Positions 1 to 58,914 of a DNA stretch of 58,914 bases are shown here, piece by piece. Numbering within the stretch: the stretch's first letter is position 1; each line of letters begins with the position of its first letter. The translations under genes were made by a program, and so were the position numbers. The stretch covers positions 1 through 58,914 of IMG/VR virus record IMGVR_UViG_3300023283_000071; one strand, 5' to 3'. Under the pieces are notes generated by a model that was not told the origin of the DNA, made no database searches, and worked only from the letters and a program-made list of their open reading frames with translations. Origin of the DNA: a virus.

Positions 1-17
1 AAGCAGGGTCACCGGAG

Positions 18-3000
18 ATGTCTCCGGCTACCCGCAAGGCGCTCGACGAGTTCGCCCAGGACATCGCGCGCCCGGCCGCCATGGTCCAGAACCAGGCCGG
101 GGTAGAGCCGCCCGCCACTGCACCGCCTCCTGAGATCGAGGAGTCGGCAGGCTATTGGGCGTCGACGAAGCGTGGCATGGCGACTGCGGCGTATGGGGTC
201 AGCGAGGCGCTCTCTCTCGTCGGCGACGTGCTCGGCGTGGAAGCCATCGAGGAGCGCGGCGAGGCCGGCGCCCAGTACTGGAAGAAGGTTCTGGAGCGGC
301 CCGAGCTGCAGCGCCCGGAGTTCATGCGCCATGGACTCGTCGAAGGACTGAAGCGGCGTCCTCTCGACTACTCGATCAACCTCCTGCTGGAGAACATCCC
401 GCTGCTGGTGACGATGATGTCCGGCGGCGGCGTGGCGGGTGTGGTCGCGGCGCGCGCGTTGCCGGCGGCGGTGAAAGCCGGGATCAAGGCCGGCAACCCG
501 GCCGCCATCTCACGGGCGAGGAAGACCATCGGACGCGCGGCGATGGGCGGGGCTGCCCCGACAGCGGGGGCAATCGAGGGTGGCTTCGCGCGCGGAGAGG
601 CGCTGGAGGCGGGGGCCACCGACGAGCAGGCGCTGGAGGTGGCCCTCCGGGTGGGCGTCATCAACGCCGCCCTGGAGGTGACCCCCATCGGGCTGCTTTT
701 CCGCAACCCGGCCGGGCGCCGGCTCATCACCCGGATCGGGCAGCAGATCGTGGCCGAGGCCGGGACCGAAGCCGTTCAGGAGTTCAACAACAACCTGCAG
801 CACATGCTGGTGCACCAGCCCGACAAGACGCTGGAGGACCTGTTCGAGGGGACCCCTGAGGCTGCGTACGCCGGCGGCCTGATCGGCGCCCTCATGGGTG
901 CCGGTGGAGCGTGGTACAACCGGGGCGCGCCAGAAGAAGAGGGCGGCGCGGCAAGCGTCCGTGGCGCTACGGGCGATGGGGGCTACTACACCCGCGAGAT
1001 CGACGCCGGCGATCCGGATGCCCCCACCGAGCTCGCCGGCGGCACCTCGGCAACCCAGGAGGGTCCGGACACCGACAGGCCGACCGATCTAGCCGGGAAC
1101 CCGGAGGCCCCTCCTGAGCCCTCTGGAGGACCTCCCCAGGGCCCGTCCGGTCCCACCGGGGGGCCGCCTCAAGGAGTGGCGCCGGGAGAGCCCCCGCCCG
1201 ACTTCGATCTGCAGCCTCCTGGGCCACAGCCTGTGCCTGGCGCTGTGGGCGCGCCTCAACCCCCACCGCCAGGTCCTCCGGCCGCTCCTGCGGCTCCCAC
1301 GGAGTCCGTGGAGCCCATTCCGGCGCCACCCACGACCCCGGAGCAGTTCCAGCCGACCCACACGACCCCAGAGGGCACCGAGATCATGGCGGGCGAGGGG
1401 GGCTACTACACCCGCGAGATCGACGCCGAAAGCGGCGAGCGCCGGCCGGTGCTGAAGTTCCACGAGGGCACGACGGTCACTACTCGTGAGGGGCGCCAGG
1501 TCCCGATCGCGGAGATGGAGGTCACGCCAGCCGAGGAGAGGCGACGCCTCGAGGCGGCCGGCCAGGGGAAGCTGCCAATCCCGGAGCCACGGGAGACCAT
1601 CGATGAGGCAGAGGGCGACGCGGCTGCCTCGCCGGAGAACCAGCGTCCCGAGCCTACCCCCGCCCAGAAGGAGGCCGGGAACTATCCCAAGGGGCACGTG
1701 AAGCTCCACGGGCGCGATCTCTCGATCGAGACCCCCCGCGACAGCCATCGCTGGCAGCTCGCAACCGAGCGCCTGAAGATGATGGCCGAGCAGGAACACA
1801 AGGACGATAACGTCAGCAGGTTCATCCGTAAGGCGCTGCGTCTGCTCGAGAAGAACGAGACCGTGCCCGAGGGTTTCGACGTGCTGCGCCGCATGGTGGG
1901 GTTGTCGGACAAGCCCGGCGATTGGGCGACCGAGGTGCGCGACGAGCTCCGCGGCATCCTCGACCGTGGCTGGATCCAGAAGATGAGCCACACCTACGGC
2001 TACATCCGGGGAACCACGGGCTTCGACAAGGACCACCTCGACGTCTTCCTCCATCCGGACGTGGAGAGCCGGCCGGACGCGCCCGTGTTCGTCGTCAACC
2101 AACAGGACGAGGCGGGGGAGTTCGACGAGCACAAGGTGATGATGGGCTTCACCTCTGAGGCCGAGGCCCGAAAGGCGTATCTGGAGAACTACCCGAAGGG
2201 GTGGGAGGGTCTCGACAGCGTCGTCCAGCTCACGCCAGAGCAGTTCGACCAGTGGGCCCGCAGCGACGCGCCGAAGAAGGGCAAGCTCGAGGGCCCTCCG
2301 GAGACGGCCGTCCCGAAACCGGGAAAGGGGGAGAAGCCCCCGCCGTCTCCAGAGCGCCCTTTCACCCCCACCCACGAGCTCCCGGACGGGACGCCGGTCC
2401 GCCACGTCGAGGACGACGTGTACGTGGACGCACAGGGACAGGAGTGGGAGGAGCCGAACGCCGCGCCGATCGAGACCGAGCCCGACGACGATCGAGAGGA
2501 CCTCGCCAAGGAGGAACCCCCAGAGGAGTCACCTGAAGACGAAGGTACCCCCACCGAGCCTGACGACGATCGCGAAGATGTCGCCTCCGAGAGCGAGCGT
2601 CTTGCCGGGGAGTTCCAGCACTTCTTCGCTGGCGCGGACAACTCGTTCAAGGACATCCGAGAAGCAAGAAAGTGGGCAGGCGAGCGCCTCGGGCGCAAGG
2701 TGGCTCCAGGGACGGCGGACGCCAAGCTCGTCGATGAGTCCATGGAGGCGGGACTCGTCCGCGCTGCCCGCGAGATCGTGCGCTCGGGAAGAAAGAACAA
2801 CCGCACGTGGGACGTGATCTTCGACCGTCTGGTCAATCTCTACGAGCGCCAGCCACGCCTCGGCGTGCGCACTTCCACCAGCGTCTCACAACAGGCGTAC
2901 TCGACCCCCATGCCGATCGCGTGGGCGGTGTCCGTTATCGCTGATGTCGGAGAGAACACCACCGTATACGAGCCGTCCGCAGGCAACGGAGCACTCCTGA

Positions 3001-6000
3001 TCGGAGCGGATCCGGGGAACGTTCACGCCAACGAGTTGAACGAGGATCGCTCGGAAACGTTGGAGGCTCAGGGTTTCGGAAAAGTCACTCGCTTCGATGC
3101 GGCCACGGAGAATCCGGGGAAACAGCACGATGTCGTGCTCGCGAATCCTCCATTCGGCGTGGTGCACAACCCGGATGGGTCCGCCAAGAAATTCCCGATC
3201 CAGACTCACAAGGGGGAGAAGCGGACCACCCAGATCGACCATGCGATCGCGATGCGATCGCTCGCATCGATGAAGAAAGGCGGGACTGCGGTCCTGATCC
3301 TCGGCAGCGTACGCAAGACGGCAGCCTCAGAACAGGCCCGTTCGGACGCCTACCACAGCGCCCAGAAACGAGACTTCTTCTGGGCGCTGTATCACCAGTA
3401 CGAGGTGGTCGATCACTTCACCATCGCCGGCGAGCTCTACGAGAAGCAGGGCGCCGGGTGGCCGATCGACATCGTCGTGGTCAAGGGGCGGAAGGATGCC
3501 CCGGAGCAGACGCGCACCCTGCCGGCGAAGAACCTGCCGGACATCCTGCGCTCGTTCGCCGAACTTAAGGAGAGAGTCCGTGGGCACGAAGCTGGTTTAT
3601 ACCGACCCGAATCCGAGGGCGTGGGCGCCGGAGAGCAATCCGGCGGCCCTCGTGGTTCAACTGAGGCCGAAGGACGGCCTGAATCTCAACCTGGTGCGGT
3701 ACCTGGACCTGTTGCGAGACCGGGTGGCGTGGCTGGCGCAGGGACAGGAGGAGGACGCACTGGGGGCGGCGGCCGATCGTCTGGAACCGCTGCTGGACCT
3801 GCCTCCAAGGGTGAGCAGCCCCCTGGCGTTCGCGGTGGACGTGAGGGACGACCTGAGCCTCCGGACGTGGTTGACCGTCCACGTGGTGCCCGAGGGGAAG
3901 GAGAACTGGAAGGCGAAGCCGAGCCCGGAGGCCTTGAAGGCGCTGAGGGGAGTAAGCCTGGGGCAGTGGGTGGAGAGCCTGCTGGCGCTGGAGACCTCGG
4001 GCGAGAGCTGGAGTCAGCCAGCGAGGAGGACATCGACAGCCTGATCGACGACGCCCTCGGGGAGGCGGCCCCGGAACCAGCCGAGGCTCGCCCGGAGCAG
4101 AAGAAGGAATCTCTGAAGGGCGCTGCATCCGAATCGGGAAAGGCGATCAGCAGCGCGCTCGACGCCATCTGGGAGTCGACCGGCGGGGGCTCTCCAGCCA
4201 CCTTCAAGTCCGGTCCGTTCGCCTTCGACGAGCAGGGTTACCAGAGGATCAAGGGACACCTCAAGGCGTCTCTCGAGCACACCGTCGCCGCCGGCGGCCA
4301 TCTCAAGGACTTCATCCAGGCCGTGTTCGCGGATGCTGCCCGCTTCCCTCGTGAGTGGGTCGAAAACCTGCTGCGACCGGCGGTCAAGCGGTTCGTCAAC
4401 GAGGTGAACAAGGGGCTCATTCTCATCAAGGGCCTCAATGACCACAAGAAGCGGGTCCAGCAGCAGGACAAGCCCACCGAGCACCAGGTGTCCTACGAGC
4501 CGGGAAGCGATGGTACCCCTGGCGGCACCTTGATCCCAAAGAACATGCGAACGGCTGTCAAGGAGTCGCTCGGAGACGTGAAGAAGCGCAGGGGTCCGCT
4601 TTCAGAATACGTCATGGCTCGACTTGGCTACACGCGCGAGCAGCTTGACGAATACTTCCTGGCAGAGCAGATCGACGCGCTCGCGCTCGCGATCGACAAC
4701 ATGGAGCGCGGCGGGGCGTTCATCATCGGAGACCAGACCGGAGTCGGAAAGGGGCGAGTTGTTGCCGGAGCCCTGCGCTACGCCATGCGCCAGGGGAAGG
4801 TCCCTGTCTTTGTCACCGAGAAAAAGAACCTCTACAAGGACATCTACCGGGACTTTGTGGACATCGGCATGGGGGACGTCACTCTGTTGATGACGGACGC
4901 CAGCGAGAAGGTGTTTCTCACCGACGATAAGTCGATCTCCCTGCGTACCCCGGACGCACAATCCCACAACGCCAACCTGATTCGGATTGCTAGAGGAGTT
5001 CAGGGACTCGATCAGGCATTCGAGAACGTGCCTGCAGACGTGATCGTCACCACGTATTACCAGATGCAATCGGAGAAAGGGGCGCTGACGCCAAGACGAG
5101 AGTTTCTGAACGCGATCGCTCCGAACGCGATGTTCGTCTTCGACGAGACACACAACGCCGGCGGAACGGAGACCGTGAAGCGAGACGCTGATGGCGCGCC
5201 AATCATGGACCGTGCCCGCTACGTGCGCCATCTGGCAGCTACCGCGTGGCAGGTTTTCTTCTCGTCCGCGACGTACGCGAAGCGGCACGACGTCATGGAC
5301 CTCTACGCCCGCACGGACATGCGCTATGCGGTATCCAGCATCGAGGGCTTGGGAAATGCGATAAAGAAGGGAGGAGTGCCTCTGCAACAGGTGGTGGCGT
5401 TGATGTTGGCGAAAGCCGGCCAATACCTGCGCCGAGAGCGTAGCTTCGACGGGATCGAGTACAGCACTCCACTGGTTGAGGTGAACCAAACCGCATACGC
5501 GAACTTCTCCAGGACGATCGAGGCGATCCATGAGTTCTCGAAGCAGGTCGAAGTGGTCACGTCTCACATCGACGACGAGCTGAAAGGTCAGGGGATGCAT
5601 GCCGGTGCCGATCAGAGCACGGGAGGAGCGGGGGCCGAGAGCACCAAGTTCACGTCGATCATGCACAACTTGATCTCGCAGCTTCTGCTTTCGCTCAAAG
5701 CTCAGCCCTCTGTGGATATGGCGCTCGAAGCAATCGCCAACGGGCAGAAGCCTGTGATCACCGTGTCGAACACCATGGGATCGTTCCTCGACGAGTACGC
5801 CGAGGCGATGGAGCTGAACAAGGGAGATCTGGTCGCTCTGAATTTCACCGACCTTCTCAAGCGTTATCTCGACAAGACACGAACCATCACGAAGCGAGAG
5901 CCGTTCGGAGAGGCCGAGCGCCACTATCTGACGGACGAGGAGCTCGGCCCTCAAGGAGTAGCCCTGTATAACAGGATTGCCGACTTCATGGCATCCCAGG

Positions 6001-9000
6001 ATGAGATGAAGTCGTTGCCGGTCAGTCCGATCGACTACATCATCGACAAGATCGAGCAGGCGGGCCACACCATCGGGGAAATCACTGGACGCGAAAAGCG
6101 GGTTCGTATGGAACGCTACGAGGACCAGGACGGTAAAACGGTAGAGCGTCCGGTCCTCGACCGCCGGCCCGATTCAATTTCCTTGCGCATCGAGACGATC
6201 CTCAGATACAACCAAGGAGGGGAGAACGGTCTCGATGCGTTGATCATCAACCGGGCCGGATCTACAGGGATCTCCCTGCATGCTTCGGAGAGTGTGGGGG
6301 ACCAGCGCCAGCGCACCATGATCATCGCGCAGCCCGAGGATAACATCGACACGCACATGCAGGTCTTGGGGCGCATCAACCGCACCGGACAGGTGGTGAA
6401 GCCCCGCTATCTGCAACTGGTCGCTGACATTCCCGCCGAGAAGCGGCCTGCCGCTGTGCTCTCGAAGAAGATGGCGAGCCTGAACGCCAACACGACGGCG
6501 GCCCGATCTAGCTCGCTGACGGCTACCGATGTTCCGGACTTCATCAACGAGTATGGAGACGAGGTGGTCGGGCAAATCCTCGACGACGATATGGAGCTGT
6601 TTTACAGGCTCGACGTCAACGCCAAGCTGAGAGAAGGGACGATCGCTCGAGAGGATCTGGCACGCAAGACGACCGGCAGGATCCCGCTACTTCCGATCGA
6701 GGATCAGGAGGCCCTATACGACAGGATTGAGAGCGATTACAAGGAACTGATCGCGCAGCTCGACGCCACCGGCGCGAACACCCTGGAGGCGAAGTACCTA
6801 CCCCTCGACGCCGAGGAACTGAACCGCAAGCAACTCAAGGAACCGCTGTCCAATGTTGATTCTCCGTTCGCTGAGGGGGCGGATGCGGTCCGGTACCGCA
6901 TCAACGTGCTCGGCAGACCCTATCCGACGTCGAAGGTGCTTAGAGATCTGTCCGAGCGCCTCGGACGAGGCTACAGCGAATCGGAGAGTCCCGAGGAAGC
7001 CGCGACCGCGCTACGGCAGCTAGGTCGCGAGGGACGTCGAAAGATCCTTCAGGACGCGAAGGTCGAGTTCGAGTCCTACAAGCGGGAGGTGGTGGACCAG
7101 ATAAAGGACGAAGGGAAGGCGCGGAAAGAGGAAGCGAAGCTGGATCAGCAGTGGGAAAGGTTTGCTGCCACGATCAAGCACATCTTCCCTGGCAACCAGG
7201 TGCAGCTTGATGCGCACTCGGGGCGCACGTTGGGCACGATCATGGATGTCGTGCCGACCGGCGAGACGAAGAATCCGATCGCCGGCGGCGGTTGGAAGGT
7301 AACGATCTATCTGGTCTCGAGCGCGCGCCAGATCACGCTACCGCTATCTCGTCTCAAGCTGTTCGGCACCGTGGCCGGGCAGAGCATGCAGGAGAAGATA
7401 CAGGGTATCGGCGCGACCTCGTTTATTGTGGGAACGGCTCCGGAACTGCAGACCCCGATCATCCTCCGCTACGACGAGATGCAGGAGCAGCGCCGGGAGG
7501 AGCGATGGATCGTCACTGGGAACCTGCTCGCCGGATTCGACGCCGCCGGCGCCAAGGGTCAGATCATCACCTTCGAGACCCGAGAGGGGACTGTGGTATC
7601 GGGCATCATGATGCCCAAGGAATGGGACGTGGACGCGGCAATCGGGGGACAGCCGGTGCGGTTCTCGGAGGCGTCTCAGGTGGTCGCCTACGTGGCCCGG
7701 GTACGAAAGTATCCCGCGTTCGCCGCCGACAACATCGTCAGGATCATGGACGACAAGGGCCAGGGGATCCGAATCCTGGTCGAGCCTTCCCGCAGCACCG
7801 GCGGGAAATACTACATGAACGAGGGGGTGCTCGAGGCGCTCGGAGAGGACTTTGTTTCTTCCGGCTCCAGCATGGTCGCCCGGGTTTCCTACGACGGTGC
7901 CCAGAACGTCGTCCAGGCACTCATGGACGCCGGCGCGGAGTTTGAGGCCCGCACCGAGAAGGACATCGCCCGCCAGATCGCGGGCTTGCCGCCGGTCCAG
8001 GAGGCGAGACGAAGCGCGCCGGCGGCGGCCACGGGGCGTTCGACCACCGTCCGCCAGGCTCGGGAGGCGATCGCTGACCAGGTGGGCGAGAAGGCGCTGC
8101 GCCACCTCGAGCAGCTCGGCGTGATCACGCTCGTCCAGTCTCGCGGCGAGCTCCCCGAGCACCTCCAGAAGGACGCCGGCGCCGGCGTGTACGACTTCGA
8201 GAACCACCGCGCCTACCTGGTGGCCGACGAGATGGGCAAGGAGGACGCCTACGGGCTGTTCCTGCACGAGGTGGGGGTCCACTACGGTCTCGAGGGGTTG
8301 CTCGGCGAAGATCTGTTCGACCGGGTGCTACGGCAGCTTCGCGGCCTCGAGGCGTCGGGGAACAACGCGGCTCGGAGGGCCCGCGAGCAGGCCAGGAAGA
8401 AGCGGTCGGACGCCAGCGAGGACGAGGAGACCCTCGCCTACGTGGTCCAGGACCCGGCGAACCACAAGCTCTCGCTGGTACGCCGGGTGGTGTCCGGGAT
8501 CCGGGCCTTCCTGTTCCGCATCGGCGTGGTGAAGCGGCTGTCCATCGACGACATCGTGATGTTGGTGCGCGCTGCTGCGCGCCGGCCTCGGCCCCAGACC
8601 GAACGCCGTGCCCGGAAGGGTGCACGTGCCCATTCGGTGAGGATGCCTACCGACGAGCAGGAGCGTCGGTACCAGGAGGCCAAGAAGGGTCTCGGAGATC
8701 AGCGAAGCCTTGTTCAAAGGGTCCGGGACCACATAACGCACACGTGGCATGGGATCAGCCGGCACTTCATTGAGCTTCCAAACACGCCGTTCTTCGCTCC
8801 CGCGTTCGAGATTCTGAGAGAGTTCGAGGCTGCCCCGGAGGCGGCTAAAGAAGAAGCCGTGCGCAGGTTGCAGAGGGTTGTGGGAAAGTTCAACGACAAG
8901 GATCTCGACCTGTTCACCAGAAAGGTTCTTCTCGACGATCTCCAATGGGAGATTGACAACGAGCACGAGTTGCCCTTCGCCTTGAGCCCTGAAGACCACG

Positions 9001-11729
9001 CCGCCGCCAAAGCCGACGTTGATGCAGCGGTGGCCGATAACCCGGACGTCCAGGAAGCAGTGCGCACGCGCTCCCGATTCCTGGCCGATCTGCGAGACAG
9101 GCTGGTTGAGGCTGGGGTGTTGTCTGAGGAACGGGCAAACAACCCGCACTACTTCCGGCACCAAGTTCTGCTCTACGCGAGATTGAATCAACGCGGCCAG
9201 AGCGCACGGAAGGTGAAGAAGCCGAGACCAGGCTACGCGATGAAGCGCGAGGGATCTCTACACGACATCAACGCACACTACATCGAAGCCGAATTTGACT
9301 TCATTCATCGCGCCCTGATCGACCTGAAAGCAGTATCAACGATCGCCAAAATTGACGACCGTTACAACATCCAGGGAGATCTCAAGAACAAGGCCCGCAT
9401 GGCGAACACCGCGGCGATGGAGGGCATCATCGCACAGGACATCGAGGAGAACGGGTGGGAGCTTGAAAACGGAAATCGCACCAGCCCGCTCGACCAACAG
9501 TGGAAGGGGTACAAGCAGCGCATTGCCAGGGGGACACAGAGTCTCGGGAAAATGCTGCTGGCCGATGGGGCCCCGGAGGTGCCGTCTCAGTATCAGGCTG
9601 CCGTCGAGGAGTTGATCGACTCGGCGCGGGAGCACCAGGAGCAAGCGGCCGAGGGAGTGCCTCTGGAGGAGCGAACTCAGATCGGCGCGATCAGCGACGA
9701 GGCTCAGGCGCAGTTGTTCCCGCTGTTGAGGTGGCTTCTACAGAACGACGCGACCGGCGCGGCTCCCGCGGGAATGATTCTGAAGGCCGTGAGCGAACGG
9801 CGGGAGTTTCTGAAGGAGAGTCTCGGGAAGAACTACAAGACGTGGAGAAGCCTAGTCCCTGACGGCTACGTCACGTGGCAGCCTGAGAAAGGCAATATCT
9901 TTTACACCGCCAAGACGTTCGGCGAAGACGTGATGAATCGCCTTCTAGGGATGGCCGAGGAATACGCACCTGCCAGTGTGGATAAAAGCGCCATACGGGA
10001 CGTAGTGGGGCGTATGAAGGACGCCGTCGTACTTGGTCAGAAAAAAAAGGAACTGGTCATCCCGGAGGAACTAGCAGCCACTCTCGAACACATGGCGCCA
10101 GATCCGCATGATGGACTGTTTGACCATCTATTCGGTGATCCGTTGAGGTGGTGGAGGCAGTGGGTGCTGATCAACCCGAGGCGGGTCCTCAAGTACAACC
10201 TCAACAACCTGTCCGGAGATCTGGATGCGGTGATCGCGGGGGCGCCCAGCGTTCTAAAGAAATTGCCGAGGGCGATCCGAGAATTGTACGATGTGATGCA
10301 CGATCGCGCAGAGCCCTCCGAGCTTTTTCGAGAGGCCGTGGACCGGGGAGTTTTCGACTCTGGGTTGACGATTCAGGAGATCCCGGACATCAACTATCTG
10401 TCGAAGTTTCGCAACCTGGTCAAAAAATCCACGCTCAGAGAGCCCGGTAGGTTCACTGTCAGTAACATCGCCAGAGTGTGGCATGGCCTTCGTGACTACA
10501 CCCGGTTCCGGGAAAACTGGATGCGCTACGCGGCCTTTCTACATTATGTGGAAAAGCTCGACAGCGGAGTCCCATTGGAAAACATTGGGTTCGGAGGCTC
10601 TAATCCCGACGCCGTAAAGGCGATCTATGAATCGGAAGGACCTCATGCCGTAGCGGGGCTACTCGCCCGCGAGCTCGTGGGGGATTACGGCGCGGTCAGT
10701 CACTACGGACAGGAGATTCGGCAGAAACTTATCCACTTCTACTCGTGGATGGAGATCAACACGAAGCGTTACACCAGGTTCTTCCGTAACGCATGGGAAC
10801 AGGGCTTCGGAAGTACCGCGAGGGTAACGGGAGTGCTAGCGGCTTCGGTCGCAAGAAAAGGGGCGCTCCTAACGGCAGGGCTCTACGTGAGGATGTTTCT
10901 GCTGTTCATGATCCTGAATGCGTGGAATCATCTGATGTTCGGCGACGAGGAAGAAGAACTAAATGACCACGATCGCGTTCGTCTCCACATCATTCTTGGG
11001 CGCAGCGATGACGGCACCATTCGCCTGATCCGCTTTCAGGGCGCGCTGTCCGACTTCCTCGACTGGTTCGGGTGGCAGGAGGCGGTGGCGGTCATGTCCG
11101 CCGTCGAGAAGGGGCGCGGCACCGCAACCGATCTACTCGAGACAGTTGCCCAGGCGCCAATCAATAAGATCTTCATGGGATTGACGCCCGTCATCAAGAC
11201 GCCCTTGGAGTTGATGTCCGGGCTAAGTTTTTTCCCGGACGTCTTCAACCCGAGGCCGATACGCGATCGCGGCCGGCACGTAGCTCGGCTGTTCTCCGCG
11301 GAACATGAATACGACGTGTTCACAGGCAGGCCGTCGAGAGGCTATGCGCAGTCCCTTGAGGAAACCGTCATTGTCCGCAGGGACGCTGGCGAGATCGCCT
11401 ACAACAAGATCAAAGGGCTCGAGTATGACTGGGCGGAAAAACAGCGCGGCACGTCCGGTTTTTCCACTATACAGACCGCACGGAGCCAGGCGACGTACCG
11501 CTGGAAGATCGCGACGAGGTACGGGGACAAGGATGCGGCGAAGCGCGCCATGGCAGATCTTAAGGCCATGGGCGTGACGAAAAAAGACATCAACAGAATC
11601 GTGAAGCGGGGTCGCCCTCTGGGAGTGATCGCCGCCAGGGACCGCGGGCGATTCCTCCAGAGCCTGACTGCGAGGGAGCGTGAAACGCTGGAAGCCGCAA
11701 AGCTTTGGTACAAGGACACGTTCCGCTAA
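18..11729 (+). CDS. Giant polyvalent multi-domain protein with a family-I pyrophosphatase-like module, N6-adenine DNA methyltransferase, SNF2/SF2 helicase, HExxH zincin-like module and a long C-terminal region with hydrophobic helices. This is the 3' part of an ORF that starts at 58349 across the circular junction.
   Basis: Uninterrupted 3903-codon ORF. Motifs read directly: YGYIRGTTGFDKDHLDVFL (nt 1995-2051; compare PPase YGFIPxT..DGDPxDV); EPSAGNGAL plus NPPF (3144-3155), which are amino-MTase motifs I and IV; GDQTGVGKGR Walker A (4728-4757); DETH (5142-5153); QVLGRINRTGQ helicase motif VI (6360-6392); HEVGVH (8265-8282). The frame is open from nt 1, so the Met at 18 is internal. Confidence 0.9.
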   Translation: MSPATRKALDEFAQDIARPAAMVQNQAGVEPPATAPPPEIEESAGYWASTKRGMATAAYGVSEALSLVGDVLGVEAIEERGEAGAQYWKKVLERPELQRPEFMRHGLVEGLKRRPLDYSINLLLENIPLLVTMMSGGGVAGVVAARALPAAVKAGIKAGNPAAISRARKTIGRAAMGGAAPTAGAIEGGFARGEALEAGATDEQALEVALRVGVINAALEVTPIGLLFRNPAGRRLITRIGQQIVAEAGTEAVQEFNNNLQHMLVHQPDKTLEDLFEGTPEAAYAGGLIGALMGAGGAWYNRGAPEEEGGAASVRGATGDGGYYTREIDAGDPDAPTELAGGTSATQEGPDTDRPTDLAGNPEAPPEPSGGPPQGPSGPTGGPPQGVAPGEPPPDFDLQPPGPQPVPGAVGAPQPPPPGPPAAPAAPTESVEPIPAPPTTPEQFQPTHTTPEGTEIMAGEGGYYTREIDAESGERRPVLKFHEGTTVTTREGRQVPIAEMEVTPAEERRRLEAAGQGKLPIPEPRETIDEAEGDAAASPENQRPEPTPAQKEAGNYPKGHVKLHGRDLSIETPRDSHRWQLATERLKMMAEQEHKDDNVSRFIRKALRLLEKNETVPEGFDVLRRMVGLSDKPGDWATEVRDELRGILDRGWIQKMSHTYGYIRGTTGFDKDHLDVFLHPDVESRPDAPVFVVNQQDEAGEFDEHKVMMGFTSEAEARKAYLENYPKGWEGLDSVVQLTPEQFDQWARSDAPKKGKLEGPPETAVPKPGKGEKPPPSPERPFTPTHELPDGTPVRHVEDDVYVDAQGQEWEEPNAAPIETEPDDDREDLAKEEPPEESPEDEGTPTEPDDDREDVASESERLAGEFQHFFAGADNSFKDIREARKWAGERLGRKVAPGTADAKLVDESMEAGLVRAAREIVRSGRKNNRTWDVIFDRLVNLYERQPRLGVRTSTSVSQQAYSTPMPIAWAVSVIADVGENTTVYEPSAGNGALLIGADPGNVHANELNEDRSETLEAQGFGKVTRFDAATENPGKQHDVVLANPPFGVVHNPDGSAKKFPIQTHKGEKRTTQIDHAIAMRSLASMKKGGTAVLILGSVRKTAASEQARSDAYHSAQKRDFFWALYHQYEVVDHFTIAGELYEKQGAGWPIDIVVVKGRKDAPEQTRTLPAKNLPDILRSFAELKERVRGHEAGLYRPESEGVGAGEQSGGPRGSTEAEGRPESQPGAVPGPVARPGGVAGAGTGGGRTGGGGRSSGTAAGPASKGEQPPGVRGGREGRPEPPDVVDRPRGARGEGELEGEAEPGGLEGAEGSKPGAVGGEPAGAGDLGRELESASEEDIDSLIDDALGEAAPEPAEARPEQKKESLKGAASESGKAISSALDAIWESTGGGSPATFKSGPFAFDEQGYQRIKGHLKASLEHTVAAGGHLKDFIQAVFADAARFPREWVENLLRPAVKRFVNEVNKGLILIKGLNDHKKRVQQQDKPTEHQVSYEPGSDGTPGGTLIPKNMRTAVKESLGDVKKRRGPLSEYVMARLGYTREQLDEYFLAEQIDALALAIDNMERGGAFIIGDQTGVGKGRVVAGALRYAMRQGKVPVFVTEKKNLYKDIYRDFVDIGMGDVTLLMTDASEKVFLTDDKSISLRTPDAQSHNANLIRIARGVQGLDQAFENVPADVIVTTYYQMQSEKGALTPRREFLNAIAPNAMFVFDETHNAGGTETVKRDADGAPIMDRARYVRHLAATAWQVFFSSATYAKRHDVMDLYARTDMRYAVSSIEGLGNAIKKGGVPLQQVVALMLAKAGQYLRRERSFDGIEYSTPLVEVNQTAYANFSRTIEAIHEFSKQVEVVTSHIDDELKGQGMHAGADQSTGGAGAESTKFTSIMHNLISQLLLSLKAQPSVDMALEAIANGQKPVITVSNTMGSFLDEYAEAMELNKGDLVALNFTDLLKRYLDKTRTITKREPFGEAERHYLTDEELGPQGVALYNRIADFMASQDEMKSLPVSPIDYIIDKIEQAGHTIGEITGREKRVRMERYEDQDGKTVERPVLDRRPDSISLRIETILRYNQGGENGLDALIINRAGSTGISLHASESVGDQRQRTMIIAQPEDNIDTHMQVLGRINRTGQVVKPRYLQLVADIPAEKRPAAVLSKKMASLNANTTAARSSSLTATDVPDFINEYGDEVVGQILDDDMELFYRLDVNAKLREGTIAREDLARKTTGRIPLLPIEDQEALYDRIESDYKELIAQLDATGANTLEAKYLPLDAEELNRKQLKEPLSNVDSPFAEGADAVRYRINVLGRPYPTSKVLRDLSERLGRGYSESESPEEAATALRQLGREGRRKILQDAKVEFESYKREVVDQIKDEGKARKEEAKLDQQWERFAATIKHIFPGNQVQLDAHSGRTLGTIMDVVPTGETKNPIAGGGWKVTIYLVSSARQITLPLSRLKLFGTVAGQSMQEKIQGIGATSFIVGTAPELQTPIILRYDEMQEQRREERWIVTGNLLAGFDAAGAKGQIITFETREGTVVSGIMMPKEWDVDAAIGGQPVRFSEASQVVAYVARVRKYPAFAADNIVRIMDDKGQGIRILVEPSRSTGGKYYMNEGVLEALGEDFVSSGSSMVARVSYDGAQNVVQALMDAGAEFEARTEKDIARQIAGLPPVQEARRSAPAAATGRSTTVRQAREAIADQVGEKALRHLEQLGVITLVQSRGELPEHLQKDAGAGVYDFENHRAYLVADEMGKEDAYGLFLHEVGVHYGLEGLLGEDLFDRVLRQLRGLEASGNNAARRAREQARKKRSDASEDEETLAYVVQDPANHKLSLVRRVVSGIRAFLFRIGVVKRLSIDDIVMLVRAAARRPRPQTERRARKGARAHSVRMPTDEQERRYQEAKKGLGDQRSLVQRVRDHITHTWHGISRHFIELPNTPFFAPAFEILREFEAAPEAAKEEAVRRLQRVVGKFNDKDLDLFTRKVLLDDLQWEIDNEHELPFALSPEDHAAAKADVDAAVADNPDVQEAVRTRSRFLADLRDRLVEAGVLSEERANNPHYFRHQVLLYARLNQRGQSARKVKKPRPGYAMKREGSLHDINAHYIEAEFDFIHRALIDLKAVSTIAKIDDRYNIQGDLKNKARMANTAAMEGIIAQDIEENGWELENGNRTSPLDQQWKGYKQRIARGTQSLGKMLLADGAPEVPSQYQAAVEELIDSAREHQEQAAEGVPLEERTQIGAISDEAQAQLFPLLRWLLQNDATGAAPAGMILKAVSERREFLKESLGKNYKTWRSLVPDGYVTWQPEKGNIFYTAKTFGEDVMNRLLGMAEEYAPASVDKSAIRDVVGRMKDAVVLGQKKKELVIPEELAATLEHMAPDPHDGLFDHLFGDPLRWWRQWVLINPRRVLKYNLNNLSGDLDAVIAGAPSVLKKLPRAIRELYDVMHDRAEPSELFREAVDRGVFDSGLTIQEIPDINYLSKFRNLVKKSTLREPGRFTVSNIARVWHGLRDYTRFRENWMRYAAFLHYVEKLDSGVPLENIGFGGSNPDAVKAIYESEGPHAVAGLLARELVGDYGAVSHYGQEIRQKLIHFYSWMEINTKRYTRFFRNAWEQGFGSTARVTGVLAASVARKGALLTAGLYVRMFLLFMILNAWNHLMFGDEEEELNDHDRVRLHIILGRSDDGTIRLIRFQGALSDFLDWFGWQEAVAVMSAVEKGRGTATDLLETVAQAPINKIFMGLTPVIKTPLELMSGLSFFPDVFNPRPIRDRGRHVARLFSAEHEYDVFTGRPSRGYAQSLEETVIVRRDAGEIAYNKIKGLEYDWAEKQRGTSGFSTIQTARSQATYRWKIATRYGDKDAAKRAMADLKAMGVTKKDINRIVKRGRPLGVIAARDRGRFLQSLTARERETLEAAKLWYKDTFR

Positions 11730-11980
11730 TCGGCGAGTCCGTAGTACTCCAGTTTGCTCCGAAGTGTCTTCCGGTTTATCCCAAGAACAAGCGCCGCCTT
11801 GCTCTGGTTTCCGTGACAGAAGGACATCACGGCCGAGAGCGCCGGGATCTCGATCTCCCGGATCAGCACCCGATAGAGGTGTCCGGGATCCGTTTCGTGT
11901 ACGCGCGCCACCAGCGTCGATGCCACGGAATCTCGTACGTGCTCCCGGAGCGCGATATCGGGGTTCTTCTTGCTCAGCAT
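11726..11980 (-). CDS. Fis-family small HTH DNA-binding protein
   Basis: Track ORF 11726..12112 trimmed to the ATG at 11980, which lies 1 nt after the upstream TGA. LYRVLIREIEIPALSAVMSFCHGNQSKAALVLGINRKTLRSKLEYYGL aligns with E. coli Fis [48 protein letters not shown]. Its stop overlaps the stop of the convergent giant ORF. Confidence 0.8.
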   Translation of the reverse strand: MLSKKNPDIALREHVRDSVASTLVARVHETDPGHLYRVLIREIEIPALSAVMSFCHGNQSKAALVLGINRKTLRSKLEYYGLAD

Positions 11981-11981
11981 G

Positions 11982-12359
11982 TCAGGTGCACGGCGGCCAG
12001 TATTCGCGAGCAGATCCGTAGTGCTTGGCGACGAAGCCGACCCGGCCGTAGTGACGCCCGTCGAGGCGATAGAAGTTCTCTGCGAGCCACGCCGGGCGCT
12101 TCTCGAGGTCATCCGGGTAGAGCGTAGCCGAGAGGGCGAGCTTCGCGGCCTCGGCCGCCTCGTCCGCCTCGGCCATGATGCCGTCCGTGCGGTAGATCGT
12201 GTTCGTCGCCGGATTCCACAGGGCCCGGCCGCGCGTTCCCTCGGGGCGCATCGCGCGCATCTGCTCCCACGTCACGACCTCGACCGTGGGCTGGCTGACG
12301 GGCACTGGCTCGAGCCCCAGAAGGGCGAACACACACAGCATGTTGATGGCGGATTCCAT
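11982..12359 (-). CDS. Hypothetical protein with a hydrophobic, signal-like N-terminus
   Basis: Track ORF 11982..12401 trimmed to the ATG at 12359, which is preceded by GAGGAGG. The N-terminus reads MESAINMLCVFALLGLEPVPV. No family recognised. Confidence 0.55.
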   Translation of the reverse strand: MESAINMLCVFALLGLEPVPVSQPTVEVVTWEQMRAMRPEGTRGRALWNPATNTIYRTDGIMAEADEAAEAAKLALSATLYPDDLEKRPAWLAENFYRLDGRHYGRVGFVAKHYGSAREYWPPCT

Positions 12360-12369
12360 GGCAGCCTCC

Positions 12370-12774
12370 TCAGTAGATGGTCTTGATGGCCCAGCGAACA
12401 TCGCAGGGCCAGCAGATGCCTGCCTCTGGCCCGAGTTCTACGCCGTCTTCCCTGGCTTCGTTGCAGTCCTTGTACTTCTTCTTCCCTTTCCGGATCGGTC
12501 CCACCTCGCATGGAGTTGCCCGCAACGTAGCGACGATGCGGGCGAGTGCCGGCGGGTACTCGCCGAACGAGATCCACGAGGGGGTGAGGGACAGCGCCTT
12601 CGCCAGCTCCGGGATTATCCGCGGGCGCAGCGACTTCCCGTTCTCGATCTTCTGAATGACCGGCTGAGAGGTCCCGGCGCGAGCGGCCACGTCCTCCTGC
12701 GAGAGTGACAGCCTCAGTCGGGCGTCACGAACCCGATCGCCGATCGTCGCGCGGCTGCTTGAGTCGGTTTTCAT
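12370..12774 (-). CDS. XRE/Cro-CI family HTH regulator with a Cys-rich C-terminal extension
   Basis: [41 protein letters not shown] is a classic XRE HTH. The C-terminus has four Cys (CEVG..C..CWPC). The ATG at 12774 lies 47 nt inside the 3' end of the csrA-like gene. Confidence 0.8.
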
Positions 12775-12907
12775 CGCGGCTGATCTCCACGTGTCTAGGG
12801 GCCTCGATTCCGATACGTACGGTGTTCCTGTCGATCGAGAGGACCGTAACGACGACGTCGTCGCCGATGTAGATGGACTCCGGTGGCTTGCGAGATAGTA
12901 CGAGCAT
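12725..12907 (-). CDS. csrA: CsrA/RsmA-family RNA-binding translational regulator
   Basis: [46 protein letters not shown] aligns residue for residue with E. coli CsrA [46 protein letters not shown]. The ATG at 12907 shares one nt with the sbcC-like TGA (TGATG). The track start at 12910 is an upstream GTG. Confidence 0.9.
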
Positions 12908-15363
12908 CACAGCCTCCCGAAATTGATCTGGTGGTCAGCCATCTGCTGAACCTCGGGGGTGTGAGAAATGAAGAACTCGCCCTCGTACCCGCCGAGCCGG
13001 AGGACCTCGCGCTTCATCGCCACCAGCTCCAGCTTCTTCTCGTGGTCGAGCGCGCCGTCCATCTCGTCGGTAAAGATGGTTCGGTATCTATGCCCGGATG
13101 ACTGCGCCAGGTAAAGGGCGATGGCCTTCATCAGGGCCTCGTCCACGTAGACCTTCTGCCCTCCGGACATGGAGCGGACGGACTTCGAGGTCTCCCCCTC
13201 GGCGTCGTGGACGACGATGTCGAAGTCCTCCTTCATGTCGCCGGTCTTCTTCACCTCGCTCTGAGTCTTGAAGCTCACCGTGTACCGTGAGCCGAAGCAT
13301 GCGATCAGCAGATCGTTCGCCAGCGACGAGATCGCCGGCCCGGCGTCGTCGATGCACAGTGCGATGATCCCGTCCGTGGAGAGAGCGGTCGAGAGCTCGT
13401 GCCAGTACGGCAGTTCCCTCTCCAGCGTCTTCACCTCCTCGCGAACGCAGGCGAGCCGTTCCAGGTGCTCCTCGCAGGACCGTATGCTTGCGCGGGCGGA
13501 CTCCTCGGCTGTCTTCGCAGCCGAGAGATCGGAATCCGACGCAGCCGCTTCGCTCTCTGCCGAGCGTACGTGTTCGCGCGCGCCTTCCAGGGCGGCAGCG
13601 TCGTACGCCGGGATCGCTTCGATCTGCGCGTGGATCTTCGCGGCCTGCTCCTCGCCTTTCTTCTGGAGATCATGCAGTTTCTTCGCGTGCCGATCCTGTG
13701 CTTCAAACTCCGCGGTTGCGGCGCTTTTGATGGCGGCATCCTGCCGTTCCTGTTCTTCTGCGGCGGCGGCCGCGTCAGTCTCGAGGTGGCCTCGCTCCTC
13801 CTTGGCGCCCTTCAGTGCCGATTCATCGGCCGCGAGTTCTCGTTGAGTGGTGAGCTTCGCGTAAGCGTCCTTCCTGGTCTCGTCCATATCGGAGAGGGCA
13901 CTCTCCGTCGTGTCCGCCTCGTCGAGCCCCTTCTCCTCCCTGTACGTTCTGGCACGCTCCTTGAGGTCCTCGTACTGCTGCAGCATCTCGTCCTTCTCGG
14001 CCGAGATTTGAACGGCTCGCTTCGACGCATCCCTCGCATTCCCGAGTAGCTGGCAGGTCTGGTTCATCTCGGTGCCGACGCACGGCACCTCCTCGATCAG
14101 GCGGCTGCGCTCCGAGGCGTCCTCGAGCTTCTCGGCCAGGTGCTTCCCCTTGGCCTTGATCTCCTGCCCGTCTGCCTGCATACGCTGCAGCTCGCGCTCG
14201 GCCTGGTAGCGGACGTCGCGCGCCACACGCGCTTCGTCCATCTGGGCTGAGATCTTCTCGATCTCTGCCTCGAGTCGCTTCACCTCCTCGGCGGCGCGCC
14301 GGATCTGGCTCTCGCGGGCGAGAAGCCGGTCCTTCTCCTCGATCCGACGTCGGATCTCCTGTGTCCGGGCGGCGGCCCGATCTCGCGCCCGAAGCGCCTC
14401 CTGGTGGGCGTGGGAAAGCCGCTGCTGCTCGTCACGGGACTCGGCGCGGTACTTGGCTACCTCCTGCTCCGTCGCCTCCTGTGCGGCCTGTAGCTCGCTC
14501 TCGAGGGCACGCCGGCGCTCGATGTCAGCCTCGGCCGCCTTTGCCCGCTCCTCCTCCCTCACGAGGTCCTCGCGGGCGCGCGTGAGGGCTTCCTCCCATT
14601 TCTTGTGCGCCGCAACAAGCCGCTCCACCTCGGCCGCCTTCTCGGCCTGATCCGAGCGCGCCTGCTTCAGGCGTGCCTCGGTGCTCTCGACGTCCTCCCG
14701 CGTGCTCCTGTGGGCCTCCAGGCGCGCCCTGAGCCCCCTCCTGACCTCCCGGGCCCGGTCGCCCAGGGCCTCCACCTCGGCGAGCCCCAGGAGCTCGCTG
14801 AGGAGCCCCTTGATGTCGCTCTGTCGGTAGGTGGAGAGGTGGCCCCGCCCTTGTGCCGAGAAGACCGACGAGAAGAACAGCTCCGGCGATCCGAAGATCG
14901 AGCTTACACAGGCGTCGTGGGTGTCCGTCTTCCCGTCCGAGGTCGTCCCATCCGGGAGGGTGACGGGCTCCCACTCGGCATTGCTGAGATCGAGCGAGGC
15001 ATCCACACGACGAGAGGCGCGGTGTATCTGGAGGTATGCCTCCTGCTTCCTGGACTTTCCCCCGCCGTGGATCAGCACGATGGAGCGATACGCCTCACCT
15101 TCGTGCTCGCACGCAAACTCCTTGCGGGCTTTCAGATGGGTCTGGTCGTAGAAGCTGAATGCTCGCGGCGAGTAGGACGAAGCTCGCGATGGCATGAGCC
15201 GGTACGGGTGCATGTTGTCGAGCACCGTCGTCTTCCCACGGCCGTTCGGCCCGACCAGGGCCACGAGCCCCTCGTAGCCAGCGAGATCGATCTCGAACGA
15301 GTCGCGCCCGAGGCCGTCCCGGATACCGATGAAGTTGTCGAGCTTGAGATAGAGGGGCTTCAT
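12907..15363 (-). CDS. sbcC: SbcC/Rad50-family ATPase (SMC-like, long coiled coil)
   Basis: N-terminal Walker [12 protein letters not shown], a central E/A/R/K-rich coiled coil of about 450 aa, signature SMSGGQKV and Walker [11 protein letters not shown] at the C-terminus. There is a 4-nt overlap with the sbcD-like gene. Confidence 0.85.
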
Positions 15364-16613
15364 TCCAGGTGCTCCAGGGCCACGAGCTTCTCCACCGGAG
15401 TCTCCGACTGGAGCAGCGCAAGCCGCTGCATCAGCTCGGCTTCATGGTGGCGCGAGTCCGTGACCTCGATCCATCGATCGAGTCGTTCGTGCATCCCCGT
15501 GGCCTGGGTGATCCCTGCCGCCCGCTGCCGCTGGATGGGCAGCACCCGGGGCTCGCACTTCAGTTCTGCCGCGGCCTCGAACAACTCCTCTATCGCGGCC
15601 CGGTCCACCGAATGGGCGTGCTCCTCGTCCACCGACCACCGCAACCGCACGTGGGCATCCTTGGCCTCGGCGGCGATGCGCTTCACGATCTCCATGTCGG
15701 GTGGTCCCTCAAACGTGTGCTCGACCAGCCGCTTCGCCGGCGTCTCACAGAGCGCGAGCGTCGCCACCTGTCCATCGTGGCTGAATTCCCACCGCAGCCA
15801 GCCTTTCGGATCCACTTCGCCAAAGTGGAGTCGGCCGATGGAGCCCGGGTAGGCCCCTACCATCCCGTCGCGGCTCCAGGACTGGTGCTTGTGGATGTGG
15901 CCGAGCATCACGGCCGCGGCCTCGGAGGCGAACAGAGTGGCCTCGGTGAACTCGTGGTCGAGTCCGTGCATCGGGACTCCCTGCTCGGTCACGGAGCCGA
16001 CCACGGTGCCGTGAGAGAGCAGTACGGTCGGTGGAATCGACGGGCGGCCGCTCCGCATGATCTCGTTTGCCGGCGCGAAGGCGCGGAGCATCTGGTGCAC
16101 CGCGTCCCCGGCGGCCTCGGCCGCCTCGTCGGCCCCCACGGTTGCCGCGAGCGCCCCTTTGTGAATGGCCGGCAGACAGGAGAACAGCGCCAGGATGGCG
16201 CCGTCGAGATCGTCCAGCTCATGCTTGGTGAAAGTGGTGGCGTGGCTGGCGATCCACTCGAGGCCGTCGTTAGCGTCCTCGATCAGCACCACCTGGGAGA
16301 TCCGATCTGCGACCCACACCGGGTAGAGTGGCGTGAGGGTCCTGAATACGTCCAGGCTCCCCGGGACGTCGTGGCTGAAGGTGCCCTGGAGGATGATCAC
16401 CGGCATGTAGCTGGCGAGATCGTAGACCTCGGCAAGAAGGGCCGAGACCGCGGGCGAGTGCACGTCGAGGCGACGGTCGAACAGATCGCCCGTGATCACG
16501 CCGATCCCGCACTGCTCGTTGCAGGCGCGGGAAACCGCGTGATGGAAGCACCGACGCACCTCGGCGAGGTACGGATCGCAGAAGTGGAGGTCTGAGAAGT
16601 GGGCGATCTTCAT
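15360..16613 (-). CDS. sbcD: SbcD/Mre11-family metallophosphoesterase nuclease
   Basis: MKIAHFSDLHF, GDLFDR, and later GHIH/HG motifs typical of calcineurin-like nucleases. It sits directly upstream of the sbcC-like gene. Start taken at the ATG at 16613 rather than the TTG at 16622. Confidence 0.85.
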   Translation of the reverse strand: MKIAHFSDLHFCDPYLAEVRRCFHHAVSRACNEQCGIGVITGDLFDRRLDVHSPAVSALLAEVYDLASYMPVIILQGTFSHDVPGSLDVFRTLTPLYPVWVADRISQVVLIEDANDGLEWIASHATTFTKHELDDLDGAILALFSCLPAIHKGALAATVGADEAAEAAGDAVHQMLRAFAPANEIMRSGRPSIPPTVLLSHGTVVGSVTEQGVPMHGLDHEFTEATLFASEAAAVMLGHIHKHQSWSRDGMVGAYPGSIGRLHFGEVDPKGWLRWEFSHDGQVATLALCETPAKRLVEHTFEGPPDMEIVKRIAAEAKDAHVRLRWSVDEEHAHSVDRAAIEELFEAAAELKCEPRVLPIQRQRAAGITQATGMHERLDRWIEVTDSRHHEAELMQRLALLQSETPVEKLVALEHLE

Positions 16614-16626
16614 GGTTCGCAATTCT

Positions 16627-16911
16627 TCACTTCTTCGTCTTGCCCGTCTTCGCCGGCGGGATCGAATCGTCGTCCGGGATCACCTCGGTCTCCTCATGCT
16701 TGTCGAGCTTCCACTGCTCCCACCCGAGCACGTGCCGAACGATCTGAGGGATCAACCGCTTGCCGTCTGCCTCGCGCTCGCTCGCGTACACTCGAGCGAA
16801 GCTTTCCGCGTCCGGCGTGATCCGGATGATGTGCTCGTGGCGCTCGGCCTCCTCCAGCGTGGCGAACGTCTCGCCGTCTGCGGCCACGAACTGCTCTATG
16901 GATTTGACCAT
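16627..16911 (-). CDS. Hypothetical protein
   Basis: 94-codon ORF packed tightly between neighbouring genes. No motif recognised. Confidence 0.55.
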   Translation of the reverse strand: MVKSIEQFVAADGETFATLEEAERHEHIIRITPDAESFARVYASEREADGKRLIPQIVRHVLGWEQWKLDKHEETEVIPDDDSIPPAKTGKTKK

Positions 16912-16923
16912 GATCTCCTCCGG

Positions 16924-18060
16924 TCAGAATGGTATATCGTCATCGAAGTTTTCTATGGAGTCTGGGTGGATGTCGTTCGCTTCTGCGTCCTCCGACGGAG
17001 TCGGGTCGTCCGCGGCGACATCGTCTATCGGCTCGTCCTCGCGCCGGTGCTCGAGCGCGGGCGCGGGCGCGGAAGCCTCCAGTCTCCTTCTCTCCTCGGC
17101 CGCGGCGAGCGCCGCCATGTCGAGCGGGACGTGGAGGTGGATCAGCCACTGCGGGGTCTGAACTGCCTCGCCCGTGGAGAGATCGATCCGCGACACCGTG
17201 TCCCACACCTTGTGCACCCAGAAGATGGGCTCCGCGCGGCCGTCAGGGAGTCGCGCCATTCCGGCAATCCGGCCGCGCACCCCCTCGATCTCCTCCATCT
17301 GTCCCATCCACTGATTCATGCTGTAGTAGCTCGTCGTGCGCAGCTCGCACGCCGCCCCGAGCGGGACTCCGGGGATGTAGAACAGCAGGCGGCCGGCGAG
17401 CCTGCACTTCGTTTCCTGGTACTCCGGACAGATGTCCGGCAGGCACTTCCCTTTCGGGTCGAGGTCGGTGCGGATCTCGATGGGTCGCCCCTGCGACGGA
17501 CGGCGCGCGCGGCGCGCCTTGCCTTCGCCGACCATCTCCACGGAGCCCCACTGTTTGCAGTAGCGCACTCCGTGCTCGTCGTACTCCGACCAGTAGGTGA
17601 GCTTGGTCCCCTTCATGCAGCGGTATTCGTGCGGCATGTTGCTGAGCCATTCGTCGGACGAAAGCACGACGGGGAACCGATAGAGCATCGGCTCGTCCGG
17701 GTACGGCTCGTCGTTGTCGGGGCGGACTCCCTTCCTCACCTCACCGTAGAGCTTCAGGAGGAGGTCCACGTGCTCGCGCGACGGAAAGTCGCTCTCGATC
17801 ACGTGGAACCATGGAGTGTTGATCGGATAGAACGGACGACTCCGGAAGTCAAACGTCGTCCGCTCGTCCTTGATGATCGCCCGCTCGATTCTGTCGATCG
17901 GGACTCCGTTCTTCTGCCCCTGCTCGAAGATGTACTTCGCCCGCTTGTCCTCGAGGAGCTTTTTGCTCGGCACCTTCGTGCCCGGGCGGATGCGCCCGGC
18001 GATCGGTGCCTGGCGCGGGCGGCGCTCGGCACTCTCCCCCAGGATCGAGTGTTTCGTCAT
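16924..18060 (-). CDS. Putative ssDNA-binding or recombination-mediator protein ending in a bacterial SSB-type C-terminal tip
   Basis: 378 aa. An acidic tail ends ...NFDDDIPF (E. coli SSB ends DFDDDIPF). The N-terminal part does not resemble an SSB OB-fold by eye. It is the first gene of the operon that carries sbcCD. Confidence 0.5.
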   Translation of the reverse strand: MTKHSILGESAERRPRQAPIAGRIRPGTKVPSKKLLEDKRAKYIFEQGQKNGVPIDRIERAIIKDERTTFDFRSRPFYPINTPWFHVIESDFPSREHVDLLLKLYGEVRKGVRPDNDEPYPDEPMLYRFPVVLSSDEWLSNMPHEYRCMKGTKLTYWSEYDEHGVRYCKQWGSVEMVGEGKARRARRPSQGRPIEIRTDLDPKGKCLPDICPEYQETKCRLAGRLLFYIPGVPLGAACELRTTSYYSMNQWMGQMEEIEGVRGRIAGMARLPDGRAEPIFWVHKVWDTVSRIDLSTGEAVQTPQWLIHLHVPLDMAALAAAEERRRLEASAPAPALEHRREDEPIDDVAADDPTPSEDAEANDIHPDSIENFDDDIPF

Positions 18061-18086
18061 GGTCTGTTCCGGGTAGCGGCCTCGCG

Positions 18087-18115
18087 ACGATACTCCTTGC
18101 CGAAGGCAGAGTCAA
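18087..18115 (-). promoter_or_regulatory. Sigma70-like promoter for the leftward SSB-tail/sbcDC/csrA operon
   Basis: Minus strand reads TTGACT (18115-18110), a 17-nt spacer, then TATCGT (18092-18087), about 27 nt upstream of the ATG at 18060. A divergent TTGCCG-N18-TAAGTA (18097-18126) overlaps it on the plus strand. Confidence 0.4.
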
Positions 18116-18126
18116 GAACGTAAGTA

Positions 18127-18555
18127 TTGCCTTGTACGGGCAGGTGTGGCAGGCTTGCGGTTGGTCACGCCTCGCGGTACCTTTCGCTTGGCGGCTACCC
18201 CGGTCTGGCCCCCGGGGGACACAGCCCGGCCCCCGCCCGGTCGCCGCCTTCTTTTCTCTCGCGGGGCGCGGGGGGGACCTCCATCAGCGTCGCAGCGACA
18301 AAGTGGGCGTGGGATCAAGACCTACCCAAGCTCGCCAAACTGGTGTTGCTGGCGTTGGCAGATCACGCCGATCACCGAGGTTACTGCTGGCCCGGGATGG
18401 ACGGAATCGCGGAGAAATGCGGCATGAGTCACCGGACGGTCGTGCGCACGATCGCATGGCTGGAGGATCACCAGTACCTCGCCGTCGTTCGCCGCCGCGA
18501 CGGCATTAATAACCGGCAGTTATCCAACCAATATCAGCTATCGGTCTCAAGATGA
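18127..18555 (+). CDS. Winged-helix/HTH protein resembling plasmid or phage replication-initiator N-terminal domains (start uncertain)
   Basis: The conserved part is KWAWDQDLPKLAKLVLLALADHADHRGYCWPGMDGIAEKCGMSHRTVVRTIAWLEDHQYLAVV (about 18290-18552). There is no ATG or GTG close upstream of it. The only start in frame is the TTG at 18127, preceding a low-complexity stretch that contains a G7 run. Confidence 0.6.
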   Translation: MPCTGRCGRLAVGHASRYLSLGGYPGLAPGGHSPAPARSPPSFLSRGAGGTSISVAATKWAWDQDLPKLAKLVLLALADHADHRGYCWPGMDGIAEKCGMSHRTVVRTIAWLEDHQYLAVVRRRDGINNRQLSNQYQLSVSR

Positions 18556-18560
18556 GCCGG

Positions 18561-18657
18561 CCGGGTGTCAGGCTGTCACCCGGCCCGAGTGTCACGCTGA
18601 CACCCGGCTCCGGGTGTCAGGCTGTCACCCGGCTCCGGGTGTCAGGCTGTCACCCGA
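18561..18657. repeat. Four 23-bp iterons at 24-25 bp spacing (candidate replication origin or operator)
   Basis: CCGGGTGTCAGGCTGTCACCCGG at 18561, 18610 and 18635 (the last copy ends in A). A variant CCGAGTGTCACGCTGACACCCGG at 18585 contains the perfect inverted repeat GTGTCA-CGC-TGACAC. A less GC-rich 64 nt follows before the helicase GTG. Confidence 0.7.
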
Positions 18658-18721
18658 TCCTAACTACAACTACGGTCTACAAGATGGTAGCTACTGGATC
18701 CACTAGGGGTAGATAGAAACT

Positions 18722-20287
18722 GTGCCCGAGCAGCTCGAAGCGTTCCGCCAGCCGATCGGTGAGATCGAGCCCCGGGTGTACCAGGTCCAGGCATTCCAAA
18801 ATCTCAGGCGAGCCTTCTCATCCGGGAAACGCAGGGTGCTCCTCCAGGCCGGGACCGGGGCAGGGAAGACGATCATCGCGTGCATGGTGATGGACTCCCT
18901 GGTGAAGAAAGGGAATCCCGGGATTTTCCTCGCTCATCGGCGCGAGCTGATCCACCAGTGCTCGAGGAAGCTCTACGATTTCGGCATCCCTCACGGCGTG
19001 ATGATGGCCGGAGAGATGCCGCTCGAGTCTCGTCAGATGCAGGTCGCCAGCATCCAGACCCTGTGGCATAGGGGGGTGATCCGAGACCGTATCGAACTCC
19101 CCCCTGCGTCCTTGCTGGTGATCGACGAAGCTCACCGGTCCATGGCGAAGACCTATCTCCACCTCATCGACGCATACTCGGAAGCCCTGGTCCTGGGGCT
19201 CAGCGCGACGCCGTGCCGTAAGGATGGGCGCGGTCTGGGCGAAGTTTACGAGCAGATGGTCTCCTGCCCATCACTCACGGAACTGATCAACGAAGGCTAT
19301 TTGGTGCCGACCAGGTTCTTCGCGCCATCGATCCCTGATCTCAAGGGGGTGAAGGTACGTGCCGGCGACTACGTCGAGGAGCAGTTGGCCGAGAAGATGG
19401 ACCGCCCCGAGCTCGTGGGCGACGTGATAGAGCAGTGGGCTCTCCATGGGGGGAATCGCAAGACGGTCGTTTTCGCGAGCAGCGTAGAGCACAGCATTCA
19501 CCTCGCGCGTGCATTCTGCTCATCGGGTGTGGCCGCGGATCACCTTGACGGGAATACCCCAATCCAGGAACGCGACCAGATGCTCAGGAAACTGAGCGAT
19601 GGCGATCTGCAGGTAGTGTGCAACTGTCAGGTGCTCACGGAGGGATGGGATCAGCCGGATGTCGGCTGCGTCGTTCTCGCGCGCCCGACACGCAGCATCG
19701 TTCTCTATCTACAGATGGTCGGTCGCGGTATGCGCCCGTGGCCCGGCAAGCGTGATCTGATCGTGATCGATCACTCCGGCGCGTTGTACGAGCACGGGTT
19801 CCCGGAGGAGAAGATCAGATGGAGCCTGGATCCATCGGAGAAGGTGGTGAACGAGGTCCAGGAGCAGAGAGCAGCCAAGGAGGCAAGGCCGATCTGTTGC
19901 CCGGAGTGCTCTGCCGTCTACGTCGGGCGCGCACAGTGCCCCGAATGTGGGCACACGCCGAAGCGACGCCCATCGAAGGTGGCTTACGTCGATGCGCAGC
20001 TCGGGGAGGTACCACGGAAGGGAGAAACGCAATCGGAGGCGACGATCAGAGAGAAAGAACGCTGGTATGCCATGCTGCTAGGCCATGCGCGCAACCGAGG
20101 CTACAAGCCCGGGTGGGCGTACTACGCCTACAAGGAGAGGTTCGGTAAGAACCCCCCGACATCGATAGATCGGTCTCGGTCTGTCGATCCCTCCCCGGAC
20201 GTGCGAGCGTTCATTACACACCTCAACATCAAGCGAGCGAAGGCGCGTGAGCGAGAGGAAAAACATAGTCAGCAGAATATGGGATGA
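18722..20287 (+). CDS. SF2 DEAD/DEAH-box DNA helicase with a C-terminal zinc ribbon
   Basis: Walker A LLQAGTGAGKT, motif II VIDEAH, a SAT-like GLSATP, helicase-C motifs (QMVGRGMR) and CCPECSAVYVGRAQCPECGH. Confidence 0.85.
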   Translation: MPEQLEAFRQPIGEIEPRVYQVQAFQNLRRAFSSGKRRVLLQAGTGAGKTIIACMVMDSLVKKGNPGIFLAHRRELIHQCSRKLYDFGIPHGVMMAGEMPLESRQMQVASIQTLWHRGVIRDRIELPPASLLVIDEAHRSMAKTYLHLIDAYSEALVLGLSATPCRKDGRGLGEVYEQMVSCPSLTELINEGYLVPTRFFAPSIPDLKGVKVRAGDYVEEQLAEKMDRPELVGDVIEQWALHGGNRKTVVFASSVEHSIHLARAFCSSGVAADHLDGNTPIQERDQMLRKLSDGDLQVVCNCQVLTEGWDQPDVGCVVLARPTRSIVLYLQMVGRGMRPWPGKRDLIVIDHSGALYEHGFPEEKIRWSLDPSEKVVNEVQEQRAAKEARPICCPECSAVYVGRAQCPECGHTPKRRPSKVAYVDAQLGEVPRKGETQSEATIREKERWYAMLLGHARNRGYKPGWAYYAYKERFGKNPPTSIDRSRSVDPSPDVRAFITHLNIKRAKAREREEKHSQQNMG

Positions 20288-20885
20288 AGCGACCGACAGC
20301 CTCACCGAGGCGGTCGGATTCTTCCAGTCCCGCAGGATCAAGCCGAAGGGGGCAGATCTACGGTATCACTATGGCGTGAAGTGGAAGGGGCACGAATATC
20401 CTGCGTTGCTCTGCCGCATCTACGATCCCAGAGGTCGGGTGTTCGCGCTGAACGCCATGCTGCTGGATAGTGATGAGGCGGAAAGGAGGATCGTGATCAC
20501 TGACCCCGATGGAGGTGGGTGGAGAGTAGGGTCCGCCGTCCATGTTTATCCCTATCCGGAGGAGGATCATTTGCAGCTAGGAGTGACGGTCGGGGTGGCC
20601 AACGCGATCGCGGTAAGCAACATGCTGCCATGGAATCTTCCTGTGTGGGCAGTTCTCGGTCCGGGGTCGTTGTCGAACTTCCGACCTCCAAGTGAGTGTT
20701 CTGGGCTGTTCGTGTTCGGCCTCCCAACAAAGGATTTCACGGGGCATCGGTCGGCCTACTATCTCGCTGCGCGCTCGTTCAAGGAGGGACTCAGCGTGTC
20801 GGTGGAGTTTCCCTCGGAGAGGGACGTCGAGGTGGACTGGCTGTCGGAGTCGTGGGTCGAAAGTCACCGGAGGAGGGTGCAGTGA
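20247..20885 (+). CDS. Toprim-like protein of plasmid/phage primase-associated type with a degenerate catalytic centre
   Basis: GSAVHV..LQLGVTVGVANAIAVSNMLPWNLPVWAVLGPGSL..LFVFGL..G aligns with the usual GGAV..L.VAEGIETALS...PVWAALSAGNL...I.AD.D..G pattern. The Toprim Glu and the DxD acidic residues are replaced. Confidence 0.4.
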   Translation: MSERKNIVSRIWDEATDSLTEAVGFFQSRRIKPKGADLRYHYGVKWKGHEYPALLCRIYDPRGRVFALNAMLLDSDEAERRIVITDPDGGGWRVGSAVHVYPYPEEDHLQLGVTVGVANAIAVSNMLPWNLPVWAVLGPGSLSNFRPPSECSGLFVFGLPTKDFTGHRSAYYLAARSFKEGLSVSVEFPSERDVEVDWLSESWVESHRRRVQ

Positions 20886-21889
20886 GCAAGGCCATAGCCG
20901 AGGTGGTGCACGAAGGCGTCGTGTACGAGGAGACCCGGCTCGAACTATCCGAGAGACTCACCTTCGAGCAGTGGGCGGCCGCCGGGGAGACCCTGAAGCT
21001 CATGGGGCGCGCCGTGAAGTGGTGGATCGGCGACTGGCTGGTCTACGGTGAGGACCGTTTTCCTCAGAGTTACACCCAGGCGCTCGACGAGGGCATGGAG
21101 GAGGTTGCCAGGATGTACGCGGAGAGCAGCCTGCAGAGCCTGAGGTGGGTGTCGTCGTGCGTGCCGAAGTCGCGCCGTCGCGCGACGCTGTCTTGGTCTC
21201 ATCACGAGTCTGTGGCTGCGCTCGCACCGCAGGAACAGGAGCGGTACCTCAAGGAGGCGGTACGAGAGGATCTAGGTGTACACGAGCTTCGCCGGAGGGT
21301 TCGAGATGCCAGGAAGGAGGCGAAGCGAAAGGAGCTTCGGGCGGGATTCGAGGAGAATGCAGATCCCGCCTTGGGCCCTGCCGACATCATCCTCGCCGAC
21401 CCGCCGTGGGAGTTCTTGGACACCGGGCTGAACCAGTCCGCCGGCAAGCACTACGCGACCATCCCGACTGACGAGCTCGTCGGACTCCTCGAGCGTATCG
21501 ATCTCGAAGCGAAGGCGAGTGCGGCACTGTTCCTGTGGGTGCCGAACGCCCTGCTTCCGGACGGGCTGAGGGTGTGCTCAGGATGGGGGTTCGAGTACAA
21601 GACGAACATCGCATGGCGCAAGACCGCGATGCGTCGCCCTGGAACGGGGTGGTACGTTCGCAACGAGCACGAGCTTCTGTTCCTCGCCACGCGGGGGTCA
21701 TTTCTTCCGACATCGAACGAGATCCATTCATCCGTGATCGAGGCTCCGCTCGGCGCGCACAGCCGGAAACCGTCTGAGACCTACGCCGTGATCGAGGGCA
21801 TGTACGATGGGGAGCTCACGAAGGTCGAATTGTTCGTGCGCGGGAAACCGCGTGATGGCTGGCAAGGATGGGGGAACGAAAAGGGATGA
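20882..21889 (+). CDS. MT-A70-family N6-adenine DNA methyltransferase with an N-terminal helical (DNA-binding-like) domain
   Basis: DPPW motif at 21398-21409 (IILADPPWEF), followed by the LFLWV and EHELLFLATRG blocks typical of MT-A70. Start taken at the GTG at 20882, which overlaps the upstream stop as GTGA. Confidence 0.8.
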   Translation: MSKAIAEVVHEGVVYEETRLELSERLTFEQWAAAGETLKLMGRAVKWWIGDWLVYGEDRFPQSYTQALDEGMEEVARMYAESSLQSLRWVSSCVPKSRRRATLSWSHHESVAALAPQEQERYLKEAVREDLGVHELRRRVRDARKEAKRKELRAGFEENADPALGPADIILADPPWEFLDTGLNQSAGKHYATIPTDELVGLLERIDLEAKASAALFLWVPNALLPDGLRVCSGWGFEYKTNIAWRKTAMRRPGTGWYVRNEHELLFLATRGSFLPTSNEIHSSVIEAPLGAHSRKPSETYAVIEGMYDGELTKVELFVRGKPRDGWQGWGNEKG

Positions 21890-22245
21890 GAGAGCTCTAC
21901 CGGCGCAAGAAGTACCCCTACCGTTGCCACAACAAACTTCCGGATGGGCGTAGGTGCTGGACCAGGAAGGCGATCCTGGGGAACGTGGAAACCACGCCGC
22001 TGCGGTACGTGCCGAAGTGCCCAGGCCGCGGATCGCGTCGCCACTGGCGGATTGACAACCACAGGCGGGCGAAGATCGACAGGCGGAAACAGACGTGTTG
22101 GTCATCGCGCTGCCCCTATCATTACCCGCACTCTCAGTACAGCCCGCATTGCGTGAATCGCCCGGGCGGCCCAGTAGACTGGTATGAGTGGAAATATGGC
22201 ACGAAGGAAGACTGCGGAGATCGTAAGGCACTGGCAGCAGGCTAG
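21886..22245 (+). CDS. Cys/His-rich small basic protein (putative zinc-binding)
   Basis: ATGA-coupled start at 21886. Contains RCHNKLPDGRRCW...KCPGRG...CWSSRCPYHYPH. Confidence 0.5.
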   Translation: MRELYRRKKYPYRCHNKLPDGRRCWTRKAILGNVETTPLRYVPKCPGRGSRRHWRIDNHRRAKIDRRKQTCWSSRCPYHYPHSQYSPHCVNRPGGPVDWYEWKYGTKEDCGDRKALAAG

Positions 22246-22567
22246 GGCTCTCGGGTGTATCGTCACCGAGGCCACGGGCGCCGTGACGCTGCACCACTGT
22301 CACGGGGGATCTATGCTCGAGGTGCCCGGGCTGCGCTCTCCAGGCATGGCGCAGAGATCGTCCGACTGGTTAGTGATCCCGTTGGACTACGCGCTGCACG
22401 TGGGATCTCTCGGCATCGATTCCGGCATGGGTCGGTTTCGCTCCGTCGAGGAGTGGGAAGTTCGTTGGGGGCGCCAGGTGGACTTGCTCGACAAGGTGTG
22501 TCGAGCCCTAGGCGTCGATGTATGGGAACGTGCTGGGGTGTCCAGGAGCGCGGACGATGCCACTTAA
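22184..22567 (+). CDS. Putative HNH/Ref-like (RecA-dependent type) nuclease
   Basis: The LHHCHGG....GMAQRSSDWLVIPLDYALHVG pattern resembles Ref-type HNH nucleases. Assigned by eye only. Confidence 0.4.
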   Translation: MSGNMARRKTAEIVRHWQQARALGCIVTEATGAVTLHHCHGGSMLEVPGLRSPGMAQRSSDWLVIPLDYALHVGSLGIDSGMGRFRSVEEWEVRWGRQVDLLDKVCRALGVDVWERAGVSRSADDAT

Positions 22568-22979
22568 GCCGGAGGAGCTGGAGTGCAAGGCGTTGGTGCA
22601 GTGGAGCCAGACCTGCGGTATATCCCGGGTGCGCGACTGCCTGATCCACGTGCCGAACGAACGCCCCTCCAAGGTGCAGAGGATGATCCTCGCGGCGATG
22701 GGGGTACGCACAGGAGTCAGCGATTTTTTCCTCGCCACTGCCGTAGGGAGATACCACGGTCTGTGGATCGAGATGAAGACCCCGCAGCGCCCCAGGCTCA
22801 CGCCGATGCAACGCACGTGGCTGCTCCGGATGGCGTCTGAGCACTACGCGGCCTGCAAGGCTGTCGGGTGGGTCGCTGCCTCGCACGCGATCCTCTATTA
22901 CATGCAAGGCAGGTGGGCTCTCAACGATCAGCCCAGCGGGATACTGGAGTACACTGAGAGGGAGTCGAGATCGATCTGA
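22557..22979 (+). CDS. VRR-NUC domain nuclease
   Basis: ECKALVQW....LIHVPNE.....GVRTGVSDFFL....GLWIEMKTP...LTPMQRTWL matches the PD-(D/E)xK core of VRR-NUC (D..ExK). ATG at 22557. Confidence 0.75.
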   Translation: MPLKPEELECKALVQWSQTCGISRVRDCLIHVPNERPSKVQRMILAAMGVRTGVSDFFLATAVGRYHGLWIEMKTPQRPRLTPMQRTWLLRMASEHYAACKAVGWVAASHAILYYMQGRWALNDQPSGILEYTERESRSI

Positions 22980-23008
22980 AAAAGGTCGAAACGCATCCCT
23001 TCCCTGGC

Positions 23009-23317
23009 CTATCGACCACGGTGCATCTGGAGGCGGTGGAGCTCTCGTCGTTCGATGTTGCGCACCTCCCGCGAGGGTCCTCCGATGGGCACGCACACGG
23101 TGATGCAGGCCCAGTTCAGCGGACAGCCTCGGAGCCGTTTCGTCGCCATCTCCAACGATGCCAGGGCTCGCGAGATCGCCTGCCTGTGGTGCCCCGTCTC
23201 CCGTGCCGCATCCGCGACGGTGTACCCCTCGACCAGCACGAGGCGCGTCCCCTCGATGGTCTTGTGGGAGCGGAGGTAGCTCCGCTGCAAAGCCTGCTGG
23301 AATTGGAAGGGGGTCAT
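23009..23317 (-). CDS. KorA/TrfB-family HTH repressor (IncP-plasmid type)
   Basis: FQFQQALQRSYLRSHKTIEGTRLVLVEGYTVADAARETGHHRQAISRALASL aligns with RK2 KorA SQFQEAIQGLEVGQQTIEIARGVLVDGKPQATFATSLGLTRGAVSQAVHRV. It is the last gene of the leftward small-gene operon. Confidence 0.65.
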   Translation of the reverse strand: MTPFQFQQALQRSYLRSHKTIEGTRLVLVEGYTVADAARETGHHRQAISRALASLEMATKRLRGCPLNWACITVCVPIGGPSREVRNIERRELHRLQMHRGR

Positions 23318-23321
23318 GAGC

Positions 23322-23873
23322 TCATGCCATCAGCCTCTGCACCTTGACGACCCGGGTGTCGAGCCAGGACATGACCTGCCGCACGGAGAGGGTGAAGGCG
23401 GAGTGATCCATGTGTGCGATCACGTCCCATTTTAAGCTCTGGTGGTACCTCAGCGCGTAGTCGTCGGCGCGGATCCGGCTGCCGGTCATGTAGAGCATGG
23501 AGCGGTGCAGGATGGCGAGCGCGAGATCCGCCGGTCCGGAGCCACCATGGCCCCACGAGAAGCCGGTCGGGGAGTGCCGCTGGAAGCCATCGATCACGGG
23601 CATCCTGAGCGGGGCGGCGTGCCCGTACGTGTCGATGAACGTCACCTCGTGCTCCTTGCGTCCCTCGAATCGCGCGCCGGAGACATACCTCGCATGGTGC
23701 TCGGCGCAGCGGTACCCCCCCACCTGGACCAGCTCGCCCTCGAACACGGCGATTACCTCGTCCAGATCGTGGACGGAGAGCGCGAGAGATGCGGCCTCAT
23801 CCGGGGTATCGGCATCGACGCGCTCAGTGAGCGGCTGATCGTCGGCGGTCAGTCCTACGATGGTGTAGATCAT
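23322..23873 (-). CDS. Hypothetical protein
   Basis: Track ORF trimmed to the ATG at 23873, which overlaps the upstream stop as TAATG. Contains GFSWGHGGSGPADLALAIL. No confident family. Confidence 0.6.
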   Translation of the reverse strand: MIYTIVGLTADDQPLTERVDADTPDEAASLALSVHDLDEVIAVFEGELVQVGGYRCAEHHARYVSGARFEGRKEHEVTFIDTYGHAAPLRMPVIDGFQRHSPTGFSWGHGGSGPADLALAILHRSMLYMTGSRIRADDYALRYHQSLKWDVIAHMDHSAFTLSVRQVMSWLDTRVVKVQRLMA

Positions 23874-24571
23874 TATGGGCTCCCGTGTTTCTGTCCGACG
23901 TCGGATGCTGCCGTATCGCGGTGCGCGCAGTCGATCACCTCGCTGATCCAGTCGTCGATGGAGCGCATCATGGCGACGTGGAGCACACCGAAGAATGACG
24001 GAGAAAACACCACCTCCTCGTACTTGAATGCCGGCTCCTCGTGCCCGGTTGCTTCGATCTGGTCTCGAGTCACGGGCCTGGGCGCTTCCACGACCCATCC
24101 CCCGACCGCTCGCTGTCTCTCCCCCTGGACCTCGCGCACCTCGTAGCGCAGCGTCATGCCGTTTTCGAGCGCGATGCGTTCGCCGTCCAGGGTTGTCATC
24201 TGGAGAAGTCCCTCATCCTCTAAGGCGGCTACCGCCGGCGCGGCATCGAAGTTCGAGAGCGGGGATACGCGCTGCGCTACCTCGTACACGACGTGCTTCC
24301 AGCAGCGCGCGAGCACGCGGGCGGCCACGGGGCGCCAGCGGCGTGCCATCTCGGCGCCGAGCGTGCTGGACAGAGTGACACACCGGCCTGTCTCCTCGGA
24401 CGGCTGGAACGCATGGCAAACGGACCCGCAGTCGGGGCACTCGCCGTAGGGCATCGGCTCGCCCGGGCTCACTCGCTCGTGGATGGTCTCGGGCGGTATC
24501 CCCAGGAGTCGATGCGTTGGATGGACGGCACCGCAGCCCTCGCACCGCATCAGGATGTCAGTCGTGTTCAC
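23873..24571 (-). CDS. Hypothetical protein with an N-terminal zinc ribbon
   Basis: The GTG at 24571 is preceded by GGGAGGA. Contains CEGCG...CPDCG. The upstream part of the track ORF is Arg/Ser-rich noise. Confidence 0.55.
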   Translation of the reverse strand: MNTTDILMRCEGCGAVHPTHRLLGIPPETIHERVSPGEPMPYGECPDCGSVCHAFQPSEETGRCVTLSSTLGAEMARRWRPVAARVLARCWKHVVYEVAQRVSPLSNFDAAPAVAALEDEGLLQMTTLDGERIALENGMTLRYEVREVQGERQRAVGGWVVEAPRPVTRDQIEATGHEEPAFKYEEVVFSPSFFGVLHVAMMRSIDDWISEVIDCAHRDTAASDVGQKHGSP

Positions 24572-24761
24572 GTGGTTCCTCCCAGGGGCCGCGCTCGAGT
24601 TCCTGCCCGTTGAGCAGCATCTCGCGCGTGGCGCCGCAGTTGCACAGCTGGATGTATCGCCCACCTCCGTGGGCGCGTGGGTTCTGGTCCTCACGGCGGG
24701 CGACCGGGCCCCGGAACACATAAGGTCCGTGGCCGTGGTGAGCGACGTGCCGGTGCTTCAT
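24558..24761 (-). CDS. Hypothetical small His-rich protein
   Basis: ATG at 24761 (MKHRHVAHHGHG...). A 10-codon upstream ORF (24790-24758) with a strong GAGGAG is ATGA-coupled to it. Confidence 0.45.
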   Translation of the reverse strand: MKHRHVAHHGHGPYVFRGPVARREDQNPRAHGGGRYIQLCNCGATREMLLNGQELERGPWEEPREHD

Positions 24762-24799
24762 CGCCACAGTTCCAGATCGGGCTGAGTCATGTCGGCTCC

Positions 24800-25027
24800 T
24801 CAGTGGAGGATGGTCAGGCCGCAGCGCCCGCACACGTCGTCGAGTTCGAGCTCCTCGACGAAGACGGGCGACACCCCGTCGTCATCATCCTGGTCGGGCT
24901 CGTCGTAAAACACCGCGCGCTCGCCCTCGTCTGCGAGGCAGTCCTCGCAGACGAGCTCGCCGTCGTGCGCGACGGCTAGCACCGTGTAGCTCGGCAGGCC
25001 CAGTACATCATCCCGTTCGCCATGCAT
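24800..25027 (-). CDS. Hypothetical small acidic CxxC...CxxC protein
   Basis: 75 aa with an acidic run DEPDQDDDDG and CEDC...CGRC. Preceded by conserved leader copy A. Confidence 0.6.
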   Translation of the reverse strand: MHGERDDVLGLPSYTVLAVAHDGELVCEDCLADEGERAVFYDEPDQDDDDGVSPVFVEELELDDVCGRCGLTILH

Positions 25028-25042
25028 GACTTATCCTCCTCT

Positions 25043-25093
25043 CGTTGGTGGTCACGCGGCAGCCCTCCGGATGGAGGGCTGCGACCTGATCAC
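25043..25093 (-). promoter_or_regulatory. Intergenic hairpin-leader cassette, copy A
   Basis: Plus strand reads cgttggtggtcacgcg GCAGCCCTCC ggat GGAGGGCTGC gacctgatcac. The stem is 10 bp (25059-25068 / 25073-25082). The upstream gene's stop (25090-25092) lies inside the GTGATCAGGTC flank. Confidence 0.75.
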
Positions 25094-25608
25094 CGCGTGA
25101 GCCGAGCGATGTCCTGCGGCTCGACGCCCATGTCCAGCATGAGCGCACTGGCTTCCTTGACCGAGAGAGGCCTGGCCTGCTCTATCGGCCGCTCCCGCCA
25201 TACGCCATCACCGCACATGCGGTCGTGCGCGCCGCGCGCGCCGCCGTTGACGTGCTGGTAGTAGTAGTTGTCGTTGCCGACCCGCACGACTCTCCGCGTC
25301 GAGAACTCGCCCTCGTCCTCGGCCAGGATCTCGCCGTCGGCGAGCGCCTGCTCCTGGAGGTCGCCGAGCGTGGGGATGGCGTAGGTATCCCTCTCCTCCT
25401 CGACGATCTCGCCCTCCTCGTCCTCCCGCCACACGCGGACCTCCACGTCCGCGCAGCCGCCGTACACGTCCTCCGTCCCCTCCTGGGCGGCGTCCCAATC
25501 GCCCTCGGCGGCCCACTCCAGGGCGGCGTCCATCGCCGCCTCGATGCTCTCGGCCTCGATCTCGTCCGAGCCGCAGTCGCCATCCAGCTGCATGTAGTAG
25601 GTGCTCAT
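25090..25608 (-). CDS. Hypothetical strongly acidic protein (candidate DNA mimic or anti-restriction protein; speculative)
   Basis: ATG at 25608. By my count about 34 D/E against 4 K/R in the first ~106 residues. Confidence 0.6.
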   Translation of the reverse strand: MSTYYMQLDGDCGSDEIEAESIEAAMDAALEWAAEGDWDAAQEGTEDVYGGCADVEVRVWREDEEGEIVEEERDTYAIPTLGDLQEQALADGEILAEDEGEFSTRRVVRVGNDNYYYQHVNGGARGAHDRMCGDGVWRERPIEQARPLSVKEASALMLDMGVEPQDIARLTR

Positions 25609-25639
25609 GTCGTGTCTCCTCTCTCTCTCGTTGGTGGGG

Positions 25640-26140
25640 TCACAGCAGGCCACGTTCGGCGAACGAGGTGCTGACCCCGGCGCCGATCACGAAGTGATCG
25701 AGCACGCGCACCTCGACGAGGCCGAGCGCGTCCTGGAGCCGCCGGGTGAGGGCCCGATCCGCCTGGCTCGGCTCGGCGACGCCGGAGGGGTGGTTGTGGG
25801 CCAGGATCACCGCCGCCGCGTTGTGGCGGAGCGCGCGCTTCACCACCTCCCGCGGGTGCACCGAGGCGCCGTCGATGGTGCCGCGGAACAGCTCCTCGAA
25901 GCGGATGACCCGGTGCCGGTTGTCGAGGAACAGGCAGGCGAACACCTCGTGCTCGAGCGCCTCCAGGCGGAGGCGCAGGTAGTCTCGGGTCTCGCTCGGG
26001 CTCGAGAGTTGCGGGCGGTCTCGGAGCGCCGCGGCCCGTGACTCGAGGATGTGCAAAGCCTGCGCGATTGCCTCAGCCTCGGCCGGGGTCAGGTTCGTGC
26101 CGGGGGTGTACTCGGCTGCATCTTCTGATCTCGCCTGCAT
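25640..26140 (-). CDS. radC: RadC-like JAB/MPN domain protein
   Basis: [43 protein letters not shown] is the canonical RadC JAMM block. ATG at 26140. Confidence 0.85.
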
Positions 26141-26160
26141 GTCGTGTCTCCTCTCTCTCT

Positions 26161-26214
26161 CGTTGGTGGTCACGCGGCAGCGCCCCCCAGCGGGGGACGC
26201 TGCGACCTGATCAC
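26161..26214 (-). promoter_or_regulatory. Intergenic hairpin-leader cassette, copy C
   Basis: cgttggtggtcacgcg GCAGCGCCCCCC agc GGGGGACGCTGC gacctgatcac. The stem is 12 bp with one mismatch (26177-26188 / 26192-26203). Confidence 0.75.
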
Positions 26215-26936
26215 TAGTCCCCGCAGCCACCGCGCACGCGCCGGCTGCCGGTCTGATACGCTCGCCAGGTGTAGCCGCAGGGCAGGTACACCTCCTCGTG
26301 CTCGGGGTGCTCGACTACGATCCCGCCGAGCCGCCGGTGCGGGCGCATCGAGTGTCGCTCGGTGCCGGTCCCGGCGAGATCGTCGGTCAGCGTGGCGATC
26401 TGGGACTCGGCCGCCGCCGGGCGCTCGCACTCGCGCCCGACCAGCCAGACGTCGCCCTGGCGCAGGATCATGGCGTCGAGGCGCCCGCGCGCGCCCCGCA
26501 CCTCGCGCGGGGTGATCTCCTCCAGCGCCTGGGGCACCGTGCGGGCTGCCGCGCTCACGCGCTCGACCCACGGCTGCCCGTCGTCGGTGCCGCAGATGTA
26601 TGAGATGGTCGCCGGCCACGAGCCGACCTGCGGCGAATAGTACCTGTGCCCTTCGGCGCGGAGCAGGCAGCACCCGCCTGGTCCGCGGCCGGCCACCTGG
26701 AGGCGCTGCTCGCCGTGGCGCTCCTGGATGGCGGCGGGGAATCCCGCCGCCTCGATCACCGGCTCCCAGCGCGCGACAATGCGCGCGTCGAGCCGCTCGC
26801 GGAGGCTGGGCGGGCTGCGGAGGGTCGCTCGGCGGTTGCGCTCGCGCCTCACGCGGCGGGCGCGGCGGATCGGCTGCCCGTACTTACGGGCGAGCCGCGC
26901 AGAGTCGTCCGGCCAACGATAGATTGCGTTCGTCAT
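26214..26936 (-). CDS. Hypothetical protein
   Basis: ATG at 26936 ([11 protein letters not shown]...), preceded by cassette-type leader D. No family recognised. Confidence 0.6.
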
Positions 26937-26950
26937 GATGCTGCTCCTCG

Positions 26951-27004
26951 TGGTGGTGGGTGGTACGCGGCAGCCCGCCCGAGGACGGGCTGCGACCTGA
27001 TCAC
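26951..27004 (-). promoter_or_regulatory. Intergenic hairpin-leader cassette, copy D
   Basis: tggtggtgggtggtacgcg GCAGCCCG cccgagga CGGGCTGC gacctgatcac. Stem 26970-26977 / 26986-26993. The stop at 27001-27003 lies inside the flank. Confidence 0.7.
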
Positions 27005-27522
27005 TCGGCGGCGTGCTGCTCCACCGCGCGCGCCGCGCGAATCTTCCCGGCACGGCCGCCGCGCGCGAACATCCAGTCGCACCAGTCCGCGAGTGTGGCC
27101 CCCTGCTGGGCCCGGTACTCGGTCGGGTGGGGATGCGCGGCGACAGCGTCGCGAGCGGACGCGAGCCGCTCCTGAGCCGCAGCGATCCGCGCGTCATCGC
27201 GAGCGTGGCGCTGCTCGCGCTGTATGCGCCGCCGCTCGCGGTCGAGCGTATTGTCGCCGAGGTCCTTCGCGGCAGCGGACGCCCGGCGGATGCAGTCGCA
27301 GCCCACCTCGAACTCGTTGCCGTTCGAGGCGCGGACCGCCCAAATCTCGGCGATCCCCTGTCCGCAGTAGTGGCAGGAGCCCATCGGCTGCCCGGGGCTG
27401 CCGATGGTCACGGTCACGCCGCCCCGCTCGTACACGATGGGGCCGCGGCGCTCCGTGACGCCGATGATACGGTAGGGCGGCGGGCCGAGGCCCGCCCGGG
27501 CGAATGGGTGGTCGGATGTCAT
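27001..27522 (-). CDS. Hypothetical protein with CxxC...CxC
   Basis: ATG at 27522 (MTSDHPFARAG...). Contains SCHYCGQG...GCDC. Confidence 0.6.
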   Translation of the reverse strand: MTSDHPFARAGLGPPPYRIIGVTERRGPIVYERGGVTVTIGSPGQPMGSCHYCGQGIAEIWAVRASNGNEFEVGCDCIRRASAAAKDLGDNTLDRERRRIQREQRHARDDARIAAAQERLASARDAVAAHPHPTEYRAQQGATLADWCDWMFARGGRAGKIRAARAVEQHAAE

Positions 27523-27540
27523 CTCCTCTCCTCGTCGGTG

Positions 27541-27590
27541 GTGGGTGGTCACGCGGCAGCCCGCCCGGAGGCGGGCTGCGACCTGACTCC
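27541..27590 (-). promoter_or_regulatory. Intergenic hairpin-leader cassette, copy E
   Basis: gtgggtggtcacgcg GCAGCCCGCC cgga GGCGGGCTGC gacctgactcc. Perfect 10-bp stem (27556-27565 / 27570-27579). Confidence 0.75.
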
Positions 27591-27672
27591 CTCAGTCGAA
27601 GCCCTCGTCCTCGTCGTCCGGCCGGAGGCGCTCGACTGCGGCCCGCGCCCCGCGCCGGGCCCTCCTGATATA

Positions 27673-27756
27673 TCAGCAGTAGGGAATCGCCACCATCACG
27701 CCGGCGAGCGCCAGCGTGAGGGCGACGAGAGCGCGGGCGAGGCCGAGCGAGATCAT
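27673..27756 (-). CDS. 27-aa hydrophobic micro-protein, possibly 54 aa if the in-frame TGA is read through to 27592
   Basis: Not in the ORF track because it is under 60 aa. ATG at 27756 shares one nt with the upstream TGA. Sequence MISLGLARALVALTLALAGVMVAIPYC, then TGA, then 26 more sense codons (YIRRARRGARAAVERLRPDDEDEGFD) with 24/26 G/C at the third position, ending at TGA 27594-27592 just before cassette E. Confidence 0.45.
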   Translation of the reverse strand: MISLGLARALVALTLALAGVMVAIPYC

Positions 27757-27983
27757 CACTCGCCCTCGACGGCCTCCGCTCGGTCGGCGCGGAGCACGCC
27801 GTCCGCGTCGAGGAAGAGGTCGGCGACGAGGTCGCCGTGCTCGAGGTCACCGACCTCGAGCCAGTCGAGCGCCTCGAGCTCGTCCCAAGGCTCCTCGGAG
27901 CCGAGCGGGACGGGCCCCGGCGTCACGCGGTCGGGGGAGTATCCGTAGTTGTCGGCCGTGGGGCCGCGGTAGAAAATAGCCAT
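27756..27983 (-). CDS. Hypothetical small acidic protein
   Basis: 75-aa ORF preceded by cassette F leader (AAGGAGAACACAATG). Confidence 0.6.
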   Translation of the reverse strand: MAIFYRGPTADNYGYSPDRVTPGPVPLGSEEPWDELEALDWLEVGDLEHGDLVADLFLDADGVLRADRAEAVEGE

Positions 27984-28000
27984 TGTGTTCTCCTTCGTTG

Positions 28001-28080
28001 GTGGTGGGTGGTCACGCGGCAGCCCGCCCGGAGGCGGGCTGCCTCAGTGGAGGGCGCGCTACCTCGGGCGCGCCCTCCAC
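28001..28080 (-). promoter_or_regulatory. Intergenic hairpin-leader cassette, copy F, plus a second 13-bp hairpin spanning the upstream stop codon
   Basis: GCAGCCCGCC cgga GGCGGGCTGC (28019-28042), identical to copy E. It is followed by GTGGAGGGCGCGC tacctcgg GCGCGCCCTCCAC (28047-28080), which covers the TAG at 28059-28061. Confidence 0.7.
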
Positions 28081-28250
28081 TCCTCGGGGTGCGACCCGTC
28101 CGGGTCGCACTCACGACCGTCCGGGAGCCGGTACGTCCGGCTCCCGGTCTCGGCGAAGGTCAGCTCGCCCGGCGCGCGGGCGAGCCGAATCTCCACCACG
28201 ACGCCGTGCTCGGCGTCGTGGTACTCGTAGCAAGAATATTCTGTGGCCAT
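28059..28250 (-). CDS. Hypothetical small protein, first gene of the leftward early operon
   Basis: ATG at 28250 (MATEYSCYEYHD...). In-frame alternative ATGs at 28268 and 28289 were created by the 21-bp duplication. Confidence 0.55.
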   Translation of the reverse strand: MATEYSCYEYHDAEHGVVVEIRLARAPGELTFAETGSRTYRLPDGRECDPDGSHPEEWRARPR

Positions 28251-28289
28251 GTGGTCTCCTCGCTTCATGAGGTGGTCTCCTCGCTTCAT
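28251..28289 (-). repeat. 21-bp tandem duplication carrying a Shine-Dalgarno sequence plus ATG
   Basis: Minus strand reads ATGAAGCGAGGAGACCAC twice (28289-28272 and 28268-28251) with a 21-nt period. Confidence 0.85.
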
Positions 28290-28441
28290 CGTCAGGGGCT
28301 CGCGGTGCGAGCCGGAGTGAGAGACAACGAGCGCCCCGCGCTCGACGAGGGGGGATACTGCTTTCCAGACAGTGACTTGCGGCTGCTGCCGTTCCATCGG
28401 TTCGCCTCAGCGGTGGGCGTTCCAGGTGTCTCTGGGGAGAG

Positions 28442-28470
28442 AGTATAGACGGCCGAAAGGCAACGGTCAA
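28442..28470 (-). promoter_or_regulatory. Sigma70-like promoter for the leftward small-gene operon
   Basis: Minus strand reads TTGACC (28470-28465), a 17-nt spacer, then TATACT (28447-28442). The -35 element lies inside a 12-bp tandem repeat. Confidence 0.5.
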
Positions 28471-28480
28471 GGCAACGGTC
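28457..28480. repeat. 12-bp direct tandem repeat (x2) overlapping the -35 element; candidate operator
   Basis: AAGGCAACGGTC AAGGCAACGGTC, an exact repeat. Confidence 0.8.
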
Positions 28481-29100
28481 GTGTGCGTCATACCGCGCGG
28501 ATAGTGGCGGGAGATGCGCGAGATCAGTACCATACGGGTCGTTCGCTCGGCCGGGCCGCGCTCCCGGCCTGGGCCTCCGGCTCCCCGCCGGCAGGTCCTC
28601 GCCGGCCCCTCGCTCGTCGTCGCCAGCGGCTGGCGCGTAGGTGGTGCGCGCCAGGACGACGATGGCGCGCCCGGCCGGGCGGACGTCTGTGTGCACCCAG
28701 CGGCCGACTGGCTCCGCGGAGGCCGCGGAGGCCGCTGGTTCGCAGAATCGTCATTATGTCAAATCCTCGCCCGCCCCGAATCTCTCGGTGCCGCGGGCTG
28801 TTACGCTCATCTGCTCACGTACTGTCTCACGTCATCACGGTGCGCGTGTCGCATCCAGGACAGGATCGTCCCGGCACGCCGCCGCTCAAGCCGCATATCT
28901 CTGCGCGAGCTCGACCACGAGCAGCTCGCCGAGCGCCGGCCGGAGGTGCGGGCCGGAGGTGAGGGCGCCGTGGGGGGAGGGGCGGCCTGGCCGGGGCCGA
29001 GGGGAAGGTGTCGGGCGCGCGCGGAGGGGGGGGGGTGGGGGAGCCCGCGCGGGTCCCATCGCGCGTCTACTATCATATGATTCCTGCCTCACTCGCAGCC

Positions 29101-29129
29101 TTGCAAGAATCCAAGATTCTCTGTACCAT
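29101..29129 (+). promoter_or_regulatory. Sigma70-like promoter for the rightward small-gene block
   Basis: TTGCAA (29101-29106), a 17-nt spacer, then TACCAT (29124-29129). The spacer contains the inverted repeat GAATC-caa-GATTC. A leader hairpin TCGCCTC/GAGGCGA lies at 29139-29158. Confidence 0.45.
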
Positions 29130-29184
29130 CCCTTACATTCGCCTCCATCGCGAGGCGACCCAACCGCGACGGAGCGATGAAGAA

Positions 29185-29709
29185 GTGAAACACGCGACTG
29201 GTCGCCTGCTGCTCCGCGTCTCCGACCGCCTACGGGTCCGGGAGATCCTCATCGGAGGGCGGCCCTACCTCGAGCGTTACTACCTCGGCCGCCTCGGGCC
29301 GGTGACGCTCTACCTGCACCGCTTCCTCGGCCGGGACGGAGAGCGCCAGGTGCACGACCATCCGTGGACCTGGTCGGTCGGGATCCCGCTGGTCGGCGGG
29401 TACACCGAGGAGCGGTTGCTCTGGCTTTGTCCGCACGAGGGCTGGCGCTCGGTCATGCGCCGGGTGCGATGGTTCGCGCCGAACGTGATCACCGCGCGCA
29501 CCTTCCACCGGGTGGCGCGGGTTGAGCCGGGCACGTGGACGCTGTTCGTACACGGTCGCAGGGTCAAGGGGTGGGGGTTCCTCGAGCGCGAGCACGCCGG
29601 CGTGCGCTACCACCAGCCGTACGACGTCTGGGCGTCGGCGGAGTGGACCCGGAACGCGCCGACCGGGCGGGAGATGCGCGAGCGGCCAGAGGAGCGCGGC
29701 GATGGCTGA
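29185..29709 (+). CDS. Hypothetical protein (HDHPW motif)
   Basis: Track ORF 29008..29709 trimmed to the GTG at 29185, downstream of GGAG. The upstream part crosses the promoter and the G-tract. Confidence 0.55.
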   Translation: MKHATGRLLLRVSDRLRVREILIGGRPYLERYYLGRLGPVTLYLHRFLGRDGERQVHDHPWTWSVGIPLVGGYTEERLLWLCPHEGWRSVMRRVRWFAPNVITARTFHRVARVEPGTWTLFVHGRRVKGWGFLEREHAGVRYHQPYDVWASAEWTRNAPTGREMRERPEERGDG

Positions 29710-30037
29710 CGATGGGCGCCCCCTGCGCATGTACATGGGGTACGACGCGGTCCCGGGGGGAGGGGCGTGCCTCGTGTTCGCGCACACCGCACGCGAGGCA
29801 CGCAAACTGGCGTGGCCGATACTGTCGGACTGGTACGGCACCGACTTTATCGGCGCGCGCGCGAAGTGGCTCCGCGATGACGAGTTCGGTTACCTGCGTG
29901 ATTCGGCCCGAAGCGACCAACCGCACGCGATAGCTTATCCGCCCTTTTGCGACTCCTGTGAGCGGTGGGGCGTGGGCGTCCTGGACGCTGGGGGCCTGTG
30001 TGCGGATTGCCGACAGGAGGCTGATGACGATGGCTGA
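29702..30037 (+). CDS. Hypothetical protein with a C-terminal CxxC...CxxC
   Basis: ATG at 29702 overlaps the upstream 3' end. MADDGRPLRMYMGYD...FCDSCERWG...LCADCRQE. Confidence 0.55.
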   Translation: MADDGRPLRMYMGYDAVPGGGACLVFAHTAREARKLAWPILSDWYGTDFIGARAKWLRDDEFGYLRDSARSDQPHAIAYPPFCDSCERWGVGVLDAGGLCADCRQEADDDG

Positions 30038-30097
30038 CGCCGACCGAATCGCTGAGTTGAAGCGCAGCTTTCGGCTGTAGCGAGCGAGGGGCCAGAG

Positions 30098-30559
30098 ATG
30101 AGAGATGCGTTCCGCAAGCCCATCCTTTGCCTCGACTTCGATGGTGTTCTGCACTCCTACACGAGCGGTTGGAGGGGTGCGCGCTGCATCCCGGACGAGC
30201 CCGTGCCGGGGATGCTGCGATTTCTGGTAGAGGCGCAGGATCACTTCGAGGTCTGCATTCTGTCGAGCCGGAGTCATCAGTTCGGCGGACGTCGCGCGAT
30301 GAAGCGATGGTTGCGACGGCATCTCGCGGCCGCGGCTGACGGTGCGGAGCCGTGGGCTGAGGGGCGTGCGCTCGAGGTTGGGGCGATGACGTGGGAGCCG
30401 GATATGGGCCGGCTCTGGGCCGCCGAGGTCGTGAAGCGTATCGGGTTCCCTCGCGAAAAGCCTCCGGCGACGGTGACGATCGATGATCGCGCCATCACGT
30501 TCGACGGGACGCCTCCTTGCATCAAGACTTTGCGAGCGTTCCGTCGCTGGAACAGGTGA
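30098..30559 (+). CDS. HAD-superfamily phosphatase-like protein
   Basis: N-terminal ILCLDFDGVLH (DxDx[T/V] motif I), followed by TIDDRA near the C-terminus (motif IV-like). Confidence 0.6.
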   Translation: MRDAFRKPILCLDFDGVLHSYTSGWRGARCIPDEPVPGMLRFLVEAQDHFEVCILSSRSHQFGGRRAMKRWLRRHLAAAADGAEPWAEGRALEVGAMTWEPDMGRLWAAEVVKRIGFPREKPPATVTIDDRAITFDGTPPCIKTLRAFRRWNR

Positions 30560-30570
30560 GGGCCTCTGAT

Positions 30571-30720
30571 ATGGCGATGACTGGCATCCACATCACCGAA
30601 GCCGACATCACCGGGAGCCATGTAAGCGAGAAGTACGAGACGGTGAATGGCGCACCGATCCGCATCCTCGCCGCGCGCGAGCCGGGGCCGGGGCAGAATG
30701 AAGACGCCGAAGGAGAATAG
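30571..30720 (+). CDS. Hypothetical small protein
   Basis: ATG at 30571 within track ORF 30517..30720. Confidence 0.4.
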   Translation: MAMTGIHITEADITGSHVSEKYETVNGAPIRILAAREPGPGQNEDAEGE

Positions 30721-30722
30721 AG

Positions 30723-31007
30723 ATGAGTGGAGGCCATTGGGATTACGTCCAACAGAGAATTCAAAACGACCTTGAAACGGTTGCACAAGACCCAGAAGTC
30801 CAGCAACGCTGGCCAATGCTTGCGCAGATGCTTGGAGAGCTTAGCGAATCTCTGTACGAGACTCTGCGCGCAATGGACTGGGACCTCAGTTACGACAGTC
30901 CTATCCCAGACGACACGGCTTTCGATCAGCAGGCAGTTGAAGCCCTGCTTGATATCATTCTAAAGCCGCGCCTAACGAGGTCTATCGGGCCGGAGGACAG
31001 ACTGTGA
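30723..31007 (+). CDS. Hypothetical protein
   Basis: 94-codon ORF in a locally less GC-rich stretch. Confidence 0.55.
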   Translation: MSGGHWDYVQQRIQNDLETVAQDPEVQQRWPMLAQMLGELSESLYETLRAMDWDLSYDSPIPDDTAFDQQAVEALLDIILKPRLTRSIGPEDRL

Positions 31008-31045
31008 GCAAGCGCAAAGGACGGGCGGTCACTTAGGAGACTGAC

Positions 31046-31180
31046 ATGAAACCGATGACCGACAAGCAGTTAGATTCGATTGCAAGGTGGCTCGCGAACA
31101 TGCTTCCGCGTCGTGTCTCATATTTCGCGTACATTCGTGTGCTCGCGGAAGCATCTTGGACTGCGTATCGTGGGAGGTAA
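31046..31180 (+). CDS. Hypothetical 44-aa protein (not in the ORF track)
   Basis: ATG at 31046, 6 nt after TAGGAGA. MKPMTDKQLDSIARWLANMLPRRVSYFAYIRVLAEASWTAYRGR. It fills the gap before the next gene. Confidence 0.4.
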   Translation: MKPMTDKQLDSIARWLANMLPRRVSYFAYIRVLAEASWTAYRGR

Positions 31181-31184
31181 ACGG

Positions 31185-31478
31185 ATGAAGCACATGTCCG
31201 AAAGCCAGGCCGCAGCCGCAGCCGTCGCCCTCGCGCCGACGAGCCCGCTGCTGGAGGAGCTGGTGGCGTTGCGCGAGCGCGCGGTGCCGGCGGCGCAGGA
31301 GGCGCTGCGGCGGGGGCTGCTGGACTTCGACGAGCTGGAGGATGTGAAGGGCGACTGTGGCACTCCGGCCTGCCTGCTCGGATGGGCAATGCGCGCCGGA
31401 GTGATCCAGTCCCTGCGCCGTTTCCTGTCGAAGAACATCCGGAGACTGAAGCGCGGGGAGGAGCACGGCGATGGATGA
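31185..31478 (+). CDS. Hypothetical protein
   Basis: ATG at 31185 preceded by GGGAGG. Confidence 0.55.
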   Translation: MKHMSESQAAAAAVALAPTSPLLEELVALRERAVPAAQEALRRGLLDFDELEDVKGDCGTPACLLGWAMRAGVIQSLRRFLSKNIRRLKRGEEHGDG

Positions 31479-32022
31479 GTCCCAAGCGCAGGCCCGGACG
31501 GGCTTTGCGGGACTGCCTCTGATGACCGAGTACGTCGATGGGCGGACGTGGCGCGTGCTGTCGCCTGTGTACAGGCCGGTGACCTACCGGCCGTCGATGC
31601 TCGCGGTCATCGACGCCGGCTATCGAGACCTGTTCATCTTGGACGGCGCGCTGCGGGTGCCGACCGTCGTCGTGCCGCACCTGTACGTGTCCGATTGGGC
31701 GAGCATACCGAGGCTGTTTTGGCGCCTGTTGCCTCCCGCAGGGGACGGGCCAGACTCGGCGTGGGGTCCTGCTGCAGTCATCCACGACGTGCTGTATTCG
31801 GGTGCTGGAGGCGTCAAGGTGACGCGCGCTCAGGGGGACGCCGTGTTCGACCTCGCGATGCGCGACCTCGCCGTGACGGACTGGAAGCGCGTGGCGATGT
31901 ACAAGGGGGTGCGCGTCGGAGGCTGGGTCGCGTGGAGGCGCTACAGGCAGGAGGCCGAGGGCAAGCGTATGCCAGCGAAGCTGAAGGTGATGGAGCGAGT
32001 GGAAAGGGATGTGCAACCCTAG
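31471..32022 (+). CDS. DUF1353-like protein
   Basis: YVSDWASIPRLFW....AAVIHDVLY...R..GDAVF resembles the (T/S)DxASIP...HD.LY pattern of that family. Confidence 0.5.
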   Translation: MDESQAQARTGFAGLPLMTEYVDGRTWRVLSPVYRPVTYRPSMLAVIDAGYRDLFILDGALRVPTVVVPHLYVSDWASIPRLFWRLLPPAGDGPDSAWGPAAVIHDVLYSGAGGVKVTRAQGDAVFDLAMRDLAVTDWKRVAMYKGVRVGGWVAWRRYRQEAEGKRMPAKLKVMERVERDVQP

Positions 32023-32072
32023 GCGGCATCTAACCGCAGGAGAAGCACGGAGATGTAGAATCGACTTCGCCC

Positions 32073-32360
32073 ATGGCGCAAGCGAGGACTGAAATGCCGA
32101 GCAAATCAGAGAAGCAGGCGCGTACGATGCGTGCGGCAGCGAACGACCGGGAGTTCGCGGACAAGATGGGCATCGATCAGAAGACCGCGCAGGAGTTCGT
32201 CGCGGCCGACAAGAAGAAGCGGAAGAAGGTGCAGTTGAAAAAGGTCAAGGGGGCAATGTCGGAACGCACTCGAGCAAGGCATGGCCGCGCCAGCCAGACG
32301 GTGACCAAGGGTGGCGTGAAGTATCCGCGCAAGCACAAGAAGAAGGGGCGCGGCGGCTAA
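32073..32360 (+). CDS. Small basic protein (MPSKSEKQARTMRAAA N-terminus, DUF3008-like)
   Basis: 95-codon ORF. The real start may be the ATG at 32094. It is followed by the hairpin CCGAGTTCC-ttcg-GGAACCGG (32363-32383). Confidence 0.5.
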   Translation: MAQARTEMPSKSEKQARTMRAAANDREFADKMGIDQKTAQEFVAADKKKRKKVQLKKVKGAMSERTRARHGRASQTVTKGGVKYPRKHKKKGRGG

Positions 32361-32691
32361 CCGAGTTCCTTCGGGAACCGGCCTCCGCGCGGCAACGGGC
32401 CGGAGAAGGGTCGCTCCCGGATCCGGCTCCAGCCGCCGCCCGAACCCACGGGTGTCCGGTGAGGGTCGAATGGGTCCATGGCTGAGACGCGCAGCGTGGG
32501 AGTCGGCGTCGCTCGCCGATAGATCCAGCCGGAGCGGAAGTCGTTATTGACCCGGTACAAAGGGGGCTGTACCATCGAGGGATGGACGACATCTGGACGG
32601 AACTGGCAAGGCGCGGAATCGTCCGCCGGCCCCACCCCGGCCGCCGCCGAAGCGCCGGCCGCGGCGGCGAGACGGACCGACTCGGTACGTG

Positions 32692-32838
32692 ATGCCGAAA
32701 GTGCAGGCCATGCCGGCGGACTATGAGTGGCTCGCCTCGATGGTGGTGCGGATTCTCGGCTACCGCCAGGCGTTCGCCGGAAGCTACAGCCGTCAAGCCC
32801 ACGACACCATGGCGGCGTGGCGGAACAGGAGGTACTGA
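32692..32838 (+). CDS. Possible 48-aa protein (not in the ORF track)
   Basis: MPKVQAMPADYEWLASMVVRILGYRQAFAGSYSRQAHDTMAAWRNRRY. Its TGA shares one nt with the next ATG (TGATG). Confidence 0.3.
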   Translation: MPKVQAMPADYEWLASMVVRILGYRQAFAGSYSRQAHDTMAAWRNRRY

Positions 32839-33179
32839 TGGGCGACAAGCTGAGCGAGGGGACGAAGGAGGCACTGCACCAGGGAGCCGAGCTGCGAGAC
32901 GCCATGCGCAGGGACCGCGAGCAAGCCGTTGAGGAGGAGCTGACGAAGGCGTCCCCTCAGCTTCACGGCGTGAGCCGAGGGCAGTGGGCCTTCGGCTGCG
33001 GCGTCCACAACGACAGGGTGGTCATGCACTTCCCGGATCCGAAGCCCTATGTCGGCCTCGTTCCCGAGGCCGCCGCCGATGTCGCGGGCCGCGTTCTCGG
33101 CCAGGTCGCCGTGGCACGCAGCCGGTCGCTCGAGGTGCACGTCAGTCCTGACGGGCGATGGGACGTGATCTGGCGCTGA
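32838..33179 (+). CDS. Hypothetical protein
   Basis: ATG at 32838 preceded by AGGAGG. Confidence 0.6.
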   Translation: MGDKLSEGTKEALHQGAELRDAMRRDREQAVEEELTKASPQLHGVSRGQWAFGCGVHNDRVVMHFPDPKPYVGLVPEAAADVAGRVLGQVAVARSRSLEVHVSPDGRWDVIWR

Positions 33180-33364
33180 TGGATCTGCGAGCACAATGGG
33201 CTGAGGTGTCTGGGTATTCAGTGATGACTCCGCTTCAGCAGAAAGTAGTCGAGATGGACGTCTGCCCTCATTGTCATATTCGTTCATTGCGCGAGATCCC
33301 GCTCGAACCATCAATCCTGAAGTTCAAGCAGTGCGGAAAATGCAAATGCCTATTCATCACGTGA
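33179..33364 (+). CDS. Small zinc-ribbon protein
   Basis: Start at 33179 overlaps the upstream TGA by one nt (TGATG). CPHC...CGKC. Confidence 0.55.
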   Translation: MDLRAQWAEVSGYSVMTPLQQKVVEMDVCPHCHIRSLREIPLEPSILKFKQCGKCKCLFIT

Positions 33365-33714
33365 AGCTGCCTTTCGTGGTCATCAAGGGGCCTGGCGAGT
33401 CCCATTTGCTGCACTACGATCTTGGGGTGAACGTGATCGCGAGCGCACCGGAGGTGATGCTGTGGTCGAAACTGATGGAGGCACGCCGGGTGGTGGAGAG
33501 GCTTCACGATCAAATCGTCGCGACGGGACTTCCCTGCACGTGCGAGGAGAAGATCGACTACGCCTGTCCGAGGCACGAGGCGAAGAAGTTTCTGAGGGAA
33601 TTCAGCCTGGCGTCAAACGAGCCGCGGCAACAGTCGTCGCGGCGATCCTCCTCGCATTCGGATTCTTCTCCTCCATCGGGCTCGTCGTCTTCTGTGGAGC
33701 AATCCTCGTCATAG
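33361..33714 (+). CDS. Hypothetical protein whose 3' end probably continues in another frame (hydrophobic tail ending at 33737)
   Basis: GTGA-coupled start at 33361. After about 33600 this frame becomes Ser-rich low complexity. The -1 frame instead encodes AAATVVAAILLAFGFFSSIGLVVFCGAILVIAAITLVW and ends in a TGATG junction with the next gene. Confidence 0.45.
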   Translation: MKLPFVVIKGPGESHLLHYDLGVNVIASAPEVMLWSKLMEARRVVERLHDQIVATGLPCTCEEKIDYACPRHEAKKFLREFSLASNEPRQQSSRRSSSHSDSSPPSGSSSSVEQSSS

Positions 33715-33736
33715 CGGCGATAACGCTCGTTTGGTG

Positions 33737-34003
33737 ATGAAAGTCACGATAGAAACAGCCTCCAGGCTGGCGTGTTGCGGACCAGAGGGTTGCGGGCGAC
33801 ACGAGCGGTTCGAGGGACGCCCCGTGCGTTTCTGCGTATCCGAGAAGTGCATGGCGTGGCGTCCGGCAGGGGAGAACACGGCGGGGTTCGAGGTAGGGTA
33901 TTGCGGATTGGCCGGTCCGCCGTTGGAGGATCTGCTACATGACGAAGGCGAAGAAGTCCCGATCCCGTCTCCTTACGGAGGACGAGATGAGGGCCGTCAT
34001 TGA
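33737..34003 (+). CDS. Hypothetical Cys-rich small protein
   Basis: ATG at 33737. CCGPEGCG...CVSEKC...YCG. The 3' end overlaps the next gene by 65 nt, so its extent is uncertain. Confidence 0.4.
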   Translation: MKVTIETASRLACCGPEGCGRHERFEGRPVRFCVSEKCMAWRPAGENTAGFEVGYCGLAGPPLEDLLHDEGEEVPIPSPYGGRDEGRH

Positions 34004-34178
34004 GGATGCCTGCCTCAATCTGACCAACGCTACCGTGGCTCGCAAGATCGGCGTAGGGAAGCAACTGATCACGGAGATTCTGAATCTTCGCTCCGGGATC
34101 TCGGATCGTGTCGCCGGGGCTCTCGGATACGAGCGCCTAATCATGTACCGCAAGATCGGTAAGGGGGTTCTGGATTGA
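33939..34178 (+). CDS. Small HTH DNA-binding protein
   Basis: ATG at 33939, 10 nt after GGAGGA. NLTNATVARKIGVGKQLITEILN is an HTH-like segment. Confidence 0.6.
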   Translation: MTKAKKSRSRLLTEDEMRAVIEDACLNLTNATVARKIGVGKQLITEILNLRSGISDRVAGALGYERLIMYRKIGKGVLD

Positions 34179-34357
34179 GTGACGAGAAGAAATACCGAGA
34201 GGCGTGCCTGGTCGTTCTGGCGGGCCTGATCGCGAAACAGCCGGGGGCGGTGCAACCCGGTGACTACGCGAGAATCGCGAAGATGGCTTGCGAGATGGCG
34301 ACCGAGTTCGAGCGCGCCTATGCCGCCTACTCCCGGATGCACTTCGAGGAGGGTTGA
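34175..34357 (+). CDS. Hypothetical small protein
   Basis: 60-codon ORF with a TTG start overlapping the upstream stop. Confidence 0.45.
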   Translation: MSDEKKYREACLVVLAGLIAKQPGAVQPGDYARIAKMACEMATEFERAYAAYSRMHFEEG

Positions 34358-34579
34358 ATGCCCCGAGTGATCAAGATCACTCCGGACGTCGTCACTGGAG
34401 AAGGAGATGCCGTGATGGTTCCGGAAGCCGACGCGACTCTCTCCGATACGATGGAGCTTCTGGTCGGGTGGCTGCGAGAGGCGCCGGTTGATACGGAGGT
34501 TGTGATCAAGGTCCAGGACATGGAGTTCGACGAGATCGTTAGGCTCGTTGGGGCCGAGCAGGTTGGAGAGTACGTGTGA
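34358..34579 (+). CDS. Hypothetical small acidic protein
   Basis: 73-codon ORF abutting its neighbours. Confidence 0.5.
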   Translation: MPRVIKITPDVVTGEGDAVMVPEADATLSDTMELLVGWLREAPVDTEVVIKVQDMEFDEIVRLVGAEQVGEYV

Positions 34580-34800
34580 AGGAGTCCACGCTTGACCAGT
34601 GCCTTCAGGCTGCCAGGCGCGAGTTCGCGATGAGGGAAGGGGTTTACCCGCGCGCGATCGCGAGGGGCGCCATGACGCGGGAAGAATCGGAACATCAGTT
34701 GGCCTGCATGAGGCAGATCATTCGCATCCTCGAGCGAATGGGGAATGTCCCGAATGTCGATCTTGCACGCGCCCCAACCGAACAACCGCGTTTGCTCTGA
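34576..34800 (+). CDS. Hypothetical small protein
   Basis: 74-codon ORF with 4-nt overlap coupling. Confidence 0.5.
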   Translation: MKESTLDQCLQAARREFAMREGVYPRAIARGAMTREESEHQLACMRQIIRILERMGNVPNVDLARAPTEQPRLL

Positions 34801-35454
34801 GTGATCGAGGTTCGCGTCAGCGCCGAAATCCGGTCCGCGGCAGAGGAGCGGGCCTCCAGGATCACTTCCCACCGAACAGTAACCAGCCATAAGAACTACA
34901 CCGGCCTCGAGCTTGATGGCCGATACACCCAGGGCTCACTCGGCGAGCTCGTCGTAGAGCGGTACCTGGAATCCCTGCATATCTGGTTCAAATCGGAGCG
35001 TCCGGTAGGGCGCTCGGACAACTTCGACTTCGTGATCGATCACTACCGGGTGGGGAGGATCTTCGTGGACGTGAAATCCTCCAAGGACGATGGCGACATG
35101 CTGATAAATGCGGCACAGTTCGAGCGAGCGGGGACGGCCGGACCCTCGAAAGCATACGTCGGGGTGGTGCTAGGGCGTGACAATGCCCTGATTCGTGGCT
35201 ACATTACCTCCAGAGAGGTGCCGAGATTCCCGCTCAGGAAACTGAAAAGTCCTGCGTACTGCGTCCCGTACGAGGAATTGCGGCCGATGGAGGCGCTGTT
35301 GAAGCACTGCCGGAAGGTCGGTAAAGCATGGTCCTACCGCCTGCCAGGAGGAGGCGGGGGGACATTCATTCCAGGAACGCACCTTGACGAGGACTCCGTA
35401 CGCTCTGTGCTGACCGAACGTCACGGTGTGCCCCCGGAGTTTCTGGAGCGCTGA
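34801..35454 (+). CDS. Putative PD-(D/E)xK-fold nuclease
   Basis: GELVVERYL....DNFDFVIDHYRVGRIFVDVKSSK gives an E...D...(D)xK arrangement. Assigned by eye only. Confidence 0.4.
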   Translation: MIEVRVSAEIRSAAEERASRITSHRTVTSHKNYTGLELDGRYTQGSLGELVVERYLESLHIWFKSERPVGRSDNFDFVIDHYRVGRIFVDVKSSKDDGDMLINAAQFERAGTAGPSKAYVGVVLGRDNALIRGYITSREVPRFPLRKLKSPAYCVPYEELRPMEALLKHCRKVGKAWSYRLPGGGGGTFIPGTHLDEDSVRSVLTERHGVPPEFLER

Positions 35455-35456
35455 AC

Positions 35457-35645
35457 ATGAGTTTCCGCCTCTACCCGGTCTACAAGGGGAAAAGCGGGGA
35501 ATGTATCAGTCGCGAATTCGTCTTCGAGCCCCAACCGTCAGGCCCCGATCTCGGCTACCGATCATCGCAGCTCTACCGCCCAGAGGAGGAGTCCGGGCCG
35601 GAGAGTGTGATTCACATCAAGCCAGAGGATTTGCGTCGTGAGTAG
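35457..35645 (+). CDS. Hypothetical small protein
   Basis: 62-codon ORF. Confidence 0.45.
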   Translation: MSFRLYPVYKGKSGECISREFVFEPQPSGPDLGYRSSQLYRPEEESGPESVIHIKPEDLRRE

Positions 35646-36243
35646 CCTCGAGGCGGCCTTGCCCGTCGTGTTCTCGCATGAGGTCGGCTGGCACTGGCAA
35701 AGCGGCGGGTTCACCGACGATCCGAACGATCCGGGCGGGCCGACGAAGTGGGGGGTGTCGCTGCGCTGGCTGCGAACGCTCGGTGACGACGACGGAGACG
35801 GCTGGCTGGACGGCGATCTCGATCGGGATGGGGACGTGGACGTGAACGACATTCGCGCCCTGGACCGGGAAGATGCCGCGGGCTTCTACGGCCAGCAGTG
35901 GTGGGACCGCTACGGCTACGACCGGATCGCCGAGCAGAAGTTGGCGACAAAGGTGCTGGATCTCGCTATCAACATGGGCGCCGGCCGCGCACACCGACTC
36001 CTGCAGCAGGCGGTTCGGGGGGCGAACAACACCGAGCTGAAGGTCGATGGCATCATTGGCCCGAGGACGCTCGCTGCGGCGAACGACATCCATGTGCCGG
36101 TGATCATCGCGGCCTACCGGGGCGAGGCCGCCGGCTATTACCGCGAGCTCGTGGCGGTGCGCAACGTAGAGCTCCGTCACGGCGAGGAGAAGCCGCCGCG
36201 GGCGCAGTACCTCGCAGGCTGGCTCAATCGGGCCTACTGGTGA
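35638..36243 (+). CDS. GH108-type N-acetylmuramidase endolysin with a C-terminal peptidoglycan-binding-like segment and an inserted Ca-binding (EF-hand/dockerin-like) loop pair
   Basis: SHEVGW....DDPNDPGGPTKWGV (the GH108 E...DPGG.T.yGI motif), then DDDGDGWLDGDLDRDGDVDVNDI, then FYGQQWWDRY and GIIGPRTL blocks. Confidence 0.8.
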   Translation: MSSLEAALPVVFSHEVGWHWQSGGFTDDPNDPGGPTKWGVSLRWLRTLGDDDGDGWLDGDLDRDGDVDVNDIRALDREDAAGFYGQQWWDRYGYDRIAEQKLATKVLDLAINMGAGRAHRLLQQAVRGANNTELKVDGIIGPRTLAAANDIHVPVIIAAYRGEAAGYYRELVAVRNVELRHGEEKPPRAQYLAGWLNRAYW

Positions 36244-36254
36244 GAGGAGGCGGC

Positions 36255-36581
36255 ATGAGATTGGTTCTGGTGGCGGCCATCGTGGTCGCGGTGGTGATGC
36301 TGCTCGGCTGCGCCTCAACGGGCGGCGAGCGATCGCAGCCCGACTACGGTATCGATCTGGGCCACGCGGTCGTGATCGGCCTCTGCGAGATCGGGGCCGG
36401 GATCGTCGAGGCGGTCGATGGTCGGTTGGTGCTGACCTACGGCCCGGAGGCGACCATGCGCCAGGAGGCGCTGGCCGCGCGGGCCGAGGCAGGTGACGTG
36501 GAGGTGTCTTCATGGGATCTGGATTTCATGCGCGGCGGCTTGTTCGCCTGCCGGCAGGACATCGGGGGATCGGCGCTGTGA
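36255..36581 (+). CDS. Lipoprotein (spanin-like candidate)
   Basis: ATG at 36255 after GAGGAGG. MRLVLVAAIVVAVVMLLGCAST has the lipobox LLGC. Confidence 0.65.
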   Translation: MRLVLVAAIVVAVVMLLGCASTGGERSQPDYGIDLGHAVVIGLCEIGAGIVEAVDGRLVLTYGPEATMRQEALAARAEAGDVEVSSWDLDFMRGGLFACRQDIGGSAL

Positions 36582-36880
36582 GGGCCGGCCTGCTGCTCGG
36601 CACGCTGCTCGCCCTCGCCGGCTGCTCGACGCCCGGCTCCGTCTACCAGCACGCGCCCGACGCCTATGCGCGGATCGCGGAGATCTGCGGGGACGTGGAC
36701 ACGACGGCGGTCGCTGAGCTGGCGAGCCCCGTCGCCGGCGCCGGCACCGCCTGCACCTGCCTCCTCGCGACCCGCGGCGACCTGCCGGACGGAGTGGTGC
36801 TCGAGTACCAGCACACCGAGTCGGGGCGGGTGTGCCGGGGCAGCGTCGGGGCGGGCGAGGCGGATCCGCCGGACGAGTGA
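36578..36880 (+). CDS. Second lipoprotein (spanin-like candidate)
   Basis: GTGA-coupled GTG at 36578. VRAGLLLGTLLALAGCSTPG has the lipobox LAGC. Confidence 0.6.
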   Translation: MRAGLLLGTLLALAGCSTPGSVYQHAPDAYARIAEICGDVDTTAVAELASPVAGAGTACTCLLATRGDLPDGVVLEYQHTESGRVCRGSVGAGEADPPDE

Positions 36881-36889
36881 TATGCTGTC

Positions 36890-37288
36890 TTGGGAGGCTC
36901 GTGCGGTGAAGGCGATGCTGCGGGGGCTGCCGTGACCGATCGTCCTGAGGACCCCCTTGTGGTGATACGGCGTTCTCAGGCCGCGATCGATGCCGAGGCG
37001 CTGAGTCGGGCGATGCGCGCGGAGACGCTGATCGAGCAACACATGTCAGAGTGTGCCGAGCAACGCAAACGGCAGCGCGAGGATTTCGTCGACCTGCGCG
37101 CCGCCATCGACGGGAAGCACGAGCGGGTGCTGGAGGGGATTAATGGCGTCCACACACGTGTAGACGAGCTCCATGGCCGCTGGTGGCGAGGCATGGGGCT
37201 GGCCCTCATGGGACTCCTGACCGCCGTTCTTGGCCTCGTCTCCCTGGTTGGCTACCTGTTGGTCCACGGGGCGCCTTGGGCGTCCTAG
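36890..37288 (+). CDS. Coiled-coil protein with a single C-terminal transmembrane helix (lysis-cassette membrane protein; holin or spanin role unresolved)
   Basis: C-terminal WWRGMGLALMGLLTAVLGLVSLVGYLLV. The start is uncertain (a GTG at 36934 is possible). Confidence 0.5.
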   Translation: MGGSCGEGDAAGAAVTDRPEDPLVVIRRSQAAIDAEALSRAMRAETLIEQHMSECAEQRKRQREDFVDLRAAIDGKHERVLEGINGVHTRVDELHGRWWRGMGLALMGLLTAVLGLVSLVGYLLVHGAPWAS

Positions 37289-37298
37289 CAGGGTTGAC

Positions 37299-37907
37299 AT
37301 GCCGAGCAAGCACAGAAACCACAACGGGCTGACCGACGAGGAGCAGGTGATCGCGGATGTCTACCTGTGCGATCCGGCGAAGAACAAGACGGCAGCCTAC
37401 CTCACCGTATTCGAGGGGCGGTGCAAGCGCACGACGGCTCACGCCAAGGCGTACGAGTTCTTCAAGCGTCCTCACGTGAGAGCGTACGTCGAGGAGGAGC
37501 TCGCCGCAGAGAAAGAACAGCACCAGATCTCGAATCAGCGAATCGAGCAGGCCATGGCCGAGATCGCGTTTTTCGATCCGTCCATGTTGTTCGACGACGA
37601 GGGGCGGACACTTCCCGTCAGAGACATGGACGAGGCGACCAGGAGGGTGATCTCCAGTATCGACGAGGAGCCGATCTTCTTGGGGCGCGGCGAGGGAAGG
37701 GCTCTGGTCGAGAAGAAACTGAAGGTGAAGACTCACTCAAAGACGGAGATGCTCACGTCCCTCGCCCGCATTCGCGGTATGTTCAAGGACTCCATGGAGG
37801 TCAAGGGTGACGTCCTCGACAAGCTACTATCACGAGCGGCTGAGACCCCGGTGGGACCGCCCTCCGTCCGGGGACGCACTTCTGGATCCGATCTGGAGAC
37901 TGAATAA
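37299..37907 (+). CDS. terS: Terminase small subunit
   Basis: The ATG at 37299 follows the upstream stop at 37288. LTDEEQVIADVYLCDPAKNKTAAY...AKAYEFFKRPHVRAYVEEE resembles the Terminase_2-type N-terminal HTH. It sits immediately upstream of terL. Confidence 0.7.
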   Translation: MPSKHRNHNGLTDEEQVIADVYLCDPAKNKTAAYLTVFEGRCKRTTAHAKAYEFFKRPHVRAYVEEELAAEKEQHQISNQRIEQAMAEIAFFDPSMLFDDEGRTLPVRDMDEATRRVISSIDEEPIFLGRGEGRALVEKKLKVKTHSKTEMLTSLARIRGMFKDSMEVKGDVLDKLLSRAAETPVGPPSVRGRTSGSDLETE

Positions 37908-39405
37908 TCTCTACTACGTCACGGACAACGACGCCAACCGATTCCAGTTCCACCCGAAGGAGGGAATGTATCGTCTCTATTTCGAGATGTGGTGGAGGAA
38001 CGCCCTCCTGAAAGCCCGGCAGTATGGCTACACGACCTTCATCGATCTCTGGTTCCTCGATCAGTGCATGTTTCACCCGAACGTCCGCGCGTGCATCATC
38101 GCCCACCATATTGATGATGCGAAGGTGATCTTTCGGGACAAGATCAAGTATCCCTATCAGAACCTGGCGAAGGCGGACGAGGGCACCCCTTTCCATGAAG
38201 ACTTCATGACCCTTCACGAGGGGTTGATGGAGCGAATCCCGCTGGTGCAGGAAACCACAGAGCAGATCGTGTTCGGGAACAACTCGGCGATCAGGGTCAC
38301 CACATCCGGCCGGTCTGGAAACGTCCAGCTACTGCACGTCTCCGAATACGGGAAAATGTCGGCGAAGTACCCGGACAAGGCCCGAGAGGTCAGAATCGGC
38401 TCGTTTCCGGCGGCCAAGAACGGCACGATAATCATAGAGAGCACGGCTGAGGGGAACGAGGGCGAATTCTACGATCTTTGCACGAGGGCAATGACGGATA
38501 CGGAACTACAAGACAAGAACCAGAGATACCTCACCCGGGCCGACTTCAAGTTCCAGTTCCACCCGTGGTGGGAAGACAACGACTACCGTATGGACGCCGA
38601 GAACATTCTGATCACCCCGAGGCTTCGCACGTATTTCGAGGAGCTGGAGGGCATGGGGATCGAACTCGACGACGAACAGAAAGCGTGGTACGTCGCCAAC
38701 GAGCGCATCTATGGCGACGACATGAAAAACGAGTTTCCGTCGCATCCTCAGGAGGCGTTCGAGGCAAGCCTTCAGGGAGCCTACTTCCGTACCCTGCTGA
38801 TTCAGGCCAGGCACGAGGGGCGGGTCACGAAGATTCGGGCGCACGACGCAATTCCCGTGGACACCTGGTGGGATCTGGGTGTCGATGGCATGACCGCAAT
38901 CTGGTTTTCGCAGACCGTGGGAAGGGAGATCCACTTCATCTACTACATGGAGGACAACCGGGTCGGCTTCGACTACTACGCGCGCGTGCTCAGGGAGTTG
39001 TCCGAACAGTTCGGATGGCAGTACGGAAGACACGTCGGTCCGCATGATCTCGAAGTCCTCGAGATGGGCCCGTCGAAGACAAGGAAGGAGTCTGCCTTCG
39101 AGCGTGGCATCGCCTTCGAGACCACTCCGAGGGTCCAGGACAAGGCGGACTCGATAGAGGCGGCCTGCAACCTGATCGCCTACTGCTGGTGGGACGAGGA
39201 GCATACCTCGGAGGGGCTGAAGGCTCTCGAAAATTACCGGCGCGAGTGGGACGAGGATAAGGCGACGTACAAGCACCGGCCCCTCGCGAACTGGGCCGCA
39301 CACGGGGCCGACGCCTTCCAGACCGCAGGGCTGATGCACGAGTTTCGATCCCTGGCGGGGCGGGCGCCTAAGATCGAGGTTGTAAACAGCGACGCTTGGA
39401 CGTAA
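37807..39405 (+). CDS. terL: Terminase large subunit
   Basis: P-loop-like LLKARQYGYTT, Walker B-like VQLLHVSEYG, and the nuclease block WWDLGVDGMTAIWF. The 5' end overlaps terS by 100 nt, so the start is uncertain. Confidence 0.85.
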   Translation: MTSSTSYYHERLRPRWDRPPSGDALLDPIWRLNNLYYVTDNDANRFQFHPKEGMYRLYFEMWWRNALLKARQYGYTTFIDLWFLDQCMFHPNVRACIIAHHIDDAKVIFRDKIKYPYQNLAKADEGTPFHEDFMTLHEGLMERIPLVQETTEQIVFGNNSAIRVTTSGRSGNVQLLHVSEYGKMSAKYPDKAREVRIGSFPAAKNGTIIIESTAEGNEGEFYDLCTRAMTDTELQDKNQRYLTRADFKFQFHPWWEDNDYRMDAENILITPRLRTYFEELEGMGIELDDEQKAWYVANERIYGDDMKNEFPSHPQEAFEASLQGAYFRTLLIQARHEGRVTKIRAHDAIPVDTWWDLGVDGMTAIWFSQTVGREIHFIYYMEDNRVGFDYYARVLRELSEQFGWQYGRHVGPHDLEVLEMGPSKTRKESAFERGIAFETTPRVQDKADSIEAACNLIAYCWWDEEHTSEGLKALENYRREWDEDKATYKHRPLANWAAHGADAFQTAGLMHEFRSLAGRAPKIEVVNSDAWT

Positions 39406-39461
39406 TTTCAGGGTGTCTGGGCATTTCTGCCCACAGACTCGACCACGAGGAGGATCGAACG

Positions 39462-39638
39462 ATGGAAGGACCGAGATACGGGATGCCGAAGGACGGGAAC
39501 TACTCGAACAAGTGCGCGCCGGGCGTGAAGCCCGGGCACAACGACAAGGAGCGCACCCACGGGAAGGATCCCGGCCAGGGCGGCGGGGTGCACTCCGGCG
39601 GCCCGCAGAAGCGCCAGAAGATGCACGGCGGTTACTGA
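39462..39638 (+). CDS. Hypothetical small basic Gly-rich protein
   Basis: ATG at 39462 preceded by GAGGAGGA. The track start at 39396 is a TTG inside the terL 3' end. Confidence 0.5.
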   Translation: MEGPRYGMPKDGNYSNKCAPGVKPGHNDKERTHGKDPGQGGGVHSGGPQKRQKMHGGY

Positions 39639-39662
39639 ACGGCGCGAGGGACGTAGGACGCC

Positions 39663-40049
39663 ATGGCGGTCGAGCCTCCATCTGACGGGGACCTGCTCGA
39701 CGCCATGGCGTCCCTGCTGTCCAGGTTCTCCGACGCCGACAAGGGACACGACATAGCTCCGGAGGAAATGAAGGTGCGCAAGGACGGGATCCTGATCGCG
39801 CGCAGCCGGAGTGACCCTTGCATGGTGATGTTCCACTTCGTCACCCCGGACGACTACGAGGTCAGGATCGAGTTCGACACGGAAGCCGCAAGGGGCGAGG
39901 GGCGCCCCTACATCGACCGGGTCATGTCGTCACTGCTTGACCGTCTCGAGAAAAACCGTTCACGCCGCAGTCCGCTCATCCTGCCGTCGAGATCCCCGAT
40001 GAGCGTCAAGACCACCCTCACGAAGGCCGATCGGAAGCTCCTGCATTGA
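39663..40049 (+). CDS. Hypothetical protein
   Basis: 128-codon ORF between terL and the portal gene. Confidence 0.55.
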   Translation: MAVEPPSDGDLLDAMASLLSRFSDADKGHDIAPEEMKVRKDGILIARSRSDPCMVMFHFVTPDDYEVRIEFDTEAARGEGRPYIDRVMSSLLDRLEKNRSRRSPLILPSRSPMSVKTTLTKADRKLLH

Positions 40050-42172
40050 GAGCCGGTATAGAGCCCTCATCGACTCCGCTAGCCGGCGGCGGGATGAGGT
40101 TCATCCCGAGCGCCGAGTTGCAGGCGTACGAGAGACAGCCCGCCCTCGAGCGCCAGAACGAACCTGTGATGACGGGGCTTGCCGGGCATCTGCAGATGCT
40201 CTGGGAGGAGGCGAAGGAGGCGAAGGAGCCAATCACCCGGGACCTGCTCGCGAACCTGCGGCAGCGCAAGGGCGAATACGAGCCGCAGAAGCTCGCACAG
40301 ATTCAAGCGACCGGCGGGTCCACGATCTTCATCCTGCTGACCGACGCCAAGTGCCGACATGCCTCGGCGCTGCTGCAGGACGTTCTGCTGCCGGAGAGTG
40401 ATCGGGCGTGGGACCTCAGCCCTACTCCGGTTCCGGATCTCCCGTCGTGGCTGAAGGAAAAAGCCGTCATGCGGCTCCAGCAGGAGGCGATGGCCGTGTT
40501 CGAGGCTACCGGGGCGCCGGTACCGGAGGAGCAGCTTCTCGCACGTGCGTACGAGCTCCGCGACGAACTGATGGCGCAGTGGCAAGACATCGCCGATCAG
40601 TATACGAGTCGTATGGAAACGATGATGGACGACCAGCTAGAGGAAGGCGGCTGGCGTATCGAGATGAGGGACTTCATCGACGATCTGGTGACGTTCCAAT
40701 CTTCGTTCTTCAAGGGGCCGGTGATCCGACGTCGGAAGAAGCTCACTTGGGACATCACCGATTTCGGCGGGCGACGCATGGTGAAGCCACTGATCGAGCG
40801 GAAGATCGTCAAGACGTGGGAGAGACGTAGCCCGTTCGACATCTATCCGAGCCCGAATGCTCGCGGGATCAATGACGGGTACCTGTTCGATCGATATCGG
40901 CACACCCTCGGCGATCTGGAGTCAATGAAGGGGGTCCCTGGGTACGATGAGCAGGCGATCAACGAGATAATCGACGAGTACGGTCAATCCGGATTCCGTG
41001 AGTGGATCACCCAGGACTACGAGCGCGCACGGGTAGAGAATCGCCCCTACGAATACCTCAACCAGGCGCGCACGATCGAGTGCCACAACTTCTGGGGTTC
41101 GGTGCACGGGCAACTTCTGCTCGATTGGGGGATGAGTGAGGAACAGGTACGGGACCCGAGAAAGGTCTATGAGATCGAGGCGTGGAAGTGCGGCAGATGG
41201 GTCTTCAAGGCGACCCTGAACCCGCATCCGCTAGGTCATCGCCCCTACTCGAAGTCGTCTTTCGACAAGGTTCCCGGGTCCTTCTGGGGGAAGGGGGTAC
41301 CCAACCTGATGAAGGACGATCAGCAGATGTGCAACGCCGCCGGGCGTGCGATCTCCAACAACGCCGGCATTGCGTCCGGCCCGCAGGTCGTGATCAACGA
41401 TTCGCAGCGCCTCCCTCCTGGAGAGAAGGTCACGTCGCTGCATCCGTGGAAGATCTGGGTGTTCGGGGGCGATCGAGCGGCCACGAGCCATCGTCCCCCG
41501 ATAGACTTCTTCCAGCCGAACCCGATGGTTCGAGAGCTACTCGAGATCTTCAAGTTCTTCATGGCTCTCGCGGACATGACCACGGGGATCCCTGCGTACT
41601 CTCACGGTGGAGCGATGGAGGCCAAGGGAGCGTTGGAGACGGCATCCGGGTTCTCAATGGCGATCGGACAGACGTCGAAGGGAGCCAAGCAAGTCGTACG
41701 CAACGTGGACATCGACATCGTCGAGCCGAGATTGAGGGATCTCTACGTCCACAACATGATGTTCGAGGACGATCCGAACATAAAGGGCGACTCTCAGGTG
41801 CGTGCTCGCGGCAGTATGGTGCTGATGCAGAAGGAGCAGCAGCAGGTTCGCCGGCGAGAATTCCTCGACGGCACGAACAACCCGACCGATCTCCAGATCA
41901 TGGGGCTCGACGGACGCGCGGCGGTTCTGCGTGAGGTAGCGAAGTCGCTCGAGATGCCGATCGACAAGATCGTCCCAGACCCCGAGAAGATGAAGCGACT
42001 GATGCAGATGATGCGCTCGTCGCAGGTCCAGGCGCCGAACACCGGGACCCCCGAGAATGCGTCCCAGACGTTGGACGCATCCGGAGCTCCAGTCGCGGGA
42101 CAGGACACCCGTTTGTTCAACGAGCCGAGCCGGGCCAGGACGGCACCGAGTTCGCAAACTCAGCGAGGCTGA
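40046..42172 (+). CDS. Portal protein
   Basis: 708 aa, located after terL and before the scaffold and capsid genes. The size and position are typical. The start could instead be the ATG at 40094. Confidence 0.7.
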   Translation: MRAGIEPSSTPLAGGGMRFIPSAELQAYERQPALERQNEPVMTGLAGHLQMLWEEAKEAKEPITRDLLANLRQRKGEYEPQKLAQIQATGGSTIFILLTDAKCRHASALLQDVLLPESDRAWDLSPTPVPDLPSWLKEKAVMRLQQEAMAVFEATGAPVPEEQLLARAYELRDELMAQWQDIADQYTSRMETMMDDQLEEGGWRIEMRDFIDDLVTFQSSFFKGPVIRRRKKLTWDITDFGGRRMVKPLIERKIVKTWERRSPFDIYPSPNARGINDGYLFDRYRHTLGDLESMKGVPGYDEQAINEIIDEYGQSGFREWITQDYERARVENRPYEYLNQARTIECHNFWGSVHGQLLLDWGMSEEQVRDPRKVYEIEAWKCGRWVFKATLNPHPLGHRPYSKSSFDKVPGSFWGKGVPNLMKDDQQMCNAAGRAISNNAGIASGPQVVINDSQRLPPGEKVTSLHPWKIWVFGGDRAATSHRPPIDFFQPNPMVRELLEIFKFFMALADMTTGIPAYSHGGAMEAKGALETASGFSMAIGQTSKGAKQVVRNVDIDIVEPRLRDLYVHNMMFEDDPNIKGDSQVRARGSMVLMQKEQQQVRRREFLDGTNNPTDLQIMGLDGRAAVLREVAKSLEMPIDKIVPDPEKMKRLMQMMRSSQVQAPNTGTPENASQTLDASGAPVAGQDTRLFNEPSRARTAPSSQTQRG

Positions 42173-42176
42173 CATC

Positions 42177-42617
42177 ATGGCTTGGAGAAACGACGCTCAT
42201 TTCACGAAGCTCCGGCTTGGAAACGAGGAAGAAGAAGGCCCCTACGAGATCACCAAGGAGGCGTTCGAGGCCAACTTCACGGTCGGCGCCGAGGCGGCGA
42301 ACGTGATCAACGTGGCGATCCAGCTCAAGGACGCGCAGGGGAAGGACCTCGATCACGCGGCGGCCCTGCCGTGGTATCTGGCCGACGACGCGGCCGGCCT
42401 CAACCCGGCCACCGTGGCCCACAGCTCCAGCCCCGCGATCGGTACGGACGGGGGGCTGATCGCGACACTGGCAGATCTCGCCGGCATCGTCGTGAGCGAG
42501 GCGGACGGCGACATCGACATCGACTTCACCGAGACCGGCGCGCTCACCAAGTACCTCGTGCTGGTCATGCCGAACGGCCGGTTGGTGGTCTCTCCGGCCA
42601 TCACGCACGCGGCGTGA
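42177..42617 (+). CDS. Hypothetical virion-module protein
   Basis: ATG at 42177, 5 nt after the portal stop. Confidence 0.6.
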   Translation: MAWRNDAHFTKLRLGNEEEEGPYEITKEAFEANFTVGAEAANVINVAIQLKDAQGKDLDHAAALPWYLADDAAGLNPATVAHSSSPAIGTDGGLIATLADLAGIVVSEADGDIDIDFTETGALTKYLVLVMPNGRLVVSPAITHAA

Positions 42618-42862
42618 TCGATGTCCCGCAGGATCCGGACGAGCAGGCCCGGGTCCTGCGGGCCCTTGACAGACTCGGCAATTCGGACGATTTTCAAGTC
42701 GTTCGCCGCTGGCTGGAATCAGAGCTGTCCAGGATCAGGGAGGCGAACGACCAGGTGGAGGAGGAAGTCCACCTGCGCCGAGGACAGGGGGCCGCCCTCA
42801 CGCTGCGGTACCTGTTCGAGACGCAAGACAGCGCCAGGGAGGCGCTTCGTAGATCCCGGTAA
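42614..42862 (+). CDS. Hypothetical small protein
   Basis: GTGA-coupled GTG at 42614. VIDVPQDPDEQARVLRALDRLGNSDDFQVVRRWLESEL.... The competing track ORF 42621..42920 is Arg/Ser noise. Confidence 0.5.
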   Translation: MIDVPQDPDEQARVLRALDRLGNSDDFQVVRRWLESELSRIREANDQVEEEVHLRRGQGAALTLRYLFETQDSAREALRRSR

Positions 42863-42872
42863 CGGGATACGC

Positions 42873-42965
42873 GAAGCCCGTAGTCGGATCGCAGTGGAGC
42901 CCGTAGCCGGATCGGCATAGCCGAAGCCCGTAGACGGACCACCAGCGAAGCCCGTGAGTCGGATC
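42873..42965. repeat. Four direct repeats of about 18 nt in the portal-module/scaffold intergenic region
   Basis: GAAGCCCGTAGTCGGATC (42873), GGAGCCCGTAGCCGGATC (42896), GAAGCCCGTAGACGGACC (42923), GAAGCCCGTGAGTCGGATC (42947). The spacing is 23-27 nt and the array ends 14 nt before the scaffold ATG. Confidence 0.8.
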
Positions 42966-42979
42966 GTGGAGGTTATGGG

Positions 42980-43870
42980 ATGAGTGTTCCAGGTGAAGTC
43001 GCGAAAGCGAACGAGGAGGCGGATCGAAGACTGAAAGGAGGTGGTCAGGAGGCGGATCCCGACAATCGGGAGCAAGACCCCGCCTACTGGAAGGCCAGGT
43101 TCGAGTCGGTGAGGGGGATGCTGGAGAAGGCCCCTGATCCGAAGAAGTACCACGAGCTCGCGGAGAAGGTGAACGATCTCTCCTCGAAGCTCGAGGCCGC
43201 CGAGGGCAAGCTCGAGCAGGCCGTCGCCGAACAGGCGAGCGGCAAGATCGGGGAAAGCCTCAAGGCGATGGAGGATCGGGATTTCGATTCCGACCTTCTG
43301 GAGGTGCTGAGGCAGAATCAGCAGCTCGTCGCGGACCAGGCCAAGACCATCTCCAAGCTGAATTCCAAGATCGACAAGCTGGAGGGAAATGTTCGGGATT
43401 CGACCGAGAGCGCGCGCATGAGTGCGGAGCAGTCGTTCTGGTCGCGGCTGAAGGAAGCTGTCCCGGACCACTCCAAGATCAACCGGGAAGCCGAGTTCAT
43501 CAAGTACATGAACGAGGTGGACCCGGGAGCCCGGCGCTACACGGGCGAGGAGAAGACCCGCCAGCAGTTGCTCGAGGAAGCGGCTGCACGTCTCGACGCC
43601 GACGCGGCAATCGCGTACTACACGACGTATCTGGAACGCTCCGGACGCACTCGGACTCGAACCGAAGTGGAGACCCAGGTGTCCCCCGAGGAGACCGGAG
43701 CCGGTGCAGGAGGCGAGCCGTCGAAAGGCGGCAAGAAGATCTGGACAGTCTCCGGGTACCAGAAGGTCACCCAGGACGCCATTCAGGGTCGGATCACGGA
43801 GGAGGAGTACGAGCGCGCCACTCGTGACTACATGGCCGCCGCGGGAGAGGGGCGTCTGAGACGCTCCTGA
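42980..43870 (+). CDS. Scaffolding protein
   Basis: 296 aa, E/K/A/L-rich coiled coil, located directly upstream of the major capsid gene. GGAGG lies before the ATG. Confidence 0.7.
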   Translation: MSVPGEVAKANEEADRRLKGGGQEADPDNREQDPAYWKARFESVRGMLEKAPDPKKYHELAEKVNDLSSKLEAAEGKLEQAVAEQASGKIGESLKAMEDRDFDSDLLEVLRQNQQLVADQAKTISKLNSKIDKLEGNVRDSTESARMSAEQSFWSRLKEAVPDHSKINREAEFIKYMNEVDPGARRYTGEEKTRQQLLEEAAARLDADAAIAYYTTYLERSGRTRTRTEVETQVSPEETGAGAGGEPSKGGKKIWTVSGYQKVTQDAIQGRITEEEYERATRDYMAAAGEGRLRRS

Positions 43871-43909
43871 GCAGTTCGACGGCGGTCACAACAATGGGAG
43901 TGATCCGAC

Positions 43910-44839
43910 ATGGCCGCCGTGTTCCCGGTAGCATCCGGCTACCCCGAATACTCGGGGACGATGATCCCCGAGGTCTGGTCCCCGAAGCTGCTCTACAAGT
44001 TCTACAAGTCCACGGTGTTCGGCGCGATCGCCAACACGGACTACGAAGGGGAGATCCGAGATCAGGGCGACACCGTGCACATCCGCAGCACGCCCACGAT
44101 CGCCATCAACGACTACGTCAAGGGGCAGAAGCTCGACTACGAGACCCCCGAGCCGACCCTCACCGACCTGCTCATCGACAAGGGCAAGTCCTGGTCGTTC
44201 AAGGACGACGACGTCGATCGGAAGCAGTCCGACTACGACTACATCGACGACTGGACCGCCGATGCGGCGATGCAGCTCAAGATCACGATCGACACGCAGA
44301 TCCTCGCCAACGTCTACGCCGACGCGCACGCCTCGAACAAGGGCACGACCGCCGGCGTCGATTCCTCGAGCTTCAACCTCGGCACGACCGGCTCTCCGGT
44401 CGCGGTGGACAAGACCAACGTGGTCGAGTACATCCAGGACTGCGGAGCGGTGCTGGACGAGCAGAACGTGCCCGAGGAGAGCCGGTGGTTCGTCGCCCCG
44501 ACCTGGATGATCAACCTGATCGGGAAGTCGGACCTCAAGGACGCCAGTCTCTCGGGCGACCAGGTCTCCATCTCGAGGAACGGTCGGGTGGGCATGATCG
44601 ACCGCTTCGACATCTATCGATCGAACAGCGTGGCGAAGACGACGGACGGATCGAACAGCGTCTCGAACATCATCTTCGGTCACAAGTCGGGCATCACCTT
44701 CGCGAGCCAGCTTCTCGAGAACGAGGGGCCGATGCGGCACCCGGACTACTTCGGGAACTTCTACCGGGGGCTCCAGGTGTACGGTTTCAAGGTGATCAAG
44801 CCCGAGGCTCTCGGTCACTTCTACGCCTACAAGGGCTGA
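43910..44839 (+). CDS. Major capsid protein (HK97-fold, P22-coat/T7-gp10-like family)
   Basis: MIPEVWSPKLLYKFYKSTVFGAIANTDYEGEIRDQGDTVHIR at the N-terminus and FKVIKPEAL near the C-terminus are characteristic of that coat family. It is followed by a strong hairpin. Confidence 0.9.
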   Translation: MAAVFPVASGYPEYSGTMIPEVWSPKLLYKFYKSTVFGAIANTDYEGEIRDQGDTVHIRSTPTIAINDYVKGQKLDYETPEPTLTDLLIDKGKSWSFKDDDVDRKQSDYDYIDDWTADAAMQLKITIDTQILANVYADAHASNKGTTAGVDSSSFNLGTTGSPVAVDKTNVVEYIQDCGAVLDEQNVPEESRWFVAPTWMINLIGKSDLKDASLSGDQVSISRNGRVGMIDRFDIYRSNSVAKTTDGSNSVSNIIFGHKSGITFASQLLENEGPMRHPDYFGNFYRGLQVYGFKVIKPEALGHFYAYKG

Positions 44840-44848
44840 CGACGGTAA

Positions 44849-44871
44849 GCGGGAGGGCTGATCCCTCCCGC
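44849..44871 (+). terminator. GC hairpin downstream of the capsid gene (attenuator/terminator-like, no T-tract)
   Basis: GCGGGAGGG ctgat CCCTCCCGC, a perfect 9-bp stem. Confidence 0.5.
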
Positions 44872-44898
44872 CCCGGGTGAACGCAGGAGGTATCCAGC

Positions 44899-45315
44899 AT
44901 GGCAACCGTAGACGGAACAGTCGGCGGGACCACGAAGCTGCCCGGACATCTGTCGAAGCAGCTCTACAAGGTGTCCAGGCACTACGACTTCTCCGAGAAC
45001 AACCAGTCCTCGAGCGACGTCATCCAGCTCATCAACATCCCCGCCAACCACTTCGTGCTGGCGGTGTTCAGCGATGTCGAGGTGGCAGAGGGCGGAACGC
45101 TCACCTTCGACGCCGGCGACGGCGCCGATCCGAACGGGTGGGACGACGCCGTGGACGGCGACACCGTGGCGGTGACGCAGGGGGACGGGGCGTTCGCGGC
45201 GCAGACGGCCGGCGGCAAGCTCTACACCGCGGCCGACACGCTCGACATCGTGCTCGACAACGACGCGGACGCGGCCAAGATCGGCCTCATCGCGCTCGTC
45301 GCCGAGATCGCGTAA
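44899..45315 (+). CDS. Hypothetical virion protein (candidate capsid decoration protein)
   Basis: 138 aa immediately after the capsid gene, with AGGAGG before the ATG. The functional guess rests on position only. Confidence 0.55.
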   Translation: MATVDGTVGGTTKLPGHLSKQLYKVSRHYDFSENNQSSSDVIQLINIPANHFVLAVFSDVEVAEGGTLTFDAGDGADPNGWDDAVDGDTVAVTQGDGAFAAQTAGGKLYTAADTLDIVLDNDADAAKIGLIALVAEIA

Positions 45316-45320
45316 CGGAA

Positions 45321-45344
45321 GGCGGGGGCCGCGAGGCCCCCGCC
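45321..45344 (+). terminator. GC hairpin with a GNRA loop (terminator-like, no T-tract)
   Basis: GGCGGGGGCC gcga GGCCCCCGCC, a perfect 10-bp stem. Confidence 0.55.
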
Positions 45345-45357
45345 CGCGGAGGGGCCC

Positions 45358-45714
45358 ATGGGGCGATTCCTGAAGAAGATCTCGGACGGGTACATCTACC
45401 CGTGGACCTCGGAGCTCGCCAAGCGGACCGACATGATCGAGTGCGATCGCAACGGCCGCCTGAAGGCGGCCGCCCCGGGGGTGGTCGCCGAGACCGCCAA
45501 CCCTCCGGCGCTGCCGATCTCCGAGCGTACCCCGAGGCCCGTGGACGAGCTGAAGGACGAATCGACGCTCAGGCAGTACCTCACGAGCCTCGACAAGGGC
45601 AGTCTCGAGGCGTGGTCGAAGGACACCCTGTCCTTCGACCCGGACCGGCGCCTGTCGAAGCACCGCATGATCGACCAGGTGGTGGCTGCGGCGAAGGACG
45701 AGGGAAAGATCTGA
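45358..45714 (+). CDS. Hypothetical virion-module protein
   Basis: 118-codon ORF. Confidence 0.55.
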   Translation: MGRFLKKISDGYIYPWTSELAKRTDMIECDRNGRLKAAAPGVVAETANPPALPISERTPRPVDELKDESTLRQYLTSLDKGSLEAWSKDTLSFDPDRRLSKHRMIDQVVAAAKDEGKI

Positions 45715-45721
45715 CGGTGCG

Positions 45722-46402
45722 ATGGCGAATGTTGCATGGTCCTCCTACCTTCCGGACCTGCTGGTAGAGGTACCGGGGGTCCCGACTCCGATCGCGGAGA
45801 GCAAGATCCGTGATGCTCTGATCGAGTTCTGCTATCAGTCGAGCATCTGGAGGCAGGATTTGTCTCCGATCGACGTCACGGAAGACGTAGACACCTACAC
45901 CCTCACCAATCCGACCGGCGCCCAGATCGTCACTCCACACCACGTGGAGTTCGACGACACGCCGGTTCTTCCGATTCCAGAGGATCTCCTCGACCACGTC
46001 TCCCGCAACTGGCGGAACAGCGAGCTCGGGTACCATTTCTTCATGGAGGATCCGAACACGTTGCGGCTGACGTGGCTGCCGAGGAAGACCATCACCGGGG
46101 GGCTCGACGTAGGCGTGGTGCTCAAGCCGAGCCGCTCCTCTGCCGACGCTCCGGACTGGCTGTTCGAGAACTGGAAGGAGCCCATCGTTCACGGCGCTGC
46201 CGCCAGGTGTCTCGAGATGCCGAACAAGCGGTGGAGCGCGGTAGGGACGCCGAGCGACGGCCGGCGAACGAGGGGGATCCGTAGAGCCAACTCGTCGTTG
46301 CATTGGGATCGGTTCTGGGGCGGGGTGAGCAAGGCCCTCGGAGTCGCCACGAAAAGCCATACGCGGACCGGCACCCGCGTCGAGTTCACTCCCTTCGCGT
46401 GA
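45722..46402 (+). CDS. Hypothetical virion-module protein (head-tail joining candidate)
   Basis: 226-codon ORF; position only. Confidence 0.55.
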   Translation: MANVAWSSYLPDLLVEVPGVPTPIAESKIRDALIEFCYQSSIWRQDLSPIDVTEDVDTYTLTNPTGAQIVTPHHVEFDDTPVLPIPEDLLDHVSRNWRNSELGYHFFMEDPNTLRLTWLPRKTITGGLDVGVVLKPSRSSADAPDWLFENWKEPIVHGAAARCLEMPNKRWSAVGTPSDGRRTRGIRRANSSLHWDRFWGGVSKALGVATKSHTRTGTRVEFTPFA

Positions 46403-47064
46403 GCATCGACGCCAAGTGGCTCATCGACCGGGCCCTCGTGATCCTGGTCGATGTCTCCGGAGATACCTACACGCGCGCCGAGGGGCTCCACTACGTCAAC
46501 GACGCGCAGCGCACGGTCACGATGCTGCGACCGGACGCGAAGTCCGGCGTCGAGACGGTCAAGCTGGTCGCCTCGCAGACCAAACAGACGATCCCCTCAA
46601 CGGCTCGCAGGCTGATGGGGATCACACGGAACATGGGGGCGGACGGGGCAACTCCAGGCAACGCCGTGAGAGGCCCAGTTCCGCAGGAAGATTTGGACTC
46701 CTTCGACCCGGATTGGCACCAGACGGCGGCGACCGTGATCCAGGAGTACGTGTACGACGAGCGTGTGCCGGACATCTACTACGTCTACCCTGGCGCCCAT
46801 GCCATGACCCAGGTATGGGCCGAGCTGAAACTCGCTCTGTTCCCCGTCGACCTCGACGACGAGACGGACGTGATAGACCTCGACGAGATCTACGCGCCGG
46901 CGATGCTCGAGTGGGTTCTCTATCGCTACTGGAGCCGCGACGAGGAGGACAATCCGAATTGGGCCCGGGCCGCCCGACACTTCAAGAACACCTTTGACCT
47001 TCTGCAGGTCAAGCTCCGGCCGGACTTCGCGGTGTCTCCGCGAGTTCTAGAATTTCTGAAGTAG
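46399..47064 (+). CDS. Hypothetical virion-module protein
   Basis: GTGA-coupled GTG at 46399 within track ORF 46303..47064. Confidence 0.55.
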   Translation: MSIDAKWLIDRALVILVDVSGDTYTRAEGLHYVNDAQRTVTMLRPDAKSGVETVKLVASQTKQTIPSTARRLMGITRNMGADGATPGNAVRGPVPQEDLDSFDPDWHQTAATVIQEYVYDERVPDIYYVYPGAHAMTQVWAELKLALFPVDLDDETDVIDLDEIYAPAMLEWVLYRYWSRDEEDNPNWARAARHFKNTFDLLQVKLRPDFAVSPRVLEFLK

Positions 47065-47073
47065 GAGAGAACG

Positions 47074-47544
47074 ATGGCAAGCGGAACAGGTCTGGTACGG
47101 GAGGTCACGGTCACGCCTGCACTCGATGACGGTGTTGCCTACGCGGACGGTGACGTGCTGTTCGAGACGGTGAAGATCCCGAACGCCATGCGCAAGGAGG
47201 GCGAGGGAGGACTCCTGCACAGCGTGAGGCTGCTCGACAAGGACGAGGAGGGGGTGAAGATCGAGCTCTACATTCTCGATTCTCTGGTGGATCTCGGCAC
47301 GCTGAACGCCGCCGCCAACATCTCGGATGCGGATGCGGAATCCATCCTCGCCGTGATCCCGATCGAGACCACCGATTACGAGCAGCTCGTCAACTCCCGC
47401 GTTGCGAATCTGGACAACGTAGGGCGGGTGTTGAAGCCTGCGGCGAACAGTCGGGATCTCTACATCGGCGGCATCGTGCGCGGGACACCGACGTTCGCGA
47501 ACGCCGACGACATCCAGATCAAGCTCGGCATCGTCGCAGACTGA
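47074..47544 (+). CDS. Hypothetical virion-module protein
   Basis: 156-codon ORF. Confidence 0.55.
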   Translation: MASGTGLVREVTVTPALDDGVAYADGDVLFETVKIPNAMRKEGEGGLLHSVRLLDKDEEGVKIELYILDSLVDLGTLNAAANISDADAESILAVIPIETTDYEQLVNSRVANLDNVGRVLKPAANSRDLYIGGIVRGTPTFANADDIQIKLGIVAD

Positions 47545-47554
47545 GGCCCAGGCC

Positions 47555-47815
47555 ATGAGACTCCCTCGCTGGATGCGCAGGAAGGGTGTGAGGTTCGAGA
47601 AGCCTTTGGTTCTTCCGGAGCTTCCGCCGCCTGGCTTCGTGCGGCATCTTCGTGCCCTTCACACGCTGATGGGGCGATACCCGGCTGCCCCTGACAAGGA
47701 GCGCGTGAAGATCGAGGAGAAGATCGCGCTGCACCAGTCGCAGCTCGAGGCGGCGAACCTTCCTTACCCGAACAACCTTGACCAGGCGCGAGAGATGCTC
47801 GCGAAGTACGGATAA
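47555..47815 (+). CDS. Hypothetical protein
   Basis: 86-codon ORF. Confidence 0.5.
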   Translation: MRLPRWMRRKGVRFEKPLVLPELPPPGFVRHLRALHTLMGRYPAAPDKERVKIEEKIALHQSQLEAANLPYPNNLDQAREMLAKYG

Positions 47816-47933
47816 GGGACTAGATGGACGTGACCCTCCTCATCAACCGCGCGATCGGGGAGGTCGCTGCGCCGCATCTGCGATCGGCTGGATCGGATGG
47901 AGGATTCGGGGTGAGGCGGGAGAGATAGATAGC

Positions 47934-48383
47934 GTGGACGCGCTATTCCTCATCCGCCGCGCAACCAGCGCCAATCCTCGTCTCTCCGACGAGGCGAACC
48001 GCTGGCGTGAGGGGGAGGTGGTGAACATCTACGCCTACAACGCTCGCACGTTCGCGCCTCCGGCCGTCGGCTCTGCTCACTACTCGATCGTGGTGACCGG
48101 CCTGCCGGACGTGGGCATCGAGGCGCTGCGCCGGCGGCTCGCGAGAGCGCACGAGTACATCCCGGCGATCACGCCGGACGGTCCCGTCCATCACGTAGCT
48201 CGCAGGGCGTTCGCCGCCGATTTCTCGTCGCTGTCGCGGGATCTGCTCGACCAGCTCAAGCGTGATCGCTATCTCGTCATGACGGCAGCTGAGATGAAGG
48301 ATCTGTTCCGGAAGCGCAAGCAGTCCGACCGTTCGATGGAGCGGAAGGTGCGTGACGAGGACATGACGGCGGACGCGGACTGA
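47934..48383 (+). CDS. Hypothetical protein
   Basis: GTG at 47934 after GGGAGAG, within track ORF 47778..48383. Confidence 0.45.
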   Translation: MDALFLIRRATSANPRLSDEANRWREGEVVNIYAYNARTFAPPAVGSAHYSIVVTGLPDVGIEALRRRLARAHEYIPAITPDGPVHHVARRAFAADFSSLSRDLLDQLKRDRYLVMTAAEMKDLFRKRKQSDRSMERKVRDEDMTADAD

Positions 48384-49537
48384 TGGAGGATCTCGAACGA
48401 TTTGTGGATACCGCTGCGACCGCCGGTGGCTACGGCACGACGCAGGATCACAGTGGTGCCAACCGCGCCTACGCTTCGCTTTCCGAGGCCGAGAGCGCCG
48501 AGGACGGGCTGCACGATCTGTCTACGGACGGCAACACGCTCACGTTCTCGTGCGCCGGCGGATCGGACTCCACCGGCGTTACCATCGCCGGCTTCGGCAC
48601 CGCGGAGAACAACTGGCTCCGCGTGCGCGGCGATCCGAGCGCGCCGGATGGCGATGGCGAGTACGGGGGTCCGGCAAACTGGAGCACGGGGCACTACGTC
48701 CTCACGAGCGGCGGATTCAGCACGCTGGAGCCAGATGACAACTTCGTCTTCGTCGAGGGGATGCAGATCGACAACTCGAAGAACCACAGCGTTACGAGCA
48801 CGCTCGACATGAGAACCACCAGTGCCGTGTGCATCCGTAACAACCGGATCAGGTATAGCGGCGGGAACACTGGAGCCGAAGCGATCGGCTCGCAGGACAA
48901 CGTCAATACTCGTTGGTCGCGTTCCACGGGCTGGGGAGGGCTGGATTACGCAGTCTGCATCCTCAACAACATCATCCTGAGCGACGGCAACGGCATCGAC
49001 CCGATGCTCAATAACCTTGCCGACGATCCGCTGGTCGGGATCATCGGTAACACCATATACGCGGGTGGCGCCTACGCCATCCGAATACGGGAGGAGGGCG
49101 ACTCGGGTAACCTGCTCGGCAACTGGACGATCACGCACAACGCCGCCCCCGACGCCGAGATAGACGACGTGGGCGCTGCCCTCGCGGGCGCGACCATCGA
49201 CGAGCAGGACTGGAACGCGCACCAGAACGGCGAGACGGTTATCGGCGCGAACAGCGTCAACTTCACGGCGACGCTCACCAACGATCTTGAAGATCCGGGC
49301 TCCGGGGACTCGAAAGATCTGCACCCGGCCGGGACGGGATCGATCCTGTACGAGGCGGGGGATCCGACCTCGACCACGGCGGTCTCGCCGGACATCGACG
49401 GGACGAGCCGCAAGGCGACGCCGGACATCGGGGCGCACGAGCTGGAGGCGGCGGCTCCGTCGGGCGGCGCCAATATCGAGGTCATCGGCCACTACTACCG
49501 CCACCTGCTGGCCGGGCCACAGCAGTCGATCCACTGA
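48383..49537 (+). CDS. Tail fibre or tailspike-like protein with parallel beta-helix-type repeats
   Basis: Repeated segments ...CIRNNRIRYSGGN..., ...CILNNIILSDGNG..., ...IGNTIYAGGAYAIRI... resemble right-handed beta-helix (pectate-lyase-fold) turns. Confidence 0.5.
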   Translation: MEDLERFVDTAATAGGYGTTQDHSGANRAYASLSEAESAEDGLHDLSTDGNTLTFSCAGGSDSTGVTIAGFGTAENNWLRVRGDPSAPDGDGEYGGPANWSTGHYVLTSGGFSTLEPDDNFVFVEGMQIDNSKNHSVTSTLDMRTTSAVCIRNNRIRYSGGNTGAEAIGSQDNVNTRWSRSTGWGGLDYAVCILNNIILSDGNGIDPMLNNLADDPLVGIIGNTIYAGGAYAIRIREEGDSGNLLGNWTITHNAAPDAEIDDVGAALAGATIDEQDWNAHQNGETVIGANSVNFTATLTNDLEDPGSGDSKDLHPAGTGSILYEAGDPTSTTAVSPDIDGTSRKATPDIGAHELEAAAPSGGANIEVIGHYYRHLLAGPQQSIH

Positions 49538-51018
49538 TGCAGAAGAACACCGCCGGCAAGTGGATCGTGTTCGCCTTCGAGGACGAGGGCGGGACGAATC
49601 CGGGTGAGCCCGTCACGGGCGATGCCGCGAACATCACCGCCGACGTGCACATAGACGGCGCCGCGGCGAACGCGGTCGATGATACAAACCCCGCGGAGCT
49701 GGCGGGCGGGTACTACATCTTCGACATCACCGCGGCCGAGGCGAACGGCGACAACATCGTCCTCGTCCCGACGAGCGCGACCGCGAACGTGAACGTCATC
49801 GGCGTGCCGGGCGCGCTCTACACGACGCCGGCGAACTTCCCGGACATGGACATCCTAGCGACCGGAGAGGTGGGACTGGACTTCGACAACGTCGCGGGAA
49901 CTCTCACGAACGCCAACCTCGCGTTCATCGACGTGAACGACCGGATTGACGCTAACGTGGAGCTGTGGCTCGGCTCGGCTCCTGCTGCGCTCGCGGATAC
50001 TGATAAGGTCCAGACGAGCATCCAGCACGACGGCATCGGGGTGGCTCTCGCCGCAAACCTGACGACCGTACTGAACCGAATCGGCTCGTTCACGGGCTCC
50101 GGAGTCAACACGATCCTCGGCTTCCTTCAGGCTCTCATGCGCAAGGACGTGGCAACCCCGTCCGACGTCGGAGGCACCTACGACGATGCCACCGATTCCC
50201 TAGAGGCGCTAAGGGACCAGGGAGACTCTGCCTGGATCACCGCCACGGGGTTCTCCACGCACACCGCCGCGGGCGTTCGCACGGAGATGGACGCGAACAG
50301 CACGCAGCTCGCCGCCATCGTGGCAGACACGGGAGAGCTTCAAGGGGATTGGGTGGACGGTGGCAGGCTCGATCTGATCCTCGACGCGCGCGCCAGCCAA
50401 GCGTCCGTGGATGCACTCAACGATCTCAGCACCGCGGACGTGAAGGGACAGGCGGATCAGGCGCTCGTGGACATCCACCTGGACCACCTGTTCGCAGCGG
50501 ACTACGACCCGGCGACCCCGCCCGGGGTCGCGACCGCATGGGCCAACGAGCTCGTGGAGAGCGACGCCGGGGTCACGAGGTTCACGGCCAACGCGCTCGA
50601 GTCGTACTTCCTGACGGCCCTGCCGGGCGGCTCAACCGCGGGATCGCCGGCGGATGTCCTCGAGACGCTGGATGCCAAGTTCCCGACCGGAAACATCGGG
50701 GATCAGTCCACGCTCGACCAGATTGCTGCCGACCTGCCCAACATCTTCACGAAGAACACGGCGTTCTCCAATTTCGCGTTTCTGATGATCGATTCTGCCG
50801 ACGACATCAGCCCGAAAACGGGACTCACGGTCAGCGGCGAGGTGTCCATCGACGGGGCGGCGTTCTCCGGGCTGTCGAACGCCATTACCGAGATCGGAAA
50901 CGGGTGGTATAAGGTGGACATCACGGCGGCCGAACTGAACGGGGATTCGATCGTTCTGAGGTTCACGTCGGCCGGGGCCAATGATCGTGGGTTCGCCATA
51001 TACCCGCAGCCGTCATGA
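49537..51018 (+). CDS. Tail fibre-like protein with homologous N- and C-terminal domains
   Basis: N-terminal GYYIFDITAAEANGDNIVLVPTSA against C-terminal GWYKVDITAAELNGDSIVLRFTSA. The middle is Ala/Asp/Thr/Gly-rich. Confidence 0.5.
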   Translation: MQKNTAGKWIVFAFEDEGGTNPGEPVTGDAANITADVHIDGAAANAVDDTNPAELAGGYYIFDITAAEANGDNIVLVPTSATANVNVIGVPGALYTTPANFPDMDILATGEVGLDFDNVAGTLTNANLAFIDVNDRIDANVELWLGSAPAALADTDKVQTSIQHDGIGVALAANLTTVLNRIGSFTGSGVNTILGFLQALMRKDVATPSDVGGTYDDATDSLEALRDQGDSAWITATGFSTHTAAGVRTEMDANSTQLAAIVADTGELQGDWVDGGRLDLILDARASQASVDALNDLSTADVKGQADQALVDIHLDHLFAADYDPATPPGVATAWANELVESDAGVTRFTANALESYFLTALPGGSTAGSPADVLETLDAKFPTGNIGDQSTLDQIAADLPNIFTKNTAFSNFAFLMIDSADDISPKTGLTVSGEVSIDGAAFSGLSNAITEIGNGWYKVDITAAELNGDSIVLRFTSAGANDRGFAIYPQPS

Positions 51019-51076
51019 TCATCGACCAGACAACGAACGGCGCTTTCGACCAGCACCCGACGTGCTTTTCGACGGG

Positions 51077-51922
51077 ATGGATCTGGACGTGGACCATGGC
51101 TTCATCTGGAGCGGTGACGGAGGTGGTGCGGCGCATCACCAGCCTGCCGATACTCAGGCATTGAGATTCCCGACCATTCTCACGCTGCGCAAGTCGCCGT
51201 TCGACTTGCCGTCCATCCAGGCTCTGTACAACTTCTGGAGCCAGAAGACCCTGTTCGAGGACACGGCGTTCACGACTCCAGTAAGCGGAGACGGTTCCGC
51301 CGTGGCCGGCGTCAGGGACTTGTCCGGGCGAGGAAATCACCTGACGCAGGCGACGGCGGGGGCCCGGCCGACGTTCAAGCAGGGGCAGGTCGACGGGTTG
51401 CACGTCGCTCGGTTCACGACGGACGACTACCTGATCGGGAACGGCCTCGCCGCCACCTTCACCGGGAACGACGCTCCCTGGACCGTCTTCACGGTGGTCC
51501 AGAAGGCATCGAACGTCGCGAACGATTCGCTGTGGTGCGCCGGGAACTCCGGGGACGACAACGAGTACCAGCACACCCGCACGAACGGGACGCCGAACTA
51601 CGTCGTGTTCAGGGCCGGTGGTCCCGGCGATACCGCGAACGGTGCTGGCGGAACGCCGGATACGAGCGTGCACGTCATTGAGGAGGTGTTCTCCGGAACC
51701 ACCCACACGCTGATGGTGGACGGGTCCGCCGTTTTGGACGATATCCCCCTCGACGTCGGAGAAATGACCGTGGATCAGTTCGCCCTCGGTGCGCGGTTCC
51801 GCACCACCGTAGACCTGTTCCTCGAGGGAGATCTCCTTCACTTCTCGGCCTTCGCCGGGGTGCTCTCCCCCGGTCGCCGAGAGGACATCCGCGGCGAGCT
51901 GCTGAGCTGGATCGGAGCCTGA
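51077..51922 (+). CDS. Tail-associated protein with a concanavalin/LamG-like lectin-domain pattern (start unresolved)
   Basis: SGRGNHLTQATAGARPTF...ARFTTDDYL...WTVFTVV...HVIEEVFSGTTHTLMVDG...LGARF. An ATGA-coupled ATG at 51015 opens a 57-codon ORF in a different frame, and a T4 run lies at 51066-51069. Confidence 0.45.
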   Translation: MDLDVDHGFIWSGDGGGAAHHQPADTQALRFPTILTLRKSPFDLPSIQALYNFWSQKTLFEDTAFTTPVSGDGSAVAGVRDLSGRGNHLTQATAGARPTFKQGQVDGLHVARFTTDDYLIGNGLAATFTGNDAPWTVFTVVQKASNVANDSLWCAGNSGDDNEYQHTRTNGTPNYVVFRAGGPGDTANGAGGTPDTSVHVIEEVFSGTTHTLMVDGSAVLDDIPLDVGEMTVDQFALGARFRTTVDLFLEGDLLHFSAFAGVLSPGRREDIRGELLSWIGA

Positions 51923-51923
51923 C

Positions 51924-53297
51924 ATGAGTGGCGAAATATTCACCAACCTGGCAGAAACGACGCTATCCGGCGCCATCGGCGCCGGGGCGACCTCTCTCAC
52001 CGTCGCTGATGGTTCCGACTTCCCGAGCCCGGGCGCCGGGGAGTATTTCATGTGCATTCTGGTCAAGAAGGCGACCGGGGCACACGAGTTGATCAAGGTT
52101 ACAGCCCGGACCAGTAACTCGTTCGATACGGTGGTTCGCGCGCAGGAAGGTTCATCCGCAATCGCGTTCGACGATGGCGACATAGTGGAGCACCGTCCGA
52201 CTGCCGCGAGCTTCACTCGTCGCGCCTCGAAGGACGACATCCAGCAGGACGGGCCAAACTTCGTGGTGGCGGGCGGGTCTGCGGATGTTATCACCGTCAC
52301 TTTCGACCCGGTTCCTACCGCGCTCGCGGACGGGCACCGTGCAAGCGTGCAGATCGCCTCCGACAACGCCGGCCCTGTGACTCTGAATCCGAACAGCCTC
52401 GGGGCAAACAACATCAAGCACCTCGACGGCTCATGGCTTGCTCCGAACGACCTCAAGGCGGGGATGATTGCAGATTTCCGGTACGAGCTTGGGGCTACGA
52501 CCTGGTACCTGTGCAACCCCGCCCCAGGCTCGATCGCTTTCCTGTCGCGAGGGCAAATCGACGGGTTGGAAGTGACATTCAACGCGACCGATCCGGATCA
52601 TGATCTCGACATCTCGGTAGGGCAGGCCAGAAGCGATTCAGACGACAAGGCGGCACGTCTTTCGTCGGCCATTACAAAGCAGATGGACGCCGCATTCGCC
52701 GCCGGCGACGCCGCCGGAGGTCTCGGAGATACTGTTTCGTTACCTACGGACGGCACGCTTCACGTGTTCCTCATCCAGAACACGAGCACGGGAGCAGTGG
52801 ACGTCATGGGCGACACAGATGTTGCGGGAAGTAACGTCCCGTCCGGATGGGAAGTGATCCGCAGGATAGCGTCTCGGCCTACCGATGCGAGCGGGAACTT
52901 GAAGAAGGTCCGCCAGTTCGGAGATTTGAGCGAGTACGATACCCCTCAGATCGGTGACGAGATTAAGGGGCCTTCGACCTCGGCCACTCTGGAGACCTTG
53001 AAGGTTCCGTCGGGTATCGTGCTCGAGGCTCAGATCACGATCATGATGAATCCGGACGGCAGGGAGTTTGCCTACATCACGTCTCCAGATCAGGCGGACG
53101 TGGCGCCGGTTGATGACGACAACGATCCGGTGTGGAACTTAACTAGTGACCACACGATCGACAGATGGACGTCGTTCGATCGAATACTCCGCACGAACAG
53201 TTCCGGTCAGATCCGCTATCGATTCGCGTCCACAGATCCGCAAACCAGGCTGCGATTTCAGGTCAATGGCTGGTGGGACCGTAGAGGGAGAGAGTAG
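51924..53297 (+). CDS. Tail fibre-like protein
   Basis: 457 aa in the tail module. No enzymatic motif seen. Confidence 0.45.
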   Translation: MSGEIFTNLAETTLSGAIGAGATSLTVADGSDFPSPGAGEYFMCILVKKATGAHELIKVTARTSNSFDTVVRAQEGSSAIAFDDGDIVEHRPTAASFTRRASKDDIQQDGPNFVVAGGSADVITVTFDPVPTALADGHRASVQIASDNAGPVTLNPNSLGANNIKHLDGSWLAPNDLKAGMIADFRYELGATTWYLCNPAPGSIAFLSRGQIDGLEVTFNATDPDHDLDISVGQARSDSDDKAARLSSAITKQMDAAFAAGDAAGGLGDTVSLPTDGTLHVFLIQNTSTGAVDVMGDTDVAGSNVPSGWEVIRRIASRPTDASGNLKKVRQFGDLSEYDTPQIGDEIKGPSTSATLETLKVPSGIVLEAQITIMMNPDGREFAYITSPDQADVAPVDDDNDPVWNLTSDHTIDRWTSFDRILRTNSSGQIRYRFASTDPQTRLRFQVNGWWDRRGRE

Positions 53298-55357
53298 TGT
53301 ATCTGCTCATTCCGCGCTTCAACGGCATGATCCCTGAACTGGCGATACGCCAGCTCGGAGGGACCCACGCTCAGAAGGCGCAGAACTGCGCGATCTATTC
53401 GGGAGACATCCGGAGTGTGAGAAAGCCGCTTCAGCTCGAGGTCCCCGCGAAAACGGGAACGAAGCGAAGCATCTATCCGCTCGAAGACACGGACGGGACA
53501 TTCGTGTGGGCACATTGGACGGACGAAGTGGACGTCGTCCCTACCCCGGTGGCGCTGATCACGGATGGTCGGCTGCACTACACGGGGCACTACAACCCGA
53601 AGTCAACTAATCTCTCACTTGCGAAGACTGGCGGGTCGGAGTATCCGGAGTCGTACTACCGACTCGGGTTGCCTGCGCCCATCGACGGGCCGAGCATCGC
53701 TGTAACTGGAGGCTCTGCTGCGAACGTTACGAGAAGCTACGTCTACACGTTCGTCACCGAATGGGGCGAGGAGGGCCCTCCGAGCCCGGCAACGGAGTTC
53801 ACGGGCAAGGAAGACGGCTCATGGGATCTGTCCGCGATGGACGCGAACCCATCGAACTCCATCTCTATCTCGAATATCACGCACGCCTCCGGGGAGGCGA
53901 CGATCGATCTGTCCGCGGATCATCACGCCGAGGCAGGTGAATACTGGTCATTTTCGGGCATCGGGGGCGCCACGGAACTGAACGGGCAGACTCTCGCCAT
54001 TTCAGAAGTTGTCGATCGCGACTCGTTCAAGGTGGAGATCACTTCTATCACCGCTTACACCTCCGGCGGAACGGCCGCCAGAGAAGCGGAGATCAACGGC
54101 ACCAGCATGCTGCGGAGGATCTATCGCACGGACGCCAACGGCGCGTTCAAGCTGGTAGCGGACGAGTCCAGCACCTCGTACAGCGACACCAAGGCGGATG
54201 AGGATCTCGGTGAGACCCTGCCGAGCGCGGACTGGGGAGCGCCCCCGGGGGACCTTCATTCTCTGGTCCTCCACCCTGACGGGTTCCTGGTCGGTTTGTC
54301 GAAGAACACGATCAGATTCTCGGAGCCTTACCGCCCGTGGGCATGGCCGGAGGCGTACGAGCTTTCCATGGACTTCTCCGGAGTCGGCCTGGGGGTGTGG
54401 GGAGACAACATCGTCGTTCCCACGACCGCAATCCCCTACCTAGTGAGCGGCACCCACCCTGCGAATGTTTCGCTTGACCAGTTGGAATACCACCAGTCAT
54501 GCGTATCGAAGGAGTCGATCGTCGGCCTTCAGTCTGGCGTCATGTACGCTTCTCCGGATGGTCTGGTGGTGGTAGACGGCGGCGGGGTTCGTCTGATCAC
54601 CGAGGAGCTGATGGAAAAGCGGGAGTGGGATCGATACAACCCATCCAGTATCCGTGGGTCCACTTACGACGAGCGGTACTATGGGTTCTATGAGAATGTC
54701 GGCGATGCTGGCGACGAGAACGGGTACTTCGTGTTCGACCCGAAACAGCCCGGTGCCGAGTGGAGGGTGGGAGGCACGCACGCGACAGCGGTTCACCAGG
54801 ATCGCGAGGCCGATGCGCTTTATCTGATGGTGGGCAATTCCATCAAGCAATTCGATGCCGGTGGCGGTGAGGAGCAGGCGTTCTGGCGTTCCAAGCGTTT
54901 CGTGCTTCACCGTCCAGTTGCGTTCTCGGCTGGCAAAGTGAAGGTTACGTTCACCACCGATGTCACGCAGGCAGAAGCAGACTCCGCTGCTACGGCGGCG
55001 ATTGCCGAGGTGGACTCGAAGAAAGCAACCTACGAGATCACTACCAGCGGGGCGCTGGCTGGCGCCGCTCTCGGCAAGTACACGGTGGCGGGAGGCCCGT
55101 ACATGGAAGCCGTTTCTGACACCCCCTCGGAAGGCTTTATCTGCCAGGTGCAGATCTACGCTAAAAAGCAGGATGATGACGGAGACGATCTGACGTTGGT
55201 GCACAAGGAAGATGTCTCCAGCCATCGGCCGTTCAGGATCCCGACGACCTTCAAATCGGACGAATGGGAGCTCTGGATCAGCTCCCAGAACGCGCACGTT
55301 CACAGCGCGGTTCTTGCGACCAGCATCGGTGAGATCGCACAACTGGAGGCGGCCTGA
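53297..55357 (+). CDS. Large virion or tail structural protein (nozzle or tubular-type candidate)
   Basis: 686 aa. Contains YVYTFVTEWGEEGPPSP. Assigned by position and size only. Confidence 0.45.
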   Translation: MYLLIPRFNGMIPELAIRQLGGTHAQKAQNCAIYSGDIRSVRKPLQLEVPAKTGTKRSIYPLEDTDGTFVWAHWTDEVDVVPTPVALITDGRLHYTGHYNPKSTNLSLAKTGGSEYPESYYRLGLPAPIDGPSIAVTGGSAANVTRSYVYTFVTEWGEEGPPSPATEFTGKEDGSWDLSAMDANPSNSISISNITHASGEATIDLSADHHAEAGEYWSFSGIGGATELNGQTLAISEVVDRDSFKVEITSITAYTSGGTAAREAEINGTSMLRRIYRTDANGAFKLVADESSTSYSDTKADEDLGETLPSADWGAPPGDLHSLVLHPDGFLVGLSKNTIRFSEPYRPWAWPEAYELSMDFSGVGLGVWGDNIVVPTTAIPYLVSGTHPANVSLDQLEYHQSCVSKESIVGLQSGVMYASPDGLVVVDGGGVRLITEELMEKREWDRYNPSSIRGSTYDERYYGFYENVGDAGDENGYFVFDPKQPGAEWRVGGTHATAVHQDREADALYLMVGNSIKQFDAGGGEEQAFWRSKRFVLHRPVAFSAGKVKVTFTTDVTQAEADSAATAAIAEVDSKKATYEITTSGALAGAALGKYTVAGGPYMEAVSDTPSEGFICQVQIYAKKQDDDGDDLTLVHKEDVSSHRPFRIPTTFKSDEWELWISSQNAHVHSAVLATSIGEIAQLEAA

Positions 55358-55551
55358 TGGCGAGGAAGCCTCCGGTACCCAGAGTCCCCAGGGTCGGCGG
55401 TGATCTGGAACGATTCCTGCGCGTCCTGAAGGAGCGCGCGGAGATTGAAGACGGTCTCCGATCCGAGGACGACATGAAGCCCACGCGGCAGCAGATGGTC
55501 GATGCGGCGGTGACGAACGCGAGTTCGATTACAGGGCCGAAAAATGGATGA
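55357..55551 (+). CDS. Hypothetical small protein
   Basis: Start at 55357 shares one nt with the upstream TGA (TGATG). Confidence 0.5.
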   Translation: MARKPPVPRVPRVGGDLERFLRVLKERAEIEDGLRSEDDMKPTRQQMVDAAVTNASSITGPKNG

Positions 55552-55993
55552 TGAGAGTGCCCTGCTCAGGCGATGGCTTCGTGGCGATGAAGCGGCCATC
55601 CATTTCGTCGAGAGCTTCCTCGCCGCGGTGCACCTGTGGGACGATCTTTGGGATCAAGACTCTGACATCTCGCGAGAGCACGCGGACGGGGTATTCTACG
55701 CGCTCGTAGTGGGGCTTCCGGCCAATCCGTTCTGGCGGGAACATCAATCAGTGTTACACCCGGTGATCGCCGCGGCAGTCCAAGACTGGTGGACGGCGAA
55801 TGTCCTCGAGGATGGGGAGATGGAGAATGACCGCCAGATCTCCTATGTTCTGAGGTGCTCGGTTCTGTCCGTGGTGGTGACTGCGGCGGCGATCGTCGGA
55901 GGAGCGGGGTGGGCCAGGAAGGTCGGCCCCGAGATCTGGCGCTACGGAGTTCGGCAGACGTTCGACGAATACGTGGAGGAGCTAGATGCCTGA
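55544..55993 (+). CDS. Hypothetical protein
   Basis: 149-codon ORF overlapping both neighbours by 8 nt. Confidence 0.5.
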   Translation: MDDESALLRRWLRGDEAAIHFVESFLAAVHLWDDLWDQDSDISREHADGVFYALVVGLPANPFWREHQSVLHPVIAAAVQDWWTANVLEDGEMENDRQISYVLRCSVLSVVVTAAAIVGGAGWARKVGPEIWRYGVRQTFDEYVEELDA

Positions 55994-57107
55994 CATCGGC
56001 ACGGGGATTCAGGGCGCGAGCCTCGTCAGCAGTTTCGTCGCCGGAGACGAAGCCGACGAGCAGCTCGGAGCAGCCATCGGCACCGGCGAAGCTCAGAGAG
56101 CCGCCGCCGGCAAGGCTATGGCCCAGGGGGATCGACTGTGGGCGCTGTGGGAGGAAAACTACCTCCCCGTGGCTCGAAAGGAGCTGGATGCGACCAGGCG
56201 TCTGGTCGGACTTCGCGAGAAGACCACGGGTGATATGTTGCTCGGGATGCGCCGCGATCGGCGCATGTGGGAGAGGCACGGGTACCCCATGATGCAGCAG
56301 CTACGGACGGCCGCGGAACAGGGGCCGGAAGATCGTTTCGACGCCGTTCGTCGCGAGGCCGCCGCCGACGTGAACCGCGCCTATGATACGGAGGCTGGTC
56401 GCCTCGATCGCGAATACAGCCGCTATGGCGTCGATCCGGCGTCGGGGCGCGGGGCCGCCGGCCGCCGGGAAATAGATCTCTCGCGCGCTGGAGCACGTGC
56501 GAGCCAGGTGAATCGCGCCGGTGAGGCCGAGCGGGTGCGCCAGGAGCAGGCGCGGATTGACTATCCCGCCCGGGCGCTCGCCGCGTTCGCCGGCATCCGA
56601 CCTGCTTCCGCGCCGGGCGTCATCACCTCACCGACGCACGTAGCGCCGTCGTCCTCGACGGCGGCGTACAGTGCCGCCGGCCAGCTCTACGGTGGCGCAG
56701 GGGGTACTTTCTCAGCCGCTGCCGACCAGTACCGCACCGCCGCGGGCGATTTGGCTCGGTTCGCGTTCGACAACCCGATTGGGGGCGGGGCGTTCTCATC
56801 GCCGGAGACGCGCGCTGGAGTTCAGCAATCGTTCCCGGGCGGCGCTCGCTCGTCCGGCAGCATCTTCAACTACTCCGACGTGCACGGTTTTGCGGCCGGT
56901 GGCATGGTTGATGTGGGGGCCGGGATACGACGCGCTGATGGACCTGGCACGGGCGTCAGCGACTCAATCCCCGTCAACGTCAATACCGATGCCGGCGTCG
57001 AGCAGGGAGCCATTTCCGATGGTGAGTACGTTGTTTCGTCCGACGTGGCGGACAAGATCATCCGGACCGCCATCATGAAGGCGGCCGGGATCGAGGAGGC
57101 GGCATGA
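55986..57107 (+). CDS. Internal virion or ejection-protein candidate
   Basis: 373 aa, Ala/Gly/Arg-rich, at the distal end of the structural module; position only. Confidence 0.4.
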   Translation: MPDIGTGIQGASLVSSFVAGDEADEQLGAAIGTGEAQRAAAGKAMAQGDRLWALWEENYLPVARKELDATRRLVGLREKTTGDMLLGMRRDRRMWERHGYPMMQQLRTAAEQGPEDRFDAVRREAAADVNRAYDTEAGRLDREYSRYGVDPASGRGAAGRREIDLSRAGARASQVNRAGEAERVRQEQARIDYPARALAAFAGIRPASAPGVITSPTHVAPSSSTAAYSAAGQLYGGAGGTFSAAADQYRTAAGDLARFAFDNPIGGGAFSSPETRAGVQQSFPGGARSSGSIFNYSDVHGFAAGGMVDVGAGIRRADGPGTGVSDSIPVNVNTDAGVEQGAISDGEYVVSSDVADKIIRTAIMKAAGIEEAA

Positions 57108-58348
57108 TCGGCACCTATGGTCTGAGCGGGATCACTGGCGGGATCGAGGAGGCCGCCGAGAACATCCGCACTCGTGAGCAGAAGGCGGCCGAAGAACAGC
57201 GGGCGCGCGAATCCCACGAGATGTCGCAGCGTCGAGGCGAGGTGGGCATCGAGGCGACCGAGCAGGCGATCGAGCATGCTGAGTCACAGGAGCGCCGATC
57301 TGGAGAGAAATTCGGCATCTACAAGGACGAGGCCCAGTACAAGAAGGACACCAGGAAGACCCCGGAGGAGGTCGAGTACGAGCGTGGGCTGGACATCCAG
57401 TCCAAGGAGCAGGGACTCGAGGAAGGCGGCCTGAAGATCGACGCCGCGAAGATTCGCCAACAGGGGGCTCGCCTGCAGCTCGAGAACGCCAAGCGAGAAG
57501 CCGAGATCGCCGAGCTTCTCCAGGGTGCCAAGACCGATGAAGCGCGGCTCGCCGCTGCTCAGAGGATCTCCGCCTTGCAGCGCGACATGTACGGCGAGAT
57601 ATATCAGATGTCGAAGTGGGACTCACGGTCAGCGGCGCGCATCTACAACGACATGATGGGGAACAAGGTCACGACGGCGGACGACGTCGTGATCGAGAAG
57701 AACGCGGACGGAGAGAAGGTTCTGCGCATCGTGGATGCTCAGGGCAACGTCGTCGTGGACCCAGATCACGGCCCTGCAGAGTGGAAGTACGACGAGGTCG
57801 AGAAGGCGTTTGGAGCAGGATCCTGGAGCCCGATCACGAAGGGGACCGAGGGGTTCTATCGTCAGGGGGCCGACGGCAAGCTGGAGGTACAGGATCTCCA
57901 GTCGATGAGCGTCAAGGGCGGCGGCGACGATCCCGCCACCGTGAAGGAAGCGACCGCCATCATGGAGCGGTTGAAGTCTCTCCCCGAGAATGCTCGCAAG
58001 GGCGAGGACGAGCTCTGGCTGGAGGCGTACGGGATCGCCACCACCAAGACCAGCACCAGCCCGGCCGATGCGATCGGCAAGTACGAGCAGGAGGTGATGA
58101 AGAAAGTCATGGAATACGTATGGGACGTCGAGGACCGGGGGAACGCGCAGACGATCGTCGACGACATGGTCAAGGCATTTCGAGATCGCTACTACCCCGA
58201 CTTTCGTCTGAAAGGGATCGACCAGCCATCGTCGGGCGTGCGTATAGGAACGAATCGACCACGCTACCAGAACCCGGAGACCGGCGAGATCGTGGAGTGG
58301 ACCGGCTCGGAGTACAAGAAGGTAGGCGGGATCGCGCAGGGCCGATGA
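57104..58348 (+). CDS. Internal virion or ejection-protein candidate (coiled coil)
   Basis: 414 aa with an E/K/Q/A-rich N-terminal half. It is coupled as ATGAATG to the giant ORF. Confidence 0.4.
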   Translation: MIGTYGLSGITGGIEEAAENIRTREQKAAEEQRARESHEMSQRRGEVGIEATEQAIEHAESQERRSGEKFGIYKDEAQYKKDTRKTPEEVEYERGLDIQSKEQGLEEGGLKIDAAKIRQQGARLQLENAKREAEIAELLQGAKTDEARLAAAQRISALQRDMYGEIYQMSKWDSRSAARIYNDMMGNKVTTADDVVIEKNADGEKVLRIVDAQGNVVVDPDHGPAEWKYDEVEKAFGAGSWSPITKGTEGFYRQGADGKLEVQDLQSMSVKGGGDDPATVKEATAIMERLKSLPENARKGEDELWLEAYGIATTKTSTSPADAIGKYEQEVMKKVMEYVWDVEDRGNAQTIVDDMVKAFRDRYYPDFRLKGIDQPSSGVRIGTNRPRYQNPETGEIVEWTGSEYKKVGGIAQGR

Positions 58349-58914
58349 ATGAGACTGCCTGACGGTACCGAGATTCCGGATCCGCCACCGGGTTTCACCC
58401 GGATCATCACCGAGCACGAGCGCGACGAGGACATCGCCCCACCCCCACCGCCAGGCTTCCGTGCGATCGGAGGAGCGGGACTCGAGGAGCCGCAGACGGC
58501 CTACGAGCCGCCAGGGATTCTCGAGCGTGTCCTGCCCGCCGCCCCAGACTATCCAGAGCGTATCCCCCCGGGCGAACAGCGCGCGCCGAGCGAGCAGTTC
58601 GCGGATAGAGTCGGGTCTGGGCCGGATCGAGTCGGGACTGAGTCGGATAGAGTCGGGGTCGAAGCAGGGTCACCGGAGATGTCTCCGGCTACCCGCAAGG
58701 CGCTCGACGAGTTCGCCCAGGACATCGCGCGCCCGGCCGCCATGGTCCAGAACCAGGCCGGGGTAGAGCCGCCCGCCACTGCACCGCTCGCGGATAGAGT
58801 CGGGTCTGGGCCGGATCGAGTCGGGACTGAGTCGGATAGAGTCGGGGTCGAAGCAGGGTCACCGGAGATGTCTCCGGCTACCCGCAAGGCGCTCGACGAG
58901 TTCGCCCAGGACAT
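58349..58914 (+). CDS. 5' part of the giant polyvalent ORF; it runs off the window end and continues at nt 1
   Basis: Absent from the track because it has no stop in the window. The ATG at 58349 lies 1 nt after the upstream TGA. MRLPDGTEIPDPPPGF.... It is in the same frame as the ATG at 58679, which equals nt 18. Via the 64-nt end overlap the frame joins nt 3 onward without a stop. Confidence 0.75.
   Translation, partial: MRLPDGTEIPDPPPGFTRIITEHERDEDIAPPPPPGFRAIGGAGLEEPQTAYEPPGILERVLPAAPDYPERIPPGEQRAPSEQFADRVGSGPDRVGTESDRVGVEAGSPEMSPATRKALDEFAQDIARPAAMVQNQAGVEPPATAPLADRVGSGPDRVGTESDRVGVEAGSPEMSPATRKALDEFAQD
58599..58914 (+). repeat. In-frame 189-bp tandem repeat (63 aa) with a nested 21-nt DRVGxxx sub-repeat
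   Basis: 58599-58787 equals 58788-58914 continued by nt 65-126. The junctions unique->R, R->R and R->unique are all present in the window. Confidence 0.85.

Follow-up and report, generated by a model that had tools for sequence, protein, structure and literature searches.

The giant gene and its genomic setting

The window analysed here, the whole stretch of 58,914 nucleotides, was identified as a circular podophage assembly, as bases 1-64 are identical to bases 58851-58914, and after removal of this overlap the genome is ~58.85 kb (58,850 bp). In the linear window a giant open reading frame (ORF) spans 18..11729 and encodes 3,903 aa, position 18 being the first in-window ATG. The frame was found to be open further upstream, to an ATG at 58349 that lies immediately 3' of the TGA ending the ORF at 57104-58348. 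Joined at the overlap (58349..58850 plus 1..11729), the giant ORF comprises 12,231 nt and 4,076 aa and takes up 20.8% of the 58,850 bp, matching the ~4,076 codons and the one fifth of the genome given in an earlier, sequence-only reading of this DNA. Residue r of the giant protein corresponds to nt 3r-504..3r-502. The features at the 5' end of the gene were as follows:

53297..55357, plus strand: homologue of the Bcep22 gp67 'internal virion protein' (phrog_511; E 2e-67, 29% identity)
55986..57107, plus strand: 373-aa ORF, 0 Cys, candidate ejection protein, weak match to the virion structural family phrog_8003
57104..58348, plus strand: 414-aa charged helical ORF, 0 Cys, candidate ejection protein, sharing the frame of the giant ORF, with TGA then ATG between
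58349..58850, plus strand: 5' part of the giant ORF, residues 1-167, continuing at base 1 after the 64-bp overlap
1..11729, plus strand: remainder of the giant ORF, residues 168-4076 and stop
58599-58787 (copy 1) and 58788-58850 plus 1-126 (copy 2), plus strand: tandem duplication of 189 bp (63 codons), perfect and in frame, within the Pro-rich N-terminus and across the circular join

The genes upstream on the same strand encode a large terminase, a portal (SU10_portal), a capsid protein, an SU10_adaptor, a tail fibre and an internal virion protein, and minus-strand genes come next, such that the giant ORF is the last gene of the plus-strand virion module, the position it had been assigned from the sequence. 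The coupling that had been noted between its start and the two upstream genes was also borne out, by ATGA at 57104-57107 and TGAATG at 58346-58351. Directly downstream are SbcCD and helicase genes, and a scan for terminators and promoters 3' of the giant ORF found nothing above chance.

The order of tail fibre, gp67 homologue, small ORFs, giant gene and then minus-strand genes is the order of phage Bcep22. When the virion proteins of the window were compared by phmmer with Bcep22 gp62-gp74, the only matches were the tail fibre and the gp67 homologue, and the three small ORFs 5' of the giant gene had no match in that set. A general PHROG scan of the neighbouring genes showed no match to a Dar partner. 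Two other identities for the giant protein were considered and rejected: a tape-measure protein, as the gene comes after those for the tail fibre and internal proteins in a phage whose portal and adaptor have the SU10 podovirus type, and a polyvalent protein of a conjugative element, as the surrounding DNA is a complete phage genome.

The contig join falls inside the ORF and is accompanied by the perfect 189-bp duplication, a single stop codon separates the giant ORF from the upstream ORF, which shares its frame, and an exact-sequence look-up of the 3,903-aa in-window product returned no record elsewhere. Each of these observations could be expected of an artefact: the metagenomic assembly might be chimeric or wrongly joined, or sequencing errors might have merged several genes, with the terminal duplication adding to the length. 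Megablast of window positions 1-12000 against phages gave no match. However, at least 17 independent database proteins, all metagenomic homologues, were colinear with the giant protein over 2,500-3,000 residues that include the methylase, the helicase and the C-terminal module, and ORFs of 3,400-3,900 aa with the same C-terminal module were present in bacterial chromosomes and metagenome-assembled genomes (MAGs). The coding bias was also uniform along the giant ORF (GC3 of 0.72-0.84 versus GC2 of 0.39-0.56 over its full length), and the longest antisense ORF was 488 aa. The codon-position GC bias and the colinear homologues together show that the giant ORF is a real gene and not a chance ORF. 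As the repeat junction requires spanning reads, at most the copy number of the duplication is uncertain, and the true length could thus be 4,013 aa. We regard an artefact as extremely improbable.

Enzymatic domains, N-terminal region and linkers

The domains and other features assigned within the giant protein were as follows:

396-452, plus strand: hydrophobic helix, residues 300-318, just N-terminal of the N-terminal module (hydropathy)
552..905, plus strand: N-terminal module (N-module), ~120 aa, Ala/Gly-rich, residues 352-469 (iterated HMM searches)
1644..2273, plus strand: predicted InPase domain (type-I inorganic-pyrophosphatase-like, polyvalent-protein clade), PF18823, best Pfam stretch nt 1968-2258
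2619..3593, plus strand: predicted N6-adenine DNA methyltransferase, motif I EPSAGNG at nt 2970-2990, motif IV NPPF at nt 3144-3155
3594..4088, plus strand: Gly/Arg/Pro-rich low-complexity linker, 26% Gly
4476..7988, plus strand: predicted Strawberry-notch-type SF2 helicase and conserved post-helicase region, AAA_34 at nt 4641-5495, Helicase_C_4 at nt 6030-6773
8046..8588, plus strand: zincin-like domain, HExxxH motif HEVGVH at nt 8265-8282, directly N-terminal of the C-terminal module
8616..11726, plus strand: all-helical C-terminal 'carrier' module (C-module), ~1,030 aa, residues ~3040-4076 (homologue and profile searches)
10860-10916, plus strand: hydrophobic helix in the C-module, residues 3788-3806 (hydropathy)

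The N-terminus was 16% Pro and the linker that follows it 23.5% Pro; other long linkers lie at nt 939-1448 and nt 2319-2618. The Pro-rich N-terminus, the Gly/Arg/Pro-rich linker and the hydrophobic helix content near 10.85-10.92 kb had all been recognised in the sequence-only reading. The N-module was common to ~80 family members, in which it is found at residues ~200-480, and an iterated HMM matched it in the giant protein (352-469) at 1e-22 and in Bcep22 gp75 (470-592) at 2.7e-16, values that carry some risk of drift from iteration on Ala/Gly-rich sequence.

Based on sequence, the cargo of the giant protein would comprise an InPase, an N6A DNA methyltransferase, a Strawberry-notch helicase and a candidate HExxxH metallopeptidase. 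The block earlier described as pyrophosphatase-like matched PF18823 at E 2.7e-41 (141 bits, cut-off 26.8), and the sole PDB match of the 3,903-aa in-window ORF was the portal 9b41_L, which has an InPase domain at its C-terminus. An amino-methyltransferase had been proposed from the NPPF motif, and this assignment was strengthened by the EPSAGNG motif and by matches to phrog_9133 (1.9e-14) and to DNA-methyltransferase PHROGs; Pfam N6_Mtase scored below its cut-off, and PADLOC gave weak methylase matches only. The order of motif I then motif IV places the predicted enzyme in the gamma class.

The helicase had been placed in SNF2; on the scores of both Pfam models, which exceed their gathering scores, it is more specifically of the Strawberry-notch type within SNF2 (AAA_34, E 4.2e-20, 72.3 bits versus 27; Helicase_C_4, E 6.6e-23, 82.2 bits versus 30.5). 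Its ATPase motifs were intact, with a Walker A GVGKG at residue 1748 and DETH at residue 1882, and QVLGRINRTGQ could be read in the translation. A PDB sequence/profile search of the methylase-helicase region found nothing.

The zincin-like block was located where the sequence-only reading had put an HExxH motif, at 8265-8282, but the motif reads HEVGVH and is thus HExxxH. In an alignment of nine homologues H99 and E148 were invariant and H94 was nearly so, and the predicted model has three strands, a helix bearing the HExxxH and a later helix carrying E148. The best PDB matches in a fold search were anthrax lethal factor and selecase, below significance (E 0.3-2), and neither Pfam nor a PDB sequence search matched the domain. 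Pfam searches over eight sub-segments at E up to 10 found no extra domains in the N-terminus, linkers, HExxxH region or C-module, none of the LPD and MPTase-PolyVal models matched the giant protein, and NCBIfam gave nothing useful.

The C-module defines a very large protein family

The C-terminal third had been singled out as matching nothing recognisable. Searches with the C-terminal 1,199 aa and also the C-terminal 1,047 aa overturned this view, as the C-module proved to be the most conserved part of the giant protein and the defining part of a very large family, in which it forms the constant C-terminus of 2,727 clusters of giant proteins. Conservation was strong in polar and aromatic motifs, and the shortest family members were scarcely more than the module. 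The cargo of the family varies and includes ART, ParB, PBECR, RadC and murein hydrolases (SLT, GH108, M15). As murein hydrolases make sense only in the envelope, the SLT, GH108 and M15 cargo suggests that proteins of this family cross it.

Windowed profile searches, which had been recommended in the sequence-only reading, revealed no Pfam domain beyond those listed above, and a profile comparison linked the C-module to Bcep22 gp75. The second half of the C-module (nt 10029-11726) was homologous, in profile-profile comparison, to the LPD38-containing C-terminus of gp75 (95.6%, E 1.1e-8, 504 columns, colinear to the final residue); residues 482-1047 of the module pair with the gp75 C-terminus, and LPD38 (PF18857) of gp75 lies inside that stretch. 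The hhalign comparison was significant only with a family profile and insignificant with the single Bcep22 gp75 sequence, the Pfam LPD38 model (PF18857) did not match the giant protein, and the link is confined to the second half of the module, the first half having no gp75 counterpart.

The module was also sought in sequenced genomes. A tblastn search with the C-terminal third gave no match in 50,697 phage records, nor in plasmids; the gp75-type C-terminus had tblastn matches in 337 of the same 50,697 records. A profile search of genome contigs returned no loci with a single-protein query and did return C-module loci with a trimmed-alignment query. One C-module locus lies in Novosphingobium sp. 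FKTRR1, in a putative prophage. Some C-module proteins, at loci L002 and L003, had no obvious virion genes nearby.

By fold, the C-module matched only the final segments of giant polyvalent proteins from phages and gp26 of cyanophage A-4L, the latter being a single match between predicted all-helical models (BFVD; Foldseek E 6e-7, TM-score 0.29). Foldseek against the PDB gave nothing significant (the solved A-4L gp26, 9k3a_A, had E 2.3), a PDB sequence/profile search found nothing, and an hhalign comparison of the C-module family with gp26 and gp27 of A-4L gave no signal.

These results raise the possibility that the C-module is an essential structural subunit of the ejectosome, a counterpart of T7 gp16 or A-4L gp26 that forms a periplasmic/inner-membrane conduit for DNA, with the enzymes as dispensable N-terminal passengers. 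The module is the sole universally conserved part of these proteins, with its polar and aromatic motifs and hydrophobic helix, some members consist of little else, others carry SLT or GH108 domains as in T7 gp16, and the stretch from the tail fibre gene to the giant ORF encodes no other large internal protein; the BFVD match to A-4L gp26 is also consistent with such a role. However, no solved ejectosome protein was matched significantly, and the module is predicted to be a globular helical bundle with one hydrophobic segment and no obvious channel. We view a structural role of this kind as plausible but tentative, somewhat short of an even chance, and it would refine rather than contradict delivery of the giant protein from the virion.

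Absence of cysteine

The giant protein has 0 Cys in its 4,076 residues, enzyme domains included (P ~1e-13, given 0.73% Cys in 19 other genes of the window), and 123 of 150 homologues also have zero Cys. The same was found for Bcep22 gp75 (0 of 4,602) and for the N4 proteins gp50 (0 of 3,500), gp51 (0 of 644) and gp52 (0 of 150). The use of Cys avoidance as a signature of ejection is our own correlation from few phages and is no established rule.

The cysteine content was informative for a further alternative, that the giant protein is a late cytoplasmic enzyme complex for methylation, remodelling or repair of progeny genomes that is not packaged, its position among virion genes being incidental. 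Methylase, helicase and pyrophosphatase are ordinary activities of DNA metabolism, and the SbcCD and helicase genes lie immediately 3'. By contrast, even the enzyme domains have zero Cys versus 2.5% in the replication helicase of the same phage, and the strand, coupling and gene order are those of the virion genes and of JC1 gp69, which is found in virions. Murein hydrolases among the cargo of the family and the occurrence of the InPase clade fused to portals also argue against a cytoplasmic complex, which we judge to be very unlikely.

Proposed role of the giant protein

Based on these findings, we consider it probable that the product of the giant gene is a polyvalent protein which a Bcep22-like podophage delivers from its virion, with variable enzyme cargo held between two conserved frame modules. 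From the sequence evidence, we infer that the protein is packed in the head and enters the host together with the DNA, a conclusion strengthened by the Bcep22/JC1 gene order, the homology of the C-module to gp75 and the shared avoidance of Cys. The giant protein would thus join the already known phage-type polyvalent ('DarB-like') ejected proteins, with its enzymatic functions predicted from its domains.

The proposed pathway starts from the giant gene closing the virion module, start/stop-coupled to two small Cys-free ORFs, as can be read from the sequence. By homology and position, the end modules would direct a few copies of the protein into the procapsid core alongside the products of the two small ORFs, a packaging step that would parallel those of Bcep22 gp75, JC1 gp69 and N4 gp50. 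At infection the protein may leave by way of the portal and tail, its domains strung out as loosely folded beads, and its long Pro/Gly linkers and lack of Cys would suit passage of a narrow channel and of the oxidising periplasm. We speculate that the C-module, with its hydrophobic helix, remains in, or helps to form, an envelope-spanning ejectosome. Based on what is known of their families, the methylase-helicase dyad would work on the entering DNA and blunt restriction, the InPase may clear pyrophosphate or a nucleotide signal, and the peptidase just before the carrier may free the cargo by cutting.

The C-module and N-module may mark out a family of podophage 'carrier' ejection proteins that is very large and as yet has no name. 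Its sister group would be the LPD38-type carriers known from Bcep22, from Stx-converting phages and from Ralstonia phages; its own members have so far been found only in metagenomes and prophage-like loci, and anti-defence and host-takeover cassettes would be swapped into it and between the two carrier types. Near-absolute Cys avoidance would then be a general signature, readable from sequence, of ejected proteins that cross the periplasm. We put this forward as a conjecture that could well be wrong. If it is correct, Cys avoidance could predict ejected proteins in any phage genome, and its total form, seen also in N4 gp50-52 and Bcep22 gp75, would be a cheap test for them. Independently of this conjecture, what appeared to be filler is the constant carrier, common to thousands of uncultured phage proteins and, as the carrier is constant and the cargo variable, the cargo can be catalogued by anchoring on the carrier. 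Injected multi-enzyme proteins are of interest as the opening move of a phage against host defences and also as natural vehicles for protein delivery. The basic picture for Bcep22-like phages and for polyvalent proteins is unchanged by the giant protein.

Comparison with known systems

The closest parallels are Bcep22 gp75 and its close homologue JC1 gp69, the 'DarB-like' proteins of Lessievirus and related Ralstonia podophages. JC1 gp69 was shown to be virion-associated by mass spectrometry of CsCl-purified virions (51 unique peptides), and its gene closes the virion module and makes up 22% of the genome (PMC9144972). These phages resemble the one studied here in having genomes of ~60 kb and ~65% GC in which a giant gene of about one fifth of the genome ends the plus-strand virion module and small minus-strand genes come next. 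Gp75 also shares the ~120-aa N-module, a methylase and SF2 helicase in mid-protein, the lack of Cys and, at the profile level (95.6%), the C-terminal ~570 aa. However, there was no BLAST similarity across the first 3,500 residues, and the cargo of gp75 is its own (SLT, an Eco57I-type methylase, a classical SNF2 helicase, LPD3 and LPD38), whereas the giant protein would carry the InPase, a different methylase, the Strawberry-notch helicase and the HExxxH block instead.

Phage-type polyvalent proteins have 2-15 distinct enzymatic or effector domains per polypeptide, drawn from a vocabulary that includes InPase PF18823, the methylase-helicase dyad, MPTase with its HEXXXH variant, and LPDs, and they are predicted to be delivered with DNA and to release domains by autoproteolysis (PMC5512222; Iyer, Burroughs, Anand, de Souza, Aravind 2017). 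The polyvalent architecture that had been suggested from the sequence agrees with this description, as the InPase, the methylase-helicase dyad and the metallopeptidase-type block all belong to this vocabulary, and several unrelated enzyme domains likewise share one ORF among the virion genes of a portal-terminase phage. A constant frame of C-module and N-module does not figure in the passages of that paper that were consulted.

The comparison with P1 DarB that the sequence-only reading had drawn needs narrowing. DarB, the only analogue that has been studied functionally, is likewise a large capsid-carried protein that pairs an N6A methyltransferase with an SF2 helicase. It shields entering DNA from type I restriction, and its methylase has similar motifs and weak sequence similarity to that of the giant protein (30% over 151 aa, E 3e-5). 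The helicases, however, gave no significant alignment, and DarB has 9 Cys, no InPase and no C-module. It is a 2,255-aa protein of a myovirus, its gene adjoins the portal gene on the opposite strand, and its incorporation needs DarA, Hdf and DdrA. The giant protein is thus no orthologue of DarB, and the parallel is one of analogy only.

The virion RNA polymerase gp50 of N4 is similar in its beads-on-a-string form, its proposed unfolding for passage through the tail and the position of its gene beside those of two smaller ejection proteins (gp51 and gp52), all three being Cys-free. It differs in having an RNA polymerase as cargo, in belonging to a different family (Schitoviridae) and in having no detected sequence similarity. 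The A-4(L) pre-ejectosome protein gp26 (PDB 9k3a; PMC12002296) is also all-helical, at ~1,100 aa, is encoded by the last ejection-protein gene and has very few Cys, but it has no enzymatic cargo and no profile-sequence similarity.

The closest cultured relative of the cargo is gp3 of the Bacteroides phage BS-TP4 (5,391 aa), in which InPase, methylase and Strawberry-notch helicase are colinear with those of the giant protein at 30% identity over ~2,100 residues; its gene adjoins the portal gene, and it has only 4 Cys. Its C-terminus, unlike that of the giant protein, belongs to the Bcep22/LPD38 type (hmmsearch E 3.7e-113). The InPase-methylase-helicase cassette is thus found on two carrier types, which points to exchange of cassettes between carriers.

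The giant ORF across the circular join

The first 64 bases of the window are repeated at its end, from which we took the window to be a circular assembly and the genome to measure 58,850 bp. Within the linear window the giant ORF occupies 18..11729 (3,903 aa), and its frame stays open across the join back to an ATG at 58349, immediately 3' of the TGA that closes the preceding ORF. The joined ORF of 12,231 nt encodes 4,076 aa, bearing out the ~4,076 codons proposed in the sequence-only reading, and makes up 20.8% of the genome. Genes referred to here are:

53297-55357: homologue of Bcep22 gp67
57104-58348: 414-aa ORF directly upstream of the giant ORF
58349..58850 joined to 1..11729 (+): giant ORF
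12907-16622 (-): SbcC/SbcD-like nuclease pair
18722-20287 (+): replicative-type helicase
20696-21889 (+): second, stand-alone DNA methyltransferase
25640-26230 (-): RadC-like protein

The giant ORF is no accident of high GC content: in every 1.5-kb slice GC3 was 0.72-0.84 and GC2 0.39-0.56, the longest antisense open frame was 488 aa, and at least 17 database proteins were colinear with it over 2,500-3,000 residues. The 414-aa ORF and the giant ORF share a frame, with a lone TGA and then the ATG between them (58346-58351), and read-through of this TGA would yield a fusion of ~4,490 aa. As a shared frame has a one-in-three chance of occurring, this may reflect nothing beyond translational coupling.

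The join spans a perfect in-frame 189-bp (63-codon) tandem duplication (58599-58787 and 58788-58850 plus 1-126), located in the Pro-rich N-terminus precisely where the two contig ends meet. Because a repeat-to-repeat junction needs spanning reads, we regard the duplication as probably genuine in at least some of the population, and its copy number as uncertain. In a related 61.5-kb viral contig the break likewise lies inside the giant ORF, and assemblies may commonly break at repeats in this N-terminal region.

Enzyme domains

Domains, motifs and linkers of the giant ORF
InPase: PF18823, E 2.7e-41
Methyltransferase: phrog_9133, 1.9e-14; DNA-methyltransferase PHROGs and PADLOC models also match
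Helicase: AAA_34 (4.2e-20) plus Helicase_C_4 (6.6e-23), each over its cut-off and together the Strawberry-notch pair
Block at nt 8265-8282: reads HEVGVH (HExxxH)
Linkers: 23.5% Pro; 26% Gly

The helicase motifs GVGKG and DETH are intact, and the methyltransferase has EPSAGNG followed 58 residues on by NPPF, the gamma order; its Pfam N6_Mtase match was below cut-off. Matches to the InPase domain also include the last ~100 residues of a solved 765-aa portal (“gp19 Portal”, PDB 9b41_L), as well as portals or minor-head proteins from numerous Pseudomonas and Escherichia myophages (about 400 phage records), so this pyrophosphatase-like domain has repeatedly been put inside capsids via different fusions.

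The block previously read as HExxH is in fact HExxxH. Alignment of nine homologues showed a conserved arrangement of a VYLVAD strand, then LHExxGHYGL and, further downstream, an AEE with an invariant Glu, and the AlphaFold model of the region (pLDDT 73.9) has three strands, the motif-bearing helix and a later helix with the invariant Glu. The best PDB folds, anthrax lethal factor and selecase, are both zincins, at E values of 0.3-2 only. The polyvalent-protein paper reports a HEXXXH metallopeptidase variant and ties its MPTases to lethal factor (PMC5512222). We regard the block as a probable, not proven, zincin-like metallopeptidase domain.

A widespread C-terminal module

The C-terminal third could not be placed in the sequence-only reading. 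HMMER, run exhaustively with the final 1,199 residues as query, returned 2,727 cluster representatives at E <=1e-3 (1,593 at E <=1e-30). In every case query residues ~160-1198 aligned to the very C-terminal end of the matched protein, and these proteins are 2,000-6,600 aa long. Among the best 150 homologues, residues ~3040-4076 (the C-module, or carrier) were common to all, the methylase and helicase were shared by ~17% and the InPase by ~10%, and no sharing of the first 600 residues was found by BLAST. The cargo, the enzyme domains between the conserved end modules, varied among 15 diverse members (Pfam: ART-PolyVal, ddrB-ParB, RadC, PBECR5, MuF_C, LPD1, 2'-5' RNA ligase and the murein hydrolases SLT, GH108 and Peptidase_M15); one relative on a viral contig carried PBECR5, a methylase and RadC.

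The C-module matched no Pfam model and, by tblastn, nothing in 50,697 phage records or the PLSDB plasmids. C-module ORFs of 1,300-3,900 aa occur in a Novosphingobium isolate and in MAGs and chromosomes from Desulfobacterota, Gemmatimonadota, Bacteroidota and Verrucomicrobiota; at two of these loci the gene lies downstream of phrog_511 and phrog_578 virion-family genes, as in the window. In an ENA sediment contig (L002, 1-15000) a 1,563-aa protein, P0153, carries the second half of the module within a small island (integrase, RadC, resolvase, AlpA, small terminase subunit, DnaB-type helicase) flanked by cellular genes and with no recognisable capsid or tail genes, which looks like a phage satellite with its own ejected protein.

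The AlphaFold model of the C-module (33-sequence alignment; pLDDT 78.4, pTM 0.73) is all-helical. It had no significant match in the PDB and 53 in BFVD at E <=1e-3, nearly all of them final pieces of giant phage proteins, with annotations of LPD, LPD38, LT_GEWL, ART-PolyVal, RelA/SpoT or Zeta toxin. One (E 6e-7) was the 1,114-aa “tail protein” gp26 of Anabaena phage A-4L, a component of a pentameric pre-ejectosome solved by cryo-EM (PMC12002296); we keep this kinship as a lead because hhalign of the C-module against gp26 did not confirm it. The profile of the gp75 C-terminal family of Burkholderia phage Bcep22, whose members are almost all LPD38-annotated, aligned with that of the C-module at 95.6% probability (E 1.1e-8). 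The 504 aligned columns begin at C-module residue 482 and extend to the final residue of each protein, and LPD38 of gp75 (residues 4283-4487) falls inside them. The Bcep22 link is firmer than that to A-4L gp26.

At the other end, an iterated HMM identified an Ala/Gly-rich module of ~120 aa at residues 352-469 of the giant ORF and 470-592 of gp75; around 80 family members have it within positions ~200-480. A caution is that iteration on such sequence can drift.

Virion gene order and related carriers

The virion module runs from the large terminase through an SU10_portal portal, a scaffold-like ORF, the capsid protein, SU10_adaptor, unknown ORFs and a tail fibre to 53297-55357, whose product is a full-length homologue of the Bcep22 gp67 “internal virion protein” (E 2e-67). 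Three small ORFs, the giant ORF and then minus-strand genes follow. In Bcep22 and JC1 the arrangement is the same: three tail fibres come first, then gp67 and several small virion proteins, followed by a giant “DarB-like” gene (4,515-4,602 aa, about 22% of a ~61-kb, 65% GC genome) and two minus-strand genes. JC1 gp69, a close gp75 homologue, was identified by 51 unique peptides from purified virions (PMC9144972).

The gp67 homologue has an insertion of ~100 aa relative to Bcep22 gp67, around residues ~207-260, with a weak match to the FCCH domain of ubiquitin E1 (PF16190; 27 bits, slightly under cut-off). On the opposite strand, the SbcC/SbcD-like pair immediately follows the giant ORF. An 18,966-bp Logan contig from an independent public run encodes an identical major capsid protein and the same neighbouring genes, and the phage or a near-identical relative could be recoverable from the SRR23862446 sample.

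Among records of cultured phages, 337 have a C-terminus of the gp75 type; they include phages of Ralstonia, Vibrio and Bacteroides as well as Stx-converting phages. In Bacteroides phage BS-TP4, the 5,391-aa gp3, adjoining the portal gene, combines this C-terminus with an InPase-methylase-Strawberry-notch cassette 30% identical to that of the giant ORF, which indicates that cargo cassettes move between carrier types.

Cysteine avoidance

Cysteine content
Giant ORF: 0 / 4,076 residues
Two ORFs directly upstream: 0 / 373 and 0 / 414
19 other window genes: 59 / 8,127 (0.73%)
N4 gp50, gp51 and gp52 (ejection proteins): 0 / 3,500, 0 / 644 and 0 / 150
A-4L gp26, gp27, gp28 and gp29: 1, 1, 2 and 0
Bcep22 gp75, gp74, gp70 and gp68: 0 each
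P1 DarB: 9 / 2,255

At the rate of the other window genes, a cysteine-free protein of 4,076 residues has a chance of ~1e-13. Cysteine was also absent from 123 of the 150 best homologues (pooled frequency 0.019%), and replication enzymes of the phages compared here have 1-2.5%. A-4L gp26 and gp27 contain one cysteine each, and these two are reported to form a disulfide between subunits (PMC12002296). The observation spans the giant ORF, 55986-58348 of the window and three further loci (L026, L029 and L007); an ejection-protein review does not mention cysteine. We interpret this absence as selection against disulfides forming while the unfolded protein crosses the tail and periplasm. It supports ejection independently, although the correlation is our own and drawn from few phages, and near-absolute cysteine avoidance may in general mark the proteins that podophages eject.

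Proposed mechanism and comparison with known systems

What the sequence shows is the ORF with its domains and intact motifs, its coupling and position, its family, and the homology of both its ends to those of Bcep22 gp75. In the mechanism we propose, the conserved end modules would direct incorporation into the capsid core and the protein would leave it as a chain with little folded structure, the model put forward for N4 gp50. The methylase-helicase dyad would then act on the incoming DNA, the InPase may hydrolyse pyrophosphate or a nucleotide signal, and the HExxxH domain, immediately before the carrier, could release the cargo. More speculatively, the C-module and its hydrophobic helix (residues 3788-3806) might have a role in an envelope conduit. 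Features that merit further attention are the carrier family, which is large, uncultured and unnamed, the shared N-terminal module, the cassette exchange between carrier types and the cysteine signature.

We rejected an orthologous relationship to P1 DarB, with which alignment is limited to 151 aa of the methylase (E 3e-5), the helicases being unrelated by BLAST. The giant ORF fits the definition of phage-type polyvalent proteins, and we consider that it works like the giant virion proteins of the Bcep22 gp75 type, to which its position and both termini are homologous.

Follow-up and report, generated by a model that had tools for sequence, protein, structure and literature searches.

The 58,914-nucleotide stretch of viral DNA analysed here (hereafter, the window) carries on its minus strand a csrA homologue, which we regard, with a probability of about 0.6, as an accessory phage CsrA that would be expressed early and act as a translational regulator reprogramming the host. 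The gene is the fifth of eight in a tightly packed minus-strand operon encoding, in this order, a Gp3-like protein, orf94, SbcD, SbcC, CsrA, an XRE-type HTH regulator, orf125 and a Fis-type HTH protein. The csrA gene and its immediate surroundings are laid out as follows.

12725..12907, minus strand: csrA homologue, 60 aa (60 codons plus stop), identified by Pfam, PHROG and PDB sequence matches and by AlphaFold/Foldseek
12913..12917, minus strand: GGAGG Shine-Dalgarno (SD) sequence of csrA, within the 3' end of sbcC, read from the sequence
12725..12774, minus strand: csrA/xre overlap, with csrA codons 45-60 plus stop lying over the first 16 xre codons
12370..12774, minus strand: xre, XRE-family HTH_3 regulator of 134 aa, identified by Pfam (HTH_3, E 3.7e-12) and homologue alignment

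The TGA of the sbcC-like gene (12909-12907) and the ATG of csrA (12907-12905) form the sequence TGATG with a one-base overlap, and the SD sequence GGAGG (12917-12913) is separated from this ATG by 5 nt. The ORF lister had placed the start at the GTG at 12910, which was ruled out by the ML N-terminus invariant in the family: L2 is present in 120/120 homologues and M1 is invariant in alignments of 48 and 60 sequences. The start is therefore assigned to the ATG at 12907, since ML begins all 120 homologues. The third-position GC content of the gene (GC3 0.73) is consistent with coding sequence. The only record of an identical protein is a Logan assembly of run SRR23862446, the sequence being otherwise a singleton, and the nearest relatives reach 57-72% identity at best, none of them being close.

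Comparison with family profiles placed the product in the CsrA family, with a score of 78.3 bits against Pfam PF02599 (gathering cut-off 27; E 4.1e-22; profile positions 1-46 of 53) and a match to PHROG 9500, 'CsrA-like regulator' (E 2.4e-17). A phmmer search against the PDB retrieved CsrA/RsmA/RsmE chains (E 5e-11 to 6e-9), and the only other matches were far weaker local ones to ribosomal protein S1 (E at least 1e-4). Residues 1-47 align without gaps to solved CsrA/RsmA chains. The AlphaFold model, a monomer built on 60 homologues, has a mean pLDDT of 85.5 and is confident for residues 1-50; it shows the five beta strands of the CsrA subunit and, after them, the C-terminal alpha helix, which is predicted for residues 45-50 only, the tail being disordered. 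Residues 1-10, although modelled confidently, pair with no other part of the monomer, which is the expectation for a strand-swapped dimer. When this model was compared with the PDB by Foldseek, the best 15 matches were all CsrA/RsmA/RsmE chains, with TM 0.59-0.78 (0.68-0.78 for full-length chains) and rmsd 0.6-1.9 Å for ranks 1-14, and TM 0.52 and rmsd 4.0 Å for rank 15, an NMR model. Judged from sequence comparison and predicted structure, the ORF is a genuine CsrA/RsmA-family gene. A sequence-only reading of this DNA had proposed such a homologue with an ATG sharing a base with the sbcC-like stop codon, and both points hold; its further claim of an alignment with E. coli CsrA over the whole fold stands for strands beta1-beta5 and the first helical turn, but not for the C-terminal helix, which is not conserved.

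Cellular CsrA, RsmA and RsmE proteins (E. coli CsrA; P. aeruginosa RsmA, 1VPZ/7YR6; P. fluorescens RsmE, 2JPP; Geobacillus CsrA, 5DMB) belong to the same Pfam family and are 45-55% identical to the window protein in an ungapped alignment of residues 1-47, with TM 0.75-0.78 and rmsd 1.0-1.9 Å. The window gene differs from them in being encoded by a phage within a nuclease operon, in its helix of about six residues and in having Asn at position 47. RNA-contact and structural residues L2, L4, R6, K7, A36, V40, I42, R44 and E46 are kept; L2, L4, R6, A36, R44 and E46 are invariant in the family, K7 and I42 are common family variants, and K7, V40 and I42 fall in the allowed range. According to PMC6692469 and PMC7652899, mutagenesis showed that L2, L4, R6, R7, V40, V42 and R44 matter for RNA binding, and R6 and E46 form a salt bridge. 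Residue 47, hydrophobic in the other homologues, is Asn only in the window protein among the 120 homologues; the other 119 have Ile (60), Leu (45), Val (12), Met (1) or a gap (1). In E. coli CsrA, few substitutions impair RNA binding as strongly as I47A (PMC6692469). The window csrA is probably functional; given Asn47 and the shorter helix, its affinity or specificity may be unlike that of cellular CsrA.

The altered C-terminus is associated with the neighbouring gene. The overlap at 12725-12774 measures 50 nt with the stop codon and 47 nt without it, confirming that the XRE gene starts 47 nt inside the 3' end of csrA, as had been noticed from the sequence. The xre ATG (12774) is made from csrA codons D45/E46 and is the sole possible start of that gene; the resulting N-terminal leader of 12-13 residues has the same length in the homologues, and the C-terminal part of about 60 aa is unique and contains Cys. 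Because codons 45-60 overlap xre, the C-terminus of CsrA (residues 47-60) is an alternative frame of the xre 5' end, and this overlap leaves only about six residues of the C-terminal helix. A CsrA-XRE frameshift fusion was also considered and dropped after inspection of the sequence, which contains no slippery heptamer and has xre in frame +1, not -1.

These data bear on a different explanation, in which csrA is a decaying or weakened passenger whose native 3' end was overwritten when xre joined it, so that the truncated product would bind RNA poorly and have little function. All the other invariant residues are intact over 46 codons, the gene has a good SD sequence and start coupling, and both the confident model over residues 1-50 and the GC3 value argue against decay. 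The uniqueness of Asn47 at a position where Ile, Leu, Val or Met is otherwise universal points the other way, as do the loss of the amphipathic helix pattern in a tail that reads as the alternative frame of xre, and the absence of csrA from most related modules. Deviant or short CsrAs found on other phage contigs (46 aa in locus L025, one in locus L020, and a 50-aa CsrA after sbcC) can be counted on both sides, as further weakened copies or, for the recurring 50-aa phage versions, as a suggestion that a minimal CsrA is useful. On balance, we consider that the csrA gene is unlikely to be such a passenger.

The remaining genes of the operon and the region upstream of it are listed below.

16924..18060, minus strand: Gp3-like protein (PF18897), first gene of the operon; Pfam E 2.1e-18 and equal position in related modules
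16627..16911, minus strand: orf94, no family found; GC3 profile and source gene call
15360..16613, minus strand: SbcD/Mre11-like metallophosphoesterase; Pfam Metallophos, PHROG 100 and gene call
12907..15363, minus strand: SbcC/Rad50-like ATPase, 818 aa; PHROG 77, E 3.9e-29
11982..12359, minus strand: orf125; source annotation call
11726..11980, minus strand: Fis-type HTH_8 DNA-binding protein, 84 aa, last gene of the operon; Pfam HTH_8 E 2.2e-10 and gene call
18087..18115, minus strand: sigma-70-like promoter candidate TTGACT-17-TATCGT upstream of the operon; consensus scan, 9/12 matches

The sbcD stop overlaps the sbcC start (ATGA), and the stop of the Fis-type HTH_8 gene overlaps that of a convergent ORF of 3903 aa, which encodes a polyvalent protein with InPase, methylase-like and Strawberry-notch-type helicase domains. 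No Pfam match was obtained for orf125, and its extended form of 139 aa had no PHROG match. The sigma-70-like consensus scan upstream of the operon gave one site against 0.8 expected, so that the promoter candidate is weak evidence.

A local circuit was also considered, in which CsrA mainly controls the translation of its own operon (itself, xre and the downstream HTH genes) and thereby feeds back on transcription factors. A GGA is present in the SD sequences of both csrA (GGGAGG) and xre (GGAGA, inside csrA codons 40-42), but there is one GGA per site, with non-consensus flanks and no presentation in a hairpin, and the csrA and xre sites fold no better than shuffled sequences (z -0.32 and +1.29, respectively). 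Autoregulation of translation is described for E. coli CsrA in PMC7652899, and regulators, namely a LexA_DNA_bind protein and a WYL protein, occupy the position after sbcC in other modules. Nevertheless, the csrA-xre pairing was not found elsewhere: the nearest xre homologues are located on chromosomes, next to lgt/thyA or thyX and with no csrA adjoining, which ruled out a recurrent pairing, and in the case of the nearest full-length CsrA homologue the overlapping gene bears no relation to xre. Such a local circuit therefore appears very doubtful to us.

Targets within the phage had also been suggested on the basis of leader sequences repeated in a small-gene operon located farther along the window.

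25024..28050, minus strand: repeated intercistronic leaders, tested as CsrA targets by means of repeats, folds and GGA statistics

Five copies of the leader share a layout consisting of the upstream stop, TCAGGTC, a GC hairpin of 10-12 bp, CGCGTGACCACC(CACCACC)AACGA, a GGAG-type SD sequence and the ATG; the hairpin stems differ by compensatory changes, and a sixth copy is devoid of the hairpin. The strings GAGAGGAGGA and GAGGAGAGGAGA are present in the window as reported, and so are the two GAGGAGA copies before the first gene of the small-gene operon (28282-28276 and 28261-28255, 21 nt apart), which arise from an exact 18-nt tandem duplication with the same 21-nt spacing. These sequences were the grounds for proposing that the phage CsrA binds the GGA motifs of the leaders of the 25-28 kb operon and shuts the early genes off as a temporal switch. 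The leaders are indeed real, repeated and conserved, with one or two GGA at each leader SD, and the distance between the GAGGAGA copies lies inside the 10-63 nt that one CsrA dimer can bridge according to PMC7652899.

The GGA content of the leaders was, however, found to be ordinary. GGA occurs at positions -20 to -4 of 34/48 curated phage genes, and since it precedes so many genes at that position, the leader GGA is an ordinary GGAG SD site. The motif A(N)GGA was counted 1-4 times per leader gene between positions -100 and +10, which is the same range as in o384, o95, o373 and terL, and 3-5 times for several structural and lysis-region genes, so that its density in the leaders is not above that of structural genes. 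Where CsrA binds with high affinity, GGA is exposed in a short hairpin loop and flanked as in ACA..GGA..GU (PMC7652899). In the folds of the leader RNAs, on the contrary, the GGA is located 3' of the very stable 10-12 bp hairpin, within CA-rich RNA that is unpaired, the loops contain no GGA, and the GGA flanks mismatch the ACA-R-GGA-UG consensus. The GAGGAGA pair has no special fold (z -0.27); 30 copies of the motif were counted in the window (16.7 being expected), 2/100 shuffles reached that number, and this mild excess corresponds mostly to SD sites and Glu codons. The 17-mer of the leader gave single, chance-like matches only. The GGA content was accordingly rejected as a distinguishing mark of CsrA targets, and a switch acting on the leaders is improbable: as sites for CsrA they would offer no advantage over most ribosome-binding sites of this phage, and their layout looks like one that serves efficient translation or mRNA processing.

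The phage origin of the csrA gene, asserted in the sequence-only reading, is borne out by the other genes of the contig. The window encodes a small terminase, a large terminase (TerL), a portal/adaptor, a tail fibre and an endolysin, together with a major head protein (PHROG 267, E 2.9e-58) and an internal virion protein (PHROG 511, E 5.8e-123). Bcep22-like and Ralstonia GP4-like podoviruses have internal virion proteins that share 30-33% identity with that of the window, and the nearest relatives of the major capsid protein are from Rhizobium phages (47% identity). DNA-level relatives were absent among GenBank phages, the TerL relatives in IMG/VR and GTDB genomes have at most 42% identity and no csrA was found near them, and a single-protein scan of IMG/VR and GTDB genomes with SbcC revealed no close relatives. 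The contig is thus a phage without a close relative in the collections searched. There was no integrase among the window proteins scanned. Rfam families, including the Csr/Rsm sponge RNAs, gave no hit at gathering score anywhere in the window, and no FliW match was obtained among roughly 40 window proteins scanned; the sponge sRNA or FliW/CesT-type antagonist of a complete Csr/Rsm system was thus not detected alongside csrA in these scans, and an antagonist of this CsrA, if there is one, would have to come from the host or be of a novel type.

Carriage of csrA by phages had been described before and is not new. The survey for csrA in related phages that had been recommended is answered by our searches, PHROG 9500 and previous papers: tblastn with the window CsrA (E limit 1e-3) matched 80 GenBank phage records, mostly of Pseudomonas and Vibrio phages and often annotated as carbon storage regulator, and csrA was also present in 28 IMG/VR contigs. 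Sobrero and Valverde listed 30 csrA-carrying phages, about 1.2% of genomes, including Bcep22, BcepIL02, DC1 and GP4 (PMC7366521). Campa et al. surveyed GenBank and IMG/VR and proposed that phage RsmA/CsrA proteins suppress host defences, on the basis of the repression of CRISPR-Cas by RsmA in Serratia, and phage CsrAs correlate with hosts having CsrA (PMC8450108). Some csrA-carrying phages infect hosts without a chromosomal csrA (PMC7366521), an observation that counts against our main reading. The reprogramming of host Csr targets by a phage CsrA is likewise an already published hypothesis (PMC8450108, PMC7366521, PMC11879866).

Close parallels are found in temperate phages (Pseudomonas phi297, F116 and YMC11/07/P54, with its 'RsmM'; Vibrio phages; Providencia PSTCR8lys), whose CsrAs are 42-52% identical to the window CsrA and are either canonical proteins of about 60 aa or the N-terminal domain of a larger polypeptide, as in the phi297 product of 123 aa. 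Like the window gene, they lie in early repressor- or recombination-proximal regions (PMC7366521, PMC8450108): csrA of phi297 is located in the cI/RecT-side early region and that of PSTCR8lys near cI and an exonuclease, while in IMG/VR loci csrA was found directly upstream of YqaJ, PD-(D/E)XK or PolB-exo-like nucleases. The canonical-type phage csrA genes examined thus sit in early, recombination-proximal regions, a pattern into which the window csrA fits. It differs from these temperate-phage genes in its lineage (no DNA similarity and TerL identity of 42% or less), its coupling to sbcC, its overlap with xre, and its N47 and short helix.

Among phage csrA genes, a phenotype has been tested for gp28 of Escherichia phage PTXU04 only: Adler et al. 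observed smaller plaques upon knock-down of this csrA homologue (PMC11879866). It is located three genes from the giant polyvalent protein gp25, just as the window csrA is three genes from the 3903-aa polyvalent protein; the PTXU04 protein was missing from the 80 tblastn matches to the window CsrA (E limit 1e-3) and is therefore more divergent. Bcep22-like podoviruses (BcepIL02 gp49, Bcep22, DC1 and Ralstonia GP4) also combine a CsrA-like gene with a giant virion protein (PMC7366521), but their CsrA-like protein is divergent, with 37% identity over 35 aa to the window CsrA, and the gene gp49 of BcepIL02 belongs to the structural module, directly upstream of the major head protein, whereas the window csrA is at 12.7 kb. 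The curated gene map of the window has no csrA between portal (40046-42172) and major capsid protein (43910-44839), the genes located there being a 186-aa ORF and a 296-aa scaffold candidate, so that the window gene is not of the Bcep22-like structural-module type. CsrA homologues are also carried by conjugative elements, as are RsmQ of plasmid pQBR103, which is reported to exert global translational control of its host (PMC9928087), and CsrT of Legionella ICEs, mentioned in PMC7366521; that of the window is on a phage.

In line with proposals made for other phage CsrAs, the host-directed regulator that we favour might operate in the following way. The operon constitutes in related phages an early recombination/replication module, and CsrA would be made together with the SbcCD nuclease, via re-initiation and/or direct initiation. 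The protein would form an interlocked dimer and bind GGA motifs at or near ribosome-binding sites, its main targets being presumably host mRNAs or small RNAs, so that host translation would be redirected early in infection.

Phage CsrAs are widespread, yet functional data exist for only one of them, the above-mentioned gp28 of PTXU04. The window csrA opens no new mechanism class; it adds a new lineage and a new context, namely translational coupling to SbcCD and the recurrence of csrA at one slot in distantly related modules. What is new here is the location of csrA in the variable slot after sbcC of a conserved Gp3-like/SbcD/SbcC module, together with Asn47 and a C-terminal helix of about six residues. 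As a natural minimal variant, the protein offers a way to determine what portion of CsrA RNA binding requires.

The slot after sbcC was compared among related modules. Members of the SbcC-like family, of 805-835 aa, are 36-40% identical to the window protein; several are named exonuclease SbcC, and the named relatives come from beta- and gammaproteobacteria, which is a loose pointer to the host; the nearest CsrA clusters gave no such pointer. Their neighbourhoods share the Gp3-like/SbcD/SbcC core, usually followed by SSB. The slot contains csrA in 3/19 full-length module relatives, the window included. One of the other two is a 58-kb JGI contig with a 50-aa CsrA located 8 nt after sbcC, and the other a 45.6-kb temperate-phage contig with a 61-aa CsrA after sbcC and two small ORFs; their SbcC proteins are 37-38% identical to that of the window. 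Of the csrA copies in the sbcC slot, that of locus L053 is 55% identical to the window CsrA, no closer than generic CsrAs, which is compatible with inheritance as well as with repeated insertion. Other occupants of the slot are an HNH nuclease, a LexA_DNA_bind-type regulator and an RNase_T-WYL protein. A CsrA profile from 120 homologues, scanned over 63 IMG/VR and 10 metagenome loci with SbcC relatives, detected no further csrA in those loci. Leaving the window aside, csrA is present in 2/18 modules compared with about 1.2% of phage genomes (PMC7366521); an association of csrA with the module above the background phage rate is suggestive, although the loci are not independent. A conserved csrA-sbcC synteny is only partly true: csrA at this slot is recurrent, not conserved, and it is dispensable for the module, since it is missing from 16/19 related modules. 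This last figure, Asn47 and the limitation of the helix to residues 45-50 count against the interpretation of csrA as a host-reprogramming regulator.

A more elaborate interpretation of the same data would make the post-sbcC slot of the Gp3-like/SbcD/SbcC early module, which is widespread in proteobacterial phages, a dedicated site for small regulators, to which csrA was repeatedly recruited through a functional link to the nuclease module, and would see in the N47 CsrA and the overlapping XRE protein a combined post-transcriptional and transcriptional switch that also gates the operon with the hairpin leaders. CsrA could then set the dosage of SbcCD, or silence host RNA-encoded responses to DNA breaks or defence systems. 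We give this interpretation only a slim chance.

Comparison of the early module of the window (12907-18060, minus strand) with the retrieved loci L053, L054 and L132-L134 and with the JGI 3300045391 contig revealed a conserved arrangement encoding a Gp3-like protein (PF18897), SbcD and SbcC, usually followed by SSB, which is common to many phage and prophage contigs. The identity of SbcC across these relatives was around 37%. Directly after sbcC lies a variable gene slot, occupied by genes for CsrA, HNH, a LexA_DNA_bind regulator or RNase_T-WYL.

The CsrA homologue P0012 was one of three full-length homologues (100% query coverage) at 58% identity, the others being P0003 and P0015. It was located in Logan contigs, in an element carrying ThiF-like and JAB-like genes:

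L032/L033, 1285-1759: locus of CsrA homologue P0012

The 3′ tail of the P0012 gene is also overlapped over 59 nt by a downstream gene, which is unrelated to xre. This overlap suggests that it is common for CsrA proteins to have C-terminal tails that are free of constraint and overprinted.

Two further genes near csrA were analyzed:

12370-12774, minus strand: XRE protein, with chromosomal nearest homologues
18-11729, plus strand: polyvalent protein (3903 aa) that combines a Strawberry-notch-type helicase with an InPase domain and a methyltransferase-like region

The XRE protein shares with its nearest homologues a highly conserved core containing PAWLMFG, and its C-terminal ca. 60 residues, with four Cys, are unique. 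These homologues are not phage genes and adjoin lgt, thyA/thyX and an RND efflux operon. Regarding the polyvalent protein, its helicase corresponds to AAA_34 plus Helicase_C_4, and the closest phage match was a Bacteroides phage protein (33% identity). In Escherichia phage PTXU04, a giant polyvalent protein is likewise three genes away from csrA. The stops of the polyvalent gene and of a Fis-type HTH gene overlap convergently at 11726-11729, and therefore terminators have no room there.

Analysis of the small-gene operon revealed the following elements at its start and between its genes:

28442-28470, minus strand: candidate sigma-70 promoter upstream of the operon, near-consensus TTGACC-17-TATACT
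28251-28289, minus strand: exact 18-nt tandem duplication TGAAGCGAGGAGACCAC, spacing 21 nt, where the first gene of the operon begins
25024-28050, minus strand: repeated intercistronic module, five hairpin copies ending at ATG 25027, 26140, 26936, 27522 and 27983
25605-25650, minus strand: leader copy of the same family lacking the hairpin

The promoter candidate matches the consensus at 10/12 positions, with 0.2 such sites expected by chance, and this near-consensus site suggests that the operon would be read by the RNA polymerase of a host with proteobacterial-type promoters. As a result of the duplication, the GAGGAGA Shine-Dalgarno site is present twice, and three ATGs (28289, 28268 and 28250) lie in the same frame.

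Each full leader comprises, in order, the stop of the preceding gene, TCAGGTC, a 10-12 bp GC hairpin, CGCGTGACCACC(CACCACC)AACGA, a GGAG Shine-Dalgarno site and ATG. No U-tail follows the hairpins, no Rfam match was obtained for the module, and it was not found as a repeated occurrence in IMG/VR. The stems show compensatory changes between copies, and RNA folding gave z values of −2.5 to −4.3 in four of the five. The module, similar in look to the start-associated repeats of some phages, may combine a translation enhancer with a hairpin that serves in processing or stabilisation.

The operon bearing these leaders also includes, within 23009-26140:

25640-26140, minus strand: RadC-like JAB protein (E 1.7e-46)
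23322-24098, minus strand: DUF6166 protein
23009-23317, minus strand: KorA/TrfB-like repressor

This gene set recalls both plasmid leading regions and anti-defence islands.

Follow-up and report, generated by a model that had tools for sequence, protein, structure and literature searches.

A phage protein of the Gp3 family with the bacterial SSB tip, encoded beside SbcCD-like nuclease genes: most likely a single-stranded DNA-binding protein

Bacterial single-stranded DNA-binding proteins (SSBs) end in the hexapeptide DDDIPF (SSB-Ct), the docking site for many SSB-interacting proteins (PMC5872125). The same hexapeptide closes a 378-aa protein encoded on a viral contig of 58,914 nucleotides (IMG/VR record IMGVR_UViG_3300023283_000071), which as a whole is referred to as the window. 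What kind of protein is this, and which function could such a tip serve in a phage? The first-pass annotation, made from the letters of the sequence, saw a non-OB-looking body of about 300 residues and wavered between a novel ssDNA-binding or annealing protein and a decoy. From the analysis presented here, the gene most likely codes for a phage ssDNA-binding protein that belongs to the Gp3 family, on which little work has been done. Both the type of protein and its fold are known; the form in which it appears here is new and informative. The gene and the regions of its product are the following:

16924..18060, minus strand: Gp3-like (PF18897) gene, 378 aa, from the ORF call, with the stop codon at 16924-16926; proposed phage ssDNA-binding protein
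18004..18060, minus strand: N-terminal low-confidence peptide, residues 1-19, with HSILG (from pLDDT and the family pattern)
17071..18003, minus strand: folded Gp3-like core, residues 20-330, mixed beta/alpha and basic (pI 8.8); putative OB-type ssDNA-binding domain
17404..17559, minus strand: C168, C206, C211 and C219, invariant in the family; probable structural zinc site
16927..17070, minus strand: disordered acidic C-terminal tail, residues 331-378 (from composition and pLDDT)
16927..16944, minus strand: DDDIPF, identical to the SSB-Ct (from sequence identity and the enrichment of -PF ends in the family)

The ORF starts with ATG and stops with TGA, and its product ends in ...HPDSIENFDDDIPF* (...ENFDDDIPF). 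That it lies on the minus strand had been left unstated in the first-pass annotation.

The body of the protein belongs to the Pfam family PF18897 (Gp3-like), with a score of 67.3 bits (cut-off 23.6; E 2.1e-18 over residues 22-268). [quoted passage not shown] AlphaFold2 models of the window protein and of the homolog P0003 both reached a mean pLDDT of ~86; in the former, the block means are 87-97 over most of the core. In its model the window protein adopts a Gp3-like fold. Its best Foldseek match is 9teh_I (phiC31 gp3/RDF), with a probability of 1.0, an E-value of 7e-6 and a target-normalised TM of 0.54, and the P0003 model likewise retrieved this chain (probability 1.0, E 1e-5). Below 9teh_I, the sub-threshold matches of both models are mostly OB-fold ssDNA binders (bacterial SSBs, editosome OB proteins and MCM N-terminal domains). 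No family was assigned to the protein from PHROGs, NCBIfam or PADLOC, the family profile gave only noise against PDB sequences, and hhalign found no similarity between the family and phiC31 gp3. As these sequence-profile and hhalign comparisons were empty, the link to gp3 rests on the Pfam HMM and on the fold, the only levels at which the similarity is visible. The window protein also differs in size from the gp3-type proteins with which it has PF18897 in common (phiC31 gp3, phiBT1 gp3 and TG1 gp25), with extra helical insertions in its 378 aa compared to their ~244 aa.

For the homologous TG1 RDF (gp25), a T4-gp32-like OB fold with a predicted zinc site has been described. The protein was specific for ssDNA in EMSA and did not bind dsDNA, its gene is located among replication genes, and its RDF activity is viewed as a secondary 'moonlighting' job (PMC11795197, 2025). 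The window protein resembles the gp3 group in its Cys-based putative zinc site and in its replication/repair gene surroundings, and by analogy ssDNA binding would be expected of it as well. Its core is probably an OB-type SSB fold of the gp32/Gp3 kind, and neither of the bacterial-SSB nor of the gp2.5 type. The bacterial SSB OB domain (PF00436) has no match in the protein, and Pfam scans and tblastn with E. coli SSB found no canonical SSB domain in the window, where several ORFs are without family. The earlier view of a body unlike the SSB domain thus holds in so far as PF00436 is concerned, but its novelty is lost with the PF18897 membership and the phiC31 gp3 fold, and the label 'non-OB-looking' is probably wrong in view of 9teh_I and the OB fold of the TG1 homolog (PMC11795197). 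Structure prediction with a fold search had been proposed as the check, and an ordinary SSB or gp2.5 OB-fold as the outcome that would make this known biology. The fold that emerged agrees with that outcome in spirit, being probably OB-type, though not literally, its probable kind being gp32/Gp3.

The four cysteines C168, C206, C211 and C219 are invariant across 53 aligned homologs; the last three make up the cluster CLPDICPEYQETKC, which had rightly been singled out from the sequence. The most conserved pattern, CxPxxCPEYQ, was the query that retrieved 310 genomic relatives, and the family alignment A1 contains 27 invariant columns, including many aromatics and the four Cys. A zinc site is known in T4 gp32 (PMC3016280; PMC11795197), and the four invariant Cys most likely hold a structural zinc. 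At the other end of the core, residues 1-13 have a pLDDT below 50. The HSILG motif is the window version of a conserved N-terminal motif with the family pattern (S/T)(V/I/L)LG. In 85 of 143 family members this motif precedes GKIRxG at a fixed spacing of 13 residues, which is lengthened by an insertion of 4 residues in the window protein. By analogy with gp32 and the TG1 RDF, this conserved peptide may serve self-association or partner contacts.

The C-terminal tail is of a different nature. Beyond ~residue 335 the mean pLDDT of the model drops from 68 to 44, and residues 331-378 contain 17 D/E and 2 K/R, resulting in a pI of 4.05 (versus 8.8 for the core). This bears out the first impression of an acidic, disordered-looking tail. 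The disordered acidic tail and the identical DDDIPF are shared with bacterial SSB (PF00436) and the canonical phage and plasmid SSBs, whereas the DNA-binding body is unrelated to theirs in sequence and the Gly/Gln-rich linker is missing (0 Gly in 48 residues). FDDDIPF, the last 7 residues, equals the E. coli SSB terminus, and the tblastn alignment with E. coli SSB is confined to the tip (last 8 residues). Translated in all six frames, the window contains DDDIPF a single time. From the amino-acid composition of the window, the chance of the exact hexapeptide is ~2e-8 at a given C-terminus and ~1e-6 over 65 ORFs, and the initial identification of a bacterial SSB tip is thereby confirmed.

Some related proteins carry similar ends. 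A -PF C-terminus is found in 37 of 194 family members (~19%), where 0.47 (0.2%) would be expected, an enrichment of ~80-fold. It is present in 5 of 9 viral-contig copies and in all four of the bacterial-genome copies nearest to the window protein (L003-L006); the exact DDDIPF is found in the window protein only. The tips are dispersed over the family tree (22 tips need at least 17 changes), a pattern that a short linear motif under selection should show. The frequency of -PF tips, their scatter over the tree and the restriction of the exact DDDIPF to the window protein appear to be new. Most homologs have a four-helix bundle where the window protein has the acidic tail. This bundle is confident in the P0003 model and gave no informative structural match. 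A homology search for a donor with the 48-residue tail alone yielded no candidates.

The gene is followed by those of a nuclease, and the neighborhood contains the following features:

18087..18115, minus strand: sigma-70-like promoter candidate, TTGACT-17-TATCGT (consensus match only)
16627..16911, minus strand: 94-aa ORF that separates the Gp3-like gene from SbcD, without family assignment
15360..16622, minus strand: SbcD/Mre11-like nuclease subunit, 420 aa (Metallophos E 5e-7; phrog_100 SbcD-like)
12907..15363, minus strand: SbcC/Rad50-like ATPase subunit, 818 aa (phrog_77 SbcC-like E 4e-29)

The SbcD-like protein contains a calcineurin-like phosphoesterase domain and matches TIGR00619 (sbcd) with an E-value of 9e-9, under its cut-off; its PDB matches to SbcD/Mre11 are weak. 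The SbcC-like protein is a Rad50/SMC-type ATPase with a long coiled coil (Rad50 models E 2e-10, under the equivalog cut-offs; PDB Rad50 5f3w E 4e-6). Because the model scores lie under the equivalog cut-offs, both are considered distant members of their families. Their genes overlap by 4 nt. The 94-aa ORF, with a GGAGGAG RBS immediately after the stop codon of the Gp3-like gene, has no matches in Pfam, PHROGs, NCBIfam or PADLOC, and it is not conserved in the related loci, where tblastn was empty. The position of the promoter candidate is suggestive but not statistically significant (1 sigma-70-like site found versus 0.8 expected). The Gp3-like gene was said to head an SbcCD operon: it is indeed the first of the tightly packed genes, with the candidate promoter upstream, but the 94-aa ORF intervenes before SbcD. 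The products of other window genes include an initiator, a helicase and a primase-like protein. Among the ORFs of the window, several of which have no family assignment, none was recognised as a DNA polymerase, so the phage must borrow host enzymes.

Is this gene order peculiar to the window? The protein had no tblastn match in 50,697 deposited phage genomes, and its relatives were drawn from metagenomes, bacterial genomes, IMG/VR and plasmids. They amount to ~980 cluster representatives, at least 310 bacterial genome loci and 77 plasmids. The family was found in only three verified phages according to a 2017 paper (PMC5814800); it is extended here and is almost always tied to a Mre11/Rad50-type nuclease. 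Among 53 bacterial loci, the Gp3-like gene is directly followed by an SbcD homolog in 52, and an SbcC homolog is present in 48. The nine viral loci all contain both, with SbcD after the Gp3-like gene in each, and both are also linked to the Gp3-like gene on the plasmid pMOL28. This near-constant linkage of Gp3-like and SbcD genes appears to be new. It may distinguish the proteobacterial branch from phiC31, where the annotation beside gp3 shows no SbcCD. Since the ~80% of members without -PF keep the SbcCD linkage, the tip is dispensable for the core function of the family.

With moderate confidence, we favor the explanation that the protein is the element's own SSB, composed of a Gp3-like core, an N-terminal peptide and an SSB-tipped tail that reaches host SSB partners, and that it works with the SbcCD-like nuclease. 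The co-transcribed Mre11/Rad50-type nuclease would expose ssDNA at ends or hairpins, by analogy with T4. The Gp3-like protein would then coat, protect and hand on this ssDNA, and perhaps anneal it, with recombination-dependent replication or repair as the outcome. Once coated, the ssDNA of the phage would still display a peptide recognised by the SSB-interacting proteins of the host. These proteins include the Pol III chi subunit, PriA, DnaG, RecO, RecQ, RecJ and ExoI. We infer that the window protein binds ssDNA, zinc and the partners of the tip. The earlier suggestion of a novel ssDNA-binding protein that plugs into the host SSB interactome therefore survives as the best-supported reading, except for the word 'novel', as the protein is a PF18897 member.

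In T4, gp46/47 resects the ends and gp32 acts afterwards, and the plan of gp32 consists of a basic N-terminus, a Zn-OB core and an acidic partner-binding C-terminus (PMC3016280). The window protein is similar in its N-terminal peptide, its putative zinc OB-type core and its acidic, presumably partner-recruiting C-terminus, and also in the proposed partnership with a Mre11/Rad50-type nuclease (gp46/gp47 in T4) that would make the ssDNA to be coated. It differs from gp32 in that no sequence similarity can be detected and gp32 is absent from the Foldseek matches. Moreover, the SSB-like and nuclease genes of the window are located in one operon, whereas on the T4 map gene 32 is not known to lie next to genes 46/47. 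The gp32 tail recruits partners encoded by T4 itself and is not known to carry a terminal DDDIPF.

A different emphasis is possible, if doubtful: the protein may be mainly a single-strand annealing protein, i.e., the synaptase that pairs with the SbcCD-like nuclease to form a two-component recombination module of the phage, with an SSB-type tail that recruits host factors. This overlaps with the element's own SSB, but the main activity would be to anneal ssDNA rather than to coat it. The near-absolute nuclease linkage speaks for it, and so does the locus L001, where the cassette sits between a CI-like repressor and a tyrosine integrase. It is between a CI-like repressor and an integrase that lambdoid phages keep exo/bet. 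Known SSAP or recombinase families were not detected in the window, and a precedent is given by the Gp2.5-like OB-fold proteins clustered with recE-like genes, which are recombinases (PMC2896510). T7 gp2.5 and the Gp2.5-like recombinases are OB-type SSBs, as the window protein probably is, and resemble it in their acidic tail with a terminal aromatic; members cluster with an exonuclease gene and act in recombination. They differ in their partner nuclease, which is RecE-like and not SbcCD-like, and no zinc site of gp2.5 is described in PMC2896510. Moreover, neither sequence nor fold comparisons linked the window protein to Rad52, Redβ, Erf, Sak4 or Gp2.5, the TG1 RDF was assayed for binding only (PMC11795197), and no member of the Gp3 family is known to anneal DNA.

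A comparably doubtful alternative concerns the tail, which may act within the phage system itself. It could exert autoinhibition or cooperativity via the protein's own basic DNA cleft (as in T7 gp2.5, T4 gp32 and E. coli SSB), or dock on the phage SbcD/SbcC, helicase or primase-like protein; the identity with the SSB-Ct would then be a convergence on an acidic end with Pro-Phe. The A-domain of gp32 binds phage partners (PMC3016280), and many relatives have looser tips (-VPF, -TPF, -APF, -EPF or -GRAF) instead of the exact host type. However, the identity of the last seven residues to the E. coli type goes beyond the need of a generic acidic-Phe end. A possible phage partner is suggested by the gene content. 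A DnaQ-like exonuclease gene is inserted between Gp3-like gene and SbcD in 3 of 11 PF-tip loci versus 0 of 75 tip-less loci, and inserted genes of any kind are found there in 5 of 11 and 1 of 75, respectively. Yet the window has neither a DnaQ-like nor a homing-endonuclease-like insert. The correlation between tip and insert is confounded by shared ancestry and by homing-endonuclease-like insertions: half of the inserts resemble, by eye, HNH/AP2-type homing endonucleases (selfish insertions), and only three are DnaQ-like.

It is improbable that the protein is a decoy, as the first-pass annotation had also considered. In this case the tail would titrate the SSB-interacting proteins of the host and thereby cripple host repair/replication or a RecBCD-/ExoI-type attack, while the body would matter little. 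Such a role would be in keeping with the tip, which is exactly of the host type and sits on a tail that is flexible and acidic, and with the position of the gene as first in the operon. The ~310-residue core is, however, strongly conserved over hundreds of relatives, down to its invariant positions and Cys, and a homolog binds ssDNA (PMC11795197). The tip is missing in most relatives, and a decoy has no need of a gene that is locked to a nuclease operon.

Still less probable is a function as RDF, in which the protein would switch a large serine integrase to excision by binding to it. It would account for the PF18897 membership and for the fold, which is that of phiC31 gp3 as bound to the integrase in 9teh. 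The actinophage gp3-type proteins work with a large serine integrase, but no serine or tyrosine integrase was detected in the 58.9-kb contig by Pfam on the scanned ORFs, including all those over 250 aa, and tblastn with phiC31 Int over the window gave noise (E at least 0.5). This lack of a detectable integrase, which appears to be a new observation as well, leaves an RDF without its partner in the window, and the RDF role was rejected. In addition, the ~90 related loci lack a phiC31-type integrase within 10 kb (the L001 integrase being of the tyrosine type), and RDF activity itself has been published as moonlighting (PMC11795197). On the favored reading, 'recombination directionality factor' denotes a secondary job in a few actinophages and not the function here. 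Furthermore, phiC31 gp3 ends in ...NDAIAD, without an acidic SSB-type tip.

Least probable of all is an anti-phage/anti-plasmid defence system of three genes (SMC/Rad50-like ATPase, nuclease and sensor): SMC-like ATPases with nucleases do recur in defence systems, and the cassette is found in prophages and on conjugative plasmids, but membership was rejected on the PADLOC result (no match for the Gp3-like protein, the 94-aa ORF or the SbcD-like protein, and only Walker-A/P-loop-level noise for SbcC), the cassette is located in replication/recombination modules, and the SSB-type tail and SSB-type homolog point to the element's own DNA metabolism.

More broadly, we tentatively propose that the Gp3-like/SbcD/SbcC cassette could be a widespread, so far undescribed recombination/establishment module that phages, prophages and conjugative plasmids of proteobacteria have in common. 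In such a module, a zinc OB-fold protein of the gp32 type would be the coating and annealing partner of a Mre11/Rad50 nuclease, the -PF motif would have been gained and lost repeatedly to tap the host SSB interactome, and the actinophage RDFs (phiC31 gp3, TG1 gp25) would be a derived offshoot instead of the prototype. If true, this would be a further phage recombination system beside the Rad52-, Rad51- and Gp2.5-type systems. Should annealing prove to be among the activities of the protein, recombineering in high-GC Beta- and Gammaproteobacteria could gain a new tool in this cassette.

The presence of the bacterial SSB docking peptide in members of the same family, in its exact form in the window protein, provides independent and purely genomic support for the claim that gp3-type RDFs are phage SSBs that were later co-opted. 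At present, the family is annotated as 'hypothetical' or, misleadingly, as 'recombination directionality factor'. Its natural C-terminal variants (the four-helix bundle, the bundle plus -PF, and the acidic tail plus DDDIPF) are a ready-made experiment on how foreign SSBs are plugged into host replication and repair hubs. Codon use was also considered as a sign of a recent acquisition of the tip, and the idea was dropped: the last 12 codons have a GC3 of 50%, compared with 86% for the gene (binomial P ~0.003), but 4 of 31 window genes have an equally low GC3 at their end.

The gene occupies positions 16924..18060 on the minus strand and encodes a 378-aa protein with the C-terminus ...HPDSIENFDDDIPF, followed by TGA. 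As read in the first-pass annotation, the protein ends in the bacterial SSB tip DDDIPF; this exact hexapeptide occurs only once in the six-frame translation of the whole window. Given the amino-acid composition of the proteins encoded in the window, the chance of finding it at a given C-terminus is ~2e-8. In a tblastn search with E. coli SSB, the alignment is limited to the last eight residues of this protein and no canonical SSB domain is found anywhere in the window. The tip closes an acidic tail (17 acidic versus 2 basic amino acids in the last 48 residues, pI 4.05), in contrast to a pI of 8.8 for the first 330 residues. The GC3 of the last 12 codons (16927-16962, minus strand; ATA twice, also GAT and CCA) is 50%, versus 86% for the whole gene. 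Since a terminal drop of similar size is seen in 4 of 31 window genes, the low value hints only weakly, if at all, at a recent acquisition of the tip.

The placement of the gene at the head of an SbcCD operon also holds, on a single strand that had been left unstated and with a small intervening ORF that had been missed:

18115-18087: sigma-70-like site, well placed upstream of the Gp3-like gene, a consensus match only
Between the Gp3-like and SbcD-like genes: 94-aa ORF, preceded by a GGAGGAG ribosome-binding site that immediately follows the Gp3-like stop codon
Downstream of the 94-aa ORF, same strand as the Gp3-like gene: SbcD-like gene
After the SbcD-like gene, same strand: SbcC-like gene, overlapping the SbcD-like gene by 4 nt

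The protein belongs to the Pfam family PF18897, 'Gp3-like recombination directionality factor-like' (residues 22-268, 67 bits, with the threshold at 23.6; phiC31 gp3 itself scores 64 bits), and falls outside the bacterial SSB family. An AlphaFold2 model built from 53 homologs has a mean pLDDT of 86, with block means of 87-97 over most of residues 20-330; residues 1-13 and most of those beyond ~residue 335 are disordered. The only significant Foldseek match in the PDB is 9teh chain I (E 7e-6, probability 1.0), the phiC31 RDF in the excisive synapse, which is likewise the top match for an independent model of the homolog P0003. For both models, the sub-threshold matches are mainly OB-fold ssDNA binders (bacterial SSBs, trypanosome editosome OB proteins, MCM N-terminal domains), suggesting, though not proving, an OB-type core; T4 gp32 is absent from these PDB match lists. 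Four cysteines (C168, C206, C211 and C219) are invariant in 53/53 aligned relatives, and three of them form the Cys cluster noted earlier in the body of the protein. They are compatible with a structural zinc site, as known in T4 gp32 (PMC3016280). Because of the Gp3 fold match, the OB-rich sub-threshold list and the invariant cysteines, an OB-type SSB domain like those of Gp3 and gp32 is the probable identity of the body. Its fold is not new, and it differs from the domains of bacterial SSB and gp2.5. The earlier description as non-OB and possibly novel is thus largely superseded, by the PF18897 assignment as well as by the 2025 work on the TG1 RDF (PMC11795197), and the fold search proposed at that stage leads to phiC31 gp3.

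The protein database contains 65 relatives (31-39% identity), all with PF18897, and when all 1.84 billion cluster representatives are searched with a profile, 982 match at E <=1e-3 and 321 at <=1e-30. Most members are 410-500 aa long and consist of the core, a disordered linker and a module of ~70-90 residues with a WGxGW motif. This module, seen among P0002-P0065, is confidently predicted by AlphaFold as a four-helix bundle (residues 355-424 in the P0003 model, pLDDT above 95), for which the fold search returns no informative structural match that would suggest a function. The window protein lacks it and carries the acidic tail at that position. Further short acidic-tailed forms are P0125, P0129, P0203 and the protein of locus L089, which ends in DMDDDDGRAF.

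Of the 194 family members with 300 aa or more, 37 end in -PF, compared to 0.47 expected from composition (~80-fold excess), often with preceding acidic residues (NDDVPF, DDDCPF, DEQIPF, DPDVPF). The nearest relatives of the window protein are mostly PF-tipped, examples being L003-L006 from gammaproteobacterial MAGs and 5 of 9 copies on IMG/VR contigs. The exact DDDIPF is found only in the window protein among the members compared, and phiC31 gp3 has no SSB-type tip at its C-terminus. On a rough neighbour-joining tree of the cores, where truncated sequences may raise the number of losses, 22 PF tips need at least 17 state changes; the tip is therefore repeatedly gained and lost, like a short linear motif. 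Both this recurrent SSB-Ct-like motif and the chimeric short form carrying the exact SSB tip seem new. The family may contain another short linear motif, (S/T)(V/I/L)LG, serving cooperativity or contacts with partners; it precedes the core motif GKIRxG by 13 residues in 85 of 143 members and reads HSILG in the window protein (within 18004-18060, minus strand). It falls in the low-confidence N-terminal region of the AlphaFold model and is reminiscent of the N-terminal interaction peptides in gp32 and the TG1 RDF (PMC3016280, PMC11795197).

The Gp3-like gene is near-obligately linked to the Mre11/Rad50-type nuclease. A bacterial scan with one genome per species gave 310 Gp3-like loci, of which the best 80 were retrieved, mainly from Burkholderiales and Rhodocyclales and some from Gammaproteobacteria, including Xanthomonas. 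Among the 53 loci with at least 5 kb downstream (from these 80 plus L001 and L002), an SbcD-like homolog lies immediately downstream on the same strand in 52 and an SbcC-like gene is present as well in 48; both genes occur in 9/9 IMG/VR loci. In L001 the cassette is flanked by a CI-type repressor and a tyrosine integrase, the position occupied by the recombination genes of lambdoid phages. The family is also carried by 77 plasmids, 42 of them typed conjugative. The conjugative megaplasmid pMOL28 of Cupriavidus metallidurans CH34 (L095) contains the same cassette near a DUF932 gene (record 68478-74345), in the order Gp3-like, SbcD-like, small ORF, SbcC-like, annotated as 'hypothetical protein / DNA repair exonuclease / hypothetical / AAA family ATPase'; its Gp3-like protein is a long form without the tip. 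In 2017, gp3 homologs were listed for only three verified phages, all actinophages (PMC5814800), and PF18897 is not mentioned in open-access papers. The conservation of the cassette over phages, prophages and plasmids seems new.

The far side of the window encodes a capsid protein and two further virion genes:

40046-42172: SU10-type portal
46303-47064: adaptor

The window is therefore a phage. Genes neighbouring the operon on the opposite strand encode an initiator-like protein (HTH_36), a helicase, a primase-like protein (DUF7146/Toprim), an MT-A70 methylase and a VRR-NUC nuclease. The scanned window ORFs, including all those >250 aa, gave no match to a DNA polymerase, a canonical SSB or any known recombinase family. 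As no polymerase is detected, the phage presumably depends on host enzymes.

In T4, ends are resected by gp46/47 and the ssDNA is then sequestered by gp32, whose acidic C-terminal domain recruits partners (PMC3016280). By analogy, the SbcCD-like enzyme would make ssDNA, which the Gp3-like protein would cover and hand on; judging from the TG1 homolog and T4, its zinc-stabilised OB-type core would coat the strand. The SSB-Ct is an established docking site for many genome-maintenance proteins (PMC5872125, PMC11795197), and the DDDIPF tip could allow ssDNA coated by the phage protein to still recruit host enzymes. The window protein would then act like a gp32-type phage SSB equipped with the partner-recruitment peptide of bacterial SSB. 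The earlier idea that it plugs into the SSB interactome is the best functional hypothesis. The Gp3-like protein may in addition anneal DNA and serve as the true 'recombinase' in this module; a precedent is provided by OB-fold proteins of the Gp2.5 type, found clustered with RecE-like exonucleases (PMC2896510).

Alternatively, the target of the tail might be phage-encoded partners or the DNA-binding cleft of the protein itself. A possible partner of the PF tip is a DnaQ-like 3'-5' exonuclease (PF10108, DNA_pol_B_exo2), encoded between the Gp3-like and SbcD-like genes in 3/11 PF-tip loci versus 0/75 tip-less ones, in a small and phylogenetically clustered sample:

L001, 9265-9975: DnaQ-like exonuclease gene
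L006, 1314-2120: DnaQ-like exonuclease gene
L085, 11282-12055: DnaQ-like exonuclease gene

Other inserts at this junction, Cys-rich, mutually similar and ~205-219 aa long, look by eye like HNH/AP2-type homing endonucleases, and the window junction contains neither kind:

L005, 11532-12191: Cys-rich insert
L092, 11176-11793: Cys-rich insert
L089, 8138-8782: Cys-rich insert

With no integrase found in the window (ORF scans including all >250 aa; tblastn with one serine and one tyrosine integrase), the protein is not an RDF for a serine integrase in any testable sense here. A pure decoy for SSB partners would leave the conserved core and the nuclease linkage unexplained, and PADLOC lends no support to a defence system.

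The window may represent a non-integrating or phage-plasmid-like element. A KorA/TrfB-type repressor (23009-23317, minus strand) and a RadC-like JAB protein (25640-26230, minus strand) bring a plasmid or ICE flavour to a phage with an SU10-type portal. A giant 3903-aa ORF (18-11729, plus strand) combines an InPase (inorganic pyrophosphatase) domain, AAA_34, Helicase_C_4 (Strawberry-notch-type helicase) and a weak N6-methylase match; the combination is reminiscent of giant anti-restriction proteins of the DarB type or from plasmids. Immediately downstream of the SbcC-like gene, a 61-aa ORF (12725-12910, minus strand) encodes a homolog of CsrA (carbon storage regulator), a phage-encoded post-transcriptional regulator (TIGR00202, E 2e-19, 69.3 bits versus a cut-off of 70.1), with a tblastn match also downstream of SbcC in the related locus L090. 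The primase-like ORF (DUF7146 and Toprim_3, 20247-20885, plus strand) overlaps the MT-A70 ORF (20696-21889, plus strand) by ~190 nt. Since the MT-A70 domain begins only at residue 230 of the longest ORF, the true methylase start probably lies further downstream.
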